64,000 nt of DNA from assembly GCA_963749705.1 (NCBI GenBank), contig CAVVNQ010000011.1:63634-127633 (forward strand), given 5' to 3'. Positions within the stretch are counted from its first letter, which is position 1; every line of letters begins with the position of its first letter. The notes under the pieces are model-generated. The model did no database searches, had not been told where the DNA came from, and saw only the letters and a program-made list of their open reading frames with translations. Shown here piece after piece: positions 1-64,000 of this stretch. The position numbers were made by a program, and so were the translations under genes. Source of the stretch: an uncultured Chloroflexia bacterium (GTDB taxonomy: Bacteria > Chloroflexota > Limnocylindria > Limnocylindrales > CSP1-4).

Positions 1-810
1 GCTCGGCTGGAACGTCGCGGCCCCGGTGGCGGGATCCGTGCCCGTGGGTCCGCCGTTCGCAAGCGCCGGCGACCCGCCGGCTGCGTCCAGGTGGACCGTG
101 TTGAGCGCCAGCTTCACGCCGGTTGCGAACGCTGCGGGTTGGTTGTTCGAGTCGAGGACCTGCACCGTGACGGCCTGGACGCCGGCGCCGCTGGGTGTCA
201 GTGGCGTGTTCGTGATCGTCTGGCTCGCGCCGGCATCAGCCGGCTGGACGGAGAACGCGAGGTGGCACGGGTCGGCGGCCGACACGGGCTGCGAGCCCGC
301 CAGCGTCAGGTAGTTCGCACCGTTTCCGCTGCTCCACTGGTTGGCCTGCTGGGCGGTGAATGTCCACTGCAGCGGGGTGCAGCCGGGTGCCTTGAGGTTG
401 GCGATCTTGATCGTCGCGGACTCGTCCGGCTGGAGGTTGAGGCCCTGCACCTGGAGCATCGAGGGGTTCACGAGGCCGACCGTCGGGCTGCTGTTCGAAT
501 CCGTCGAGGTGACCGTGGCGTACGAACCGGCGACGCTCTCGAAGGTGAACCCGGGGGACGCGGAGAGGTCGATCTCGAGCGAGCCCAGCTGCTGCGTCTT
601 CGTGGTGTCGGTAACCGTGATCGAAATCGACGTGTTCGAGCCAGCGAAGATCGTGTGCGGCGTCCCCGATACCGTGTACGGCTTGTTCGAGTTGGCGAGC
701 ACGTTCACGCTGAGCAGCGTGGCCAGCAGCGCCGCGGCCGTGGTAACCGCGACCAACCGTACCGGGGCTGACCGGCGCCCAAATCGGACCCTGGACGTAC
801 TGAGCTTCAC
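1..810 (-). CDS. Secreted Ig-like/beta-rich surface protein (5' part; runs off the left edge)
   Basis: Open frame from GTG 810, after the SD AGAGGAG, to the window edge. Starts with a signal peptide (MKLSTSRVRFGRR...AAALLATLLSVNVLA), is Thr/Ser/Asn-rich and contains an 'LAFSVQP...VTVQVLD' Ig-like motif. Absent from the ORF track because there is no stop in the window. Confidence 0.75.
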   Translation of the reverse strand, partial: MKLSTSRVRFGRRSAPVRLVAVTTAAALLATLLSVNVLANSNKPYTVSGTPHTIFAGSNTSISITVTDTTKTQQLGSLEIDLSASPGFTFESVAGSYATVTSTDSNSSPTVGLVNPSMLQVQGLNLQPDESATIKIANLKAPGCTPLQWTFTAQQANQWSSGNGANYLTLAGSQPVSAADPCHLAFSVQPADAGASQTITNTPLTPSGAGVQAVTVQVLDSNNQPAAFATGVKLALNTVHLDAAGGSPALANGGPTGTDPATGAATFQPS

Positions 811-904
811 CGTACCGCTCCTCTTTGCCATGTCTGGCACTACCGTCCCCGGGGTACTTTCGGCGTACGCCGATGGCTGAGTCAACGTGTCGCGATCGGA
901 AGCG

Positions 905-918
905 TTGACAACTGTCAA
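905..918. promoter_or_regulatory. Inverted repeat TTGACA-AC-TGTCAA (candidate operator)
   Basis: Perfect 6-bp arms in the intergenic region upstream of the secreted protein. Confidence 0.35.
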
Positions 919-1091
919 GGGCCGAATGAGCCCCTGGTCCCGCGATCGTACAGGACTTCTGGCCCATTGGTACACAAGTGTTTCGGATGCGTTGCAATCC
1001 GAGAAGACGCTTGCGGGAACCATGGTCCCGGCGGACCAAGGGCGTGCGTCGGGGCACTGCCGGTCAGCCGTCGGTCACCCGACGTCCGCCC

Positions 1092-1757
1092 TCAGCTGAG
1101 GTGCTTGAGCAGCGCCTCCGCGTGGCCCCGCAGATGGCGGCGCATCGCCTCGGCCGCGGCCTCGCCATCGCCCCGGACGATCGCCTCGTAGACGGCGATG
1201 TGCGTCGAGCCGGGCTCCTGGTGCGTGTCGACCTGGGATGCCAGGCGGCTGGCGAGGTCGATCCGGCTGGCCGTGTCCTCGAACGCCTGCGCCAGGTACC
1301 GGTTCTGGGCCGCGAGCACGATGAGGTGGTGGAAGTCGGCCAGGCGCGAGTAGTGCCCATCATCGACCGGGCGCGCGGACGGATCGATCGCCGCGGCGCG
1401 CATCCGCTCCAGGTCTGCGTCGGTACGCCGCTCGGCGGCCAGGCGGGCGCACGCGGTCTCGACCGCCTCGCGCAGCTCGAAGCTCTCCCGGACGTCACGG
1501 GCCGACAGCCGGGCGACGAAGGTGCCGCGCTTGGGGAAGATCTCGACCAGGCCCTCCTGGGCGAGCGCCTGGAGCGCCTCGCGGATCGGCGTGCGCGACG
1601 TCCGGAGCGCCTCCGCCCGCTCTGCCTCGGAGATGGCCGAGCCGGGCAGCAGGTCACCGGCCAGGATGTCCCCCTTGATCGCATCGTAGGCGGCATCGCG
1701 GAGGCTGCGGGCCCTGCCCCCGCCACCGCCAGGACCGTCCGTCCCCGTCGACACCAT
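1092..1757 (-). CDS. GntR family (FadR/FCD) transcriptional regulator
   Basis: wHTH 'LAEALRTSRTPIREAL'-type motif (AEALRTSRTPIREALQAL..EGLV) plus FCD domain (FHHLI...H.A.YEAI). Start may be 1802. Confidence 0.92.
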   Translation of the reverse strand: MVSTGTDGPGGGGGRARSLRDAAYDAIKGDILAGDLLPGSAISEAERAEALRTSRTPIREALQALAQEGLVEIFPKRGTFVARLSARDVRESFELREAVETACARLAAERRTDADLERMRAAAIDPSARPVDDGHYSRLADFHHLIVLAAQNRYLAQAFEDTASRIDLASRLASQVDTHQEPGSTHIAVYEAIVRGDGEAAAEAMRRHLRGHAEALLKHLS

Positions 1758-1807
1758 GTCCCTGCCTTCGTCCGTCTGCCGCGCCGGTGCGCGCTCGTCC
1801 ATCGTCC

Positions 1808-2641
1808 TCAGGCCGGCACACGGTCTGCGTCCGTGGCCCGCGCCGTCGGCACACAGTATGGCTTGCCGGAGATCGCATCGATGTTGACCTCGGCATGGAC
1901 GCCGAACACCTCGACCAGCAGCTCACGGGTCAGGACCTCGGCCGGCGGTCCCTGGCGCCAGATCTCGCCCTTGCGCACCGCGACCATGTGATCGCTGTAT
2001 CGCGCCGCCTGGTTGAGCTCGTGGAGCACCATCACGACGGTCATGCCCTGCCGCGCGTTGAGGTCGCGCAGCAGCTCCAGCACCTCGAGCTGGTGCCCGA
2101 GATCGAGGAACGTGGTGGGCTCATCGAGCAGCAGGATCGGCGTCTGCTGGGCGAGCGCCATCGCGATCCACGCCCGCTGGCGCTCACCACCCGAGAGCGC
2201 GTCGAGCGGCCGGTCGGCGAACGCCTCGAGGTTCGTCTCGTGGAGCGCCCACTTCACGGCCTCGGCGTCGGCATTCGACCCGGCACCCAGGAACCCCTGG
2301 TGCGGATACCGTCCGTTCCACACCAGGCGCTCCACGGTGAGCCCCTCGGGCGACGACGGCCCCTGGGGCAGGACGGCGAGCCGGCGCGCGACCTCCTTGG
2401 TCGGCATCCGCGCGATCGCCTTCCCGTCGAGCAGGACCATGCCTCCCTTGGGCCGCAGCAGGCGTGCGGTGGCCCGCACGATCGTCGACTTGCCCGACCC
2501 GTTGGGGCCGACGACGGCGGTGACCCGCCCGATCGGGAACGTGAGGTCGAGGTCGGTCACCACGATGCGGCGGTCATAGCCGAGGGTCAGGTTCTCCGCA
2601 CGAAGCTCTCGCGGCGGCGTGGGAGTGGAGGCGAGGCTCAT
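1808..2641 (-). CDS. Iron-siderophore/cobalamin-type ABC transporter ATP-binding protein (FecE-like)
   Basis: Walker A GPNGSGKS, signature LSGGERQR, Walker B LLLDEPT, VLHELNQA. Confidence 0.95.
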   Translation of the reverse strand: MSLASTPTPPRELRAENLTLGYDRRIVVTDLDLTFPIGRVTAVVGPNGSGKSTIVRATARLLRPKGGMVLLDGKAIARMPTKEVARRLAVLPQGPSSPEGLTVERLVWNGRYPHQGFLGAGSNADAEAVKWALHETNLEAFADRPLDALSGGERQRAWIAMALAQQTPILLLDEPTTFLDLGHQLEVLELLRDLNARQGMTVVMVLHELNQAARYSDHMVAVRKGEIWRQGPPAEVLTRELLVEVFGVHAEVNIDAISGKPYCVPTARATDADRVPA

Positions 2642-2652
2642 GGGGCTTCCTC

Positions 2653-3693
2653 TCAGACCGAGATCCGTGTCTTGCGACGCATGATGAGGTAGATGAAGTA
2701 GGGCGCCCCGATGAGGGCGGTGAGCAGCCCGGCGGGGAGCTCGCGCGACGGGATGATGGTACGGGCGATGTCGTCGGCGACGAGCAGCAGCAGCGCCCCG
2801 GCAAGGGCCGACAGCGGCAGCACGAACCGGTGGTTGGCGCCGATCAGCAACCGGATCAGGTGCGGGATCACGAGCCCGATGAAGGCGACGGTGCCGGCAA
2901 CGGAGACCGCGCTCGCGGCGAGCGCGATGGCCACGGCGACCAGCGCGATCCGGGCGACCTCGACGCGCATGCCGAGGCCGGCGGCAACGCCATCGCCCAG
3001 CAGCAGCAGGTTGATCTTGTGCGCGAGCACCATCGCGGAGCCGATCCCGAGGACGGACCACGGCAGGATGATCGCGAGGTCCTCCCAGCCGCGCCCGTAC
3101 AGCGAGCCGGCCAGCCAGGTCAGGGCGACCTGGACGTTCGCATTCTCCACCTTGAGGGTGACGATCGCGGTCACGGCGGCCTGGAAGATCGCGGTCACGG
3201 CGATCCCGGTCAACGCCAGCCGTTCCGGCGCCACGCCGTTCTTCCAGGCGAGCAGGTACACGATCGTGCCGCTCGCCGTCCCACCCGCCAGCGCGGCGAT
3301 GGGCAGGACGAAGCGCGGGACGTCGACGAACACCAGCACGATCAGGACGGCGACGAACCCGGCGCCCGCCGTGACCCCGACCAGGTCCGGGGACGCGAGC
3401 GCGTTGCGGGTGACGCCCTGGAGGATCGCCCCGGAGACCGCGAGCTGCGCCCCGACGAGCATCGCGATGATGATCCTCGGCAGCCGCAGGTCGAACACGA
3501 TCTTGCCGTGCAGGGTGCCCGTGCCCGAGAGCAGCGACGAGATGACGTCGACCGGCGAGATCGTCACCTGGCCGATGCCCAGGCTCACGATCGCGAGCCC
3601 CAGGACGACCAGGGCGAGGCCGAGGACCCCCCACGGGGCCATGCTCCGTCGCCGGACCGTCGCGGCCGTCATCCGCTGCGCCTCGCCCGTCAT
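2653..3693 (-). CDS. FecCD family ABC permease
   Basis: LRLPR, LQGVTRNALASP and FIGLVIPH motifs; ATGA overlap with the upstream permease. Confidence 0.95.
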   Translation of the reverse strand: MTGEAQRMTAATVRRRSMAPWGVLGLALVVLGLAIVSLGIGQVTISPVDVISSLLSGTGTLHGKIVFDLRLPRIIIAMLVGAQLAVSGAILQGVTRNALASPDLVGVTAGAGFVAVLIVLVFVDVPRFVLPIAALAGGTASGTIVYLLAWKNGVAPERLALTGIAVTAIFQAAVTAIVTLKVENANVQVALTWLAGSLYGRGWEDLAIILPWSVLGIGSAMVLAHKINLLLLGDGVAAGLGMRVEVARIALVAVAIALAASAVSVAGTVAFIGLVIPHLIRLLIGANHRFVLPLSALAGALLLLVADDIARTIIPSRELPAGLLTALIGAPYFIYLIMRRKTRISV

Positions 3694-3707
3694 ACGTTGC
3701 GCCTCGC
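3666..3707. repeat. 21-bp direct tandem duplication at the permease junction
   Basis: ccgtcatccgctgcgcctcgc / ccgtcatacgttgcgcctcgc. Confidence 0.8.
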
Positions 3708-4736
3708 CAGGAACAGGAAGAAGGGTCCGCCGAGCAGCGCGATCAGGATGCCCACGGGGATCTCGAGGGGACGCTGCACGTTGCGCGCCGCGAGGTCCGC
3801 CCACACCACGAGCGCGGCACCGAACACGGCCGCGAGCGGGAGCACCCGCCGGTGGTCGACCCCGATCAGGAACCGTGCGACGTGCGGGCTCACCAGGCCG
3901 ACGAAGCCGATGGGCCCGGCGACGGCAACCGCCGATGCGGCGAGCACGATGGCGATGACCATGAGCATGGCCCGGGTCCGTCCGGTCGACAGGCCGAGCC
4001 CCCGGGCGACGTCCTCACCCAGCACCAGGATGTTGAGCTGGCGCGCGTACAGCCCAGCGAGCGTCGCCCCGACCAGGAACCAGGGGACGATCACCTCCAC
4101 GTGCTGCCACGAGCGACCGGCAACGCCGCCCGCAAGCCAGAAGTACACCTGCCCGACGACGGAGTTGTTGAGGATCAGCAACCCGGTCGTCAACGACAGC
4201 AGCAGCGATGCCGTGGCAAACCCGGCAAGGGCGAGCCGGATCGGCGTCACAACGCTGCGCGTCGCGAGGCTGAACACGACGGCACCGCCGGCGCCGCCAC
4301 CGATGAACGCGATGAACGGGGTCAGCCACAGCGGACGGCCGGGATCGATCACCAGGCTCGCCACCACGGCGAGGCCGGCGCCCGCCGAGACACCGGTCAG
4401 CGACGGGGACGCCAGCGGATTGCGCGTGAGCGCCTGCATCACCGTCCCCGCGACGGCCAGGCTTGCGCCCACGAACGCGGCGACGAGCGCGCGTGGGAAG
4501 CGCAGCTCCCAGATGATGATCCGGTTCTGGCTCCCGTCATTGACCGTGAGCGCGCGAACGACCTGGTCGAGCGACATGTCCACGATCCCGAACCGGGTGT
4601 CGAACAGGATGCCGATGACCAGCACCACGACGCCGATCGCGATCAGCGCGCCGAACCGCCCGAGCGCAAGTGCGGCGGCCTTCTCGGGCCGCCGCACCGG
4701 TGCTCCCGGTCGTCCGACGTGCGTTGCCGAGCTCAT
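3690..4736 (-). CDS. FecCD family ABC permease
   Basis: ELRFPR, QALTRNPLASP and GFVGLVSPH motifs. Confidence 0.95.
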   Translation of the reverse strand: MSSATHVGRPGAPVRRPEKAAALALGRFGALIAIGVVVLVIGILFDTRFGIVDMSLDQVVRALTVNDGSQNRIIIWELRFPRALVAAFVGASLAVAGTVMQALTRNPLASPSLTGVSAGAGLAVVASLVIDPGRPLWLTPFIAFIGGGAGGAVVFSLATRSVVTPIRLALAGFATASLLLSLTTGLLILNNSVVGQVYFWLAGGVAGRSWQHVEVIVPWFLVGATLAGLYARQLNILVLGEDVARGLGLSTGRTRAMLMVIAIVLAASAVAVAGPIGFVGLVSPHVARFLIGVDHRRVLPLAAVFGAALVVWADLAARNVQRPLEIPVGILIALLGGPFFLFLARRNV

Positions 4737-4763
4737 CGCCTTGCCGGGCGATCCGTCACCCGG

Positions 4764-5822
4764 CTAGTTGGGGAAGATCTCGGGGTACAGCGCGTGCCGG
4801 GCTTGCTCGAGGACGAGCTTGGCCGCCAGCGGGCCGCGGTCACGACTCCACAGGTCACGATCGAACAGGTACACGCGGTCGTTCTTGACCGCGTTGATCG
4901 ACGCCCACGCCGGGTTGGCGGCGAGCGAGTCGATGAAGTCCTGCGTGCCGAGCACGAACAGCGTGTCCGGGTTGACCGAGACCAGCTTCTCCAGGCCAAG
5001 CTGCACGAGACCCAGGCTGGATGCCCGGTCGCCGTTGGTTCCCTCGAGGTCCGTGGGCGTCAGGTCCGACTGCTTGAGCGCGTAGTCCATGCCCAGCGCG
5101 GACACGGACGTCCCGATGAACGAGTTGTCGAGCCACATGCCAAGGATGCCGGGTTCGACGCCCGGGTACACGATCGCCGTCGAGACCGACGGCTGCGCGC
5201 CGATCTTCGCCTGGGTGTCGGCGAGCTCGGCGTTGTAGGCATCGGTGTATGCCTGCGCGACGTCGGACTTGCCGGTGATCTGGCCGATCAGCAGCAGCTG
5301 GTCGAACGCGTCCTTGACCGAGTTCGCCCGGATCTTGAGGATCGGCGCGCCCACGGTCTCCAGGGCGGTGTTGTCATTGGAGTTGTCCGAGATGATGAGG
5401 TCCGGGTTGAGGGCCACGACCTCCTCGAGGCTCGGCGGCTCGCCGAGGGCCTGCGCGTTGCTCCAGGTCACGCCCAGGTAGGGCGGCACAGGTCCGCCGT
5501 TCCGGCTCGAGAAGCCGACCGGCTCGACGCCCAGGGCCGCAAGCTCGTCCATGGGCTGGAAGCCCCAGGCATAGATCCGCTGGGGCGCCGCGTTGATGGT
5601 GACCGAACCGGAGCCGGCATCCACGGTCATCGGGAAGGTCGGCGCGGGCGCAGTCGTGGGTGCCGCACTCTCGGGCGCCATCGAGGGCGCGGTGGTCGCG
5701 GGTACGGGGGTGGGTGTCGGGCTCGAGCTCGAGCAGGCCGCGACGAGCATTGCGGCGGCGGCCGCAAATGCAAAGCCGCGTGCTGCTCGTCCTCGCTGAC
5801 GCCTCGGTTCAGTCACGTGCAT
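4764..5822 (-). CDS. ABC substrate-binding lipoprotein (FecB/BtuF class)
   Basis: Lipobox LVAAC, Pro/Thr linker, 'PSLEEVVALNPDLII', 'WASINAVKNDRVY'; strong SD GGAGGAG. Confidence 0.92.
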   Translation of the reverse strand: MHVTEPRRQRGRAARGFAFAAAAAMLVAACSSSSPTPTPVPATTAPSMAPESAAPTTAPAPTFPMTVDAGSGSVTINAAPQRIYAWGFQPMDELAALGVEPVGFSSRNGGPVPPYLGVTWSNAQALGEPPSLEEVVALNPDLIISDNSNDNTALETVGAPILKIRANSVKDAFDQLLLIGQITGKSDVAQAYTDAYNAELADTQAKIGAQPSVSTAIVYPGVEPGILGMWLDNSFIGTSVSALGMDYALKQSDLTPTDLEGTNGDRASSLGLVQLGLEKLVSVNPDTLFVLGTQDFIDSLAANPAWASINAVKNDRVYLFDRDLWSRDRGPLAAKLVLEQARHALYPEIFPN

Positions 5823-5897
5823 GGGTCCGCTCCTCCTGCGTGCTCTGCGCGGGTGACGCTGGTCTGTCGTTGGTCATCATCGGCTGGCCCCTTCCAG

Positions 5898-7046
5898 CTA
5901 GGCCATGGCCACTCCTGCCGGCTGGCCCAGCACCCGGCCGGATTCGATGTCGATCTCGATGAACTCGTGTCCGCACGGCGGGCCGGCGGCCACGGACATG
6001 ACACCCGCCGTGAGATCCGTGATGACCGTCGCCACGGTCATCCAGCGCTCGTGCCGCGGCGCGTCCGGATCCGGATGGCTGCACAGTCCCCGCCCGTCGC
6101 CCAGGTGGTCGCGGAGGATCGCCGCCAGATCCGACCGGTCGATCCCGCCCGACGCTCGGGCGCGGTCCATCAGCCATGCTCCGCGTCCATAGCGGACGAT
6201 CGAGTCGGCACTGGGCGCGTAGGTCGCGGCGAGCTCCGGCGGGATCTCCACCAGGTAGTGGTTGGTGTGGAACAGCCAGCCGTCGGTCGGGTACATCCAG
6301 CGGGTCGTTGCCGGCATCGTCTCGATATCGACCGCGAACCCGTCGCGATGCGTGATCAGCAGGTTGGTCGAGCCGGGTCGCGTGCCGGCGGTCGCCATCT
6401 CGACCGCCTCGGTGATGTTGCCGGACCGCAGGATCCGACGGCGCATGAACGTCGACGGCAGCGCCGACGGGTCACGGAGCCGCGACGACAGCCCGTTCGC
6501 GTGGAGCGCGATCCCCGCGGTGTTGGCCCCATGGCGTCCGACCTGTCCGGCCTCGGCGATCATCAGCTGGCGAGGTCCATCCGTCGGGCGCAGGTGGACC
6601 AGCACGATCGTGTCGGCGATCTCCTCGAGGTAGTCCCAGTTCTGGCCGGTCAGCAGGTGGCCGTCGCGGCTGGCCTCGGGCATGACCGCGAAGCTGGTGC
6701 AGCCGTCGTTGGCGGCCTTGGCCTCGCGCTGGATCGCGGGCGGGACCACGAACATGCCGCGCGTGTTGAGGGCAAGGATCTCGCCGACGCTGAAGCCGCT
6801 CCCCTCCGCGATCCCTTCGATCTCGCTGACGATCTCGGGGTCGCGGCTGCGCCAGATCGACAGTCGCTGTGACACACCGTCGATGATCTGGCCGAACGTC
6901 GCCCCCATCGACGGGACGACCGCGTCCGCGTAGAACGCCAGCGAGCGGGCGATCCGCTCCTTCGCCTGGGCCCCGTACGAGAACCCCCGGGTGAAGGCAT
7001 CGCCTTCGATGACGATCAGCGGGAACGGCGCGGTCGGCTCAGTCAT
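5898..7046 (-). CDS. C45 family Ntn-hydrolase (isopenicillin N acyltransferase-like peptidase/acylase)
   Basis: Autocleavage site DG|CTS followed by GQNWD; HTNHY motif. Confidence 0.9.
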   Translation of the reverse strand: MTEPTAPFPLIVIEGDAFTRGFSYGAQAKERIARSLAFYADAVVPSMGATFGQIIDGVSQRLSIWRSRDPEIVSEIEGIAEGSGFSVGEILALNTRGMFVVPPAIQREAKAANDGCTSFAVMPEASRDGHLLTGQNWDYLEEIADTIVLVHLRPTDGPRQLMIAEAGQVGRHGANTAGIALHANGLSSRLRDPSALPSTFMRRRILRSGNITEAVEMATAGTRPGSTNLLITHRDGFAVDIETMPATTRWMYPTDGWLFHTNHYLVEIPPELAATYAPSADSIVRYGRGAWLMDRARASGGIDRSDLAAILRDHLGDGRGLCSHPDPDAPRHERWMTVATVITDLTAGVMSVAAGPPCGHEFIEIDIESGRVLGQPAGVAMA

Positions 7047-7080
7047 TCGGGGACTCTAACATATCAGTCGTCGACTGCAA
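7047..7080 (-). promoter_or_regulatory. Leaderless promoter (TTGCAG...TGtTAGAGT-6nt-ATG) with overlapping palindrome CAGTCG-T-CGACTG
   Basis: -10 at 7053-7058, 6 nt from the ATG. The inverted repeat at 7065-7077 overlaps the -35 and is a candidate GntR operator. Confidence 0.55.
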
Positions 7081-7161
7081 GGGTGGAAGTTGTCGACATC
7101 GAGCTCGCGACATCACACCGGTGTCCGGGTCCCCCGCCGGCCTTCGGGGCCCCGGCGCCGG

Positions 7162-8565
7162 TCAGCGGCGGGCGATCGCGTCGACGGGAAACGCGCTCGA
7201 CACCATCGCCGGTGCGACGACCGCGTCGATGAACGGGGCCTCGCCCTGCTCGCGCCGGGAGCCGACCGCCTCGATCGATCGGAACAGGTCCACCAGGCCG
7301 ACCGTGAACCGGAACTGCGGTGCGGGCCCGACCACGCGGCCGCCGCGTACCCGCCGCGTCCCGTCGCGGGTCGTCCCGGTGACCAGTCCCTGGCGCGGCT
7401 GGACCACCCGGACGTAATCGACCCGCTCGATCACCAGGCCGTCGTCGAGGATCCCGAGGAGGTCATCTGGGTCATCGTCGCCCGCCGAGACGATCAGGTG
7501 CGACGGGCTCGGCCCGGACCCGAACCGCCAGCCCGGCGGCGCCGTGTGGCCGGTCGGATCCGTCCCCGCCAGGGTCGCCGTACGCACGTCGTGGACGACA
7601 CCCACCGGGCGTCCGGCCTCGACCAGCGTGACGGCACGCTTCGGCCAGCCCGCGCAATCGAACGCGGCGGGCAGCCCGGCCGGATCGCGTGCATCGTCCC
7701 GGAACGTGATCAGTCCCGACAGCGTCGGGGCGGCATCCGAGCGGCCGGCCAACCCGCGAGGAGCCGTCGTCGTCGTCCCGAACGGGCCGACCGTGCCACC
7801 GGCACCGACGGCGCCCAGGCCGATGTAGGCAAGGGTCGCGGCCAGGGTGGCCACGGCCTGCGGCCCGAGTATCGCCCGCGCCGGACCGTCGGGCAGGTCC
7901 AGCAGCGGCCCGGCGGGGATGCCCTCGGCCGCCGCGGCACCGGCCTCCAGCGGGTCGATCCGGCCCCAGCAGGTGTCGATCCGGCGCACGAACGTCGAGC
8001 CGTGCTCGCCGGTCGCCACGACCTGGAGCGCCGCTCGCGACCGCTGCTCGGCGACCTCGAGGCCCGCGGTGTTGGCCACGATCGTGTCGGTGACGCGCGT
8101 CGAGATCGAGCCGCCGAGGCTGATCTCGTCCGGGATCCGCTCGGCCAGGACGCCGAACACGTGCGCCCGGTCCGCGGGCGACACGGCCAGCGTCTCGTCG
8201 CATGCAGCCGCCGGGCCGGGCGGGCGGGTCCACGGGGCCGGCATGGCTGCGGGGACACCCGCTGGCAGCAGGTCGAGGGCCGCCGCGAGCCGGTCGATCG
8301 TTGCCCGCACCCGGTCCCCGTCCGCCGTCTCGAGCAGGGCCCAGCCCTCCCGGTCGCCGCGGACGAGCCGGAGGCGAAGCAGCGCGCGCTCCTCGTCGTG
8401 CTGGTAGGTGATCTGCCGGTTGCCGAAGCGCAGCAGGCTCAGCCGCTCGCGGAGGAGCTCGATATGAGCGCCGTCCGCACGCGTCCGCGCGTGGCGCAGG
8501 TGCTCGCCCACGAGCTCGCGATCCTTGCCCGCTCCCCCACCATCGGATACCCGCACCTCGTCCAT
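7162..8565 (-). CDS. pmbA: PmbA/TldE family protein
   Basis: 'AFDCAGWPK', 'TGHT', 'TGTTRDG' motifs; no HExxH; TGATG-coupled to tldD. Confidence 0.85.
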   Translation of the reverse strand: MDEVRVSDGGGAGKDRELVGEHLRHARTRADGAHIELLRERLSLLRFGNRQITYQHDEERALLRLRLVRGDREGWALLETADGDRVRATIDRLAAALDLLPAGVPAAMPAPWTRPPGPAAACDETLAVSPADRAHVFGVLAERIPDEISLGGSISTRVTDTIVANTAGLEVAEQRSRAALQVVATGEHGSTFVRRIDTCWGRIDPLEAGAAAAEGIPAGPLLDLPDGPARAILGPQAVATLAATLAYIGLGAVGAGGTVGPFGTTTTAPRGLAGRSDAAPTLSGLITFRDDARDPAGLPAAFDCAGWPKRAVTLVEAGRPVGVVHDVRTATLAGTDPTGHTAPPGWRFGSGPSPSHLIVSAGDDDPDDLLGILDDGLVIERVDYVRVVQPRQGLVTGTTRDGTRRVRGGRVVGPAPQFRFTVGLVDLFRSIEAVGSRREQGEAPFIDAVVAPAMVSSAFPVDAIARR

Positions 8566-10013
8566 CAGACGCCGACGCGCGCGTTCCGGAAGCGCGCCGG
8601 GACCGCGCCGTGACCGATGTGGGCGACCTGGAGCGGCTCGCCCTTGTTGCACGACGGGAGGCCCCACTGGCGAAAGCTGGCCCGATCGCCGACGGCGTCG
8701 CAGCCGGCCCAGAACTCGAGCGTGTCGCCCTCGTAGGTGGGGTCCCTGAGCATCCGCCCCAACCGTCCGTCGCGGATCTCCCACGCGATCTCGGCGCCGA
8801 AGCGGAACGACCGGCGGCGGTCGTCGATGCTCAGGCTGCGGTTCATGTCGATCAGGATCCCGTCGCGCGTGGTTCCGATCATCTCGTCGAGCGGCGTGTC
8901 ACCGGGCTCGATCGACACGTTGGTCATCCGGACGAGCGGGATCCGCCGCCATCCGTCGGCGCGCGCCGCGCCCGACGAGGGCTCGTCGAGCGACGCGGCC
9001 GACCCCCGCGAGGACAGGAACCCGACCACCATGCCGTCCTCGATGATCGTGGTCCGGGTTGCGGCGACACCCTCGTCGTCCCAGGCAAACGAGCCGAGCG
9101 CACCCGGGCGGGTCGCGTCGGCGACGATCGTGACCAGCTCGGTCCCGAACCGCTGGCGCCCGCGCTCGGCGGGCAGCATGTACGTGCCACCGGCGGTGCT
9201 GTCCTCCGCCCCGAGCGTTCGGTCGAGCTCCGACGGGTGCCCGGCGGTCTCGTGGACGAGCTGCGCCATCTGGCTCGCGCCGACGATGAGGGTGGTCGTC
9301 GCCGGCGGGCAGCGATCCGCCGACAGCAGCGCCGCCGCCTCCTCGCCCACGCGGGCAGCAGCCTCGACCAGCCCCAGCGAGCGGACGTGCTCCCAGCCGG
9401 CATTGGCGAAGTCGCCCCGCTCCCCGATGATCGACCGGGGAACGCTCTGCGGATACGACCGGCGCTGGACATCGGTCTCGTTCCGGGCCGTCGCGAGCAG
9501 GCCGGCGCCGGTCTCCGTGATCACCTGCTCGATCCGGCTGCCCTCGGTGCTCGCGAACAGCTTCTCGTCCCGGTACGCGTCCGCCGATGCCTGGGCCGAG
9601 ACGACCTCGGGGCCCGCAGCGCGCATGATCCGCGCGCTCTCGAGCAGGAGCTCGATTCGCTCGTCGAGGGGGACCTCGAACGGGTCCTGGATGCAGGGCG
9701 ACGACCAGGTGCCCTCGACGACCGGTGCGGGCGCGAGCCGGGACCGTGGCCCGGATGCCGCACCGGCCTGGCCGACGGCGATCCTCACCAGCTCCGCCAG
9801 GCCATCGACATCGGTCCGCGTCGACGCCGCGAACCCCCACTGGCCGCCGACCAGGACGCGGAGCCCGATCCCCTCGGTCTCCTCGAGGACGAGCTGCGCC
9901 ACGCGATCGTTCTCGATATGGACGCCCTGGTGCCGCCGCCGGACGACCCGCACGTCCCCGTACTCGACGCTCGAGGGGAGAAGCCCCAGGATGCGCTCGG
10001 CGAGGGCCCGCAC
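8565..10013 (-). CDS. tldD: TldD metalloprotease
   Basis: HETAGH zinc motif, 'WDDEGV', 'RMTNV', C-terminal CNKGEP. Confidence 0.93.
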   Translation of the reverse strand: MRALAERILGLLPSSVEYGDVRVVRRRHQGVHIENDRVAQLVLEETEGIGLRVLVGGQWGFAASTRTDVDGLAELVRIAVGQAGAASGPRSRLAPAPVVEGTWSSPCIQDPFEVPLDERIELLLESARIMRAAGPEVVSAQASADAYRDEKLFASTEGSRIEQVITETGAGLLATARNETDVQRRSYPQSVPRSIIGERGDFANAGWEHVRSLGLVEAAARVGEEAAALLSADRCPPATTTLIVGASQMAQLVHETAGHPSELDRTLGAEDSTAGGTYMLPAERGRQRFGTELVTIVADATRPGALGSFAWDDEGVAATRTTIIEDGMVVGFLSSRGSAASLDEPSSGAARADGWRRIPLVRMTNVSIEPGDTPLDEMIGTTRDGILIDMNRSLSIDDRRRSFRFGAEIAWEIRDGRLGRMLRDPTYEGDTLEFWAGCDAVGDRASFRQWGLPSCNKGEPLQVAHIGHGAVPARFRNARVGV

Positions 10014-10022
10014 GGCCGGCGG

Positions 10023-10307
10023 TCAGTCCGCCGCGTCGCGGGCCAGGCCGGCGTGTGCCGGTGTCGGCGCCGCGTGGGTCTGGGCGGCGCGGCCGGCCCG
10101 GGCGATCGAACCGAGCAGGAACAGGGAGACCGCGGCGAACAGGACCACGCCCAGCGCGTCGACCGGCACCGGCGTCTCGTTTGCGGCCAGCCATCCCGTC
10201 AGCACGAGCGCAAGCACGGCCCCGACTGCGACGAACCCGTCGTCGATCACCAGGCCGATCACCTGGTCGACGGTGCCGCGCAGGATCCCCGAGATCGAGA
10301 TGTTCAT
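10023..10307 (-). CDS. Small membrane protein (2 TM)
   Basis: MNISISGILRG...DDGFVAVGAVLALVL...; TGATG-coupled to the upstream gene. Confidence 0.7.
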   Translation of the reverse strand: MNISISGILRGTVDQVIGLVIDDGFVAVGAVLALVLTGWLAANETPVPVDALGVVLFAAVSLFLLGSIARAGRAAQTHAAPTPAHAGLARDAAD

Positions 10308-11074
10308 CAGACGGCCCTCGACACGACCCGGCCACCGGGCACCATGATGTTGAGCATCCTCACGCCCGCAATCGACACCAGGACGAACGCGATGAAGATG
10401 ACCGGCAGGGCCAGCGCATCGCCGGGCCACTCCACCCCCATCCCCTCGGCGGCCCAGAACACGCCGAACGAGCAGAGCATCGCGCCGACGAAGTACTTGA
10501 GCGTGTTCTCCGGCACCCGGCTGAGCGGCTGGCGCACGATCGCGCCGATGATCGAGACCAGCACGAATGCCGCGATGGCACCCAGCGTCGAGGCGAGCAT
10601 GGCGTCGGTCCCCGACGCGCCCAGCGCGATCACGATGAAGGCGACCTCGAGACCCTCGAGCAGCATCGCCTTGTAGCTTGCGACGAACCCGATCCAGTCG
10701 AAGCGGTCCGACGACAGCCCCTGTGCCCGGAGATCGGCGACCTCGCGCTGGTAGATCGCCTCCTCGTCGTGGAGTGGCACGATGCCGGCGTACCGGAGGA
10801 TCGCCTTGCGGATCCACTTGAGCCCGAACAGCAGGAGCAGCGACCCGACGAAGACCTGGAAGGCATGCTCGGGGATCACGTTGATCAGCGTCACGCCGAA
10901 CACGCCGACGAGCGCACCCAGGGTCAGCAACGCGGCGCCCGCGCCGTATAGTGGCGCCCGCCAGCCGCGGGTCACACCAATGGCGAGGACGATCGTGTAC
11001 GCCTCGACGAACTCCACGACCGATCCCATGAACGCCGGGACGGCCGCCACGACCATTGTCAGCATATGTAACAC
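10307..11074 (-). CDS. COG4280-type membrane protein (FTR1-like ExxE motifs; putative metal transporter)
   Basis: Several TM helices with repeated motifs VEFVEA and LLEGLEVAFIV. Confidence 0.8.
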   Translation of the reverse strand: MLHMLTMVVAAVPAFMGSVVEFVEAYTIVLAIGVTRGWRAPLYGAGAALLTLGALVGVFGVTLINVIPEHAFQVFVGSLLLLFGLKWIRKAILRYAGIVPLHDEEAIYQREVADLRAQGLSSDRFDWIGFVASYKAMLLEGLEVAFIVIALGASGTDAMLASTLGAIAAFVLVSIIGAIVRQPLSRVPENTLKYFVGAMLCSFGVFWAAEGMGVEWPGDALALPVIFIAFVLVSIAGVRMLNIMVPGGRVVSRAV

Positions 11075-11095
11075 CTGCTACGTTGTACTCAATGC

Positions 11096-11125
11096 ACTCT
11101 AGGATCGCGGCAGGGCGCTTGTCAA
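11096..11125 (-). promoter_or_regulatory. Sigma70-type promoter TTGACA-N18-TAGAGT for the COG4280-tldD-pmbA operon
   Basis: Near-consensus hexamers in an AT-richer divergent intergenic region. Confidence 0.55.
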
Positions 11126-11177
11126 CCTGCATCGACGGGGCCGCCGGGCATCGGTCACGGCGCGGGATTCGGGCGTC

Positions 11178-11897
11178 GTGACGAGGTCGCGGGACAAGGC
11201 GCCGACGTCGGGTGCGCCTGCCGACGCGTCCCCCTCCGCGGGCACGTCCACAGCCGCCGGCGCGTCCACCGCCGTCACCGTGTCCGCCGATCCTGCCTGG
11301 ACGCTCATCGTCTATCGGGTCCCGACGGACTCCTCGCGTGCCCGGGTCGCGATCTGGCGCGACCTGAAGCGGCTGGGTGGCCTGTACCTCCAGCAATGCG
11401 TGTGCATCGTCCCGCACACGACCGAGACCGCCCAGAGCATGACCGCGATCCAGGAACACATCGAGGAGCTGGGCGGCACGTCCAACGTGTTCGACGTGGC
11501 GATGAACGACCCGCAGCGCGACCAGCTGATCGCCGACTTCCGAGGTCTCGCCGGGCGGGACTACGCCGAGATCGTCGAGGAATGCCAGACGAAGTTCGTC
11601 AAGGAGATCGAGTTCGAGCGGTTCCGCTCCAACTTCACGTTCGAGGAGGTGGAGGAGATCCGCCACGACCTCGAGAAGATCCGTCGCTGGTTCAGGCGAG
11701 CCAGCGCGCGGGACTGGTTCGGGGCCCCGGGTCGGGCCGAGGCGGAGACCTGGATCGAGCGATGCGCGGCGCTCCTCGACGCGTTCGAGGAGGACGTGTT
11801 CACCGTTACCTCGGGTGATGACGCGCCGCCACCGGCGGCGGCCGCGGCCGAGGCCCCGGCGACGAGAAGGTCAGCCGGCGCCGACGCCCAGGGCTAG
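11178..11897 (+). CDS. ChrB N-terminal-domain protein (chromate-resistance regulator-like)
   Basis: 'WTLIVYRVP..SSRARVAIWRDLKRLG.LYLQQ.VC.P' and 'FTFEEVEE...RDWF'. Confidence 0.82.
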   Translation: MTRSRDKAPTSGAPADASPSAGTSTAAGASTAVTVSADPAWTLIVYRVPTDSSRARVAIWRDLKRLGGLYLQQCVCIVPHTTETAQSMTAIQEHIEELGGTSNVFDVAMNDPQRDQLIADFRGLAGRDYAEIVEECQTKFVKEIEFERFRSNFTFEEVEEIRHDLEKIRRWFRRASARDWFGAPGRAEAETWIERCAALLDAFEEDVFTVTSGDDAPPPAAAAAEAPATRRSAGADAQG

Positions 11898-13931
11898 GTC
11901 GAGGAACGCGAGCTCGTCGGCGCGAGCGTCGATCAGCTTGCCGACCGGCGTGCCGGCACCATGGCCCGCGTCCGTGTCGATGCGGATGATGATCGGCCCG
12001 TCACCCGCCTGTGCCGCCTGGAGCGCCGCCCCGAACTTGAACGAGTGGCCGGGCACCACGCGGTCGTCGTGGTCGGCCGTGATCACCAGCGTCGCGGGAT
12101 ACCGCGTCCCTCGCCGGACGTTGTGCAACGGCGAGTACGACAGCAGCGTGCGGAACTGCTCTGGGTCCTCGGACGAGCCGTAGTCGCTCGTCCACGCCCA
12201 GCCGATGGTGAACCGGTGGAACCGCAGCATGTCCATCACGCCCACGCCGGCGATGGCCGCCCCGATCAGCTCCGGGTGCTGGGTCAGCGTCGCACCGACC
12301 AGCAGACCGCCGTTGGACCGGCCGCTGATGCCGATCCGATCCGGCCGCGTCCAGCCCGAGGCGACCAGCCACCGCAGGCACGCCGCGAAGTCGTCGAACA
12401 CGTTCTGCTTGTTGTCCAGCCGCCCCGCGTCGTGCCAGGCACGGCCGTACTCTGAGCCCCCGCGGAGCGACGCCACGGCGAGCAGGCCACCACGCTCCAT
12501 CCAGGCCAGCCACTCCGGCTTGAAGGTCGGGCCGATCGCGACCCGGAACCCGCCATAGCCGTAGAGCAGGGTGGGGACGTCACCGCTGGGCTCGACATCG
12601 CGGCGCCGGGTCAGGAACAGCGGGATCCGGGTGCCGTCATGCGAGGTGACGAAGACCTGCTCGCTGATGAGATCACCGGGGTCCCAGGCGAGCCGCTGCC
12701 GTCCGACCTCGCGGACCGTGCCGTCGGCCATCCGCACCGCCAGCACGGACACCGGCGAGGTGAACGTCACAAACGTCAGGTACAGATCCTCGTCGTCGCG
12801 CCGCCCCGACAGGTCACCGATCATCCCGATCCCCGGCAGCTCGACGTCCGTCACCCGCGTGCCATCGAGCTCGTGGATGGCGAGCCGGTGGTGGGCATCG
12901 TGGAGGTACGCGACGGCCAGGCGGTTGCCCACGATCCGGGCGTGCGCGATCGCGTCGTCACCGGCCGCGATCACCTCGCGCGGGTGCGCGGGGTCGTCGA
13001 TGTCCACCGCGATCACGCGACCCATCGGCGCATCGAGGTCGGTCGCGAGGTACAGGGTCCCATCGATCGAGCCGATGTGGTCGTAGCCGGCATCGGCGGC
13101 GTCGAGCAACGGGCGGACGGTCGCCGCCTCGACACCGGCGGCCAGGTCGGCGACATAGACCCGCTTCTCCGGGTCCGTCCCGCGCGAGACCGTGATCACC
13201 AGCAGTCGGCCGCCGTCGGTCACCTCCGGGTTGAAGTTCCACTCCGGCTCGTGCGGGGTCGAGAACACCAGGCGGTCCTCGGCGGGATCCGAACCCAGGC
13301 GGTGGTAGCGCAATTCCATGTCCAGGTTCGGCGCCGCATGCGCCGCATCCGGGGGCGGCGGCTGGAACCGCCCGTAGAAGAAGCCCGCATCGTCGTGGGT
13401 CCAGGCCGCGGTCGTGAACTTGCACCACGGGATCCGGTCGGGCAGGGCCGCGCCGGTGTCGACGCGCCGCACCGTCCAGGTGTGCCAGTCGGAGCCGGCG
13501 TCGCTGATCGCACAGGCGATCACCAGCCCACCCTCGGCCACCACCGCGTCCGCCAGCGCCGTGGTGCCATCCGCGTTCAGGGTGTTGGGGTCGAGCAGCA
13601 CGCGCCCGATCGCGTCCGGCGCGTCGCTCGTCCACAGGACATCCTGATCCTGGAGCCCGGTGTTCCGAAGCTGGAACCAGCGATCGGCGCGGTGCCACGG
13701 GGCGCCGGCACGAGGAACGTTCCACAGCTGCGCCAGGCGCTCGCGAATGGCGCGCCTGGTCGGAACCGCCCCGAGGACCTCCACGGCGAGCGCGTTCTGT
13801 GCCGCGATCCAGGAGCGGGTCGCAGCGGACCCGGCGTCCTCGAGTGGGCGGTACGGATCCGCGATCGGGGTGCCGTGATAGTCGTCGACCTGATCGGCGG
13901 TCGGGGCCGGGGGGTAGCGAAGCGTCGGCAT
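11871..13931 (-). CDS. Prolyl oligopeptidase (S9A)
   Basis: DPYR.LED N-terminus; catalytic motifs GRSNGG, DDRV, AGHG. Confidence 0.96.
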   Translation of the reverse strand: MPTLRYPPAPTADQVDDYHGTPIADPYRPLEDAGSAATRSWIAAQNALAVEVLGAVPTRRAIRERLAQLWNVPRAGAPWHRADRWFQLRNTGLQDQDVLWTSDAPDAIGRVLLDPNTLNADGTTALADAVVAEGGLVIACAISDAGSDWHTWTVRRVDTGAALPDRIPWCKFTTAAWTHDDAGFFYGRFQPPPPDAAHAAPNLDMELRYHRLGSDPAEDRLVFSTPHEPEWNFNPEVTDGGRLLVITVSRGTDPEKRVYVADLAAGVEAATVRPLLDAADAGYDHIGSIDGTLYLATDLDAPMGRVIAVDIDDPAHPREVIAAGDDAIAHARIVGNRLAVAYLHDAHHRLAIHELDGTRVTDVELPGIGMIGDLSGRRDDEDLYLTFVTFTSPVSVLAVRMADGTVREVGRQRLAWDPGDLISEQVFVTSHDGTRIPLFLTRRRDVEPSGDVPTLLYGYGGFRVAIGPTFKPEWLAWMERGGLLAVASLRGGSEYGRAWHDAGRLDNKQNVFDDFAACLRWLVASGWTRPDRIGISGRSNGGLLVGATLTQHPELIGAAIAGVGVMDMLRFHRFTIGWAWTSDYGSSEDPEQFRTLLSYSPLHNVRRGTRYPATLVITADHDDRVVPGHSFKFGAALQAAQAGDGPIIIRIDTDAGHGAGTPVGKLIDARADELAFLDLALGVGAG

Positions 13932-14014
13932 CGGCTCATGCTACGGGTGGTGGCCCGGGCCGCGCTCGGGCATCATCTGTTGCCGGACGCCGCCCGGCGC
14001 CAAGAGGAGTCCCG

Positions 14015-14596
14015 ATGACCGAGCACGAGCACCACCACGAGCACCACCACACCGTGTCGTACCCGGATGCCGTGGCGGAGCTCCGGGCCGACAAGGACGC
14101 GTTGTTCAAGGAGGCCGACGGGAGCCCGATCCCCGCGACCGAGCGCGATACGTTCGGCGGCCTCCCCTACTTCCCGATCGATGAGGACCTGCGGCTGGAC
14201 CCGCTGCCCCTCGTCCCGTACACCGGCAGCGAACCCGTCAAGTTCGAGATCCCCACCTCCGACGGCCGGCTGCGGCCCGCCGAGCGCGCCGGGGTGTTCC
14301 GCTTCGCGCTCGGTGGGGTGGACTGCTCGCTGACCGCGTACCGGTTCGCCAACGACGCGAGCGACACGCTGTTCGTCCCGTTCCTCGACGCGACCAGCGG
14401 GACCGAGACGTACGGTGCCGGTCGATATCTCGACCTCGAGGCCGAGGACGACGGGACGTACGTGCTCGACTTCAACCTCGCCTACCACCCGTCGTGCGTC
14501 TACGACCCGCGGTTCTCCTGCCCGCTCACCCCCGCCGAGAACCGGCTCTCGGTGCGGGTCGAAGCCGGCGAGCGGCTCGCGCCCGGGCACGCGTAG
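14015..14596 (+). CDS. DUF1684 family protein with His-rich N-terminus
   Basis: 'PFLDATSGTETYGAGRYL', 'LDFNLAYHPSCVY...SCPL.P.EN'; SD GAGGAG. Confidence 0.9.
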   Translation: MTEHEHHHEHHHTVSYPDAVAELRADKDALFKEADGSPIPATERDTFGGLPYFPIDEDLRLDPLPLVPYTGSEPVKFEIPTSDGRLRPAERAGVFRFALGGVDCSLTAYRFANDASDTLFVPFLDATSGTETYGAGRYLDLEAEDDGTYVLDFNLAYHPSCVYDPRFSCPLTPAENRLSVRVEAGERLAPGHA

Positions 14597-14891
14597 GGCG
14601 CGCTCCCGGGCTCAGCCCGGCGGGCGCTTCCCTGCGGAGGCTGGCCGTCGGGATCACCTGCCGCGCGGTGCGGCGTCTTCCGCCGCGCGGCATTTGGGTC
14701 GCGTTTGCGTCACCCAGCACCCACACGACTGCAAGGCCGCGTCGGTGATCCCCAGGGCACCAGATCACGGACACCGAGCACTCACACGGCTGGATGAACC
14801 GATATTGCGCCCGGCAGCCGCCAACCTCGCTCCCATCAGCCGCCTGGGTGCTACCTGACACAAACGGGGGCTGGAAACGGACCGACGAGCA

Positions 14892-14973
14892 GCCGGGGCG
14901 AGGACCCAGGAGGCCGGGCGACGATGCGGGATGCCGGGGCGAGGACCCGGGAGGCCGGGCGAGGACCCGGCGA
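14892..14973. repeat. Degenerate ~20-bp tandem repeat x4
   Basis: Units resembling gccgg(g)gcgaggaccc(a/g)gga. Confidence 0.7.
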
Positions 14974-14978
14974 TGCGG

Positions 14979-15926
14979 TCAGGCGCCGTCGACCATCGGC
15001 CGGCACTCGCCGATCCAGCGCTCGAGCGTCTCGGCGTCATACGGCGCGGCAAGCTCGGCGATGAACGTGTGGAACCCGAGCGCCTTGTACTCGCGCATCT
15101 GTCCGGCGATCTGCTCCGCCGTGCCCGGCCAGAACGTGTCGTCGTCCGCGATGTCGGACATCGGCGTCCGGTTGTGGGCCATCTGCGCCTGCAGCACCCG
15201 GCGCGCCTCCTCGGCGGTATCGCGGATGATCGGCTTGCAGCCGAGCGTCATCTCGATGGTCGCGACGTCCCGTCCGACCTCGTCGCAGTGGCGCTGCAGG
15301 ACCTCGATCTTGTGCCGCATCACGTCGACCGGGCCCATCGCGTTCCACATGTCGGCGTACTTCGCGACGGTCCGCAGCGTCTTCCGCTCGCCCGAGCCGC
15401 CGATCATCACCGGAAGATGGGGCTGGACCGGCGGCGGCAGCAGGCGCATCTCGTCGAGCGCGTACCGGCCACCCTCGGGTGAGGTCACGGCCTCACCATC
15501 GAGCAGCCCGCGGATCGCCCCGATCGACTCGTCGAACCAGTCGAGCCGCTGGCCGAACCCGGTGCCGAAGTCGATGCCCGCCGCCTGGTGCTCGAGGTCG
15601 AACCAGGCACCGCCCAGACCTGCGATCGCGCGCCCCTCGCTGATGTGATCGATCGTGGTCAGCATCTTGGCCACGAGGGCGGGGTTGCGGAACGGGTTGG
15701 CACCGACCAGCAGCCCGAGCCGGGCCCGGGACGTGACCTTCGCCCATGCCGCGAGGGTCGTGTATCCCTCGAAGATCGGCTGGTACGGGTCACCGAAGAT
15801 CGCGTACAGGTGGTCCCACGCCCACAGGTGGTCGTAGCCGAGCTGGTCGACGCGGGTCGCGACGGCCTCCTGGTCGGCCCACGACGTCGCCTGGTTCCAC
15901 AACAGCACGCCAAGTCGAGTGTCCAT
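14979..15926 (-). CDS. LLM class (probably F420-dependent) oxidoreductase
   Basis: 'LWAWDHL', 'RNPALVAKM..TIDHIS.GR', 'MIGGSGERKTLR.VAKYADMWN'. Confidence 0.92.
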   Translation of the reverse strand: MDTRLGVLLWNQATSWADQEAVATRVDQLGYDHLWAWDHLYAIFGDPYQPIFEGYTTLAAWAKVTSRARLGLLVGANPFRNPALVAKMLTTIDHISEGRAIAGLGGAWFDLEHQAAGIDFGTGFGQRLDWFDESIGAIRGLLDGEAVTSPEGGRYALDEMRLLPPPVQPHLPVMIGGSGERKTLRTVAKYADMWNAMGPVDVMRHKIEVLQRHCDEVGRDVATIEMTLGCKPIIRDTAEEARRVLQAQMAHNRTPMSDIADDDTFWPGTAEQIAGQMREYKALGFHTFIAELAAPYDAETLERWIGECRPMVDGA

Positions 15927-16027
15927 GTGGTCGATCAGCCTCCGTGTCGTCGCCGTCCTGCTCGTCTCGCCTCCACCCTACAGGCTCGCGCCGTCCGACG
16001 CCGTCGCAGACGAGCGGTCGATCACCG

Positions 16028-16087
16028 CGCCGGGCAAGATGGACGAGGCGCATCCGCCGGGCAGGATGGGCGAGGCGCATCCGCCGG
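16028..16087. repeat. 27-bp tandem duplication
   Basis: gggcaagatggacgaggcgcatccgcc / gggcaggatgggcgaggcgcatccgcc. Confidence 0.75.
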
Positions 16088-16106
16088 CATCCGGGAGGCG
16101 CGATCC

Positions 16107-16550
16107 ATGACCTTCGATCTCGACCGGTTCGTCAACGCACAGCGAGGCACCTACGAGGGCGTGCTTGACGAGCTGCAACGCGGGCACAAGACGGGGCACT
16201 GGATCTGGTTCATCTTTCCGCAGCTCGCCGGCCTCGGCAGGAGCGAGCTTTCGCGGTTCTACGCGATCGCCTCCCTGGACGAGGCGCGCGCCTATCTCGC
16301 CGATCCGGTCCTCGGGGCACGCCTGCACGAGTGCGCGGCGCTCGTCCTCGCAACCCGCGAACGGACCGCCGAGCAGATCTTCGGATCGCTCGACGCGATG
16401 AAGGTTCGCTCCAGCATGACGCTGTTCCACCGGGCCGCTCCCCGCGACCCGCTGTTCGGCGCGGTGCTGGATCGCTGCTACGGCGGCAGGGCGGACGAGG
16501 CGACGGACACGCTGCTGGCCTCCTCCGAGCCCGGCGCAGCCGCCGGGTAA
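16107..16550 (+). CDS. DUF1810 family protein
   Basis: 'DLDRFVNAQ', 'HWIWFIFPQLAGLG', 'DAMKVRSSMTLF'. Confidence 0.93.
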   Translation: MTFDLDRFVNAQRGTYEGVLDELQRGHKTGHWIWFIFPQLAGLGRSELSRFYAIASLDEARAYLADPVLGARLHECAALVLATRERTAEQIFGSLDAMKVRSSMTLFHRAAPRDPLFGAVLDRCYGGRADEATDTLLASSEPGAAAG

Positions 16551-16576
16551 CGCGCCGGGTAACGCGCCGGGTAACG
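16541..16576. repeat. 12-bp perfect tandem repeat x3 spanning a stop codon
   Basis: (cgccgggtaacg)x3. Confidence 0.9.
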
Positions 16577-16603
16577 CGGCCGCCTCCCCCGACGGAACGC
16601 CGC

Positions 16604-16996
16604 TCAGCGTCCGGACAGAAGTCGCTGGAGGTTCCGGACGGTCTGGTCGAGCAGGCGCTCGATCTCCGCGCTGTCCGCGTCGTCGCGCACGTGGAGCCGC
16701 AGCGTCACCTGCGACGTGCTGCGCGTCCCCACGCTCACCGTCGCTGACCCGCCATAGTCGCGGTCGCCCATCCCCCACTCCACCCGCCGGGCTCCCGCAT
16801 CCGCGAGGAACCGGGCCTCGCCGACCGGGCGGACCTCGGCGATATCGAGCTCGGCGTCCGGGTCACCGTCAACCGCGATGGCCTCGTCGAAGCGCATCGC
16901 CGTGACGTACTCGGGCACGCGACGCGGGTCGGACAGGAAGGCGAACGCCGCGTCCGCGCCGACCCCCACCGTGGTGGTGCGCTCGAAGTCCGCCAT
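16604..16996 (-). CDS. SRPBCC family protein
   Basis: 'AFAFLSDPRRVPEYV', 'RRVEWG...YGG'; SD AGGAGG. Confidence 0.75.
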   Translation of the reverse strand: MADFERTTTVGVGADAAFAFLSDPRRVPEYVTAMRFDEAIAVDGDPDAELDIAEVRPVGEARFLADAGARRVEWGMGDRDYGGSATVSVGTRSTSQVTLRLHVRDDADSAEIERLLDQTVRNLQRLLSGR

Positions 16997-17111
16997 GTCC
17001 GCCCTCCTGGTGATCGCGCCGGGCCGCCGTCCCCGACTCTATCCCGACCGCCCCGACCGCGCCGCGTGGCAGGCGGCGGGCGCACCGACGTCGGACGCTG
17101 CGGGTCCGCGG

Positions 17112-17735
17112 TCAGCCGGGCTCCTCCACCCGGAAGCCGATCGTCTCCGCGATGACCGTGGCCTGCTGGATGTCGATGGTGGCGCCCCGGATCTCGGCGT
17201 TGAGCGGATCGAGCGACGACAGGTCGCTGCCCCGCAGGTCCGTTCCCTCGAATGTGGCGCGATGAAGCCAGGCGCCCGACAGGTCGACGTCGCGAACGGT
17301 CGCGCCGTCCAGCCGCGCTCCGGTGAGATCGGCCTCGCGCATCCGGACACCCGTGAGCGACGCGCTGCCGAGGTCGGCGCCGGGCATTGCGACCATCGAC
17401 CAGTCCCCCTCCTCGACGACGAGCAGCTCGTAGCTGCAGCGCTCGAACGTGCTGCCGACGAGCTTGCAGCGCGTGAACCGGGCGTTGAACAGGTTGCAGG
17501 CGACGAACGTGCAGCCGACGAACGCCGAGTCGATGAGGCTGGAGACGTTGAACCTGACCTCGCGGAAGGTGCACCCGGTGAACGATGCCGCTCGCATCAC
17601 CAGGTCCGACAGGTCCGACCCGGAGAACAGCACCGACTCGTGCCTCGTGCCCGAGAACGTCGCATCCCCCCAGGTGGCGGCATCGAACGTGGACGTGATC
17701 GGCGCTGCCGGCACGGTCCGCCGTTGCGCGGCCAT
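17112..17735 (-). CDS. Pentapeptide repeat protein
   Basis: Repeated A(D/S)LxG/xFxxC pentapeptides. Confidence 0.92.
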   Translation of the reverse strand: MAAQRRTVPAAPITSTFDAATWGDATFSGTRHESVLFSGSDLSDLVMRAASFTGCTFREVRFNVSSLIDSAFVGCTFVACNLFNARFTRCKLVGSTFERCSYELLVVEEGDWSMVAMPGADLGSASLTGVRMREADLTGARLDGATVRDVDLSGAWLHRATFEGTDLRGSDLSSLDPLNAEIRGATIDIQQATVIAETIGFRVEEPG

Positions 17736-17790
17736 CAGCACCGGACCTCGTGGACGGCGACCCGACCCGCGGGTCCGGGGCCTGCGTGGG

Positions 17791-18480
17791 TCACAGCGTC
17801 GCCTCGATGACCGCCGCCAGCTCGGCCGGGCGGGTGAGGAACGGGGAGTGTCCGCCCGCGATCTCGAGTGCCTCGACGCCCAGCCGCTCACGCGCGGACG
17901 ACCGCATCCACTCCGGGTTGATTGCCCGGTCATCGGCGCACGCGATCACGCGGCTGGGCACGGCGGGCCACGCCGCCAGCGGCGACGGCTCGTTCATCAC
18001 GCGGTATGCCTGCGGCCGCAGTCGGTCGACCGCCCACGCGGCCAGCTCGGCGGGAACGTCGTCGAAGAACAGCTCGGTGGCCGTGCGCGGACCGACCATC
18101 CAAACGTCGTCCCCGAGATGCGTCCACTCCGGCGTCGTCGGCGGGACCCGCCCATCGATCGGCTCCCGGGCGCGCTGCTCGTTTGCGCTCAGCCCAGGCA
18201 TGGGAAGGAACGACGCGAGGAACACCATCGCGTGGACCGGCTGGAGCTCCGCAACGAGCGGCAGGACCAGCCCGGACATCGAGTGGCCAACGAGGACCGC
18301 TGGGTGATCGGCGCGCATGGCGTCGATCACCGCCCGGGCGTAGTCCGCCGCGCCGAGCGCCGGGTCCGATACGGGCAGCTCCGGGGTGATCACCCGGTGA
18401 CCGAGCCGCTCCAGCTCGGGTCGCAGGAGGTCCCAGCACCAGGCGCCGTGGTACGACCCGTGGACGAGGACGATGTCCAT
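17791..18480 (-). CDS. Alpha/beta fold hydrolase
   Basis: LVHGSYHGAWCW, GHSMSG nucleophile elbow, GGHSPF. Confidence 0.93.
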   Translation of the reverse strand: MDIVLVHGSYHGAWCWDLLRPELERLGHRVITPELPVSDPALGAADYARAVIDAMRADHPAVLVGHSMSGLVLPLVAELQPVHAMVFLASFLPMPGLSANEQRAREPIDGRVPPTTPEWTHLGDDVWMVGPRTATELFFDDVPAELAAWAVDRLRPQAYRVMNEPSPLAAWPAVPSRVIACADDRAINPEWMRSSARERLGVEALEIAGGHSPFLTRPAELAAVIEATL

Positions 18481-18679
18481 GGATGGCCTCCGTGTGAGCC
18501 GTTGCGGTTCCGGACCTTCGATCCGTGCAACCGGAGAGGAATCGTACGCGCTGGACCACGGCCGCGCGGCGCCGGGATCGTGGCGTCCCGGCGGCCGGAA
18601 GGTCGTGGCCCGGACACCGTCGCGGCGCTTCGAAGTCTGCGAAGATCCGGCGCGTGAGATGGAACGGGCGGTGGTTCGG

Positions 18680-19579
18680 ATGACCCGCCGCGGAGTCGCG
18701 CTGTTTGCCCTGATGTCGGTGATCTGGGGCATCCCATACCTGTTCATCCGGGTTGCCGTCGACGAGATCTCGCCCGCGACGCTGGTCCTCGCGCGCACGG
18801 GGATCGCCAGCCTGATCCTGGTGCCAGTCGCGCTCGCGCGCATCGACCTCCGGGCGGTGCTCGCCCACTGGCGCTGGGTCGCCGCGTTCGCGGTCGTCGA
18901 GATCGCCGTCCCCTGGGTGCTGCTCGGATCCGCGGAGCAGCAGATCTCGAGCTCGCTCGCCGGGCTGCTTGTCGCGGGCGTCCCGCTCGTGGGCGCCGCG
19001 ATCGCGCTCACCACCGGCGGCGCCGACCGGATCGGCGGCAGGAGCCTGGTCGGGCTGCTGATCGGGCTGGCCGGCGTGGCCGCCATCGTCGGCGGCGACT
19101 TCGAGGCGTCCAACGCGACGGCCCTGCTCCAGGTCGGCGTCGTGGTCGTCGGGTACGCGGTCGGCCCCGCGATCCTCTCCCGGCGGCTCAACGGCGTGCC
19201 GTCCCTGGGCGTCATGGCCGTGTCGCTCGCCGCGTGTGCGGTCGTGTACGTCCCGATCGTGGCCGTCGACCCGCCGGTGACGATGCCCAGCGTCGACGTG
19301 ATCGCATCGATCGTCGTGCTGGGCGTCCTGTGCACGGCCGTCGCGTTCATCCTGTTCGCGGCGCTGATCGCGGAGATCGGGCCCGTCCGGGCCACCGTGA
19401 TCACCTACGTCAACCCTGCCGTGGCGGCGCTGCTGGGCGTCCTCGTGCTCGACGAGACGTTCACGGTCCCCATGGCGCTCGGCTTCGCCCTGGTCATCCT
19501 GGGGTCCACGCTGGCCACCCGACGGTCGCCGGGCACCGCGATTTCGGACGCTCCGGAGGCCACGCTCGCCGGCCCCTAG
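18680..19579 (+). CDS. DMT/EamA family transporter
   Basis: 'IWGIPYLFIR', 'RATVITYVNPAVA'; about 10 TMs. Confidence 0.93.
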   Translation: MTRRGVALFALMSVIWGIPYLFIRVAVDEISPATLVLARTGIASLILVPVALARIDLRAVLAHWRWVAAFAVVEIAVPWVLLGSAEQQISSSLAGLLVAGVPLVGAAIALTTGGADRIGGRSLVGLLIGLAGVAAIVGGDFEASNATALLQVGVVVVGYAVGPAILSRRLNGVPSLGVMAVSLAACAVVYVPIVAVDPPVTMPSVDVIASIVVLGVLCTAVAFILFAALIAEIGPVRATVITYVNPAVAALLGVLVLDETFTVPMALGFALVILGSTLATRRSPGTAISDAPEATLAGP

Positions 19580-19730
19580 CGTCGCCATCCCGCACGCTGC
19601 CACCGTCCGAGTCGGGCCATCGGCGGTGCCAACGGCCTGCCGCAGACATGCGCGAGGACATGTTCCATGCGTCTCCCGCCAGGCACGCTGCGCTGATGAG
19701 GCGTCCCACCAGCTCGCGGAGGTTCGCACG

Positions 19731-20400
19731 ATGACCACCCACCCGGTGCCCTTCGGTGTCGCGCGGCTCGCCGCGACCGGACGGACGCGGGCGTTCGACC
19801 TCGCCCTCGCGGGCTCGCTGCTCGCCGTGGCCGGCGGCGTGATCCTGATGGGGATCATCACCGCGGAGGCGCTCTACCCTGCCCCGTACGCCACGGGTGC
19901 CAACGAGATCAGCGACCTCGGTGGGACCCGTCCACCGGCCGGGATCGTCCTCCAGCCCTCGGCGGCGATCTTCGACCTGTCGATGATCGTGGTCGGACTG
20001 CTGCTCGCGGCGAGCGCGGTCTTCGTCCATCGGGCGTACGGGTTCCGCTCGGTGTCGCTCCCCATCGGCGTGCTCGGCCTGGCCGCGCTCGGCGTCGGCA
20101 TCTTCCCGGGCAACACCGGAGCGCCACACGCGATCTGCGCGATGGTCACGTTCGTTGCCGGTGGGATCGCCGCCGTCACCTCCGCCCGCGTCGTGAGCGG
20201 GCCGTTCCGACCTGCTCGTGATCCTGCTGGGGACGATCACCCTGGGCGTCCTGCTCACCTACCTGTTCCTCGGCGACGCGCACCCGATGGCGTCACTGGG
20301 GGTGGGCGGGATCGAGCGCTGGATCGTCTACCCGGTGGTGATCTGGATCATCGCGTTCGGCGGCTACCTGGCCGGACGCGAGCCTGTGGGCGAGGGGTGA
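19731..20400 (+). pseudogene. DUF998 membrane protein, frameshifted near 20210
   Basis: N-terminal part 'AEALYP...NEISDLG'. The C-terminal part 'GGIERWIVYP' continues in the +1 frame (20218-20400). Confidence 0.75.
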
Positions 20401-20404
20401 CCGG

Positions 20405-21172
20405 TCACAGCACCCGGCCGTACTGGCGCGCGGGAAGGATCGTGTAACCGAGCGCCCGCCAGAACGCGACCGCGCCCTCGTTGTCGTCGAGGACGATGAC
20501 GTTGACCTTGGGGCAGCCGAGGGCCCGCAGCCCGTCCTCGATCGCGGCGACGAGCTGTCGGGCGGTTCCTCGCCGCTGGTGATCCGGGTGGACCCCGACG
20601 TGGTAGATCCAGCCGCGCCGGCCATCCCAGCCGCCCAGCGCGGAGCCGACGATCGCGTCGTCGGCGGTCGCCACCAGCAGCAGCCCGGGGTTGCGCCGGG
20701 CCATGACCGCGAGCCCGGCATCGTCATCGCCCAGCGACCGGAGGTCCAGCAGGTCCCACAGCCCGCGGAGCGCCGGCCCGTCGGCGTCCTGCCATTCGCG
20801 GATCAGCACCGGCGGCTCGGGCGGCTCCGGCGGCTCGGGTTCGGGGGCCGGCTGGCCGGCGGGTGTCTCGTCGACGTCCGGCACGGCCGTCGCCGCCTCG
20901 CGCGGCGGCCTCGGCGGCAGGGCGGCCATCCTCGCGGCCAGGTCCGAGGTCGGAGCCGGCCCGCCACGCGCGATCTCGGCGGCCTCCCGTGCCGCGACCA
21001 GCGTCGCAAACGGCCCTCGCACGAGCGGCATCCCCAGCTCGTTGACCTGCTCCGCGTCGGTGAGCATCCAGCCGCCAGACGCCTGCTCGATGGCGAATCG
21101 CCCGTCACCCGTCGCATACAGGCCGGCCCCCTGTCGCTTGAAGGTCGCGGGTCCGACGGGCTGTCTCGGCAT
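20405..21172 (-). CDS. GNAT family acetyltransferase (YpeA-like) with extra N-terminal domain
   Basis: 'GWDGRRGWIYHVGVHP.HQRRGTA...GCPKVN...FWRALGY'; PEP linker. Confidence 0.88.
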   Translation of the reverse strand: MPRQPVGPATFKRQGAGLYATGDGRFAIEQASGGWMLTDAEQVNELGMPLVRGPFATLVAAREAAEIARGGPAPTSDLAARMAALPPRPPREAATAVPDVDETPAGQPAPEPEPPEPPEPPVLIREWQDADGPALRGLWDLLDLRSLGDDDAGLAVMARRNPGLLLVATADDAIVGSALGGWDGRRGWIYHVGVHPDHQRRGTARQLVAAIEDGLRALGCPKVNVIVLDDNEGAVAFWRALGYTILPARQYGRVL

Positions 21173-21235
21173 GCGCCAATGATCGCCCGTCCGGCGTCGC
21201 GCGTCCCGGGCGTTCGCCGGCGGTACAGTCCGGCG

Positions 21236-21898
21236 ATGGCCTCATCGACCCGCGCCTTCGTCCTCCGCCACACGCGGCTGCGGCCCGTGCCCGGGCTCGA
21301 GGACGTCAGCCTTCACCTGGCCGACGAGGTGCTTCCGCTGTGGCGGGCCGCGCAGCTGGAGACCGGGGACGAGGATGCCGCCCTGCCCTACTGGGCATTC
21401 GCCTGGGCGGGCGGCCTTGCGATCGGGCGCTACCTGCGTGACCGTCCCGATGCCGTCGCCGGTCGACGGGTGTTCGACCTCGCGTCCGGGTCGGGGCTGT
21501 GCGCGATCTCGGCGCTGCGGGCGGGCGCGCTCGAGGCAACGTGCGCCGACATCGATCCGTTCGCGGCGGCCGCCATCGCGCTCAATGCCCGCGCCGCCGG
21601 CCAGCGGGTCACGATCATTCACCGCGACGTGCTCGACGATGCCCCGCCCGAGGCCGACGTGATCCTCGCCGGCGACTGCTGGTACGACCCGCACCTCGCG
21701 GCCCGCGTCCTGCCGTGGCTGGTGCGGGCGCGCGCGCAGGGGATCGACGTCCTCGTCGGCGACCCCGGACGTCGATATCTGCCCACGGCCGATCTCGTCG
21801 AGCTTGCTCGCTACGAGGTGAGGACGACGACCGAGCTCGAGGACCTCGCACTCAAGGATGGGCGCGTGTACGGCCTCAGGCCCGCGGCCGGAGCCTGA
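21236..21898 (+). CDS. Class I SAM-dependent methyltransferase (METTL20/PrmA-like)
   Basis: 'PYWAFAWAGG', 'FDLASGSGL', 'LVGDPGRRYLP'. Confidence 0.9.
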   Translation: MASSTRAFVLRHTRLRPVPGLEDVSLHLADEVLPLWRAAQLETGDEDAALPYWAFAWAGGLAIGRYLRDRPDAVAGRRVFDLASGSGLCAISALRAGALEATCADIDPFAAAAIALNARAAGQRVTIIHRDVLDDAPPEADVILAGDCWYDPHLAARVLPWLVRARAQGIDVLVGDPGRRYLPTADLVELARYEVRTTTELEDLALKDGRVYGLRPAAGA

Positions 21899-21969
21899 CC
21901 CGCCGGACGCGCGGCTGCGGGGCGGGAGTCACCCGCCACCCTACTTGTGCGGGGTGCGATGATCCGCGC

Positions 21970-22173
21970 ATGGTCGAGTACGGACAGGGCGTCGGACAGG
22001 CGACGGGCGTCGGCGGTCAGGCAGGCGGGGGCGGCACGCAGGACCTCGGTGCCGGGGCTGCGGCGTTCGTCGACAACGCGATCCACACCGTGTCGGCGCT
22101 TCCCCCGGAGCAGCTGGTCCTGGTCCTGGTCGCGGTCCTGGCGGGCCTGATCATTCTTCGCCGGGCGTTCTGA
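21970..22173 (+). CDS. Small Gly-rich protein with C-terminal TM helix
   Basis: MVEYGQGVGQ...LVLVLVAVLAGLIILRRAF; fills the gap between genes. Confidence 0.6.
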   Translation: MVEYGQGVGQATGVGGQAGGGGTQDLGAGAAAFVDNAIHTVSALPPEQLVLVLVAVLAGLIILRRAF

Positions 22174-23482
22174 CGAGCGGGACCGCTCCCTCCTCCGGTT
22201 CGGCGAGCTGACCGACCTCCGCCGCCAGCGCCTCCGACACGCCGGGCGCGCCGATGGACGAGCTCGTCGCCTCGGGGCCCGCGTGCAGCGTGCGAACGCT
22301 CGGAATTGCCAGCATCGCGATCGTGATCGCGATGTTCAGGCCGCCGGCGATCAGCAGGCTCTCCCCCACCCCGATCACCTCCGACAGCGGGCCGATCAGC
22401 GCGTAGCCGATGGGGTTGAGCGCGACGGATCCGAACCAGTCGAACGAGCTGATCCGCGAGATGGCGTGCTCCGGGATCTTCTCCTGGAGCGTCGAGAACC
22501 AGACGGCGTTGCCGATCGCAAAACCGCCGCCGCTGACGAACGCGGTCGCGGTGATCGCCCACAGCGGTGCGCCGGCGCCGAGCAGGAGCACCTGGAACCC
22601 CGCGGGCAGGACGAGCAGCAGCAGGGCGATCAGCGGTCGAGAGAACCGGACGCGGAGCGCGACCAGGCCCCCGAGCAACGACCCCGCCGACTGGACGGCC
22701 AGGATCGCGCCCCAGGCACCGGCCCCGCCCAGCTGTGTCTTGGCGACGAACGGACCGAGCACCAGCAGGGCCGGGAAGAAGGTGAGCTGGAACAGCGAGA
22801 ACGAGGCCACGACGGCGACCAGCCAGGTCCGCGACGTGAACTCCTGCCATCCCTCGCGGAAGTCCGAGATCACGCTGCGCCCTGACACGCGCATGGTGCG
22901 CGGCAGGTCAACGCGCGCCAGCAGGATCGCGCTGACGGCGAACGTGAGGGCATCGGCACCCAGGGCCCAGGCCGGTGCGGCAGCCGCGACGATGATCGCC
23001 CCGATCGCGGGTCCCGCGATCGACGCCGTCGAGCCGGACAGGCCCAGCATCGCGTTGGCCTGCTGGAGCCGCGCGGGTCGAACCACCTGTGGCAGCAGCC
23101 CCTGGAATGCCGGCCGCCCGAACGCGTTGACGCCGCCGTAGACCACCTGGAGCAGCGCGACCGCGAGCAGCGAGGCGTTGCCCGTCAGCAGCAGGACGGC
23201 GGTCAATCCCTGCGCCACGCCGCGCAGGACGTCGGCGGAGACGAGGACGAGGTGCCGCGGCAGTCGGTCGCTCCAGACGCCGCCGAGCAGGAGCAGCACG
23301 ACCAGCGGGATCTCGCGCGCCAGGATCACGAACCCGAGGTCCGCGGGGCCGCCGAAATCGAGCACGGCGAACGCCAGCGCGATGTTGGCCATCTGGCTGC
23401 CAAAGGTCGACACGGTGCGGGCGCCGAACAGCAGCCGGAACCGTCGCTCGCGCAGCGGGTCGAGCTCAGCGGGAAGGTGCAT
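22151..23482 (-). CDS. MFS transporter (DHA3/EntS-like)
   Basis: Motif A 'GGVWSDRLPR'; about 12 TMs. Confidence 0.93.
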   Translation of the reverse strand: MHLPAELDPLRERRFRLLFGARTVSTFGSQMANIALAFAVLDFGGPADLGFVILAREIPLVVLLLLGGVWSDRLPRHLVLVSADVLRGVAQGLTAVLLLTGNASLLAVALLQVVYGGVNAFGRPAFQGLLPQVVRPARLQQANAMLGLSGSTASIAGPAIGAIIVAAAAPAWALGADALTFAVSAILLARVDLPRTMRVSGRSVISDFREGWQEFTSRTWLVAVVASFSLFQLTFFPALLVLGPFVAKTQLGGAGAWGAILAVQSAGSLLGGLVALRVRFSRPLIALLLLVLPAGFQVLLLGAGAPLWAITATAFVSGGGFAIGNAVWFSTLQEKIPEHAISRISSFDWFGSVALNPIGYALIGPLSEVIGVGESLLIAGGLNIAITIAMLAIPSVRTLHAGPEATSSSIGAPGVSEALAAEVGQLAEPEEGAVPLVRTPGEE

Positions 23483-23677
23483 TCGGGGGACGGTACTACA
23501 CGGGGGGTGCGTGTCCGGTCCACGGGCGGGCTCTGCCGTGGCCCGATCGACGGGCGCGTCGCTGACTGCCCGGCAGGCGCGTTTCGCCGGCGCGGCGTGC
23601 AGGCGGCCGCGCGGCCGTGCATCATCGCTGTCTGCACGCTCCAGGGCGCGATGCGCCCGCCAGCAGGGGGGCCTTCG

Positions 23678-25513
23678 ATGACGACTCCCGCGCCCGTCAC
23701 GGTGTCACCCGAAGCGCGAACCTCCGGGCGTCGCCGGCCGGGGCGCACGCGGATCGCCGTGATGGGGATCATCGGGGTCGTCGTGCTCGCCGCGGCCGGT
23801 CTGGTGATGTGGGACGCCGGCTACCAGGGCAGGGTCCTGCCGGGCGTCCGGGTCGGCACGGTGGACCTGTCCGGGCTCGACCGGGCGTCGGCGGCGCACG
23901 TGCTGGCAGCGGCGTACGACCTCGGGCAGGGACGCCTGATCCTGCACACGACGGCCGCGGGCAACATCGAGATCCCGTATTCGAAGCTCGGCCGGGAGGC
24001 CGACATCGACGGCATGGTCGAGGATGCGCTCAACGCCGGACGAGCCGGGTCGGTCCTCGTCCGTGCCTGGGCGGAGGTGACGCAGGCGGTGCGCGGGACG
24101 ACGCTCCAGCCCCGCCTGCGGCTCGACCACGCAACCCTTGCCGCGCCGATCTCCAGCGCGCTCCGGACCCTGGACCAGCCACCGGTCGATGCCACGGTTG
24201 CGATCGGGCCGGACGGGTTCGTGAGCACCCCGGCCCGCTCTGGGCGGATCGCCGACCCGGCCCCGGTGATCACCGCGGCCATCGACAGCCTGGGCCGGAT
24301 CGACGCCCCGGCGGAGGTCACCATCGCGGTCGGCCTGGGCATCGTGCCACCGGCCACCAGCGACTTTGCGGCAACCGTGGCGAGGGTCCGTGCCCGGCAG
24401 CTCATCGGCGACGTGACCGTGGTCTTCGGCAAGAGCTCATGGACGATCCCCGCCGCGACCGTCCGCAAGTGGGTGCGCTTCGTCGCAGGCCCCGGGGGGT
24501 CGGTATCACCCGCGGTCGACGCCACCCAGGTGAGCGGCGCCCTGGGAGCCGTCGGCAAGGGGGTGAAGCTCAAGCCCGCGTCCGCGACATTCCTGACCGC
24601 CAGGAGCGGCAAGGTCGTCGGTGTCGCGGCCGCCAGGAACGGCCGCCGCCTGGAGGTCGACGTCACGGTGGCCCGGATCGTCGACGAGCTCATGGCTCGC
24701 AGCCGCGGCCGACCGGCAGCCCCGGTGACGGCGATGACCGTGTCGGTCGCTCCCGACCTGACCACCGATGCCGCGACACGGACCGCGCCCCTGATGACCA
24801 GGCTGGGCACCTGGACCACGTGGTTCCCCATCGGGAGCAGCAACTACTACGGCGCCAACATCTGGCTGCCCGCCCAGATCATCAACGGGACCGTCCTCGC
24901 ACCCGGCCAGACGTTCGACTGGTGGCGCGCCGTGCTGCCCGTCAACACCGCCCGGGGGTTCGGTCCGGGCGGGGTGATCAAGACCAATCACACGGAGCCA
25001 ACGGGCGCGCTCGGCGGCGGCATGTGCTCGAGCTCCACCACGCTGTTCAATGCGGCCCTCCGAGCCGGGCTCCGGATGGGCGCACGCTCCAACCATCGCT
25101 ACTACATCTATCGCTACCCGGTGGGCCTCGACGCCACCGTCTCGATCATGGGCGGCGGCCGGCAGACGATGAGCTTCACCAACGACACGGGCCACCCCAT
25201 CCTGATCCGCGGGTTCAAGATTCGTGGATCCAACGGGCGCGGCTACGTTCGATACGAGATCTGGGGCATCGCCGACGGGCGCCAGGTCACGATCGGGCGC
25301 CCGGTGATCACCAACGTCCGCAAGGCGACCACCCGGACCGTCCTCGTCAGCACCCTCCGGACGGGCGTGCGCAAGCAGACCGAGTACGCGTCGAACGGCA
25401 TGGACGTGTCGGTGTCCCGGGTCGTCCGGGACGCCGCCGGCAAGGTCATCCACCACGACGTCTACCGCTCCCACTACGTCCTGTGGAACGGCCTGATCGA
25501 GGTTGGCGCGTAG
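23678..25513 (+). CDS. VanW family protein with N-terminal TM and peptidoglycan-binding-like repeats
   Basis: 'GV.VG.VDLSGL', 'GGGMCSSSTTLFNAALRAGL...NH', 'GLDATV'. Confidence 0.9.
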   Translation: MTTPAPVTVSPEARTSGRRRPGRTRIAVMGIIGVVVLAAAGLVMWDAGYQGRVLPGVRVGTVDLSGLDRASAAHVLAAAYDLGQGRLILHTTAAGNIEIPYSKLGREADIDGMVEDALNAGRAGSVLVRAWAEVTQAVRGTTLQPRLRLDHATLAAPISSALRTLDQPPVDATVAIGPDGFVSTPARSGRIADPAPVITAAIDSLGRIDAPAEVTIAVGLGIVPPATSDFAATVARVRARQLIGDVTVVFGKSSWTIPAATVRKWVRFVAGPGGSVSPAVDATQVSGALGAVGKGVKLKPASATFLTARSGKVVGVAAARNGRRLEVDVTVARIVDELMARSRGRPAAPVTAMTVSVAPDLTTDAATRTAPLMTRLGTWTTWFPIGSSNYYGANIWLPAQIINGTVLAPGQTFDWWRAVLPVNTARGFGPGGVIKTNHTEPTGALGGGMCSSSTTLFNAALRAGLRMGARSNHRYYIYRYPVGLDATVSIMGGGRQTMSFTNDTGHPILIRGFKIRGSNGRGYVRYEIWGIADGRQVTIGRPVITNVRKATTRTVLVSTLRTGVRKQTEYASNGMDVSVSRVVRDAAGKVIHHDVYRSHYVLWNGLIEVGA

Positions 25514-25586
25514 CCCGACCGGCCCGCCGGTACCATCAGGGTCGTGACGCCGGGTCGCCCCGCCCGTCCGATAGCTGGAGGCCCAG

Positions 25587-26624
25587 ATGCGCTTTGGGTA
25601 CGGGCTGCTCACCGCCCAGCACCATCCGTCCGATCCCCGACCGGTGGCCGAGCTGTATCGCGAGGCGATCGAGTATGGCGTGCTGGCCGAGGCCGCCGGG
25701 TTTGACAGCGTCTGGACCAGCGAGCACCACTTCGTCGACGACGGCTACATGTCGGCGCAGCTGCCGGTCCTGGCGGCGATCGCGGCACGGACTGAACGGA
25801 TCCGGCTGGGGACCGGCGTCCTGCTGGCACCCCTGTTCGATCCCCTGCGGCTCGCCGAGGATGCGGCGACCGTCGACCTGATCTCCGGCGGCCGGCTGAT
25901 CCTCGGCCTGGCGATCGGATGGCGCGACGAGGAGTTCGAGGGGTTCGACACCTCCACGCGCTCGCGGGGTGCCCGCCTGGAGGCGACGATCGGCGTCCTG
26001 CGCCAGGCATGGGGCGACGGGCTGACCACCGGTGACGGCGTGACGTTCCGCTATCCGGCGCCGGGGCTCAACGTCACGCCCAAGCCGGTCCGCGGCGCGG
26101 CGACACCGATCTGGGTCGGCGCCGGAGCGGAGCCCGCCGTCCGACGCGCGGGGCGCATCGCCGACGGCTACCTGGGCAGTGGCGCATCGCCGGAGGCGCT
26201 CGCCGACCGTGCCCGCTGGGTCCGCGACGCGGCCGGAACGGCCGGCCGGGACCCGGACGCGATCGAGATCGCCGTCCACCGGACGACCTTCGCCTGGCGC
26301 GATGGCGACGCATGGCAGCGCGTCGGCGATGCGGCCCGGTACATGAGCTGGAAGTACGCCGACATGGGAGCCGCGCGCGGCTCCACCCGTCGTTCCCTGC
26401 CGGACCCGGGCGACGCTCCCTCGCCCGACGACGTCCGGTCGCGGATGCTGGTCGGTTCGCCTGAGGCGGTCGCGGACGGCATTCGCGCCTACGCCGCCAC
26501 GCTCGGCCCATCCGGTTCGTTCGTGTTCCGGACGCACTTCCCGGGGCTCGATCCGGGCGTGCAGCGCGAGGCATTCGATGTCCTCGTGGAGGACGTGATC
26601 CCGTTGCTCCGCGACGCGCGATAG
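25587..26624 (+). CDS. LLM class flavin-dependent oxidoreductase
   Basis: 'WTSEHHF', 'PLRLAEDAATVDLISGGRL'. Confidence 0.93.
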   Translation: MRFGYGLLTAQHHPSDPRPVAELYREAIEYGVLAEAAGFDSVWTSEHHFVDDGYMSAQLPVLAAIAARTERIRLGTGVLLAPLFDPLRLAEDAATVDLISGGRLILGLAIGWRDEEFEGFDTSTRSRGARLEATIGVLRQAWGDGLTTGDGVTFRYPAPGLNVTPKPVRGAATPIWVGAGAEPAVRRAGRIADGYLGSGASPEALADRARWVRDAAGTAGRDPDAIEIAVHRTTFAWRDGDAWQRVGDAARYMSWKYADMGAARGSTRRSLPDPGDAPSPDDVRSRMLVGSPEAVADGIRAYAATLGPSGSFVFRTHFPGLDPGVQREAFDVLVEDVIPLLRDAR

Positions 26625-27227
26625 GTGGGGCGCGTGCCCGATCGCGACCGGCGATGGGTCGCCCTGGTCCCATTCGCCATGATCGTCGTCCTGGCCGGCG
26701 CGATCGCGATCTCGGGCCGGCCGGACCCGGACGGGCAACCGGCGGGATCGCCCACGCCGGCCGGCTCATCGCTCCTCCCTGGCCGATCCGTCGCGACGAA
26801 CGCTCCGGGCGCCCCAGCGACACCCGGTCGATCGCACGGTCCCGACGAACAGGCGTTCGCGGACGCGTTCCTCGCCCTCGCCGACGAGCACAACCGGGCG
26901 TGCACCGAGATCCTGCTTGCCAACCCGCTTGCGGAGTTCGACCTCGTGGGTGCCCGCCTGACCGACCAGGTCATCGAGACGCGAAGCCGACTGGCCTCGC
27001 TGCCCAGGCTCGAGCTGACGAGCACGCTGGTCGGTGACCTGGACTCGGCGATCGCCGACACCATCGCCCTGCTGGAAGCCGTCGACCCGCACGGGCCACG
27101 GGTCGATCAGGCCACGGCGTACCAGGCCGCGCTCGACCACTGGGTCGCGCACGTCCTGCCGGTCGCAAACGAGATCCGGGCCGTGGTCGGGCTCCCGGAC
27201 GCGACGACCGGCGACCTGCAGCTCTAG
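26625..27227 (+). CDS. Hypothetical membrane-anchored/secreted helical protein
   Basis: N-terminal hydrophobic segment, Pro-rich linker, helical C-terminal domain; starts directly after the LLM stop. Confidence 0.6.
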   Translation: MGRVPDRDRRWVALVPFAMIVVLAGAIAISGRPDPDGQPAGSPTPAGSSLLPGRSVATNAPGAPATPGRSHGPDEQAFADAFLALADEHNRACTEILLANPLAEFDLVGARLTDQVIETRSRLASLPRLELTSTLVGDLDSAIADTIALLEAVDPHGPRVDQATAYQAALDHWVAHVLPVANEIRAVVGLPDATTGDLQL

Positions 27228-27362
27228 CGCAGGTCGCCGGTCGCTCTCCTCCACTTGCCGACGCCCGGACGAACCGGGGAGCCGGGAGGTCAGTGTGCGA
27301 CACCCTCCGACGCCGGCCCCCCGTCAGCCGGAATGTCGGAGACGCTCATCGCCGGGTTGCGT

Positions 27363-28439
27363 CTACGGGACCAGGAGGTCGGTCATCCGGTGGACGTGCG
27401 CCTTGTCACAGGTCGCGCCCAGGCAGCCGAGGTGCCAGGCATCCTGGATGGTGCCCAGCAGCGAGTAGTGGTTGTAGGGCCGGCTGGACTGCCGCGCACC
27501 ATCGTGGGTCGACGAGATCACGAGCGTGACGACGTGGCCGCCACCGGGGTTCGCGGTGCAGCAGCCACTGGTGTCACCGAACCCGAAATCGCTCGAAGAT
27601 CCGGTGTAGTCACTCTCGTCCCAGGTGACGAAGATGACCGAGTTCTGGCTCCACACGGGCGAGCTCATGATCATCCCCACCGTGTCCGCGAGGAACGTAT
27701 CCCCGGCCGCGACCAGGCCGTGGTTGAGCTCGCCTGCCGGCGGATAGCGGCAGTCCGTGTCGGCGCTGACGCCCGGGTCGATGTACCGCCCGTGCATGTC
27801 ATGGCACTGGTCGGGGGCGATGAAGCTGTAGTTCGCAACGGTGCCGCTGGCGAGGTCCGTGGCCAGCTGTGAGAAGTCCACGACATTTGCCATCCGGGCC
27901 GCGTCGTTCTGCACGTCCAGGTACGAGACGAACGGGTTGTGCTTGCGCTCGTACAGGTCCTGATTGATCGTGCCGGCTGCGCCGCACGAGTGGGCGAGCT
28001 TGTCGCCGTTGCACAGGTCCAGCGCCTGCTGGTAGTCGGTCCACGTCTTCCCGTGCGACTCGAGCTGGTCGACGATGTTCACCGCGTTGATGTTGACGTC
28101 GTTGTCATCGGCGACTCCATGGGTCGAGCCGGATGTCACCGCGACGTAGTTGGGCTGGCTCGGGTGCGTCACGCCGTAGTAGCTGCTCGCAAACCCGTAC
28201 GTGCCGGCGGCCTGGTTGATCCACGGCGCGTCCGCCGTGTTCCCGATCAGGCTGTCGGAGCCGGTGTTCTCCATCATGATCACGAACACGTGATCGAAGT
28301 TCTGCCATGACTGGCTGTGCGCGCTCGACTGACCGTTCGCGGCCGAGACTGCGCCCGCCTGGGCGGCGAAGATCCCGGCGACGATCAGGGCAAGCGTGGT
28401 TCGCTTCCGAATCCCTGCACGACTGGTTCTGGGACGCAT
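27363..28439 (-). CDS. Secreted phosphoesterase family (acid phosphatase-like) protein
   Basis: Signal peptide; 'HVFVIMMEN', 'HPSQPNY', 'RKHNPF', 'CHDMH', 'TWDE', 'YNHYSLL'. Confidence 0.92.
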   Translation of the reverse strand: MRPRTSRAGIRKRTTLALIVAGIFAAQAGAVSAANGQSSAHSQSWQNFDHVFVIMMENTGSDSLIGNTADAPWINQAAGTYGFASSYYGVTHPSQPNYVAVTSGSTHGVADDNDVNINAVNIVDQLESHGKTWTDYQQALDLCNGDKLAHSCGAAGTINQDLYERKHNPFVSYLDVQNDAARMANVVDFSQLATDLASGTVANYSFIAPDQCHDMHGRYIDPGVSADTDCRYPPAGELNHGLVAAGDTFLADTVGMIMSSPVWSQNSVIFVTWDESDYTGSSSDFGFGDTSGCCTANPGGGHVVTLVISSTHDGARQSSRPYNHYSLLGTIQDAWHLGCLGATCDKAHVHRMTDLLVP

Positions 28440-28623
28440 GCGATTCCTCCTGGGGCCACCGGTTCGCGCTCATCCGTCGGTGGGGCTGGGGACGTGGGTG
28501 TCGATTGTCCCCTGAAGACCTGTCCGTCGTGGTTGCATATCCGCATCACCACCGATCGTGGGCCGATCAGCGGAACGTTGCATCCGCCTTTCAGCGGTGC
28601 CAGGGCGCACCGCAAAACGCCGT

Positions 28624-30486
28624 TCAGCCGGCGAGATCGGCCCCGGCCAGCGTGGCCCGCCTCGGTTCGCCCGCCTCGACCGCGGGCGTCGCACGCTCCG
28701 TGAACTGGAGCCGGTACAGCCGCGCGTAGATCCCGTCACGGGTCATCAGCTCGTCGTGCGTGCCCAGCTCGGCCAGCCAGCCGTCGTCGAGGACGGCGAT
28801 CCGGTGGGCGCCGCGGACCGTCGACAGCCGGTGGGCGATGATGATCGTCGTCCGGCCGGTCATCAGGTGGTCGAGCGCCTCCTGGACGAGGCGCTCCGAT
28901 TCGTTGTCCAGCGAGCTCGTCGCCTCGTCCAGCAGCAGGATCGGCGGGTCCTTGAGGATCGCCCGGGCGATCGCGATCCGCTGGCGCTGACCCCCCGACA
29001 GCCGCGAGCCACGATCGCCGACGGGCGTCTCGTATCCCAGCTCCATCGCGCTGATGAAGTCGTGGGCGTTCGCGGCGCGCGCCGCCGCGCGAACCTCGTC
29101 ATCGGACGCGTCCGGGCGTCCGTACCGGATGTTGTCGACGACCGAGCCGCCGAACAGGGTCGCCTCCTGCGGCACCAGCCCGATCTGGCTGCGCAGGCTG
29201 GCGGTGGTCACGTCCCGGACGTCATGCCCGTCGAGCCGGATCGTCCCCGAGCTCACGTCCCACAGTCGGGGCAGCAGGCCGACCAGCGTGGTCTTGCCCG
29301 ACCCGGATGGCCCCACCAGCGCGACCACCTCGCCCGGGGCGATGTCGAGCGTGAGGTCGCGGATGACGGCGCGGCTGCCGTCGTAGCTGAACGTCACGCC
29401 TTCGAGCGCGATCCGGCCCGCGACCGGCCCGATGGCTGTCGCATGCGGTGCGTCGACGATGGTCGGGACGGTGTCGATGATCTCGAACACGCGCGCGACT
29501 GCGCCGGTTCCCTCCCGGAACTGTCCGTACAGGCTGGCGATCGTGGCCAGGCTGGCACCGATCGTGACCCCGTAAAGCAGGAACCCCGTCAGCGTCCCGA
29601 TCCCAAGGGTGCCCTCGATCACCCGGTGCCCCGTGAACCACAGCAGCACGGCGATCGCGCCGTAGCCCAGGAAGCCCATCAACCCGCCAAACCCGGCGCG
29701 CCACAGCGCCAGCCGCGAACCGGCCGCGACGACCCCGGTGAGGTCGGCCCGGTATCGCTCGACCTCCCACGTCTCGCGGACGTAGCTCTCGACGACGCGG
29801 ATGCCGGACAACGCCTCCTCGGCGGTCGCCGTGCTCCGGGCGATCGCATCCTGAACCTCGGTGCTCACCCGCTGGAGCGGGCGACCGAACACGAGCGCGA
29901 CGAAGATCAGCGCCGGCGCGAGGACCAGCGCGATCGCGAGCAGCATCGGGCTGAGCGTGAACAGGATCACGATCGCCCCGATCAGCCCGATCAGCGACGA
30001 CAGGAGCGCCGTGGTCGTCTGGGTGAGCAGGGTCCGGATCAGCGTCACGTCGCTCGACAGCCGCGAGACCAGCTCGCCCACCCGGTTGCGCGCGTGGAAG
30101 TCCAGCGACAGCGTGACCAGCCTCGCGAACAGCTCGCTGCGGAGCTGGGCGACCACCCGCTCCCCCACCACGCCCAGCAGGTAGGACTGGATGAACCCGC
30201 CGAGCGACTGGGCGAGGAACAGGATGACCAGGCCGACCAGCAGCCGGTCGAGCCCCGCGGCGTCACCGCCGGCGATGACCGAGGTGACCAGCCCGGCGAC
30301 GACCAGCGGCACCATGAGCGCGAGCCCGGATCCCAGCAGCAACCCGCCGATCGCCACCGAGAACGGGAGCAGGTGGGGACGCAGGTAGCCCAGCAGGCGG
30401 CGCCACGGCACGCCACCCAGGCCGCGGACGCGGCGCGCGACCTCGCCCGGTGAGGGCGGGACCGTGACCGGGGCCAAGGGGTCCAT
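28624..30486 (-). CDS. ABC exporter, fused permease/ATPase (MsbA-like)
   Basis: TM domain plus GPSGSGKT, LSGGQRQR, LDEATS. Confidence 0.95.
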   Translation of the reverse strand: MDPLAPVTVPPSPGEVARRVRGLGGVPWRRLLGYLRPHLLPFSVAIGGLLLGSGLALMVPLVVAGLVTSVIAGGDAAGLDRLLVGLVILFLAQSLGGFIQSYLLGVVGERVVAQLRSELFARLVTLSLDFHARNRVGELVSRLSSDVTLIRTLLTQTTTALLSSLIGLIGAIVILFTLSPMLLAIALVLAPALIFVALVFGRPLQRVSTEVQDAIARSTATAEEALSGIRVVESYVRETWEVERYRADLTGVVAAGSRLALWRAGFGGLMGFLGYGAIAVLLWFTGHRVIEGTLGIGTLTGFLLYGVTIGASLATIASLYGQFREGTGAVARVFEIIDTVPTIVDAPHATAIGPVAGRIALEGVTFSYDGSRAVIRDLTLDIAPGEVVALVGPSGSGKTTLVGLLPRLWDVSSGTIRLDGHDVRDVTTASLRSQIGLVPQEATLFGGSVVDNIRYGRPDASDDEVRAAARAANAHDFISAMELGYETPVGDRGSRLSGGQRQRIAIARAILKDPPILLLDEATSSLDNESERLVQEALDHLMTGRTTIIIAHRLSTVRGAHRIAVLDDGWLAELGTHDELMTRDGIYARLYRLQFTERATPAVEAGEPRRATLAGADLAG

Positions 30487-30558
30487 CGGTTGATCATGCC
30501 ATGCAGCGAACCGGCCGAATGGGCCGAACGCCCCCTGCGGTCGGGCGGCGGTGGATCC

Positions 30559-31272
30559 CTAGCCCAGGGTCGCGAGGAACCGGAACACCGGGACCGCTGC
30601 CGCGAAGCCATCGGCCAGCAGGTCGGGCAGTCCCGGGTCGCACACCTCGGCATCCGCGAGCGGACGCCCGAAGACCACGTCCTTCCAGCGGAACAGGTCG
30701 GCCATCGGATGGTCCTTCGGAAAGCCGGGCGGGATGCGGCGCAGCGCCTCGTGACACCTGACCTCGCCGAACCAGGCGACGAAGCCCGGGTCCTCGAGCG
30801 CCGCTCGCACGCGCTCGGGCTCCACCACCAGGGCCTGTCGGAACGCTCCCAGGCGGTGCTTGTCGGGCCGCCACATGCCGCCGCCAACGAACATCTCGCC
30901 CGGCTGGAAATGGAAGTAGCCACCGCTCCCCCGCTCGGCGGGTGGCGCGGAGTCATCGCCCGCGCCGGCCTGCCCGAGCCACGCGAAGCTCGCCCCGACG
31001 CCGGTCTTGTACGGCGACTTGTCCCTGCTGAAGCGCGTGTCGCGGTAGATGCGGAACGGGGATCGCCTGGGATCCGCGTCGAGGGGGATCCCGCGCGCCG
31101 CGAGCCGCTCCGCGAGCGCCTCGATGAGGGCCGCCATGGGGTCCCGCAGCAGGCGCTCGTAATCGGCCTTGCGCGACTGGAACCACGCGCGGTCGTTGTT
31201 CTGGGCGAGGTCGGCCAGGAACTGGATGGCCTCCGGCGTGAAGCCCGCGAAGGGCGCCGCCGACCCGCTCAT
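30559..31272 (-). CDS. DUF2461 family protein
   Basis: 'FLADLAQNNDRAWF', 'FRIYRDTRFSRDKSPYK'. Confidence 0.93.
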   Translation of the reverse strand: MSGSAAPFAGFTPEAIQFLADLAQNNDRAWFQSRKADYERLLRDPMAALIEALAERLAARGIPLDADPRRSPFRIYRDTRFSRDKSPYKTGVGASFAWLGQAGAGDDSAPPAERGSGGYFHFQPGEMFVGGGMWRPDKHRLGAFRQALVVEPERVRAALEDPGFVAWFGEVRCHEALRRIPPGFPKDHPMADLFRWKDVVFGRPLADAEVCDPGLPDLLADGFAAAVPVFRFLATLG

Positions 31273-31306
31273 CGCGCCGGGCCCCGCGCGCGTCGGGCGG
31301 CGCCGG

Positions 31307-31828
31307 TCACGCCGGCCCGTCCGGGCGGTACGGTGCCTCGTCGTCGAGGGCACCCACGAACTCGGGCAGATCGGTGTGGCCGAGCTGCTGCCGGATCGCG
31401 AGGTTCTCGCCGGTGTGGAACCAGTAGTGGTAGATGGCGCGCTGGAGCATGTTGCCGACCGTGCGCCGCATGGTCCGGCCGTCGCGGACGGGGTGCTCCA
31501 GGAGCGCCCGCGTGGTCAGCGAATCGAGCCATGGATCGGCCGCAGCCGTGATCGCATGCCATGCGTCGAGGACGCGCGAGGGATCGGGGGTGGAACCGGG
31601 GGCGCCGTAGGAGAACTCGCGCTCGATGTCGGGAAACGGCGTCAGGCCCTGGGCCAGGGTCAGGAACTGGCGCTGCTCGTGGGCGCCCAGATGCCCGATG
31701 TTCCAGCTCAGGCAGTTCATCGGCCCCAGGCGGATCCGGGCGTGCGCCTCCGGGACCTCGCGGATGCCGCGCTCGAACTCCGAGCGCGCGAAGCGCAGCT
31801 GGGCGACGAGCGGATGCGGTTCGGCCAT
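31307..31828 (-). CDS. DinB family protein
   Basis: 'MNCLSWNIGHL' and 'YHYWFHTGE' His motifs. Confidence 0.88.
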   Translation of the reverse strand: MAEPHPLVAQLRFARSEFERGIREVPEAHARIRLGPMNCLSWNIGHLGAHEQRQFLTLAQGLTPFPDIEREFSYGAPGSTPDPSRVLDAWHAITAAADPWLDSLTTRALLEHPVRDGRTMRRTVGNMLQRAIYHYWFHTGENLAIRQQLGHTDLPEFVGALDDEAPYRPDGPA

Positions 31829-31908
31829 CGACGTCCTCGCTGCTGTGGCTCCGGGGCGTGGCGTCCAGTCTCCCATCCCTCCGAAGGTGCCGTCGAGCGG
31901 GCGCGATC

Positions 31909-32766
31909 TCAGCCGCCGGCGGCCGCGCCGGGTGCCCGGCCGGCCGCCCGTCGCGCAACCTCGATGAACGGGCGCAGGCGGCTGGTGACCTCCATCTCCG
32001 TGCGCCGGAACGCGGCCAGCCGCTGCTCGTCCGTGCCCTCGACCTCGGACGGGTCGTCGAGCCCCCAGTGGAGCGTGTTGGTCGAGCCCGGGAACACGGG
32101 ACACGTCTCCCGGGCTCGGTCGCAGACCGTGATCACGTAGTCGAACTGCTGGTCGAGGAACTCCGTGATCACCTTGCTGCGGGCCGCCGACCAGTCGATC
32201 CCCTGCTCCGCCAGGACGCGGACCGCGAACGGGTTGACGCGGGTCGCCTCGGTCCCCGCCGAGCTCACCTCGAAATCTGCGCCCCCATGGCGCTTGAGCA
32301 GCGCCTCGGCGATCTGGCTCCTCGCGGAGTTGTGGGTGCACACGAACAGCACGCGGATCGGGGCCACGGACACCTCCCTGCGGGTTGCGCGGCCGGCGGC
32401 CGCGATCGTCATCTGGAGATCCAGCAGCTGGCCCTCGAGCCGGTCCAGGTCGTCGCGCCGCCGGGCGATGACCCGTCGCTGCTCGGCGAGGACCGGCGCC
32501 AGCCCCGCGTCCATGGCGCCGTGCTCGAGGCACAGCCCGGCCAGCCGGCCGGCATCGCCCGGGGCCAGCCCAAGGCTGCGCAGCGCCACGACCAACCGAA
32601 GCCGGGCGAGATCGGCCTCGCCATAGGTGCGGTAGCCGTTGCCGGCCCGGCCGGGACGCGGCAGCACGCCCGACGCCTCGTACCAGCGCACGGCCGACGC
32701 CGCGACGCCGGCGCGACGGGCGAGCTCGGATACGCGCATGCCGCTGCGGCCCGACGTTCCGTCCAT
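31909..32766 (-). CDS. arsC: MerR-family HTH regulator fused to LMW-PTP-type arsenate reductase ArsC
   Basis: N-terminal 'VSELARRAGV...VRWYE..G...NGYR.Y'; C-terminal P-loop CTHNSARS, 'VCDRARETCPVFPG', 'HWGLDDP'. Confidence 0.9.
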   Translation of the reverse strand: MDGTSGRSGMRVSELARRAGVAASAVRWYEASGVLPRPGRAGNGYRTYGEADLARLRLVVALRSLGLAPGDAGRLAGLCLEHGAMDAGLAPVLAEQRRVIARRRDDLDRLEGQLLDLQMTIAAAGRATRREVSVAPIRVLFVCTHNSARSQIAEALLKRHGGADFEVSSAGTEATRVNPFAVRVLAEQGIDWSAARSKVITEFLDQQFDYVITVCDRARETCPVFPGSTNTLHWGLDDPSEVEGTDEQRLAAFRRTEMEVTSRLRPFIEVARRAAGRAPGAAAGG

Positions 32767-32773
32767 GCCGCAC

Positions 32774-32804
32774 AGCGTAGACCTTCAAGTGGCTCGAAGG
32801 TCAA
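32774..32804 (-). promoter_or_regulatory. MerR-type promoter/operator: TTGACC-N19-TACGCT with dyad GACCTTC-N9-GAAGGTC
   Basis: The 19-bp spacer and the dyad between -35 and -10 are MerR-family hallmarks; ATG lies 7 nt after the -10. Confidence 0.85.
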
Positions 32805-32976
32805 GCCGAGCAGCCGATGCCCCCGAGGGCCATCACACGGGTCGTGCGGACGGCCGCCCGCGGACCGGGCCGTCCGGTCCCGCGAACGTGACACCCGGCA
32901 TTGTCGAAACCGGCGACACGGGTGCGATCGTCGAGACGTCGCCCCGATGTCGCGACCCTCCAGGAGCCTGCCCCAG

Positions 32977-33468
32977 ATGCTGTCCCTCCGGGCAACCAGC
33001 AACGATCACAACGCCCGCCTGATGCCCCACGTCGACCAGCTGCGCGTGCTGGCCGAGATGATCGGCGAGGTGGACTGCGAGGCGATCCACGGCGTGTTCG
33101 AGGAGGAGTACCTCATCGTCACGCGGCAGCTCATCCCGCAGATGGAGACGTTCGAGACGCTCCTCTACGGGCAGCTCGAGACGCTCATGGGCGGACGGCA
33201 CTCGATGAAGCCGATGCGCGAGGAGCATCGCGCCATGCGTGGGCTGATCGAGGAGCTCGGCCACTACCGGCAGCACGTCGAGGGATGCCGGCTCACGGGC
33301 GTCGAGGCGCTCGCCCTCCGGCGCGCGCTCTACCGGCTGTACTCGATCCTCAAGGTGCACATCGCGGAGGAGGAGCTGTATGTCGGCGTCCTCGAGCAGC
33401 ACCTGTCCGACGAGCAGAAGGACGCGCTCGCGCACGGGATCGAGCACGCGATGACGCAGCCGCTGTAG
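32977..33468 (+). CDS. Hemerythrin-like domain protein
   Basis: 'MREEH' and 'LKVHIAEEELY'; paralogue of 34107-34601. Alternative start at 32947. Confidence 0.8.
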   Translation: MLSLRATSNDHNARLMPHVDQLRVLAEMIGEVDCEAIHGVFEEEYLIVTRQLIPQMETFETLLYGQLETLMGGRHSMKPMREEHRAMRGLIEELGHYRQHVEGCRLTGVEALALRRALYRLYSILKVHIAEEELYVGVLEQHLSDEQKDALAHGIEHAMTQPL

Positions 33469-33534
33469 CGCGATCGTGGCGGACGGGCCCGGCGGTCGGT
33501 CGCCGACGCGGGGCTCAGGCGCGCGATCTGCGGG

Positions 33535-34044
33535 CTACCGGCGCGGGACGGCCACCCATTCGAGATAGCGGGCGTCGAACTCGGCGATGAGGCGCGCCCG
33601 TTCCTTCATCAGGGCGGCCCATTCGTCAAGCGTGGCGTACCCGGCCGGCGTGAGCTCGTAGTCCCGGCGCGCCGGACCGGTGCCCTCGGTCGACCACGAC
33701 GAGCGCACCTGGCCCGTCTCCTCGAGGTCACGCAGCGTCCGGTAGACCTGGCCGACGTCCACCGGGCCGTTGGTGATCCCCATCTGCCCCAGGTCGCCGA
33801 TGATCGCGTACCCGTGCGCGCCGCCGCCCGCGAGGATCGCGAGCACGAACGGCTCCATCCAGCGGTGGTGCCCGCCCAGCGGCGCCCAGCCGCGGTGGAT
33901 CGGAATGCCGGCCTCGTCGACGCCGGAGGCGATCCCGGGCGTCGTCTCGTCGGATGCGGCCTCACCGGGTCCGGAGGCGGCCTCGTCCTCCTCGACGTCC
34001 GGGATGACGTCGGCGGGTTGCGAAGCACGGCTCGTGGCACCCAT
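33535..34044 (-). CDS. PadR family regulator with acidic N-terminal extension
   Basis: 'AHGYAI', 'GQVYRTLRDLEE.G.V.S.W', 'RRDYELT..G'. Confidence 0.9.
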   Translation of the reverse strand: MGATSRASQPADVIPDVEEDEAASGPGEAASDETTPGIASGVDEAGIPIHRGWAPLGGHHRWMEPFVLAILAGGGAHGYAIIGDLGQMGITNGPVDVGQVYRTLRDLEETGQVRSSWSTEGTGPARRDYELTPAGYATLDEWAALMKERARLIAEFDARYLEWVAVPRR

Positions 34045-34106
34045 ATGCCGCTGGACTATAACCGGAGGATCGCGGCGCGGTCGGGCGACCGGACCGGCCA
34101 CGCGGA

Positions 34107-34601
34107 TCAGGCCTCCGGGACGCCGGGGTGCGCCATCGCCGCCGCCAGGAGCTCGTTGACGTCGGCGGTGACACCCTGCTCGACGAGCCGGATGTACGTC
34201 TCCTCCTCGGCGAGGTGGACCTTGAGCAGCGCGTAGAGCTGGAACACGACGCGCCGCAGCGCGATCGCGCGGCCGAGGGTGACGTGGCGGGTGTCGAGAT
34301 CCGCGGACAGCTTCACGATCTCGGCCACCAGCCGGCGGATCTGGTCGTGCTCGCGGCGCATGGGCGTCATCGAGTGCCGGTTCTGCATCATCCGCTCGAG
34401 CTCGGGGTAGATCGTGGCTTCCGAGGCCGTCACGTGCGGGAGCAGGGTGGTGTTGAGGAACGTGCCCAGCTGCTGGAGCTGCGTCCGCACCTGGTCCGCG
34501 GGTGCGGCCAGCAGCGAGTCGGCGATCTCCGGCATCTGGTTGACGTGGCGCAGGAGTCGCTCATGGTTGTCGTGCGTGACCTGCGGGAGGGTCTGGGTCA
34601 T
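34107..34601 (-). CDS. Hemerythrin-like domain protein
   Basis: H...PHxxxxE..IYP...REH...VHLAEEE diiron pattern; SD GAGGAG. Confidence 0.88.
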   Translation of the reverse strand: MTQTLPQVTHDNHERLLRHVNQMPEIADSLLAAPADQVRTQLQQLGTFLNTTLLPHVTASEATIYPELERMMQNRHSMTPMRREHDQIRRLVAEIVKLSADLDTRHVTLGRAIALRRVVFQLYALLKVHLAEEETYIRLVEQGVTADVNELLAAAMAHPGVPEA

Positions 34602-34673
34602 CGTGGTTCTCCTCGGTGGATCGGGGTCGGCGCGCTCAGCGGGCGGCCGGCATGGGTGCGTCGGCGGCGTCGG

Positions 34674-35879
34674 TCAAGCGGCTTCCTCCTCGGGCTGGTC
34701 AGCCAGCGCGGCGAAGAACAGGGCCACCGGCCGGTAGACCGCGTGGGCCAGCTTCATGAACGGGGCAAGCAGCACGAGCTCCAGGGCGACGGCGACGTGG
34801 ACCAGGAACACCCAGTAGCCCCAGGATGGCGCGCTGGGGAGGTACAGCGCGAGCTCCAGGACGAAGCCCGTGACGCCCGTGACCCACAGCAGGCCGAGGA
34901 GCATCCAGTCGGCGATCGTGGATCGGGTGACCGACCGGTTGGCCTTGCGGTAGCGGTCGAGGATGAGCACCGTGACGCCGTACACGAGCATCAGGCCCGC
35001 GACCGTGCCCAGGAGCCGGACGGGGTACCACAAGGGCACCGGTGTTCCCGTCTCCTTGACGCCGATCAGGGCAAGCCCGTAGTCCAGGCCGGTCGCCGCC
35101 AGCAGCCCGATGAAGCCCCACACGGTGATCGCATGGACGAGGCCGCGACGACGGAACCAGGGCACGTCCGTGGTGTCCGCGTCGCACTCGGCGCGGAACT
35201 GGGCCTGGCCCAGTGACTCGCGGCCGATCGCCACCCAGGCGGCGCGTGCCGATCGGCGGAGGGCGGCCCGGCTGCCGGCAACGGTCCGCAGGCCCACCTG
35301 TTCGCGCCTGGCGATCGCGCGCGCCATGCCGGCGATCCCGGCCAGCCCCGCGAGGACCACCAGGAGCATCACCACGATGCCCGTGTTGTGGATGAGCTCC
35401 TCGGGGATGAACTCGAAGATGGCCAGCGACTGGCCGCTCTGCGGGCCATGCGCGGAGTACATGAACAGGGCGAAGAATGCCGCCAGCAGCACCGCGAGAA
35501 CGACGGCGCCGGCGGGCCGGGTGTACATCGTCCAGGCGATCCGGGTGCGGTCATAGCTCGCGATCGCGTACCGGCGCGCGGCGGCCATGAACTCGCTGGG
35601 GTCGGCCTGCGTCGGGCACGTCTCGGCGCATTCGCCGCACTGGTAGCAGCTCCACAGCTCCTTGCTCGACAGCAGCGCGTCCTTCATGCCCACCTGCGCG
35701 TAGCGGATGATCCGGCGCGGGAACGCGGAGTCCGTCTCGGACAGCGGGCAGCTCGCGGTGCACGTGCCGCAGCTGAAGCAGGCGCTGATGTCCGTGGCGC
35801 CGAAGCGCTGGAGGTCCGAGTAGAGCCCGGTATCCACTCGCGTGGCCGCGGTGGTGACCGGCGGTGCGATGGCGGTCAT
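34674..35879 (-). CDS. QmoC-like subunit: HdrC-type 2x[4Fe-4S] domain fused to a NarI/HdrE-like membrane domain
   Basis: CFSCGTCTASCP and WSCYQCGECAETCP; TM helices carrying His (LVHAI, VHVA, KLAHAVYRP). Confidence 0.85.
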   Translation of the reverse strand: MTAIAPPVTTAATRVDTGLYSDLQRFGATDISACFSCGTCTASCPLSETDSAFPRRIIRYAQVGMKDALLSSKELWSCYQCGECAETCPTQADPSEFMAAARRYAIASYDRTRIAWTMYTRPAGAVVLAVLLAAFFALFMYSAHGPQSGQSLAIFEFIPEELIHNTGIVVMLLVVLAGLAGIAGMARAIARREQVGLRTVAGSRAALRRSARAAWVAIGRESLGQAQFRAECDADTTDVPWFRRRGLVHAITVWGFIGLLAATGLDYGLALIGVKETGTPVPLWYPVRLLGTVAGLMLVYGVTVLILDRYRKANRSVTRSTIADWMLLGLLWVTGVTGFVLELALYLPSAPSWGYWVFLVHVAVALELVLLAPFMKLAHAVYRPVALFFAALADQPEEEAA

Positions 35880-36127
35880 CAGGACACCCGCCCGGTGGGC
35901 TCGTACTGGAAGTAGCCGTCAACCGGCGTGGCCTTGATCTCGGCCAGCCACCCGTAGCGGCGCATGCCCATCACCCAGAACACCACCTCGTGGGTCGGGG
36001 CGTCGATCGCGGCGGCGATCTCGGGAACCGTCATCGGCCCGTCCCGGAGCGCGGCGAGGATGCGACCTCGCATCACCGGCTCGTCGCGAACGACCTCGCG
36101 AACCTCCCTGCCGTTCGGGTTCGTCAT
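35879..36127 (-). CDS. Small winged-helix protein
   Basis: 'ILAALRDGPMTVPEIAAAI...MRRYG...DGYFQY'; translationally coupled on both sides. Confidence 0.8.
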   Translation of the reverse strand: MTNPNGREVREVVRDEPVMRGRILAALRDGPMTVPEIAAAIDAPTHEVVFWVMGMRRYGWLAEIKATPVDGYFQYEPTGRVS

Positions 36128-37944
36128 GCCGGTACCTCCACCAGGCTCTCGATCATCGCGGTGACCTGGGCGTCGGTATAGCCGAGCAGGTCGATGGCGT
36201 TCTCTGGACACATCGGGACGCAGCCTCCGCATCCCTTGCAGCCGGTGGGGCTGATCACGGCGAAGTGCCGGTCACCCTCCTCGGCCATCGAGATCGCGTC
36301 GTACGGGCAGGCCGTGAGGCAGTCGCCGCACGCGGTGCAGGTCGCGGGATCCACGATCGCGACCAGCGGGTCAAGCTCCGTGAACCCCTTCTTGAGCACC
36401 GCGGCGCTCTGGGTCACGGCGGCCAGCCCCGAGGCCACGGACTCCGACGACGTCTTCGGACCCTGGCACGCGCCGGCGATCAGGACGCCGTCGACCACGG
36501 TCTCGACGGGACGGAGCTTGGGGTGGATCTCGTTGAAGAACCCGTCACTGCCCGCGGGCAGCTTGAGCACGTCCACCAGCGCCTGGTTGGCGCGCGGCAC
36601 CATGCCCGTCACGAGCACGACGAGGTCCACGGGCAGCGCGAGCTCCGTGCGCTCGGTCAGCAGGTCGGTGACGGTGACCGTCAGGCCACCATCCTCGCGC
36701 CGTTCGACGGCCGGCGGCGCGTCGTCGCCGAACTTGAGGAACACCGAACCGGCCTTCCGCGCCTCCGTGTACAGCGGCTCGAACTTGCCGTACGTGCGCA
36801 TGTCCCGGTACAGGTGGTACTGGCGGATGGCCGGGTCGAGGCCCGACACCTGGACCGCCGTCTGGACCGTCGCGGCGCAGCAGAACCGCGAGCAGTACGC
36901 GTTGGCGCACCCGGCGGTCCCGCGGCTGCCCACGCAGTACACGTAGGCAACGCTCCGGACGGGCCGCCCGTGCCACGCGAGCGGGCCGCTCGATCCGTCG
37001 ACGAGCTCCTTGAACTCGGGCAGCGTGACGACGCCTTCGATCCCGTAGCCCAGCTCCCCCACCTCGGGCTGGTAGCTGTCGAAGCCGGTGGCGACGACGA
37101 TCGACCCGACGGCGACCTGGATCGTCCCGGCGCCTTCGCCGCCGACCCGGATGGTCGCCTCGTAGTTGCCGAAGCTGCCGCTCTTGCCGACCATCTCCGC
37201 GCCCGTGAGCACGGTGATCGACGGTCGCTTGCGGATCTCGGCGACCAGCGTGGCCACCAGGTCGCGACCCTCACGATCGTGGGGGAACATCGGGCCGAAC
37301 CGGCCGACCCAGCCGCCCAGCTCGACCTCTCGCTCGACGAGCGTGACCCTGAGGCCGATGTCGGCGAGCCCGACCGCGGTGCGCAGGCCCGCGATCCCGC
37401 CGCCGATGACGAGCGTGTGGGGAATGGTGTCGACGACGAGCGGCACGAGCGGCACCGTGTTCCGCGTCCGGGAGATCCCGGCGCGAACGAGCGCGGTGGC
37501 CTTCTCGGTGGCGCCCGCCGGGTCGTCCGTGTGGACCCACGAGCACTGCTCCCGGATGTTGACCTGGGTGTACTCGTAGGGGTTGAGGCCGGCGCGCGAG
37601 GCGACCCCGCGGAACGTGTAGGTATGGAGCTTGGGCGAGCAGGACGCGACGACCAGGCCGTCGAGCGCGTTGCCTTCGATATCGGCAACCATCTCGGTCT
37701 GGGTGGCGTCGGAGCAGGCGAACATCTCGTGCTTCGCGACGACCACGTCGCCGGAATCACGGATGTCCGCGATCACCTTCTCGACATCGACGTAGTCGGA
37801 GATGTTGCCCCCGCAGTGGCACACATAGACGCCGATGCGGCGGCCACCGTCCGGGGACCCGGCACCCTCAACCGACATCTGAGACTCGCTTTCGGACGGA
37901 CGAGGCGACGCTCCTGCGAGCCATCGGCCGGAGGATTCGTTCAT
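36124..37944 (-). CDS. hdrA: HdrA family flavo-iron-sulfur protein
   Basis: IGVYVCHCGGNI, CSPKLH, NIREQCSW, GGGIAG, CVGSR..CSRFCC, C-terminal 2x[4Fe-4S]. Confidence 0.92.
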   Translation of the reverse strand: MNESSGRWLAGASPRPSESESQMSVEGAGSPDGGRRIGVYVCHCGGNISDYVDVEKVIADIRDSGDVVVAKHEMFACSDATQTEMVADIEGNALDGLVVASCSPKLHTYTFRGVASRAGLNPYEYTQVNIREQCSWVHTDDPAGATEKATALVRAGISRTRNTVPLVPLVVDTIPHTLVIGGGIAGLRTAVGLADIGLRVTLVEREVELGGWVGRFGPMFPHDREGRDLVATLVAEIRKRPSITVLTGAEMVGKSGSFGNYEATIRVGGEGAGTIQVAVGSIVVATGFDSYQPEVGELGYGIEGVVTLPEFKELVDGSSGPLAWHGRPVRSVAYVYCVGSRGTAGCANAYCSRFCCAATVQTAVQVSGLDPAIRQYHLYRDMRTYGKFEPLYTEARKAGSVFLKFGDDAPPAVERREDGGLTVTVTDLLTERTELALPVDLVVLVTGMVPRANQALVDVLKLPAGSDGFFNEIHPKLRPVETVVDGVLIAGACQGPKTSSESVASGLAAVTQSAAVLKKGFTELDPLVAIVDPATCTACGDCLTACPYDAISMAEEGDRHFAVISPTGCKGCGGCVPMCPENAIDLLGYTDAQVTAMIESLVEVPA

Positions 37945-40706
37945 GCCGGCACCATCTCGATCTCCTGGGTCTCGACTCTGGTGGCCTCGAGGTGGGCGGC
38001 GACCTGGGCCACCGCGGCGCCGGCGTGGAGGATCGAGTCGGCGATGTCCTTGGCGCCCGATGCGGCGCCCGCCACGTAGACCCCCGGGATGCTCGTCTGG
38101 CCGGGGTTGAGGTCCTCCTCGGGCTCGTCCACGTAGCTCCACTGGTCGAGCGAGAGCTCCTCGACCTCGAACAGCTGCTCCGCGTCGCGGTTGGGCTGGA
38201 CGCCCACGGCCAGCACGACCAGGTCGTACTCCGCCTCGACGATCCCGCCGCCGTTCTCGATGTCCTCGTACTTGAGCACGAGGTCGCCGTTGGGCAGCTC
38301 GCGGATGTCCGCGACGCGGCCCTTGACGTAGTTGGCGCCCATCGACTTCGCCTGCTCGTAGAACTCGTCGTACCGCTTGCCCGGTGCCCGGATGTCCATG
38401 TAGTGGACGGTCACGTCGGCCAGCGGCAGGGCGCCCATGAGCAGCTGGTTCTGCTTGATCGAGTACATGCAGCAGAACCGCGAGCACAGGGGATTGCCGA
38501 CCGTCTCGTCTCGCGAGCCGGTGCACAGGACGTAGGCGATCCGGTCCGGGACCTTGCCATCGCCGGGCCGGAGGATCGTGTTGAACGGCCGGGTGGGCGC
38601 CAGCAGGCGGTCCATCTGCATCCCGGTGATCACGTTCTTGAACCGGCCGAAGCCGTACTCCGGCTTGAGGTCGGCGGCGAACAGCTTGAAGCCGGTCGAC
38701 ACGACGACCGCGCCGACCTCGACGTCATGCTGCCTGTCTCGCGCGTGGAGGTCGATGCAGCCGTCGACCGGGCAGGCCGCGACGCACTCGGAGCACTCCG
38801 AGCACACGGCACAGTCGAGGCAGCGGCCGGCGGATTCGCGGGCCTCGGCCTCGGTCAGGGGCGCCTCCACCTCGCGGAAGTCGGTCGGGGCGGCAACGAG
38901 CGTCGTGCCCTCGGATGCCGTGCGCCGGAGCGAGTAGCTCTTCTGGCGGGCCAGCACCTGCTCCTTGTCGACCACCGGCAGGCGGTCGTCGAAGCCGTCC
39001 ATCGTCCCGCCGGTCAGCCAGCGGTCGATCATGTGCGCGGCTCGCCGGCCCTCGCCGACGGCGCGCGTGATGTCGGTCGGCCCGTGGACGACGTCACCCG
39101 CCGCGAACACGAACGGGGTCGCGGTCTGGCACGTGGCCGGATCGGCGACCAGCAGGCCGTTGGTGCTCGTCGCGAGCCCGCCGGCGAAGGCGCTGGTGTC
39201 GGCCTTCATTCCGATCGCGCTGACGATGACCTCGCACGGGATGACGAACTCGCTGCCGGGGATCGGCTCCGGCCGTCGACGTCCGGAGGCGTCGGGTGCA
39301 CCGAGCGCCATCCGGGTGCAGCGCAGCCCGTTGACGGCGCCATTCTCGTCACCCACCACCTCGGCCGGTGTGACCTGGAGGCTGAACACGGCGCCTTCCT
39401 TCTCGGCGTCGTCGGCCTCGACGTGGTGGGCCGGCATCTCGTCCCGACCGCGCCGGTAGGCGACGGTCACCGATGCCGCGCCCAGGCGGCGCGCGGTTCG
39501 GGCCACGTCCATGGCCACGTTGCCGCCACCGACGACGACCACGCGGCGGCCGGCGACGTCGAGCGGCTCGCCGAGCTTGACCTTGCGCAGGAAGTCGGTG
39601 CCACCGAGCACGCCCAGGCGGTCCTCGCCCGGCACGCCCAGGTTGGTCGAGCGGTTCGTCCCGGTCGCGACCAGCACGGCGTCGAAGCCGTCGGTCCTGA
39701 GGCCCTCGAGGTCGCGGACGGGGCTGCTCGTCGCGATCTCGACCCCGATCGCGCGCACGTTGTCGATGTCGCGCTCGACGACCGCCTCGGGCAGGCGGTA
39801 GGACGGGATCGCGAGCCGGAGGTAGCCGCCCGGCTCGGGGGCGGCCTCGAAGATCTTCACGCCGTAGCCCTTGCGGGCGAGCTGCCAGGCCGCCGTCAGG
39901 CCGGCAGGCCCGGAGCCGACGATGGCCACCCTTCGTCCGTTCGCCGGCGCGACGTCGATCCCGGGGCCGTCGCCCGTGGTGTCGTGCACATCCGAAACGA
40001 ACCGCTTGAGGCGCCGGATCGGCAGGGTGCCCTCGAGCGAGCCACGGGTGCACTCGGATTCGCACGGCGCGTAGCAGGCCCGCCCGAGCGTGCCCACCAG
40101 GGGCGTCGCCTCGAGCACGAGGCGATACGCCTTCTCGTACTCGCCGCTCCGGATGAGCGACACGTAGCCATGCGCCTGGATCCCCGCCGGGCAGGCGAAC
40201 GAGCACGGTGAGCTGCCGGCACGGTCGATGACCGCCTTCTTGGGCACCGCCTGCGGGAACGCGATGTACGCGGCGCGGCGGGCCACCAGGTCGGCGTTGA
40301 ACTGGTCGGGCACGGCGACGGTGCACGCGGTCTCGCACTTGGCGCAGCCCGTGCAGGTCGCCTCGTCGACGTAGCGCGCCTTCTGGGTGACGGAGGCGTG
40401 GAAGCGGCCGTCCGCGGACCGCCGGATCCCGTCCACCCGGCTGTAGGTCATGGCCGTGATGTTCGGGTGGTGGATCGTCGCCGCCATCTTGGGCGTCGAG
40501 ATGCAGCTCGCGCAGTCGAGGGTCGGGAACACCTTGCTGAGCAGGATCATCTTCCCGCCCACGCTGGCTTCCTTCTCGACCAGCAGGACCTTGTAGCCCA
40601 TGTCGCCGAGCTTGAGGGCGGACTCCATGCCGCCGATGCCGCTGCCCACGACGAGGACGTCGTACCGCTCGCCGGCGGTCTCGGGCAGGTCGCAGGTCTG
40701 GGTCAT
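37941..40706 (-). CDS. Large HdrA (HdrL-like) with inserted GltD/NfnB-type NAD(P)H oxidoreductase module
   Basis: GSGIGG, FPTLDCASC, CxxCxxCxxxC, PCSFACP/GRACYAPCESEC, GSGPAG, GGGNVA..YRR, CTGSR..CSRFCC. Start may be GTG 40715. Confidence 0.9.
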   Translation of the reverse strand: MTQTCDLPETAGERYDVLVVGSGIGGMESALKLGDMGYKVLLVEKEASVGGKMILLSKVFPTLDCASCISTPKMAATIHHPNITAMTYSRVDGIRRSADGRFHASVTQKARYVDEATCTGCAKCETACTVAVPDQFNADLVARRAAYIAFPQAVPKKAVIDRAGSSPCSFACPAGIQAHGYVSLIRSGEYEKAYRLVLEATPLVGTLGRACYAPCESECTRGSLEGTLPIRRLKRFVSDVHDTTGDGPGIDVAPANGRRVAIVGSGPAGLTAAWQLARKGYGVKIFEAAPEPGGYLRLAIPSYRLPEAVVERDIDNVRAIGVEIATSSPVRDLEGLRTDGFDAVLVATGTNRSTNLGVPGEDRLGVLGGTDFLRKVKLGEPLDVAGRRVVVVGGGNVAMDVARTARRLGAASVTVAYRRGRDEMPAHHVEADDAEKEGAVFSLQVTPAEVVGDENGAVNGLRCTRMALGAPDASGRRRPEPIPGSEFVIPCEVIVSAIGMKADTSAFAGGLATSTNGLLVADPATCQTATPFVFAAGDVVHGPTDITRAVGEGRRAAHMIDRWLTGGTMDGFDDRLPVVDKEQVLARQKSYSLRRTASEGTTLVAAPTDFREVEAPLTEAEARESAGRCLDCAVCSECSECVAACPVDGCIDLHARDRQHDVEVGAVVVSTGFKLFAADLKPEYGFGRFKNVITGMQMDRLLAPTRPFNTILRPGDGKVPDRIAYVLCTGSRDETVGNPLCSRFCCMYSIKQNQLLMGALPLADVTVHYMDIRAPGKRYDEFYEQAKSMGANYVKGRVADIRELPNGDLVLKYEDIENGGGIVEAEYDLVVLAVGVQPNRDAEQLFEVEELSLDQWSYVDEPEEDLNPGQTSIPGVYVAGAASGAKDIADSILHAGAAVAQVAAHLEATRVETQEIEMVPA

Positions 40707-40711
40707 GGCCG

Positions 40712-41155
40712 TCACCTCGTCACCGCCGGGCCGAGCGCGGCGAGGGCCGTCGAGAAGCCCTGGACATGCCGCGTGAATGGCTCGGCGCAGACCGAGCAGA
40801 TGGCCGCCATCCGCAGCCGCTGCGGATCGATCCCGAGCTCGCGCATCCGTGCCTGCGACTGGCTCATGATCCGCGAGGACCGTTCGGCGCAGTCGGGCAG
40901 GTAGGCGCATTCGTCCCCGTCGGATGCGACGAACACGCCGTCGAACCCGGTCTGCAGCGCATGCAGGATCCACGCCGGGCGGATCCCGCTCGTGCACGGC
41001 AGGCCGATGACGTCGACGCCCGGCGAGTAGTGCATGTGCGAGCTGCCGGCCAGGTCGATCCCCGGGTCGGAGATGTTGTTCGTGGAGAACACGAGGATCC
41101 GGGGCACGAAGGTGTCTCCGGGAGCTCGCGGCTCGGTCTCGACGGGGGCGGTCAT
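40712..41155 (-). CDS. mvhD: MvhD/FlpD-like subunit with altered Cys pattern
   Basis: 'RILVFSTNNISDPGIDLAG...LPCTSG...ALQTGFDGVFV...GIDPQRL'. Confidence 0.82.
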   Translation of the reverse strand: MTAPVETEPRAPGDTFVPRILVFSTNNISDPGIDLAGSSHMHYSPGVDVIGLPCTSGIRPAWILHALQTGFDGVFVASDGDECAYLPDCAERSSRIMSQSQARMRELGIDPQRLRMAAICSVCAEPFTRHVQGFSTALAALGPAVTR

Positions 41156-41218
41156 CGGATTGCGGCTCCTTGGCCGGGTCCGCGGGGCGCGTGCGCGCCC
41201 CGCGTCGGCCGAAACGGG

Positions 41219-41479
41219 TTACTTGCGGCGAATGACGAGCACGCGGTCGTAGCCTTCGGCTGCGATCGTGCCCAGGAACTCGTGGCCGACCTTGGCCGAC
41301 CAGGCGCCGATGTCGGTCTTGGTAACCGGATCGGTTGACCAGATCTCGATCACGGAGCCGACGGGAACGGTGCCCATCCCCTTCTTGGCCTCGAGCAGCG
41401 GGCCGGGGCAGGCGGCGCCACGGGCGTCGATGACCTTGGCGGCCTGGATGGTCTCGAGCTCGGCAAGTGTTGCTGTCAT
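41219..41479 (-). CDS. tusA: TusA family sulfur carrier
   Basis: 'IDARGAACPGP', 'STDP...DI.AW...GHE'. Confidence 0.93.
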   Translation of the reverse strand: MTATLAELETIQAAKVIDARGAACPGPLLEAKKGMGTVPVGSVIEIWSTDPVTKTDIGAWSAKVGHEFLGTIAAEGYDRVLVIRRK

Positions 41480-41493
41480 CGGAATTCGATCTC

Positions 41494-41865
41494 CTAGTAG
41501 ACGAGGCTGTTGGTTGCGGACGTGATCTCGGCCACGAAGCGGCCGGCGGCCACGACCTCGGCGCCGGCGACCAGGTCGTCCGGTGCGACGATGCCGCGGC
41601 TGTTGATGCAGGGGCCGCAGACGAGCAGCTGCGCGCCCAGCTCCCGGACGTCGTCGAGGAGCCTGGCCAGCGGCGGGAAGCCGTCGGCCGCGACCGTTTC
41701 CGCGACGCCGCGCCGGACGAGCTCGACGCCGTTGGCCTGAAACCCGAGCACGACGGCGACGTCAGAGGCCAGCGCCGCCCCCGCCATCACGAACGGGATC
41801 GTCGCGTGCTCCGGGTGGTCCGGCCCGTGCGTCACCATGAACACGAGCTTTTCCGCGTCGGCCAT
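41494..41865 (-). CDS. DsrE family sulfur-relay protein
   Basis: 'THGPDHPEHATIPF', 'LVCGPC'. Confidence 0.88.
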   Translation of the reverse strand: MADAEKLVFMVTHGPDHPEHATIPFVMAGAALASDVAVVLGFQANGVELVRRGVAETVAADGFPPLARLLDDVRELGAQLLVCGPCINSRGIVAPDDLVAGAEVVAAGRFVAEITSATNSLVY

Positions 41866-41902
41866 GAACGGTGCTCCTTGCCTTGCGCTCCGAACGGAGC
41901 TG

Positions 41903-42310
41903 TCAGATGAACAGGACCTGGCCGCCCTCGGCGGCCATGAGGAAGGTGGCGATGCCGCCCGAGTCGTCGACCAGCGGGTCGAGCGTCGTGGCGTCGATGC
42001 CCAGCACCTCGAGCGACCCTGCGCAGGCCAGGATCGAGACCTCGCCCAGCTCCTTGGCCATCCGGAACGTATCGAGCCACGGGATCGCGGCCGTCCCCGC
42101 GACGGGCTTGGTCCTGCCGGGTGCCCCGGCGTCGAAGGCGAGGCCCTGGTCCGCGTCGATCCGCTCGGACCGGAACGCGTCGAGCGCCCAGTACTGGAGC
42201 AGGATGTTGACCGGGCGGTCCATGGCTGCCGCGCCCGCGGCCAGCGTCGCGGCGGCGTGCAGCTTGTCTGCGGTGCCGGAGAACAGGACGATGGACAGGG
42301 TGTCGCTCAC
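41903..42310 (-). CDS. DsrE2/DrsE-like protein
   Basis: 'SIVLFSGTADK...GAAAM...WAL', 'ILAC', 'GIATFL..A...LFI'; GTGA-coupled to arsR. Confidence 0.88.
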   Translation of the reverse strand: MSDTLSIVLFSGTADKLHAAATLAAGAAAMDRPVNILLQYWALDAFRSERIDADQGLAFDAGAPGRTKPVAGTAAIPWLDTFRMAKELGEVSILACAGSLEVLGIDATTLDPLVDDSGGIATFLMAAEGGQVLFI

Positions 42311-42690
42311 GGATGACCTACCTGGCTGGGGGTGACGGGCTCGCGTCGCGGGAGATCCGTCGTGGGTGTGGCGCGCGCGGCGGCGTTGGCGAGGTCGCCC
42401 ATCGACGACAGGCGGCGGACGAGGACGGCGCGCATGAGCTCGCAGGCGGCGAGGATCTCGGGGTCGCTGAGGCCATATCGAACGGAGCGCCCCTCGCGGG
42501 TCGCCTCGACGAGCCCGACTGCACGCATCGAGCCCAGGTGCTGCGAGACCGTCGCCTGCCCCATGCCGAGCTCGCGGGCCAGCTCGTTGACCTCGCGCGA
42601 CCGCTCGCCCAGCAGCTGGACGATCCGCAGCCGGTGCGGGCTGGCGAGCGCGCGCAGGAGCGACGTCTGGATCTGGTCGATCTCCGTCAT
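42307..42690 (-). CDS. ArsR/SmtB family regulator with a single C-terminal Cys (candidate persulfide sensor)
   Basis: 'LRALASPHRLRIV...VSQHL..MR..GLV...REG...Y...ILAACELMR'. Confidence 0.9.
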   Translation of the reverse strand: MTEIDQIQTSLLRALASPHRLRIVQLLGERSREVNELARELGMGQATVSQHLGSMRAVGLVEATREGRSVRYGLSDPEILAACELMRAVLVRRLSSMGDLANAAARATPTTDLPRREPVTPSQVGHP

Positions 42691-42870
42691 CTCGCTGGCC
42701 GTACCTCGCCGTTACATCTCTCGAGATATTCATGCACCATGCATGTGTGCACTGCTGGTATATGTCATCGACACTTATAAGGTACGGGTCATCTGTCACC
42801 TGAACGGCCCGCGGTCCCGGGTTCCGGCGGGCCATCCGGATCGGCGGGTCGTGCCCCAACGGCCCATCCG

Positions 42871-42894
42871 ACATCTCAGCGCAGCGTGAGATGT
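42871..42894. promoter_or_regulatory. Inverted repeat ACATCTCA-N8-TGAGATGT, candidate ArsR operator
   Basis: Perfect 8-bp arms immediately upstream of the second arsR. Confidence 0.65.
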
Positions 42895-42901
42895 TTCACC
42901 C

Positions 42902-43231
42902 GTGACCACACCACTGCCCGTGATCCCCACGCCCCGGCTGGACCTGCCGGCACCCGACGTGTCCGCGGCGTCCGCGGCTGCGGCCCTGCTCGCCGACCCG
43001 GTGCGGGCCGGAATCCTGCACCTGCTCGCCGACGGGCCGCACTGCGTGTGCGAGCTTGCGGCGACGCTGGGCGCGCGCGAGAACAACGTCAGCAACCACC
43101 TGGCGCGGCTCCGTGACGCGGGCCTCGTGCGGGCCAGCCGCCACCAGGCGAACGCGCGCTTCCTGTACTACGAGCGCGACGACGATGCGGTGGCGGGGGC
43201 ACGCGCCGCGCTCGACGAGGTGCTGCGGTGA
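42902..43231 (+). CDS. arsR: ArsR family As(III)-type regulator
   Basis: Alpha3 motif HCVCEL; '[14 protein letters not shown]'. Confidence 0.88.
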
Positions 43232-44268
43232 CGGTCATCGCGGTCCGCCGTCCGCACCTCCCGCTGGGACTCATCGTCGCCCTGGCCGCGGTCGCCTGGG
43301 TCGTCGCATGGCAGGTCAACCTGCCCGCCGCGGACTGGCTCGCGTACCACGGGCTCGGGCTCGAGCGCGGGTCGCAGGCCGGCGACGCGATCGCGTTCTT
43401 CGCCTACGACGTGCCCAAGGTGCTGCTGCTGCTCACCGGGATCGTCACCGTCGTGTCGTTCCTGCGCTCGTTCGTGTCGCCCGAGCGTGTGCGGCGAACG
43501 CTCGCCGGCCGTGGTGTCCTACCCGGCACCGTAGCCGCCGCCGGCTTCGGCGTCCTGACGCCGTTCTGCTCGTGCTCGGCGGTCCCGCTGTTCATCGGGT
43601 TCGTCGAGGCGGGCGTCCCTCTGGGCGTCACGTTCGCGTTCCTGGTGGCCAGCCCGATGGTCAACGAGGTTGCCCTGGTCCTGCTGTGGGGCCTGTTCGG
43701 ACCCTCGATCGCGATCGCCTACATGGCGGCCGGGCTCGCGGTCGCGATCGCGGCCGGGCTGCTCATCGGCCGGCTCGGGCTTGAGCGGTATGTCGAGGAC
43801 TACGTGTGGGCGATCCGGGCCGGCGCCGGCATCGCCGACGTCCGTCCCACCCTGGACGAGCGTGTTCGCGACGCCTGGCGATCCACCGTCGATATCGTGC
43901 GCCGGGTATGGCCGTTCGTCGTGGCCGGGATCGCCGTCGGCGCCCTGATCCACGGGTTCGTGCCCACGTCCCTGGTGGTGGAGCTCGGCGGCCGCGACAA
44001 CCCGGTCGCCGTGCCGGCGCTGGTGGCCCTCGGCGTCCCGCTGTACAGCAACGCGGCCGGCACGATCCCGGTGATCGAGGCGCTCCTGGGCAAGGGGCTC
44101 CCGCTCGGGTCGGCGCTCGCGTTCATGATGGCCGTCACGGCGCTGTCCTTCCCCGAGCTGGTCATCCTGCGTCGGGTCATGAAGCCGCGGCTGCTGGCCG
44201 CGTTCGTCGTCATCGTCGCCGCCGGCATCCTGGCCGTCGGCTACGGGTTCAACCTGTTCCTCGCCTGA
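43228..44268 (+). CDS. DUF318 / ArsP family permease
   Basis: '[10 protein letters not shown]', 'ASPMVNE', '[10 protein letters not shown]', 'ALSFPE'. Confidence 0.92.
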
Positions 44269-44279
44269 AGGAGATCACC

Positions 44280-44519
44280 GTGCACGTCATCGAGGTCCTC
44301 GGATCCGGCTGCCAGAAGTGCCAGCACGTCGAGAAGGTCGTCCGCGAGGTGGTGGACGCCGCCGGGCTCGAGGCCGAGGTCCGGCACGTGACGGACTACG
44401 CCGAGATCGCGGCGCGCGGCGTGCTGTCGACCCCCGGGCTGGTCGTCGACGGCGAGGTCGTGATGGCCGGCCGGATCCCGACCCGCGACCAGGTTGCCGC
44501 CTGGCTGGGCATCGCCTGA
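44280..44519 (+). CDS. Small redox-active disulfide protein (MTH895-like thioredoxin)
   Basis: 'VLGSGCQKC', 'STPGLVVDG...GRIP'; SD AAGGAG. Confidence 0.92.
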   Translation: MHVIEVLGSGCQKCQHVEKVVREVVDAAGLEAEVRHVTDYAEIAARGVLSTPGLVVDGEVVMAGRIPTRDQVAAWLGIA

Positions 44520-44646
44520 GCGAGGACCGTTCATCGCGGGCCGTCGCCGGTCAGGCCCGGCTCTGTCGTGTCGTCGAACCTCGGCGCTTCGTCGTACCCT
44601 GTCCGGACGCACGGACGGGCGGGCCCTTCCCGCCAGGAGGAACGCG

Positions 44647-45750
44647 ATGGCCACGCGACACGCGCTGCTGCTCGGTACCCCCAAGGGTGCCTTCGTCCTC
44701 GACGGCGACGGAGACCGCCGGTCATGGTCGCTTCGCGGGCCGCTGTGCGACGGCTGGCCGATCCACGACGTCACCCGGGACGCAGCATCGGGCGCGATCC
44801 TCGCCGGTGGTGGCAGCCCGTGGTACGGCCCGGCGGTCTGGCGAAGCGATGACCAGGGCGCGACCTGGACCCATTCGAGCGAGGGGCTGAGCTACGGCGA
44901 CGCGGGCCCCAAGGTCGCGACGGTATGGAACGTCACCGCGGCGCACGGGGTCATCTACGCGGGCGTCGAGCCCGCGGGCCTGTTCCGGAGTCATGACGGC
45001 GGACGCACCTGGGAGCACGTCGAGGGGTTGACGAACCACCCGACGCGACCGGAGTGGCAGCCGGGTGCCGGCGGCCTGTGCCTGCACTCGATCGTCCCCC
45101 ACCGCGAGGATCCCGACCGGATGTGGGTCGCTGCGTCCGCGGTCGGCGCGTTCGAGACGCGGGACGGCGGCCGGACGTGGGAGACGCGCAACCGCGGCGT
45201 TCGTGCGGACTGGCACCCGGACAAGTACCCCGACTTCGGGCAGTGCGTCCACAAGCTGGTCATGGCCGCGGATGGCGGCGAGCACCTCTACCAGCAGAAC
45301 CACTGCGGCGTGTACCGGTCGTCGGACGGCGGGCTGCAATGGGAGGAGATCAGCAACGGGCTGCCGTCGGACTTCGGGTTCCCGATGGCCAGCCATCCCC
45401 GCGACCCGCTGACCGCCTGGACCATCCCGCTCAACGGCGCCGACCGTGGCCGGTACATGCCCGACGCCAGCGCGGCGGTATGGCGCACGCACGACGGCGG
45501 TGACACCTGGGTCCGGTCCGGCGACGGGCTGCCGCAGCACGAGGCCTTCCTGGGCGTGCTTCGCGAGGCGATGAGCGTGGATGACCGCGACCCGGCGGGC
45601 GTGTACTTCGGCACCAGCACCGGGCAGGTGTACGGCAGCGTGGACGAGGGACGGAGCTGGTCCCTGCTCGCCGACAACCTGCCGCCGATCTGGTCGGTCG
45701 AGGCCGCCTCCGCAGAGGCCGCCTCCGCAGATGCCGCCGTCGTTGGCTGA
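44647..45750 (+). CDS. BNR/Asp-box beta-propeller protein
   Basis: Repeated S/T-x-D-G-G-x-T-W Asp boxes; 'GTPKG', 'QCVHK', 'QNHCG'; no signal peptide. Confidence 0.9.
   Translation: MATRHALLLGTPKGAFVLDGDGDRRSWSLRGPLCDGWPIHDVTRDAASGAILAGGGSPWYGPAVWRSDDQGATWTHSSEGLSYGDAGPKVATVWNVTAAHGVIYAGVEPAGLFRSHDGGRTWEHVEGLTNHPTRPEWQPGAGGLCLHSIVPHREDPDRMWVAASAVGAFETRDGGRTWETRNRGVRADWHPDKYPDFGQCVHKLVMAADGGEHLYQQNHCGVYRSSDGGLQWEEISNGLPSDFGFPMASHPRDPLTAWTIPLNGADRGRYMPDASAAVWRTHDGGDTWVRSGDGLPQHEAFLGVLREAMSVDDRDPAGVYFGTSTGQVYGSVDEGRSWSLLADNLPPIWSVEAASAEAASADAAVVG
45700..45744. repeat. 15-bp tandem repeat (2 perfect + 1 degenerate) at a gene junction
   Basis: gaggccgcctccgca x2, then gatgccgccgtcgtt. Confidence 0.75.
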
Positions 45751-46024
45751 CCAGGTCCCGGGCGTCGTCGTCCACCTGCCGCGGTCGCTGGTCGCGCTGT
45801 TCCCGGGGACCGAGCGTCGGATGGAGGCCAGCGGGCGGACCGTGGCCGAGGTGATCGACGACCTCGACGCGCGCGTCCCCGGGCTGCGCAACCGCCTGGT
45901 CGATGCCGGGCCTACCATCCGGACCCACCTCAACGTGTTCGTCGCGGGCGAGCGATCCGGTCTCGATGCGCCGGTCTCGCCCGGTGACGACATCCATGTC
46001 ATCCCCGCGGTGTCGGGCGGCTGA
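45731..46024 (+). CDS. MoaD/ThiS family ubiquitin-like protein
   Basis: Beta-grasp pattern with C-terminal PAVSGG; start uncertain (45731 or 45743). Confidence 0.88.
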
Positions 46025-46260
46025 CGGCGCAGGATCACGGGACGACCCGGGTGTCGGCGCCGCGGTCCCGGCCGCGACCGGCGGATCGGCCCCCTCCGCG
46101 GGGGCCGCATCGGCCGCCGACTCGCCATCCGGCCCCTTGTGATCGACGGGCGGCTGGCCGACCCTTGACATCGCACGACCGCGCATCCGATCGGAGGTCG
46201 CGCCTTCCATCGCCGCCCAGCCGCGCCCACCCGGGGCGCCCGTCCAGAGGTCCCGCACCG

Positions 46261-48990
46261 ATGTCGCTCGCAACCAAGATCGCCGACCCCTCGTCCGACA
46301 TCCTCCACGTCGACCGTCACCCGCTCGACGCGATCTTCCATCCCCGGTCGGTGGCCGTGATCGGGGCGACCGAGAAGGCGGGTTCCGTGGGTCGCACGAT
46401 CCTGTGGAACCTGCTCTCGTCGCCGTTTGGCGGCACCGTCTACCCGGTCAACCCGACCCGCCCGGCAATCCTGGGCGTCAAGGCCTATCCGTCGATCGGC
46501 GCGATCGGCGAGCCGGTGGACCTGGCCGTGATCGTGACCCCGGCGGGGACCGCACCGGGCCTGGTCGAGGAGTGCGGCGAGGCGGGCGTCCGCGGCGTGA
46601 TCATCATCAGCGCCGGCTTCAAGGAGGTCGGCGAGGCGGGCGTCGAGCTCGAGCGACAGGTGCTCGCCGCGGCGCGCCGGTACGGGATCCGCGTCGTCGG
46701 CCCCAACTGCCTGGGCGTGATGAACCCGGTTGGCGGCTTCAATGCCACGTTCGCGGCGGGGATCGCGGCCGCGGGGCGGGTCGGGTTCGTGTCCCAGTCG
46801 GGCGCGCTGCTGACCGCGATCCTGGACTGGGCGGCCCACGAGGACGTCGGATTCAGCTCGATCGTGTCGCTGGGCTCGATGCTCGACGTGGGCTGGGGCG
46901 ACGTCATCGACTACCTGGGCGACGACCCAAACACCGACAGCATCGTCATCTACATGGAGACCATCGGCGACGCGCGCGCCTTCCTGTCATCCGCGCGCGA
47001 GGTGGCCCTGACCAAGCCGATCATCGTGATCAAGCCCGGTCGTACCGCGCAGGCGGCCAAGGCCGCCGCCTCGCACACGGGGTCGCTGACCGGGTCCGAC
47101 GACGTGCTCGACGCCGCGTTCCGGCGGGCCGGCGTGCTGCGCGTCAACTCGATCAGCGAGCTGTTCGAGGTGTCCGAGATCCTGGCCAAGCAGCCCCGGC
47201 CGGCAGGCCGGCGGCTCTCGATCGTGACCAACGCGGGCGGACCCGGCGTACTTGCGACCGATGCGCTGATCTCGGGCGGTGGCGAGCTGACCGAGCTCAC
47301 GCCCGAGACGATGGACCGCCTCAACGCGGTCCTGCCCTCGGTGTGGAGCCACAACAACCCGATCGACATCATCGGCGACGCCCCGCCCGAGCGATACGCG
47401 AAGGCGCTCGAGGTCGCCGCGGCGGATCCCGAGACGGACGGCCTCCTGGTGATCCTCACCCCCCAGGCGATGACCGACCCCACGGCGACGGCGCGGGCAC
47501 TGGTCAAGCACGCCCGGATCGAAGGCAAGCCGGTCCTCGCGTCGTGGATGGGCGGCGCGGACGTCGAGGAGGGGGCGGCGATCCTGCGCGCAGCCGGAAT
47601 CCCGACCTTTGCCTACCCGGACACGGCGTGCGTGCTGTTCAACCACATGTGGCGGTACGCGAACAACCTCAAGGCGCTGTACGAGACCCCGTCGCTGCCC
47701 GTCGCCCCGGAGCGCGGCGAGTTCCGCGAGGAGGTCGACCGGATCATCGCGGAGGTCAGCGCCGAGGGACGGACGCTGCTGACCGAGTACGAGAGCAAGA
47801 AGGTCCTGGCCGCGTACGGGATCCCGATCACCGACACCGAGCTCGCCCACACCCCGGAGGAGGCCTGTGCTGCTGCGGCGGACATCGGCTACCCGGTCGT
47901 CGCGAAGCTGCTCAGCCGGACCGTCACGCACAAGACCGACGTCGGTGGCGTGGTGCTCAACCTGCGCACCCCGGAGGCCGTCTGCGAAGCGTTCGAGACG
48001 ATCCGCGACTCGGTCACGGCCAAGGCCGGCGCCGAGCACTTCGAGGGCGTCACGATCCAGCCGATGATCAATTGGAGCGGGTACGAGCTGATCGTTGGCA
48101 GCAGCCCCGATCCGCAGTTCGGGCCGGTCCTCCTGTTCGGGATGGGCGGACAGCTGGTCGAGGTCTTCCGGGACCGGGCACTCGCGCTTCCCCCGCTCAA
48201 CACGACCCTGGCCAGGCGCCTGATCGAGCACACCAGGATCGCCACCGCGCTGCGCGGCGTGCGCGGTCGAAAGGCGATCGATGTCGACGTGCTCGCGGCG
48301 CTGCTGGTCCGGTTCAGCGAGCTGGTCGCGGAGCAGCCGCGGATCGCTGAGATCGACATCAACCCGCTGCTGGCCTCACCCGAGCGGATCATCGCCCTCG
48401 ACGCCCGTGTCGTCCTTCACCCGGCCACCATCGATGACGCGGACCTGCCGCGGCTCGCGATCCGGCCCTACCCGCACGACTATGCGCGCGACTACGTGAC
48501 CAGCGACGGCGTGCCGTTCGAGGTGCGCCCCATCCGGCCCGAGGACGAGCCCGGTCTCGCCCGGTTCCACGCGGCGCTGTCCCGCGAGACCGTCCAGGCC
48601 CGCTACGGCACCGACTTCGCCCTCGCCGAACGCACCGCGCACGAACGGCTGACCCGGATCTGCTTCGTCGACTACGACCGCGAGATCGTGCTCGTGGCCG
48701 AGCTGCCGACCGCCGACGGCCCGGTGATCGGGGGCATCGCGCGGCTGTCGCGCGTCCACGCCAGCGACGACAAGAGCCTGACCCTGATCGTGTCCGACGC
48801 CTGGCAGCGGCGCGGGATCGGCGCCCAGCTGGTTCGCTCCGCCATCGCGGTCAGCCGCAAGGAGCACGTCGGACGCGTCATCGCGCAGCTGTCGCCGGAC
48901 AACGCGCCGATGCACGAGCTGCTCGCAGAGCACGGGTTCTCGTTCGAGGATCGCGACGGGCTGGTGGTGGCGTCGCTGACGACGCGCTGA
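46261..48990 (+). CDS. Bifunctional acetate-CoA ligase family / GNAT protein (Pat-type lysine acetyltransferase)
   Basis: 'SVAVIGA', [30 protein letters not shown]; C-terminal GNAT 'DAWQRRGIG'. Confidence 0.93.
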
Positions 48991-49065
48991 GTCGCGGCAG
49001 GAAGCCTCCATCGGGGGTCGTTCCGGCGGCGTTGACAGGGCCGGCATGACGTGGAGACTCTCCGC

Positions 49066-49398
49066 ATGAGGATCGTGCCGGTCGCACGCGCGCTGGCCCT
49101 CGCGGGAGTGGTCCTCGTGGTATCCGCCAGCGGGACGTCCGAGGACCCGGGTCCCATGGCGTGCGGCGACTGGCTGGTCCTGTCGTCAGATCAGCGACTG
49201 GCGCTGACCTCCCAGGTGATCGGCAGTGCGGACCAGGTCGTGGCTCGCATCCGCGCCGTTGCTGCCCGCGGTGGCGTGGATGTGGGGACGCGCGCGACGC
49301 TCGTCGCGTGGGTCGAGGGGAGCCTCACCAAGAACTGCGAGATCTGGCCGCCGCGCACGCGGTCGGTCCGCGCGACCTTCGACGCGCTCTATCCGTAG
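49066..49398 (+). CDS. Small secreted hypothetical protein with two Cys
   Basis: Signal peptide; 'MACGDWL...NCE'; upstream TTGACA...GAGACT-6nt-ATG. Confidence 0.55.
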   Translation: MRIVPVARALALAGVVLVVSASGTSEDPGPMACGDWLVLSSDQRLALTSQVIGSADQVVARIRAVAARGGVDVGTRATLVAWVEGSLTKNCEIWPPRTRSVRATFDALYP

Positions 49399-49466
49399 CG
49401 GCCGATCCCTTCCTGGGCCGGCTCGGCGGGGTCGGCCGGCCCAGCTTGCAGTGTCCGCCTCGCTGC

Positions 49467-50777
49467 TCAGTGGTCGGTGGACGATGATCCCGTTGATGCC
49501 GTTGATCCCGGCGATCCGGACGATCCGGACGACGGGGACGTCCAGCCGAGCAGGTCCCTGATCTCCACGGCGATCTCCGCCGGGGGGCGATCGCCGATGA
49601 CCGTCGCATCCTCCAGGCCCTTCCCCACCCCGTCGCGCAGCCAACGGCGCGCGACCGCCAGGTCGTCGGCGCGCGAGCCGTTGGGATCGCCCGTGAGCCG
49701 CCGCTCGATCTCGGCCTCGGGGATCTCGAGCCGGACCACCGTGACCGGCATCGCCAGGGCGTCGCGGATCGCCTGAAGCTGCGCGGCGCTCGGGAGCGCG
49801 TACGCAAGGACGAGCCGATCGACCCCGGCCCCAACGTACGTGTCGCGGACGGCGCGCAGGTTCGCGAATGTGATCCGCGGATCCTCGTGCTCGTCGTGAC
49901 CGAGGTCCGCGCCGTACCAGCCCAGCCAGTCGAGGTCGATGGCTGCCACGCCGACGCCATCGGCGCCCGCCACGTCGACGAGCTCGATCGCGACCGTCGT
50001 CTTGCCGGATCCGTATGGGCCCGCGAGCAGGACGGCGGCGGCGCCCGGGCCCGCGACGGGTGACGCGATGTCCGCGCGCCGGGACCCGTCCCTGGGTGTG
50101 GCGCGGCCGGCAAGCGCCTCCGCGCCCATGTCCACCGACGCCCGGTGTGCATCGGTCAGCAGGTGCCGCCGGTCGTGGCTCGACGCATGGGCAAAGCCGG
50201 CAAGGTCGGTCATCAGGTCGTGGAGCCTGGCCAGCTGGCGCGCCTCGATCTCTGACCATGCCGCGATGCCGGTCCCGGCGCGCATCAGCGGCAACAGGTG
50301 GTCCAGGCACAGCGGCGCAGCCGCGACCGCCTCGGCCCACGCCGGCTCGGCGGTCAGCCGGACCAGACCCTCGATCAGCCCGGCCTCGGTCCGCGTCACC
50401 CGGGCACAGACCGGGCAGGCCGGCGGGCGCGCCGCCGCGTCGAGCCGCTTCGACCGTGACCGCCCACCGGCCCGATGCACGGCAGCCAGCTCCGCGAGCC
50501 GGACCCGAAGCGTCGCCCGGAGCAGGATCGCCGCCCCGAGACTCCCCGCGCGGCGCCGATCGACGTCCAGGATCGCCCTGGAGTGCCTGGCACAGAACCC
50601 GCGGGCCGCGTCCAGGTCCGCTCGGAACCCGACGTCGTTGACGCTCTCCGCGAGGATCGCCTCGAGGAACGCCGCCTCGGTGCGCGCGCGCTCGCGGCAC
50701 AGCGGGCAGCCGGGCATCCCGAACGCATCGGCAAGGTGGATGTCGGAGCTGCTGTGGACCGGGAGCTGCGACGTCAC
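49467..50777 (-). CDS. DUF6062-like Cys/His protein fused to a P-loop kinase domain
   Basis: CPLC...SVND...GFCARH, CPVC...LCLDH; then GPYGSGKT. Confidence 0.75.
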   Translation of the reverse strand: MTSQLPVHSSSDIHLADAFGMPGCPLCRERARTEAAFLEAILAESVNDVGFRADLDAARGFCARHSRAILDVDRRRAGSLGAAILLRATLRVRLAELAAVHRAGGRSRSKRLDAAARPPACPVCARVTRTEAGLIEGLVRLTAEPAWAEAVAAAPLCLDHLLPLMRAGTGIAAWSEIEARQLARLHDLMTDLAGFAHASSHDRRHLLTDAHRASVDMGAEALAGRATPRDGSRRADIASPVAGPGAAAVLLAGPYGSGKTTVAIELVDVAGADGVGVAAIDLDWLGWYGADLGHDEHEDPRITFANLRAVRDTYVGAGVDRLVLAYALPSAAQLQAIRDALAMPVTVVRLEIPEAEIERRLTGDPNGSRADDLAVARRWLRDGVGKGLEDATVIGDRPPAEIAVEIRDLLGWTSPSSGSSGSPGSTASTGSSSTDH

Positions 50778-51154
50778 GCGGGCGCCGATCCCTCGCGCGC
50801 GTCCACCCCGGAGCTGCGAGCGGTGGCGCCCAGCAGGTAGAGCGCCAACGTCAGCGGTGACGTGGCCCGGATCGAGTGTTTCGTATTCGCCGGCATGTGG
50901 ATCCAGGCACCCGGGCCGAGCGAGCGCCGCAGCTCGCCGACCGTGACGTCGGCGTCGCCGGTCAGCACGTGGACCACGGCGGGCCGGGCGGCGGTGTGCT
51001 CGGACAGCTCCTCGCCCACCGCGAAGCCGAACAGCACCAGCCGCAGATCGTCGCCGTCGTGGATCGTCAGGCTCAGGATCCCGTGTGGCGGCGGCGCCAC
51101 CTCGGCGAGCAGATCATCGATGACATGGGCCGCAACGGTCACCACCGGCATCAC
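50774..51154 (-). CDS. Cupin domain protein
   Basis: 'LSEHTA..PA.VHVL.G', 'MPANTKHSI'. Confidence 0.9.
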   Translation of the reverse strand: MMPVVTVAAHVIDDLLAEVAPPPHGILSLTIHDGDDLRLVLFGFAVGEELSEHTAARPAVVHVLTGDADVTVGELRRSLGPGAWIHMPANTKHSIRATSPLTLALYLLGATARSSGVDAREGSAPA

Positions 51155-51646
51155 CTCCTTCGCGGAGCCTACCGCCGATGGCGGCCACCGGCGTAGCGTG
51201 GCTGCGTGCTGCCAGGCACCGCCAACGACGGCAACAGCATCGGGGCGGGGACGGCTTGCGGACCGGGTGATAATGGTCTGGACAACCCATCCTCCCCCTC
51301 GGAGGTCGTCCCCGGGAGGTCACCGAGACATGACGATGCGAACGGCTGGTTGGCCGGGCTCGCAACGACGCTGGCAGGCCCGGCGTCGGCTGACCGCGAG
51401 CGAAGACGCATCGCACGGCGCTTCCAACACGGTGACAGTCCCCCGAGCGGGCAACATCTCGAGCGACGCCCGGGCGGGCAGACTGGCGCGGTCGCGGGGA
51501 TGAGCACATCGACTCCGTGACCCGACAGGGCCGAGCGCGTGCAGGCCCTTCATCATCGATCATCGAGGCCGTCGCGAGGGCGACGGCCTTTCGCATTCCC
51601 GCGTTCCGGACCCGGGCCGTCAGATCACGATCGCTACCATCTCCGC

Positions 51647-52507
51647 ATGCGTGACCCAGACCCCGCCGAGACCCGCAACGTCCGTCCCGCGACACCGGCC
51701 GAGGCCATGGACGTCCGGGCGATGCACGCGGCCAACCGAGCCGCGTGGGACGAGGCGGCCGAGCGATACGAGGGCTGGTTCGACGAGGCCGTCGCGCTGA
51801 TCCGGTCGGGTGGCTCCAACCTGCTCCCGGTCGAGGCCGACCTCATCGGCGACCTCCACGGAAGGTGCCGCCGGGCGATCCATCTCCAGTGCGCCGGCGG
51901 CCGCGACACGCTGTCGCTGTGGAACCTGGGCGCGGACGAGGTCGTGGGCGTCGACTTCAGCCCGCGCATGCTCGACCTCGCCGCCCGGCTGACAGCAGCG
52001 ACGGGGGCACCTGCGAAATGGATCGAGAGCGACGTCCTGGACACGCCGCACGATCTCGACGGCACCGGGGACCTCGTGTACACCGGCCGCGGGGCGATCA
52101 TCTGGCTCCAGGACCTCGACGCGTGGGCCGCGGTGCTGCGGCGCCTCCTCTCCCCTGCCGGGAGGCTCGTGATCTTCGACGGCCACCCGGCGGAATGGCT
52201 GTTCGATGCCGCCGCCGACGGGCATTGGATGCTGACGGACTACGACTACTTCGCGGGCCCGGAGGCCTCGAGGGGTTGGGCACCCGAGTACATCGACCAC
52301 ATCTCCGTCCCCGAGGACGACCAGGCCTGGAAGTTCGCCCGCGCGTGGACCCTGGGCCAGGTCGTGACGGCGCTCCTCGGCGCCGGGCTGCGCGTGGAGC
52401 AGGTTGCGGAGCACCCGGTGGACTGGTGGGCCGGCCACCGTGACGTGCGGCCGGAGGAACGGGGACGCGTGCCGCTTTCGTTCTCGGTCGTCGCACGACG
52501 GGATTGA
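51647..52507 (+). CDS. Class I SAM-dependent methyltransferase
   Basis: 'NRAAWDE', 'HLQCAGGRDTLS', 'GVDFS', 'DGHP'. Confidence 0.92.
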   Translation: MRDPDPAETRNVRPATPAEAMDVRAMHAANRAAWDEAAERYEGWFDEAVALIRSGGSNLLPVEADLIGDLHGRCRRAIHLQCAGGRDTLSLWNLGADEVVGVDFSPRMLDLAARLTAATGAPAKWIESDVLDTPHDLDGTGDLVYTGRGAIIWLQDLDAWAAVLRRLLSPAGRLVIFDGHPAEWLFDAAADGHWMLTDYDYFAGPEASRGWAPEYIDHISVPEDDQAWKFARAWTLGQVVTALLGAGLRVEQVAEHPVDWWAGHRDVRPEERGRVPLSFSVVARRD

Positions 52508-52538
52508 CGGCAACCAGCCGCACGCCCACGATGTCGCC

Positions 52539-52799
52539 GTGGACGACGACGCCCCCGACGACGAGCTCGACGAAGACGTCCTGACCGACGACGAGGACCT
52601 CGACCTCGTGCTGGATCCGCGCGAGGCGGCGCGCGACCGCCGGCGAGACCGCGAGGCCGAGGCGGAGCGCCGCGCCCTGATGCGACCGGGGATGGGCAAG
52701 GTGTTCAAGCAGATCACCGACGCATGGGGCGAGCGGGCCGCTTCCGATCAGAATCGTGCTCGGAAGGGGGCTGCAAGGGGCCACGACAGGCCCCAGTAG
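52539..52799 (+). CDS. Small acidic/basic hypothetical protein (start uncertain)
   Basis: Asp/Glu-rich N-terminus, then 'LMRPGMGKVFKQITDAW'; codon pattern looks coding. Confidence 0.5.
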   Translation: MDDDAPDDELDEDVLTDDEDLDLVLDPREAARDRRRDREAEAERRALMRPGMGKVFKQITDAWGERAASDQNRARKGAARGHDRPQ

Positions 52800-53076
52800 C
52801 GTCGCCGTGAGTGCAGGCGTGAGTGCAGATTGCGGGGGATCGGGGCGCTGCGCCGCACCGGCGCCGCCCGCAGCCCCGGCGACCTGGCGCGAGTGCCTCA
52901 GGCCCGGCCCGGCGGCCTCGAGATGGGGGATCCCCCGCCCACGCCTGATCATCGCCGCGATGGGGGTGACCCAGGAGCGATCACTGCCGGCTCGCCTCGA
53001 CGGCGGATCCCCGCCCGCCATCCGCGGACCTTCGGACTCTTGCGGATCGCGCCACCTATGCGGAGACTCCCGGGCA

Positions 53077-53613
53077 GTGGAGGAAGCATCGGTCGGAAAG
53101 GATCGCCGCCCCAACCTCACGGCTGGTGACGCCCTTCTTCATCCGCTCGCGGTGGGCGCGCTCTGCTTGCTCGTGCTCAACGACCACTTCCTGAAGGCTG
53201 CCTGGCCGGGCCTCGTGACCGGCAAGCTGTCCGACGTCGCCGGGCTCGCCTTCTTCCCGATCCTCCTCGTCAGCGGCTTTGAGCTTGCGCTCCGGGCGAT
53301 CCGGAGATGGCACGGCCCCGATGTTCGAGTGCTGGTACTGGCAGTGCTCGTCTCGACCGCGGGGTTCGTCGTCATCAAGACCCTGCCCTCGACCACGGCG
53401 ATCTTCGGCTGGACACTCGGTCTGGCCCAGTGGCTGCTCGGGTTGCCGATCCAAACGGTCGCCGGTCTGCCGCCGGCGCCTCTCCGGCCTGTGGTGGTGG
53501 TCGCGGACCCGACCGACCTCATCGCTCTGCCGGCCATGGTGCTGGCCATCTGGGTGGGCCGATCTCGTCTCCGGATGGCTGGGCGGGTCAGCGACGTGGC
53601 GTCGTCGCCGTGA
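53077..53613 (+). CDS. Conserved-looking membrane protein
   Basis: 'LLVLNDHFLK..WPG.VTGKLSDVAGL', 'DPTDLIAL'; start uncertain. Confidence 0.72.
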   Translation: MEEASVGKDRRPNLTAGDALLHPLAVGALCLLVLNDHFLKAAWPGLVTGKLSDVAGLAFFPILLVSGFELALRAIRRWHGPDVRVLVLAVLVSTAGFVVIKTLPSTTAIFGWTLGLAQWLLGLPIQTVAGLPPAPLRPVVVVADPTDLIALPAMVLAIWVGRSRLRMAGRVSDVASSP

Positions 53614-54287
53614 ACGTCGAGGCGGGACCGCTCGTCACGAACGGGTCGGCTCCGGCGGGCGACCGTTCACCCGGGGACCGGCCGCCCAGTCGGCTGCGGA
53701 CATTGCTTCGGACCGTCGCCGTGATCGCCCTGATCCTGGGTGTGGTGGCGGTTCTCGGCGTCGTCGCACTCGTGCTCTCGTTCCAGTCGGCGTTCCCGCC
53801 AATGCGGGAGGTCCCGGCGTCGGTCGCGTGGCAGAGCCATGATCTCGTCCTGTCCGACGATCACGCCGTGGTCCACGGTCGCCTGACCCTGAGCATGACG
53901 GGGGCGCCCACGTCGAAGCTCCGCGTCGGCCTGAACGCCGGCGTACCTGCGATCGCGCCTGGGACAGCGCCGTCATCGTCAACCCTGGATCCTGCGGCGC
54001 TCCTCGCGACTCCGTCGGTGCGCCTCACTGCCGTGATGGCCTCCGGGCGATCCGAGGGCTGCTATGCCCCGTGCGAGCTCGAGCTGCCCCTGACGCAGCA
54101 GTGCGCGTCGGCCTGTCAGGTCGACTACGACATCGCTGTCGAGCTCGTCGCCGGCGAGACGTCGACGCCCCAGGTGGTGAGGATTGGTGTCGCTGGCGGC
54201 GCGACGGCCCCACTCGACGAGCACCTGCCGGAGGGATTCAAGGTCGACCTCGCCTTCGACCAGGCGGCCACCCCCGAGGGCAGTTGA
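53610..54287 (+). CDS. Membrane-anchored hypothetical protein with a Cys-containing beta-rich domain
   Basis: GTGA overlap; single TM; 'GCYAPC...CASAC'. Confidence 0.65.
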   Translation: MNVEAGPLVTNGSAPAGDRSPGDRPPSRLRTLLRTVAVIALILGVVAVLGVVALVLSFQSAFPPMREVPASVAWQSHDLVLSDDHAVVHGRLTLSMTGAPTSKLRVGLNAGVPAIAPGTAPSSSTLDPAALLATPSVRLTAVMASGRSEGCYAPCELELPLTQQCASACQVDYDIAVELVAGETSTPQVVRIGVAGGATAPLDEHLPEGFKVDLAFDQAATPEGS

Positions 54288-54288
54288 C

Positions 54289-55866
54289 ATGGCCCTTCGA
54301 TTCCGCCGTCGGCTGCGCCAACTCGCGGTCCTCGCCCTCTTCGCCGTCGGGGTGGTGGCCACCGCCGCAACGAGCCAGCCCTCGAAGCTCATCGACATCA
54401 CGCCGGTCAGCACGACATTCAGCCTCAATTCGGCGCATCCGGCGGCGATGTCCCGAATCGTCGTGCGCCTGAACGCCGAGGCGACGTCGGGCAACCCCTA
54501 TCTGAATGCCTACATCGCCGCTGACCGCATGGAGTCGACCAGCGATCTCGCGGGCCCCGCATCGTCGGGCGCGTCCGACCGTGTTCGGTTCATCGTCGCC
54601 TCGGCAGTGCCAAACGGGGCGCCGTCAACGAGCGCGACCCCGGAGCCTGATGTCAAGCCGGCACCCTCGCCATGGCAGCAGGAAGCGTCACCGCCCTTCA
54701 GCGTGACCCTACCGGTCGACTGCACCCGGGCGATCGGACCGTGCGAGCGGGCGTTCTGGCTGATCGCCGAGCTGACGGACGCGCAGGCTGGCGCGGTCGA
54801 CGTCCACTGGACAGTCACGGGCGCCCTCAACCTCGTGGGCAACAACTGGCCGTCCGGCGCCGCGGCCACGGTCGACGTCGGCGACCCGATCGTCCTGGCT
54901 GGACCGGTCCCGCTCCTCGCCACCTCGAGCGAGACCGAGTCGCTGACCCTCGGACCGCACCGACCCGCTGCCGCCCGGCTCGTCGAGGTCAGAGTCGGCG
55001 CCGCCGCGATCCCGGGAGACGGGAGCCGTGTCGGCGCGCTCTCACTCAACGTGAACGCTCCGCCCCGCTCTCCCGGGACAGGCTTGCGCCCGCTCGTGGT
55101 CCAGGTCTATCCGATCGATGGGCCCAACGCTGCAAGCCCCGACGCCCACACTCCTCCGCTGTCGCCAATCGACGCGGATCTCGACCCCTTCGCGGGCTGC
55201 CAACCGCATGCCGACTGTATCCGCCACTTCCTTGTCACGATGGCCTGGACCGGTGACACCGGCGCGAGCGAGCCCGTCGACTGGAGCCTGACCGTCCGCC
55301 GCGCCGACCTCGTTCACGTGTGGTCGACACCCGCTGACCTGTCGGCCCGCGTGGTGCGCCGCTTCGACGTGGCTCCGGACCAGAAGCCAGCCACCGTGCA
55401 CCTCGAGGGGGATGCCACGGCCGGCGCGTTCGATGCTGCGCCGCAGGTCCGCGTGGCCGTCGAGACCCACGTGACCACGAACGACCCGCTTGCGCTCCTC
55501 CTGCCGATCCCCGGGCTCATGAAGTACCAGGCGCAGGTGACGACGCCGCTACCGTTCCCGACGGGCGGCGACCGGCTGTCCACCGAGATCACCACGCAGA
55601 ACAGCGACGGAGGCAGGAGATCGCTCTACATGCCATTCGTCGATTCGAGCATCGGCACCACCGCCGGCGTCTTCGCGGCCCAGTACACCGGCTGCCGTCT
55701 CAGCGGCGTCGTCGAGGTCTGTCCTATGGTCGAGCTCCAGACGCGTGTAAGCCCGAAGGACACTGGTGCACCGCTGCCAGCGGTCGCGTTCCACTGGAGC
55801 GCCGACGTGACCGTGTACTCGTACGTCGACATTCCGATCACGGTGTCAGCGAAGGTGCTCCGCTAG
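54289..55866 (+). CDS. Secreted hypothetical protein with three Cys-pair beta-rich repeats
   Basis: Signal peptide; three segments each with C-x6..9-C followed by V.W. Confidence 0.7.
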   Translation: MALRFRRRLRQLAVLALFAVGVVATAATSQPSKLIDITPVSTTFSLNSAHPAAMSRIVVRLNAEATSGNPYLNAYIAADRMESTSDLAGPASSGASDRVRFIVASAVPNGAPSTSATPEPDVKPAPSPWQQEASPPFSVTLPVDCTRAIGPCERAFWLIAELTDAQAGAVDVHWTVTGALNLVGNNWPSGAAATVDVGDPIVLAGPVPLLATSSETESLTLGPHRPAAARLVEVRVGAAAIPGDGSRVGALSLNVNAPPRSPGTGLRPLVVQVYPIDGPNAASPDAHTPPLSPIDADLDPFAGCQPHADCIRHFLVTMAWTGDTGASEPVDWSLTVRRADLVHVWSTPADLSARVVRRFDVAPDQKPATVHLEGDATAGAFDAAPQVRVAVETHVTTNDPLALLLPIPGLMKYQAQVTTPLPFPTGGDRLSTEITTQNSDGGRRSLYMPFVDSSIGTTAGVFAAQYTGCRLSGVVEVCPMVELQTRVSPKDTGAPLPAVAFHWSADVTVYSYVDIPITVSAKVLR

Positions 55867-56065
55867 AGCGGCGCCGGTCCGATCGGCAGGGCGGTGTCTT
55901 GATTCCAGGCGGTCAGCGGATACTCCCCACGGCAACTCCCCGGTGCGGCAGCCGATGTGGATTCTGTGGACGGAAGCCCCGTCTGCCAGACGGTCGTCTT
56001 CCCGTCGTTCGCATCAAGAAGAGGGCCGAGGACTTCGGCACCCGCGCAACGACCGGCGTGGACCG

Positions 56066-56353
56066 CTACGATCGAGCGCGCGTCCTCAACGAGTAGCCCA
56101 GGGTCAGGGTGAGCGCAACAGCCCCGACAGCGATGACTCCACCGAGGCCCGCGACTGCGCCGACAAGCCAGGCTGTCCCCATCGTTGCTAATACGATCGC
56201 CGCCCACCGAACACCTTCATGGTTGACGGGCGGATCGAACTTGCGGCTGCTCGAAACGCGGAGCCAGACGAGGATCGCACCCGATACGGCGAACATCAGC
56301 AAGCCGGTGGCGGCTGCCGGCCAACCCTGTCCCGCGAACCAACCTTCAGCCAT
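56066..56353 (-). CDS. Small membrane hypothetical protein
   Basis: Three hydrophobic segments; atypical codon usage. Confidence 0.45.
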   Translation of the reverse strand: MAEGWFAGQGWPAAATGLLMFAVSGAILVWLRVSSSRKFDPPVNHEGVRWAAIVLATMGTAWLVGAVAGLGGVIAVGAVALTLTLGYSLRTRARS

Positions 56354-56554
56354 CAACCACCCCCAGCGTTCCTGCACCGCGACGATCGATCACTCGGATC
56401 CGACCGGAGAATGCTCCGACATCGTCGTTCGCACAAGGGCTGCCGGGCGCCCACGCCGATCAGCGTGCCCTGCTTGTCCACGCGTCCTGCCGGTTTCAGT
56501 GCGCGCTTGGGGGGTGCTGAGGGGCCACAGTAGCCTCGCCGCGAAACCGGGTCG

Positions 56555-57145
56555 TCAGCTGGTGGAATGCTGATCGTGCCGGGTCAGCCGCGATGTCGAC
56601 GGTGTCCAACGTTCGGCGTGCTCTCGAACCCGCGTGGCCAGCAGCACGCTCGAGATCCCGAACACGATGGACCAGATCGCGAGCACCCAGATCACCGACA
56701 GCAGACCGGATCCGGGGAAGATGGCCAGGTACAGGCCGAAGATGATCGCGATCGCGCCGCCGATGGCCATCCACAGCTCGCCCGCGATCTCGCGGCGCAG
56801 GGTGATGGCCGCCCAGAGCTGCAGGATCCCGAGCGCGATCGACCAGAAAGCGACGACATACAGGAGGGCGAGGGCCGTGATCCCGGGCCAGACGATCGCG
56901 ACGACCCCCGCGGCGATCCCGACGACGCCCATGATCCCGACCATCCAGCCGGGTCGTCGGCGGGCGCCGCCCCGCGCCAGCGAAACCAGCAGGGACACAC
57001 CGTCCACCAACGCGTAGACGGCGAACAATGCGATCAGGACGACGAGGGTCAGCCCTGGCCAGACCAGGGCCAGCACCCCGAAAGCGATCGCGGCAAATCC
57101 GCGAATTGCGAACAGCCACCAGCTGCGGCTGAGCATCTCGAGCAT
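56555..57145 (-). CDS. HdeD (DUF308) family membrane protein
   Basis: 'SWWLFAIRG..AIAFG.LAL.WPG'; SD AGGAG. Confidence 0.92.
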   Translation of the reverse strand: MLEMLSRSWWLFAIRGFAAIAFGVLALVWPGLTLVVLIALFAVYALVDGVSLLVSLARGGARRRPGWMVGIMGVVGIAAGVVAIVWPGITALALLYVVAFWSIALGILQLWAAITLRREIAGELWMAIGGAIAIIFGLYLAIFPGSGLLSVIWVLAIWSIVFGISSVLLATRVREHAERWTPSTSRLTRHDQHSTS

Positions 57146-57389
57146 CGACGTTCTCCTGACTGACCTGATGGTGACGATCAGGCCTCCGATACGGGCTCCT
57201 GCGAGGGCAGCCCCATCGCCAAGAACCTACAGCACCGCGCGGAGCAGGCGCCTCAGCGGCACCGAGCCGCACGTTGCGGACAACTTGCATCGGGCCGACC
57301 GGCGGCCCCGCGAGGTCGCTGCGACCCCGGCGCCGACCAGGCGTCCCGTTCTGATAGCGTCCGCTCGATGCCCCATACCGAAGGTCCCG

Positions 57390-57772
57390 CCTCGTATCGC
57401 CGAGGTGACCAGCGAGAGCGTCGCCGGCAGGATCGAGGCGCCACCGATGCCCTGCAGCAGCCGGGCGACGATCAGCAGGCCACCGGTGGGGGCCAGGCCG
57501 GCGAAGAGCGATGCACCGGCGAAGACGACCAGGCCGCCCAGGAAGACCTTGCGCCGTCCCAGCAGGTCGCCCAGCCTGCCGAGCGTCACCAGCAGCGCGG
57601 CGAAGACCAGGCTGTAGACGGTGTTGACCCATTCGGCGGCAGTGAAGTCGATCCCCAGGTCCTCGATGATCACCGGGATCGCGACGTTCACGATCGAGAC
57701 GTCGACGATGATCATCGAGACGCCCAGGCTGAGCATGCCCAGGCCGATCCAGCGGTTGCGGTTTCCTGACAC
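57390..57772 (-). pseudogene. Truncated DHA2/EmrB-type MFS transporter
   Basis: 'IIVDVSIVNVAIP', 'GRLGDLLGRRK', 'ARLLQGIGG'; similarity ends after about 125 aa. Confidence 0.8.
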
Positions 57773-57851
57773 GGACCTTCCTTTCTCTCTGCCGACGATG
57801 GTACGAGCCTTGTCGGTCGGCCGATGAACCGGTGCTCGCTAGACTCGTGCC

Positions 57852-59000
57852 GTGAGCCCTTCTTCCGCGGCGCCCCAGGCGCTCGTGCTCAGCATCGGCA
57901 GCGAGCTGCTGGCCGGCGAGACGGTCGACACCAACGCCACCTTCCTGGCGCGTGAGCTGGGCATCCTTGGCCTGGAGCTGATCGGTGTCCGCCAGCTGCC
58001 CGATGACCGCGGTCGGCTGGCCGATGCTTTCGGAGAGGCGCGCGCCTCGGTCGACCTGGTGCTGGCGACTGGCGGCCTGGGGCCCACGCACGACGACGTC
58101 ACGCGCGAGGCGCTCGCCGACGCCCTGGGCGAGGAGCTGGCGGACGATCCGGCGCTGGAGCAGGGGCTCCGCCAGCGGTTCTCCGCCTCCGGCGCCATGC
58201 CGGCCAGCAACCTGCGCCAGGCCCTTCGCATCCCATCGGCCCGAGCGCTGGCCAATCCCATCGGCTCGGCGCCGGGCTGGTGGGTGGACCGGCCGGATGG
58301 CGCCGTGGTGGCGCTGATGCCCGGCGTTCCATCCGAGATGCGGCGCATGTGGACGGAGCAGGTGGCGCCGCGGTGCCGGGACCGATTCACGCTGGCGCCG
58401 CTGGCCACGCGGACGGTGAAGACCTTCGGCCTCGGCGAGTCAACCGTGGCGGACCGCCTTGGCTCGCTGCTCGAGTCGCCGGGCACGGGCGTTGTCGCGG
58501 GGATCTACGCGCGCGACGACGGCGTGCACCTGCGCTTCTCGACGCGAGCCAGCGCCGAACGCCTGGATGGGCCGATGCAGACTGCCGTGTCAGCGCTCGA
58601 AGGGCACGTCTGGGGCACCGATGCGGACGATCTCGCATCGGTCGCGCTGGCCGCCCTGGGCGCCGGTGGTGCGACGACCGTCGCCTCCTGGGAGGCCGAT
58701 ACGGAAGGTGCCCTGCTGGCAATCCTGGCTGGCGCGGTGCGCACCGATGGCAGCGCGCGCTACGTGGGCGGGATACTGGACCTCGACGGCGACTCCGGGC
58801 CGCCACTCGCCGATGCGGTCATTCAAGTCTCGCTCCTGCCGCAGGACGCCAGCGGGCGGAGCCGCGTGCGCGTCTCGGTGAGCGGCCATCCCTCGCTGCC
58901 AATGGCCGAGCTCCGCATCCACGGCAGCGGGCCCCAGCGCCTGCGCCGCGCGGCGTTCGCCGCGCTCAACCACGTCCGCCGTGGGCTGTCCGCAAGCTAG
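57852..59000 (+). CDS. cinA: CinA family protein with degenerate C-terminal domain
   Basis: 'IGSELLAG..VDTN', 'TGGLGPTHDDVT', 'N.RQA', 'PGVPSEM', 'GLGES'. Confidence 0.88.
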   Translation: MSPSSAAPQALVLSIGSELLAGETVDTNATFLARELGILGLELIGVRQLPDDRGRLADAFGEARASVDLVLATGGLGPTHDDVTREALADALGEELADDPALEQGLRQRFSASGAMPASNLRQALRIPSARALANPIGSAPGWWVDRPDGAVVALMPGVPSEMRRMWTEQVAPRCRDRFTLAPLATRTVKTFGLGESTVADRLGSLLESPGTGVVAGIYARDDGVHLRFSTRASAERLDGPMQTAVSALEGHVWGTDADDLASVALAALGAGGATTVASWEADTEGALLAILAGAVRTDGSARYVGGILDLDGDSGPPLADAVIQVSLLPQDASGRSRVRVSVSGHPSLPMAELRIHGSGPQRLRRAAFAALNHVRRGLSAS

Positions 59001-59018
59001 CGCTCGAAGGAGATGCAG

Positions 59019-59048
59019 CGAGGCCCGCCGGCGGACCGGCGGGCCTCG
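59019..59048. terminator. Hairpin between convergent genes
   Basis: cgaggcccgccgg-cgga-ccggcgggcctcg (13-bp stem). Confidence 0.7.
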
Positions 59049-59073
59049 GATAGAGAGCTAGGATCGTCGTGGG

Positions 59074-61314
59074 TCAGGCGCCGTCCGCCTTCTCCGCGCC
59101 ATTGACCAGCAAGCTGTATGGCTGGTACAGCGTGCTGCTCTCGGACGCCGGGATTCCGGAGACGATGGCCACGACCTTCGCGTAGCCTGCCAGGGCTGCC
59201 AGGTCAGCACCCGACAGCGTGTAGTCGTTCGCCGACGACAGGGTCGGTCGAACGACCTGCACGGAAGCTCCAGCGGTCACGTCACCGTAGGGGTCGACCG
59301 TGCCGTTGATGCCCACCACGGCGAGTCCGAAGGTGAGCGGCAGCGGGCTGAAGAATTTCAGGTTATCCCAACCGGTGAGGTCGCCCGGCGTGCCGAGATC
59401 GACGCCATCGAGCTGGATGTTCTTGACATGCCATCCATCGAACTCGACCGCCGGGTCGGTCATCAGCCGGAAGGCGATGTAGTCCGATCCTGCCGGCAGA
59501 GCGGGGCACGTCACGTGCACCGGCGCGCCGGCGCTGCCGGCTGTATCGGTGTATCCGGGCATGTTGGCCACGATGCTCGGGATCGCCCCCGGATCATGAT
59601 CCGAGGTCGTGCCGTCGCAGGCCAGCGACTGCCAGGTCTGGCCATCATCGGTCGAAACCTGGACGAAGCCATAGTCCCAGCCGAGCTCCATGGCGTAGAA
59701 ATGGTCGAAGCTCAGAACCTCGCCATCATGGCCCGCCACACTGCGGGCGATGCTGACGTCCGCGTTATCAGCATAGTGATCGGTCCCCGACACGTCGGGA
59801 TTGGTGAAGTAGCCGTCACTGTCAACGACCCACTGCGGGCCTGACGGGTACACGAACTCGTCAGCGCCGTTGAACACCACTGACGAGAGAGCGGCGCCCG
59901 AGCCGAGGTCGATGTAGTCCGAGCCCCACGGTGGGGCACCCGGGGTGTCATTTGCCTCGGGCGTGAAGTTGATCGTCGCCTCGGTCGCTGCGTTCTGGAA
60001 GTCAGCCGCTGCACCTCCGCTCACGCTGGCCCCGTTGTCGAGGTAGCCGTCGACCAGTGCCGCGATCTCATTGTTGGCAAACAGGTCAGCGAATGTCGAG
60101 CTGATCCCGAAGTCGGCGAGCGTCGCGTTCAGGCCAGCGATGCCGTCGGCCTGGTTGTGCTGCCATGCGTGGAAGAAGTCCCGGCCTAGCCCTTGGCCGT
60201 TGAGGTAGTTCATGAAGAACATGGCGTTGCCGTAATCAGCCAGGATCTCGCCAGGTCCCTGGTCGCCCCACGCCGTCAGGCCATTCTCCGGTCCGCTGTC
60301 GTAGGTGATCGGGTTCCAATCCGGATGGAAGACGCTCAGCCACCCAAGGAAGGCCTGGGTGTGGCTGTCATACCCCTTCTCGTCAACGTGACGATCGAGG
60401 TGGGCGTATCCGGTGATGACCTCGGTGAAGTCACTCAGGCCCTCGTTGACCCAGCTCGGCTCGCTCGGATCGGTGTAGTGGTGCAGCAGGTGCTGGTACT
60501 CGTGCGCGAAGACGCCCTCGTACAGGTTGGGCCGCGCCGGCGCGCTCGTGCACGGATCGGTCGTGGGCTCGTGTGGCGGATCATCACCGGTTCGGTGGAG
60601 CCAGTCCCACGAGTCGACGGACATGACGGTCCGGTCGAAGTAGTCGTCGAACACCGAGTAGAAGAAGCCGGCAATGTATGAGTTGGTGTGCTCGTTGTTC
60701 GGGTCGTAGTAGTTGTCGTCGCGGACGTTGTCCACCAGCACGACGACGTTGTCACCCTCGCCCCGGTAATAGCTCTGTGGCAGACCGAGCTGCTTCGCGA
60801 GAACGGCCTTGTTGCCCTTGCGATTCGGCGGAGTGCTCCACCAGTCCGACTCGATCGGGTACATGTTGTTGTCGAACTGATCGATTAGGTAGTTGACCTG
60901 ATCGTTGGTAATGACGTTTCGAACGCCGTCGTTCCGGCAATCGGTATAGGTGAACGGCGTCCCCGTCCTCGGATCAATCTGGCCTTCGACCGGGAAGTTG
61001 AGGTTGGTGGCAACCCAGACCTCCGCATGCACGCCGACGGCACGAAGCGTGTAGTTCTTGAGATAGATGACGCCGCGTGTATCGTCGAGCGCCAGCCACG
61101 TCTTCGTATCGCCGATGCTGGCCGGGCCGAGCGGCGGGTTGGCATTGCGGACGTCCGCCCGGTCCATCGGCAGGACTTCGCCGCCATTGAAGTTGGGGGT
61201 GTCCTGCTTCGGTGTGGCGTCACGGATCGGCTTTGCGGCGGCCGCCGTTCCGACGAGCGACAGCAGCAGGATCGCGCTCGTCAGCACGACCAAGGGTCTA
61301 CGTAGCGTTCTCAA
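59074..61314 (-). CDS. Secreted zinc metallopeptidase (M30/M6 immune inhibitor A-like)
   Basis: Signal peptide; HEYQH...WVNEGLS; C-terminal 'WDYGFV' InhA-type domain; TTG start after GGAGG. Confidence 0.88.
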   Translation of the reverse strand: MRTLRRPLVVLTSAILLLSLVGTAAAAKPIRDATPKQDTPNFNGGEVLPMDRADVRNANPPLGPASIGDTKTWLALDDTRGVIYLKNYTLRAVGVHAEVWVATNLNFPVEGQIDPRTGTPFTYTDCRNDGVRNVITNDQVNYLIDQFDNNMYPIESDWWSTPPNRKGNKAVLAKQLGLPQSYYRGEGDNVVVLVDNVRDDNYYDPNNEHTNSYIAGFFYSVFDDYFDRTVMSVDSWDWLHRTGDDPPHEPTTDPCTSAPARPNLYEGVFAHEYQHLLHHYTDPSEPSWVNEGLSDFTEVITGYAHLDRHVDEKGYDSHTQAFLGWLSVFHPDWNPITYDSGPENGLTAWGDQGPGEILADYGNAMFFMNYLNGQGLGRDFFHAWQHNQADGIAGLNATLADFGISSTFADLFANNEIAALVDGYLDNGASVSGGAAADFQNAATEATINFTPEANDTPGAPPWGSDYIDLGSGAALSSVVFNGADEFVYPSGPQWVVDSDGYFTNPDVSGTDHYADNADVSIARSVAGHDGEVLSFDHFYAMELGWDYGFVQVSTDDGQTWQSLACDGTTSDHDPGAIPSIVANMPGYTDTAGSAGAPVHVTCPALPAGSDYIAFRLMTDPAVEFDGWHVKNIQLDGVDLGTPGDLTGWDNLKFFSPLPLTFGLAVVGINGTVDPYGDVTAGASVQVVRPTLSSANDYTLSGADLAALAGYAKVVAIVSGIPASESSTLYQPYSLLVNGAEKADGA

Positions 61315-61534
61315 GGGTCCGCCTCCATTGCAAGCGAGTTATGACGCAGGTGGTCGAAAGCGTGCGTGAGTGGCCTGAAGCAGTACCTCCTCCCCGCTCG
61401 GTACCCGATGAGTCGAGCGCCGCTGCACCCAACATGCATGAAGCTCCGGTGAAAGGAACTCTAGGAATCCAAGGGGGCCATCGCAACCGGGGTCCGAAAG
61501 CTTGCGGTGCATGCCGACAACGGGACTGGAATGT

Positions 61535-61564
61535 GCGAGGGCCCGCCATGTGGCGGGCCCTCGC
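61535..61564. terminator. Hairpin downstream of the upstream peptidase gene
   Basis: gcgagggcccgcca-tg-tggcgggccctcgc. Confidence 0.7.
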
Positions 61565-61594
61565 GCGATCCGTTCGGCTGCAGTAGGAGAGCCC

Positions 61595-63718
61595 TTACTT
61601 CTTGCCGTTGCCTCGCGCCGTCCCGCCGGCGTTGCCGGTGTTCGTCAGCGTGAAGCTGTAGTTGGCATCCAGGAAGGTGAGATCGCCGGTCGGCATGTTC
61701 GACACGATCACCGCGAAACGGTCCTTGCTGGAGCGCATGCACGAGGTGTCGAAGCCGCCCTGCTGGATGTAGTCACCCTCGAAGCGGTAGACGAAGCCGG
61801 CTGCATCCACGATCTCACCGTCGGACACGGTGCCCGGGGTGAGGTCGCACGACGAGACGATCTGGATGACCCAGTTGTTGTTCTGCTCGCCGGTGGTCTC
61901 GTACCAGTTGCCCGGCTCCGAGCTGACGGTCGCCGGCGAACCATTGACCATCACGTCGTCGACGAACCAACCGGTGTCAAGGTATGCAGCGTCGGTCGAG
62001 TAGCGGAACCGCAGCGCCGTCGCACCTGCCGGCACGGTGCCGTTCAGGTGGATGTACTCGGGATCATCCACGAAGTAAGCGCCACCGGAGGTTCCAGTCA
62101 GCCCGTTGCCCTCGGTGTTGTTGCCCTGCGGGTCGTCGTTCGTGGTGACCTCGTTGGCGCTGTCGTCATAGAGGGGGATGGTGACCCAGTCGCCACCGAC
62201 CATGGCCTCGACGAAGCCGTAGTCCCAGCCCTCCTCGATGAAGTACCAGGTCCAGAAATCGAAGCTCTCGCCACCGGTGATGGCGGGCGCATCGACGCTC
62301 AGGATGTGGTCGCTCTGGCTCTCGTAGCCCGCGTACCAGTGCAGGTCACCGGAGTGCGCCGCCACCGCGGTGGTGTCGTCGCCGTCCATGGTGATCTGGA
62401 ACGTTGGGCCAGGGTTCCGGAACGTCTCGTAGCTGACGCCGAATGGCAGCGCCGTCTGACCCGGGACGTGCTTGTTGTGCATCCAGCGGGCCGGCGGCAT
62501 GGTGCCGGTGTAGATGCCACGCGGGCTATTCGGGAAGAAGATCTCGTTCGCGATCTCGATCGTCCAGCCACGGGTGATGGCCGTGCCGAAGTCGATGTTC
62601 GCAAAGTCGAACTCCGTGCCGTTCACCTCGGCATCCAGCCAGATGGCAACGGCCCAGTCCTTGAAGAAGTCCTCGGCGGACTCCAGCGCGGTCTCGCCCG
62701 CCTGCAGGGTGGCGTTGTACTCGTCGATCGCGGCCTGGACGCCGGCCATGCCATCGGCCGAGTCCTCGAAGATCAGCTGGATCAGGCGGTCTCCGTTCTG
62801 TCCGCTGTAGGTGAGATCAGGTGACAGATCGCCGCCGCCGTTGCCGCCAGCCTGCTCCCACATGTACAGGAAGTAGGTGTAGCTGGCTCCGTAGTTCTCG
62901 AGGCCGCCGCCCCATCGGGTCAGGCTGGTCTCGCGGTGGAAGACCTGATGGTAGAGGATGTGGCTGTCGTTGGTGTCGCCCCACCCGTTGAAGAAGATGG
63001 CCATGTCGGCCAGCCCCTCGTCGACCCAGGAGAGCTCGCCCGGATCGGAATAGTTCATGAGCAGGTGCTCGAGCTCGTGGGCGATCACGCCCTCGTAAAC
63101 CGGATCGGAGCCACCGACGCGATTCGCCCAGTCGAACGTATCGGTCACGATCACGTTCATGCCGTACTGGTCGATGAAGCCCGGGGCGAAGTAGCCGGCC
63201 GTGTACGTGTTCGCGTCGCAGTCGTAGAAGAAGTCGTCGAACACGTTGTAGGCGAGGACGACCAGCGCATCGCTGGACGGGTCCGCCGGATCGGCAAGGC
63301 CGATCTCGCCGTAGTGCTCCTCGTCCACGCGTACGATCTGGTTCGTCAGCTCATCGCCCAGGGTGTCGATCTGATCCTGCGTGATGAGATAGTCGCCCTC
63401 TTCGAACTTCGTCGGGCACGGATCGAAGTCGTCTCCCAGAGTCGGATCGATGCCCGGGCTCATGCCCAGCACGTCCTCGTTCCCGATGCTTCCCTCCGGG
63501 ACGTAGACGTACACGTCGGTCCCGTCCGTTGTCGTGTTGGCGTATGCCTTCTCAAAGGTGATGAAGACGTCGCCACCCGCCGCGCTGTCGCCGACGTTGA
63601 TGGTGATGGTGGCATCCCCGGGCGACGGGTCAGCCGCAAACGCAACCGGTGCGGAAATGCTGAATAGGGACAGCGCAAACACGCTTCCCAGCAAGATCCT
63701 GAGTGACCGCAGTCTCAA
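61595..63718 (-). CDS. Secreted zinc metallopeptidase (M30/M6 immune inhibitor A-like), paralogue
   Basis: Signal peptide; HELEH...WVDEGLA; 'EEGWDYGFV', 'LRFRYSTD'; TTG start after AAGGAGG. Confidence 0.88.
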   Translation of the reverse strand: MRLRSLRILLGSVFALSLFSISAPVAFAADPSPGDATITINVGDSAAGGDVFITFEKAYANTTTDGTDVYVYVPEGSIGNEDVLGMSPGIDPTLGDDFDPCPTKFEEGDYLITQDQIDTLGDELTNQIVRVDEEHYGEIGLADPADPSSDALVVLAYNVFDDFFYDCDANTYTAGYFAPGFIDQYGMNVIVTDTFDWANRVGGSDPVYEGVIAHELEHLLMNYSDPGELSWVDEGLADMAIFFNGWGDTNDSHILYHQVFHRETSLTRWGGGLENYGASYTYFLYMWEQAGGNGGGDLSPDLTYSGQNGDRLIQLIFEDSADGMAGVQAAIDEYNATLQAGETALESAEDFFKDWAVAIWLDAEVNGTEFDFANIDFGTAITRGWTIEIANEIFFPNSPRGIYTGTMPPARWMHNKHVPGQTALPFGVSYETFRNPGPTFQITMDGDDTTAVAAHSGDLHWYAGYESQSDHILSVDAPAITGGESFDFWTWYFIEEGWDYGFVEAMVGGDWVTIPLYDDSANEVTTNDDPQGNNTEGNGLTGTSGGAYFVDDPEYIHLNGTVPAGATALRFRYSTDAAYLDTGWFVDDVMVNGSPATVSSEPGNWYETTGEQNNNWVIQIVSSCDLTPGTVSDGEIVDAAGFVYRFEGDYIQQGGFDTSCMRSSKDRFAVIVSNMPTGDLTFLDANYSFTLTNTGNAGGTARGNGKK

Positions 63719-64000
63719 CTGAATCTCCTCCTTCAAATGCTGCACGACCGGCAGGCGAGGACTCCGATGACGCCGCGATTTCCTCCGGACCGCGGCGGAC
63801 TCACCACGAACCAACTGGTTCTCGAGTTCCGGACATCCCCACTCCCCCAAGCTCGACTGGTGCCGGCGTGCGGTGTGCGCGACCCAGGGCGGGTCGCGCC
63901 AGCAGGAGCCAAGGATACCCAAGCCGCTCCTGCTTCGTCCCGCTTCTCCCGGGAAGAGCGTTGCCAGCCGTCACCACCGGCCGATGAGCCTGACGGCGGC

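Follow-up and report, generated by a model that had tools for sequence, protein, structure and literature searches.

Several described enzyme systems resemble the locus reported here. The canonical QmoABC complex ('type I') of sulfate reducers and green sulfur bacteria consists of two HdrA-like flavoproteins, an MvhD module and an HdrC-like 2x[4Fe-4S]/dihaem b subunit, and connects the quinone pool with a cytoplasmic sulfur reaction (PMC10504309). The same source distinguishes a 'type II Qmo', the HdrA-like QmoAB(C) of Ammonifex degensii and 'Ca. Vulcanisaeta moutnovskia', whose proteins are closer to HdrA and which is also found in organisms without Dsr and Apr, its role being called unclear (Neukirchen et al. 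2023, PMC10504309). The sHdr systems of types I and II (sHdrC1B1AHC2B2 or sHdrC1B1AHB3-etfAB-emo, with LbpA) combine an HdrA-like flavoprotein with TusA and DsrE-type transferases; type II is described mainly from Chloroflexota, Actinobacteriota and Bacillota, and it is proposed to feed menaquinone (PMC11094781). Finally, HdrL of Desulfobacterium autotrophicum and its relatives is a published HdrA fusion with a second NAD(P)H/FAD module, often encoded next to MvhD (PMC12142623).

Within the window, the whole stretch of 64,000 nucleotides that was analysed, Pfam and NCBIfam annotation identified a ten-gene co-oriented run on the minus strand (34107-42690) with the order arsR - dsrE2-like - dsrE - tusA - mvhD - HdrL-type hdrA - second hdrA - a winged-helix gene (82 aa) - QmoC-like - hemerythrin. 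All ten genes listed by the first-pass annotation are present, in one orientation and within the limits it gave. Its description of overlapping stops and starts holds for four of the ten junctions (-4, -4, -4 and -1 nt), the remainder being gaps of 5 to 72 nt. This is a genuine and conserved operon of soil and freshwater bacteria, in which sulfur carriers are joined to a membrane-anchored flavin/Fe-S complex. Judging from its predicted subunits, the complex is related to the Qmo and heterodisulfide-reductase enzymes.

Three genes on the minus strand encode the sulfur carriers. The dsrE2-like gene (41903..42310) has a GTG start and overlaps the arsR stop; its product is a soluble sulfur transferase of 135 aa with a partial match to PF13686 (E 9.7e-10, profile positions 3-51 only). 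A hydrophobic segment was looked for in this protein and none was found. It is followed by the gene for a DsrE-family sulfur transferase of 123 aa (41494..41865; PF02635, E 3.1e-16) with a Cys83-x2-Cys86 motif, and by tusA (41219..41479), encoding an 86-aa sulfur carrier (PF01206, E 4.4e-17) with the active-site motif Cys24-Pro-Gly-Pro. Cys96 of the DsrE2-like protein is kept in 47 of 48 sequences, both DsrE cysteines in 27/27, and C24, P25, G26 and P27 of TusA in all 66, so the cysteine-bearing carriers expected from the earlier reading are indeed conserved. The TusA fusions to MvhD or HdrA that occur in databases look like frameshift or deletion artefacts.

The redox core begins with mvhD (40712..41155, minus strand), which encodes an MvhD/FlpD-like [2Fe-2S] electron-transfer protein of 147 aa (FlpD PF02662, E 3.6e-28). 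C120 and C123 are invariant in this protein, and C54, C83 and C89 nearly so. In canonical QmoABC the same module is the C-terminal domain of QmoB, whereas here it has its own upstream gene. Further departures from that complex are the NfnB-type NAD(P)H module of the QmoA-like subunit, described next, and the additional genes tusA, dsrE, dsrE2 and that of the winged-helix protein. The next gene (37941..40706, minus strand, with a possible alternative GTG start at 40715) encodes an HdrL-type flavoprotein of 921 aa (Pyr_redox_2, E 1.1e-42; Fer4_20, E 5.8e-18; PRK12771, 475.6 bits; HdrA2, 454.5 bits). Its HdrA-like FAD/[4Fe-4S] core is interrupted by an FAD-NAD(P)H module of the NfnB/GltD/StnC kind that has additional Fe-S clusters. 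This arrangement, complete in both its NAD(P)H module and its Fe-S motifs, agrees with the proposed NAD(P)H link. Residues 165-641 match the NfnB-like chains of solved structures (9bov; 8oh5_C, 9n5u_A, 4ylf_B and 5jca_L, the last four at E 1e-71 to 1e-111), and residues 630-916 match HdrA (8rvu and 5odc). The protein differs from the bifurcating transhydrogenases NfnAB and StnABC in that an HdrA fold encloses the module, which has no NfnA as its partner. The resemblance to HdrL of D. autotrophicum extends to the inserted NfnB/glutamate-synthase-small-subunit module and the adjoining mvhD (PMC12142623), but the operon described here adds a further HdrA, the QmoC-like anchor and the sulfur carriers, and its hosts are soil and freshwater lineages with an aerobic or facultative way of life.

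The second HdrA-like (QmoB-like) flavoprotein, of 606 aa (36124..37944, minus strand; HdrA2, 464.3 bits; PDB HdrA chains, E 1e-104), starts with a cluster domain, continues with an FAD domain and ends in a 2x[4Fe-4S] ferredoxin domain. For both HdrA-like subunits (E 1e-96 to 1e-104), as well as for the HdrC-like domain of the QmoC-like protein, the best solved relatives are the MvhAGD-HdrABC and Fdh-MvhD-HdrABC complexes of methanogens (PDB 5odc, 8rvu, 7bkb). In contrast to these, the operon lacks HdrB and any hydrogenase or formate dehydrogenase module, and the complex is membrane-anchored. The anchor is the QmoC-like subunit of 401 aa (34674..35879, minus strand; Nitrate_red_gam, E 9.1e-5), which carries an HdrC-like 2x[4Fe-4S] domain with eight invariant cysteines in two [4Fe-4S] motifs, six hydrophobic (transmembrane) segments and the conserved His164/249/361/379 of a dihaem b, NarI/HdrE-like domain. 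The quinone-facing membrane subunit that the first-pass annotation postulated is thus present. It scores only 211.1 bits with NF038018 (cut-off 300) and is 29-30% identical to the apr-linked QmoC of the same phylum, which reaches 400.6 bits.

Between hdrA and the QmoC-like gene, and translationally coupled to both, lies a gene for a winged-helix protein of 82 aa (35879..36127, minus strand), present in 56 of 59 loci. The protein contains no cysteine, belongs to no Pfam family and gives weak HTH matches only. Its AlphaFold2 model is a winged helix (pLDDT 89.8) with generic ArsR/MarR-type fold matches; a solved sequence relative was looked for and none was found. A profile of this protein collects 516 representatives at E<=1e-3, nearly all of 65-136 aa. 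The run ends with a gene for a hemerythrin-like di-iron protein of 164 aa (34107..34601, minus strand; PF01814, E 2e-13), whose His/Glu ligand positions are invariant in 32/32 sequences. It is a lineage-specific accessory gene, found downstream in 26 of 59 loci, all of the Chloroflexota lineage.

MvhD normally links hydrogenase to HdrA. One reading would make the operon an ordinary Qmo or Mvh-Hdr module, with its true partner (APS reductase, HdrBC or an Mvh-type hydrogenase) elsewhere in the genome or in the unassembled 12%. The genome is 88.18% complete, which bounds every absence reported for it, and it contains two [NiFe] hydrogenases. However, both are on other contigs; one is membrane-bound with its own cytochrome b, the other has an NAD-binding partner, and neither stands in an Mvh-like context. 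Among the 61 ORFs scanned in the window, no CCG protein, hydrogenase, AprAB, DsrAB or GcvH-like (lipoate-binding) protein was detected, in agreement with the earlier statement. A search of the whole genome gave 18.5 bits as the best AprA match, which was not accepted, and no DsrA; aprBA and sat are missing beside the operon, and ATP sulfurylase was likewise not found in the genome. No HdrB-type partner was found there either, the CCG domains being restricted to two ETF-linked membrane proteins and two FAD-oxidase fusions; LbpA was also missing and GcvH was single-copy. Hence no AprAB or HdrBC partner emerged from this genome. Neither AprA nor DsrA was found in a survey of the class that covered 81 genomes (completeness 90% or more in 70), 15 of which carry the cluster; the survey's 14 control genomes held no AprA positive, while the same model gives true AprA 963-1014 bits elsewhere. 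Moreover, the true sat-aprBA-qmoABC clusters of the same phylum differ in their QmoC and MvhD, as described above, and have no tusA. Since AprA, DsrA, HdrB and LbpA were not found in the genome, an alternative partner is unlikely, and we consider the ordinary-module reading very improbable.

The same searches bear on another explanation, in which the operon would be a functional analogue of type II sHdr-EtfAB-EMO, oxidizing TusA/DsrE-bound sulfane sulfur to sulfite with electrons passing to menaquinone and NAD(P)+. The carriers are of the kind found in sHdr clusters (TusA plus DsrE-type), type II, with its proposed feeding of menaquinone, occurs in the same phyla, and the host, an aerobe, encodes two haem-copper oxidases and an SQR. 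In addition, an sHdr-type cluster is reported as strongly induced during persistence in another member of the Chloroflexota (PMC6776052). Yet sHdrB1, the CCG noncubane protein proposed as the catalytic subunit of sHdr, and the LbpA carriers are missing from operon and genome, EtfAB/EMO is missing from the operon, and no protein of the operon could add oxygen to sulfur. Further differences from sHdr are the QmoC-like connection to the membrane and the additional HdrA-like subunit with its NAD(P)H module. Such an oxidative system is improbable, although its case is better than that of the ordinary module.

To assess the conservation of the operon, 80 loci were gathered, of which the 59 with at least 8.5 kb of flank were counted and 21 were left out as too short. 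The phyla represented are Chloroflexota, Actinomycetota, Bacillota, Gemmatimonadota and others, and one locus belongs to a cultured strain. Of these 59 loci, 58 have both tusA and mvhD upstream of the QmoC-like gene, so the possibility that tusA is not conserved beside homologous clusters did not materialize; DsrE or DsrE2 is encoded in 53/59. In three further phyla, DsrE2 is located just downstream of qmoC. Relatives of HdrL with at least 79% identity occur in at least 120 clusters, with gene order kept across phyla. The conservation is far above chance, and the carriers and redox genes behave as one unit, since the core is constant while the flanks vary between phyla. In 13 of the 59 loci the operon is a short form that lacks the NAD(P)H module; these short forms keep tusA and form basal branches in a QmoC tree, so that the link to sulfur carriers is older than that to NAD(P)H. 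Co-occurrence with SQR is weak (9/15 cluster-bearing versus 23/66 cluster-free genomes), and these genomes are kin rather than independent.

Based on the above results, we suggest that the operon encodes an oxidoreductase for sulfane sulfur bound to TusA, linked to both NAD(P)H and menaquinone, a proposal to which we give about an even chance. The complex would be built like QmoABC, from MvhD, HdrL, HdrA and the dihaem/Fe-S QmoC, and anchored in the membrane, possibly with the small winged-helix protein as an additional subunit. As its cytoplasmic redox partner, APS reductase would be replaced by sulfane sulfur carried as a persulfide on Cys24 of TusA, which would be loaded via DsrE and DsrE2. 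Electrons would be exchanged between NAD(P)H (at HdrL's NfnB-like module), the HdrA-type flavins and Fe-S chain, and, via QmoC, the menaquinone pool. The net reaction would be TusA-S-SH + 2e- + 2H+ <-> TusA-SH + H2S. Reduction, as sulfane-sulfur detoxification or an electron sink, is put forward tentatively as the direction; oxidation, harvesting electrons into menaquinone, is somewhat less likely. We infer the role of TusA as substrate carrier, the reaction, its direction and the signal of the regulator. The invariance of the carrier cysteines supports a persulfide role. An oxidoreductase for protein-bound sulfane sulfur, possibly bifurcating, was envisaged in the first-pass annotation and remains a candidate function. 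Persulfide chemistry would be a new activity for a complex of the Qmo type, whose canonical form only transfers electrons.

It should be noted that no known sulfur-active site was recognized in the operon by Pfam and NCBIfam, that is, no CCG/HdrB, AprA, DsrAB, molybdopterin or rhodanese domain. In HdrL, all 22 cysteines that are invariant or nearly so fall in Fe-S motifs, as do the invariant cysteines of HdrA except C493; this counts against sulfur chemistry. The complex could then be an NAD(P)H:menaquinone oxidoreductase that works independently of sulfur, possibly also with ferredoxin and perhaps by bifurcation as in FixABCX/NfnAB, with the carriers serving Fe-S supply, repair or regulation. 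The long form indeed provides an unbroken path for electrons between the NfnB-type NAD(P)H/FAD site and the quinone-facing dihaem subunit, for which no sulfur substrate is needed. The hemerythrin family includes Fe-S repair proteins, and the hemerythrin after the operon gives a weak RIC match (19.3 bits). On the other hand, the short form, lacking the NAD(P)H module, keeps tusA and mvhD and would have no cytoplasmic donor or acceptor without a sulfur substrate. Dedicated carriers with invariant active-site cysteines across phyla would also be unusual for Fe-S supply. We therefore regard a sulfur-independent function as fairly unlikely.

With respect to novelty, the term 'undescribed' in the first-pass annotation is justified in part. 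HdrL-type fusions have been published (PMC12142623), and a 'type II Qmo' without Apr/Dsr has been mentioned; for the complex as a whole, the literature searched mentions only the latter, its role given as unclear (PMC10504309). By description, its Qmo-type proteins nearer HdrA recall those found here; the main text of PMC10504309 does not mention a TusA/DsrE link or an NAD(P)H insert.

The regulator gene arsR (42307..42690, minus strand) encodes an ArsR/SmtB-family protein of 127 aa (HTH_5, E 9.3e-14; NF033788, 79.6 bits). As anticipated, it is a cysteine-containing ArsR: its only cysteine, C83, lies in the C-terminal helix region and is kept in 32/32 orthologues, the window copy counted. The best solved relatives are Rv0081, CmtR and SqrR. 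Rv0081, which is not a sulfide sensor, is the nearest, a point in favour of the sulfur-independent function. A two-cysteine sensor of the SqrR/BigR type was ruled out because there is a single cysteine and, in comparison with the solved relatives, none at the SqrR proximal position. An operator-like AT-rich palindrome, TATAAGTGTC-GAT-GACATATA in minus-strand reading (42759..42779), is located 69 nt upstream of the arsR start, and similar TATA..G-N-C..TATA palindromes precede arsR in many orthologous loci. In the 3.6-Mb genome, this pattern is confined to the two operon copies and one unlike site, while CATATA/TATATG occurs 16 times in the whole genome. In the proposed oxidoreductase system, the repressor would bind the palindrome upstream of its own gene and, through Cys83, release the operon as sulfide or persulfide rises. 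On contig C4, the first gene of an SQR operon (arsR-dsrE2-tusA-dsrE2-tusA-SQR) encodes a paralogue with 53% identity and this same invariant cysteine. ArsR proteins of this subfamily and carriers of these types are thereby connected with the handling of sulfide in this genome, which argues against a sulfur-independent role.

In one study, three metatranscriptome libraries yielded contigs that cover the operon from arsR to hemerythrin at 95% likeness or more and leave both flanks almost bare, but they were retrieved using this very stretch, many are just 96-97% alike, and they may derive from relatives with other flanks. Unlike in these contigs, the flanks are covered by a DNA run. A gene for a PadR-family regulator (33535..34101, minus strand; PF03551, 1e-13, the domain beginning at residue 86 of the longest ORF) adjoins the 3' end of the operon, and its membership is uncertain; it is also found downstream in part of the Chloroflexota loci.

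The ten co-oriented genes on the minus strand run without interruption from 42690 to 34107 of the window, in the order arsR, a DsrE2-like gene, dsrE, tusA, mvhD, an HdrL-type gene (921 aa), hdrA (606 aa), a winged-helix gene (82 aa), a qmoC-like gene (401 aa) and a hemerythrin gene. The first-pass annotation had described their stops and starts as overlapping. This is correct for four junctions (−4 nt for arsR/dsrE2, hdrL/hdrA and hdrA/wHTH, and −1 nt for wHTH/qmoC), but the others are gaps of 5–72 nt.

The ends of HdrL match HdrA chains, with residues 630–916 corresponding to residues about 290–580 of methanogen HdrA, and residues 165–641 match NfnB/StnC/GltD-type chains (E-values from 1e-54 to 1e-111). 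Both dinucleotide-binding Pfam signatures were found in it. The protein therefore has the HdrL-type architecture, in which a GltD/NfnB-like FAD/NAD(P)H module is nested within an HdrA fold; HdrL-type HdrA proteins are among the subjects of PMC12142623. Across 43 aligned full-length relatives, all conserved Cys residues of HdrL fall within recognizable Fe-S motifs (C65/C68, C118/121/124/128, C168/172/211/215/219, six in C629–C645 and C728/741/745/746). Three domains make up the second HdrA: an N-terminal cluster domain (C42, C44, C77, C102), an FAD domain containing C337/351/355/356 and, at the C-terminus, a 2x[4Fe-4S] ferredoxin domain. In the QmoC-like protein, eight Cys distributed over two ferredoxin motifs are invariant; six hydrophobic segments and His164/249/361/379 are also present. 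Among the sulfur carriers, the Cys24-Pro-Gly-Pro motif of TusA is kept in 66/66 sequences, C83 and C86 of DsrE in 27/27, and C96 of the DsrE2-like protein in 47/48. The 82-aa protein contains no Cys and is predicted to be a minimal winged helix (pLDDT 89.8); a fold search returned only generic ArsR/MarR-type matches, and a sequence search against solved structures gave no relative. Out of 1.84 billion representatives, 516 belong to its family at E ≤ 1e-3, and almost all of these are 65–136 aa long. A Rosetta-stone search for TusA fusions yielded 16 longer proteins. The TusA-MvhD and TusA-MvhD-HdrL fusions that were inspected (P0130, P0133, P0136) look like internal deletions or frameshifted calls and the ArsR-TusA fusion (P0127) may be a read-through call, and these were excluded as evidence.

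The host assembly comprises 3.6 Mb in 22 contigs, with 88.18% completeness and 1.32% contamination, and close relatives of its proteins come from sources named, for instance, 'Chloroflexota bacterium' or 'Candidatus Limnocylindrales bacterium'. The absence of Apr, Dsr, HdrB-type and lipoate-binding partners, which had been noted for the window, held when the search was extended to this genome: in the 88% recovered, the AprA search reached a top score of 18.5 bits, the DsrA search gave zero matches, and neither ATP sulfurylase (sat) nor an HdrB-type CCG partner nor LbpA was found. The GCV_H family is represented by a single gene (GcvH), located on a contig other than that of the operon. A YeeE/YedE transporter was also sought in the genome and not found. 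Across the 81 genomes sampled from the class, AprA and DsrA were found in none, and a QmoC-like gene was present in 15. HdrA-like matches above 40 bits were confined to the two copies of the operon.

CCG domains occur in only four genes of the genome, none of them near an HdrA: two FAD-oxidase fusions and two Fe-S membrane proteins of roughly 690–710 aa beside ETF genes. The latter two (C2:204587–206719 and C7:185263–187344, on two other contigs) contain two CCG domains each and resemble ETF:menaquinone oxidoreductases. One of them lies next to an acyl-CoA dehydrogenase gene and etfBA, and the other is close to a fusion of a sarcosine/dimethylglycine-oxidase-like protein with an ETF domain. 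The genome also encodes two haem-copper oxidases, so the host is an aerobe. A [NiFe] hydrogenase that has a cytochrome b of its own is located on contig C6, not near the operon.

The operon shares with canonical QmoABC two HdrA-like flavoproteins and an HdrC-like Fe-S/dihaem membrane fusion subunit. However, canonical Qmo goes with AprBA (and Sat), neither of which was found in the 88% complete window genome. Complete sat-aprB-aprA-qmoA-qmoB-qmoC clusters were present in two Chloroflexota genomes among those sampled from the phylum (locus L056 of G355 and locus L057 of G211), with AprA scores of 963 and 1014 bits; thus, other members of the phylum do possess the dissimilatory APS reductase pathway. 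These two clusters contain no tusA, and their QmoC proteins are 29–30% identical to the window protein. The latter scores 211.1 bits, below the 300-bit cut-off of the canonical QmoC equivalog NF038018, whereas the apr-linked QmoC of L056 scores 400.6 bits. In addition, MvhD is fused to the QmoB C-terminus in both apr-linked loci (VhuD match, residues 575–712), whereas in the window a gene of its own, located upstream of hdrL, encodes it as a 147-aa protein. NCBIfam HdrA models were top-scoring for the window HdrA-like subunits and for true QmoAB alike and do not discriminate between Qmo types. The exemplars of type II Qmo mentioned in PMC10504309 are from A. degensii and V. moutnovskia.

The heterodisulfide reductase HdrABC differs from the operon by its two-CCG HdrB, which carries noncubane clusters and works with HdrA/HdrC; no such partner was found in the window genome. 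With sHdr, the operon shares the gene association with TusA and DsrE-type sulfur transferases, but the CCG marker sHdrB1 was not found in the window genome as an HdrA partner, nor was the LbpA marker, the sole GCV_H family gene lying on another contig. Types I and II of sHdr and their sulfur transferases are defined within PMC11094781, and PMC6776052 reports that an sHdr-type cluster is strongly induced in Thermomicrobium roseum. No account of a tusA/dsrE-linked HdrA-QmoC operon emerged from full-text literature searches for this combination of genes.

To assess the distribution of the cluster, genomes of the phylum were sampled, and a QmoC-like match was obtained in 19/401, including 10/23 genomes of the family and 3/16 of a second family of the class. 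In the 18 loci fetched from matching genomes, the order arsR-(dsrE2)-(dsrE)-tusA-mvhD-hdrL-hdrA-wHTH-qmoC was kept throughout the class. In one genus and in more distant members, HdrL is replaced by a short QmoA-like protein that matches HdrL residues 16–173 and 630–906 only. A wider scan with the QmoC alignment, using one genome per species, recovered 581 relatives, and the 80 best were retained; genes were counted on the 59 of these loci with at least 8.5 kb upstream, the 21 shorter loci being excluded. The genetic link to sulfur-relay genes noted by the first-pass annotation is borne out by this survey, since tusA lies beside the homologous cluster in 58/59 loci and DsrE or DsrE2 in 53/59, in a sample biased by its selection for likeness to a mostly tusA-linked query alignment. 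Among the same 59 loci, mvhD and a second hdrA were each present in 58, wHTH in 56, the long HdrL in 45, the short form in 13, arsR in 32 and hemerythrin in 26. The sole exception, L125, contains none of the genes.

According to the records, the carriers include Chloroflexota/Limnocylindrales, Bacillota, Gemmatimonadota, Dormibacteraeota and Ignavibacteriaceae MAGs, together with Actinomycetota (Nanopelagicales, Cellulomonas, Actinotalea, Phycicoccus and Dermatophilaceae). The records of Limnocylindria-type Chloroflexota and actinobacterial lineages are labelled as soil, freshwater and sediment MAGs. The same gene set is carried by the complete genome of Pengzhenrongella phosphoraccumulans M0-14 (locus L132), characterized in its description as a cultured, facultatively anaerobic type strain. 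In the flanks of eight phylum-diverse loci, the only common genes were further DsrE2 and ArsR genes; a rhodanese and a metallo-beta-lactamase-fold gene occurred once each. A FastTree phylogeny of 85 QmoC-like sequences, rooted on two apr-linked ones, gives a broad picture only, as it was read without support values and some 'short' labels come from truncated loci: the short forms are basal and the long form is in the crown, where Actinomycetota, Bacillota, Gemmatimonadota and Dormibacteraeota are nested among Chloroflexota.

Judging from the sequences, the operon would encode a Qmo-shaped complex consisting of a pseudo-dimer of two HdrA-like proteins with MvhD, a quinone-facing QmoC and, in this lineage, an NfnB-type entry for NAD(P)H. 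No conserved candidate for a cytoplasmic substrate is present besides the sulfur carriers. The main argument for them comes from the short form, which keeps tusA without the NAD(P)H site; the ancestral partner would therefore be carrier-bound sulfur and not NAD(P)H. The operon proteins contain no known sulfur-acting site. For this reason, we give an even chance to the best explanation, an NAD(P)H- and menaquinone-linked oxidoreductase acting on TusA-bound sulfane sulfur.

A bolder proposal, which we consider improbable, is a flavin-based bifurcating or confurcating sulfane-sulfur oxidoreductase. In such an enzyme, electrons from the TusA persulfide/sulfide couple would be split, passing downhill to menaquinone through QmoC and uphill to NAD(P)+ through the NfnB-like module of HdrL, or would be combined in the reverse direction. 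If true, two bifurcation-type flavins would operate with no HdrB-type catalytic site, and a previously unknown energy-coupled route would link reduced sulfur with the quinone and pyridine-nucleotide pools, serving aerobic and facultative heterotrophs from several phyla that live in soil and freshwater.

Sulfur handling in such lineages is usually inferred from SQR, PDO, Sox, Dsr or sHdr genes alone. An oxidoreductase that couples TusA-bound sulfur, NAD(P)H and menaquinone, if this explanation is right, would fill a gap in cytoplasmic sulfane-sulfur metabolism and would escape current marker-gene surveys. It would also give HdrA/Qmo modules a third kind of partner, beyond heterodisulfides and APS reductase. 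The question is directly testable; the cultured strain M0-14 has the same gene set.

The whole region is repeated on contig C15 with unchanged gene order and 91.5% nucleotide identity over 18.4 kb. Synteny between C11, the contig on which the window occupies 63634–127633, and C15 extends over about 100 kb with 85–96% identity (C15:434651–515241); both operon copies are intact, and their proteins are 89.5–99% identical. Seven other contig pairs, small against large, duplicate 7.7–20 kb at 91.7–99.7% identity, and each of the three other genomes in the genus has a single copy. Because of these further duplicated pieces and the single copies in congeners, we take the two copies to come from two related populations that were assembled together, and not from a duplication inside a single cell, although this is not proven. 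Given that strain or species variants were likely co-assembled, copy numbers in the assembly need caution.

G+C content is 69–74% across most of the window. On the downstream side of the operon, a PadR gene begins 5 nt past the hemerythrin gene, and genes for a MerR-LMWP fusion, a DinB-like protein, a DUF2461 protein and an ABC exporter are also present. The fusion (31909–32766, minus strand, 285 aa) joins a MerR DNA-binding domain to a low-molecular-weight phosphatase/ArsC-like domain. Both the C15 copy and another fetched locus, L060, retain it on the downstream side of the operon. Upstream and divergent from the operon, the plus-strand region 42871–44268 contains genes for a second ArsR of 109 aa and a 346-aa permease of the ArsP_1 family; at L095, L101 and L105, such a pair likewise lies close to the cluster. 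Two large ORFs at the window end (59074–63922, minus strand) encode a 746-aa protein with no Pfam match and a 775-aa protein with an InhA-like MAM domain. Here, past the limit of C15 synteny, G+C content falls to 62–64%.

In SqrR/BigR-type ArsR regulators, two conserved Cys, one in helix alpha2 and one near the C-terminus, form a di- or polysulfide link. The operon ArsR, in contrast, has a single Cys, C83, which is invariant in 32/32 sequences, and Gln aligns with the position of the proximal Cys of SqrR. A different thiol-based mechanism is therefore possible. A 21-nt AT-rich palindrome is located upstream of arsR at 42759–42779, and arsR is preceded by similar palindromes in many orthologous loci. 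In this genome of 71% G+C, the palindrome pattern was found only at the two operon copies and at one unlike site. A perfect inverted repeat, ACATCTCA-N8-TGAGATGT, lies ahead of the second arsR at 42871–42894 and is confined to the window operon and its C15 copy. Genome searches with the arsR palindrome and this repeat revealed no further regulon members. In a promoter and terminator scan, no promoter-like site and two terminator-like sites were detected, counts not above those of shuffled sequences.

Other sulfur genes include an arsR-dsrE2-tusA-dsrE2-tusA-SQR operon on contig C4 (C4:269432–272622, minus strand; 7430–10622 of fetched locus L139). It encodes an ArsR that is 53% identical to that of the window and has the same Cys, a DsrE2-like protein, TusA, a full-length DsrE2, a second TusA with a CPGP motif and an SQR/FCSD-type flavoprotein. 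An SQR of this type occurs in 9/15 cluster-bearing genomes of the class versus 23/66 without the cluster (the genomes are kin, and no statistics were drawn), and it is absent from 5/5 short-form genomes among the 81; co-occurrence of SQR and the cluster is thus weak. About 8 kb from the SQR operon, and not near the window operon, a cytosolic [NiFe] hydrogenase large subunit and a 688-aa Fer4_22/NAD_binding_1/DHODB Fe-S protein are encoded (C4:280498–284775; L142 4499–8776). Their layout is reminiscent of NADP-coupled 'sulfhydrogenase'-type enzymes. An additional tusA-dsrE pair was found on C15 near a metallo-beta-lactamase-fold gene.

In three metatranscriptome libraries from one study, 25–34% of the sampled operon words were present. 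Contigs from the RNA libraries with at least 95% likeness cover the operon from arsR to hemerythrin; they were retrieved with the very sequence under study, are often only 96–97% alike and are uninformative on levels. Stretches outside RNA-contig cover, e.g., 39517–40017 in sequencing runs X2 and X4, carry no information. The libraries were almost empty at 31.0–33.5 kb and 43.0–46.0 kb, both of which were covered by a DNA run. Individual RNA contigs span dsrE2-arsR into the leader (42185–42734), tusA-dsrE-dsrE2 (41404–41926), hdrL-mvhD (40575–41044) and qmoC-wHTH-hdrA (35872–36293), a hint, though not proof, that the operon is transcribed in close relatives.
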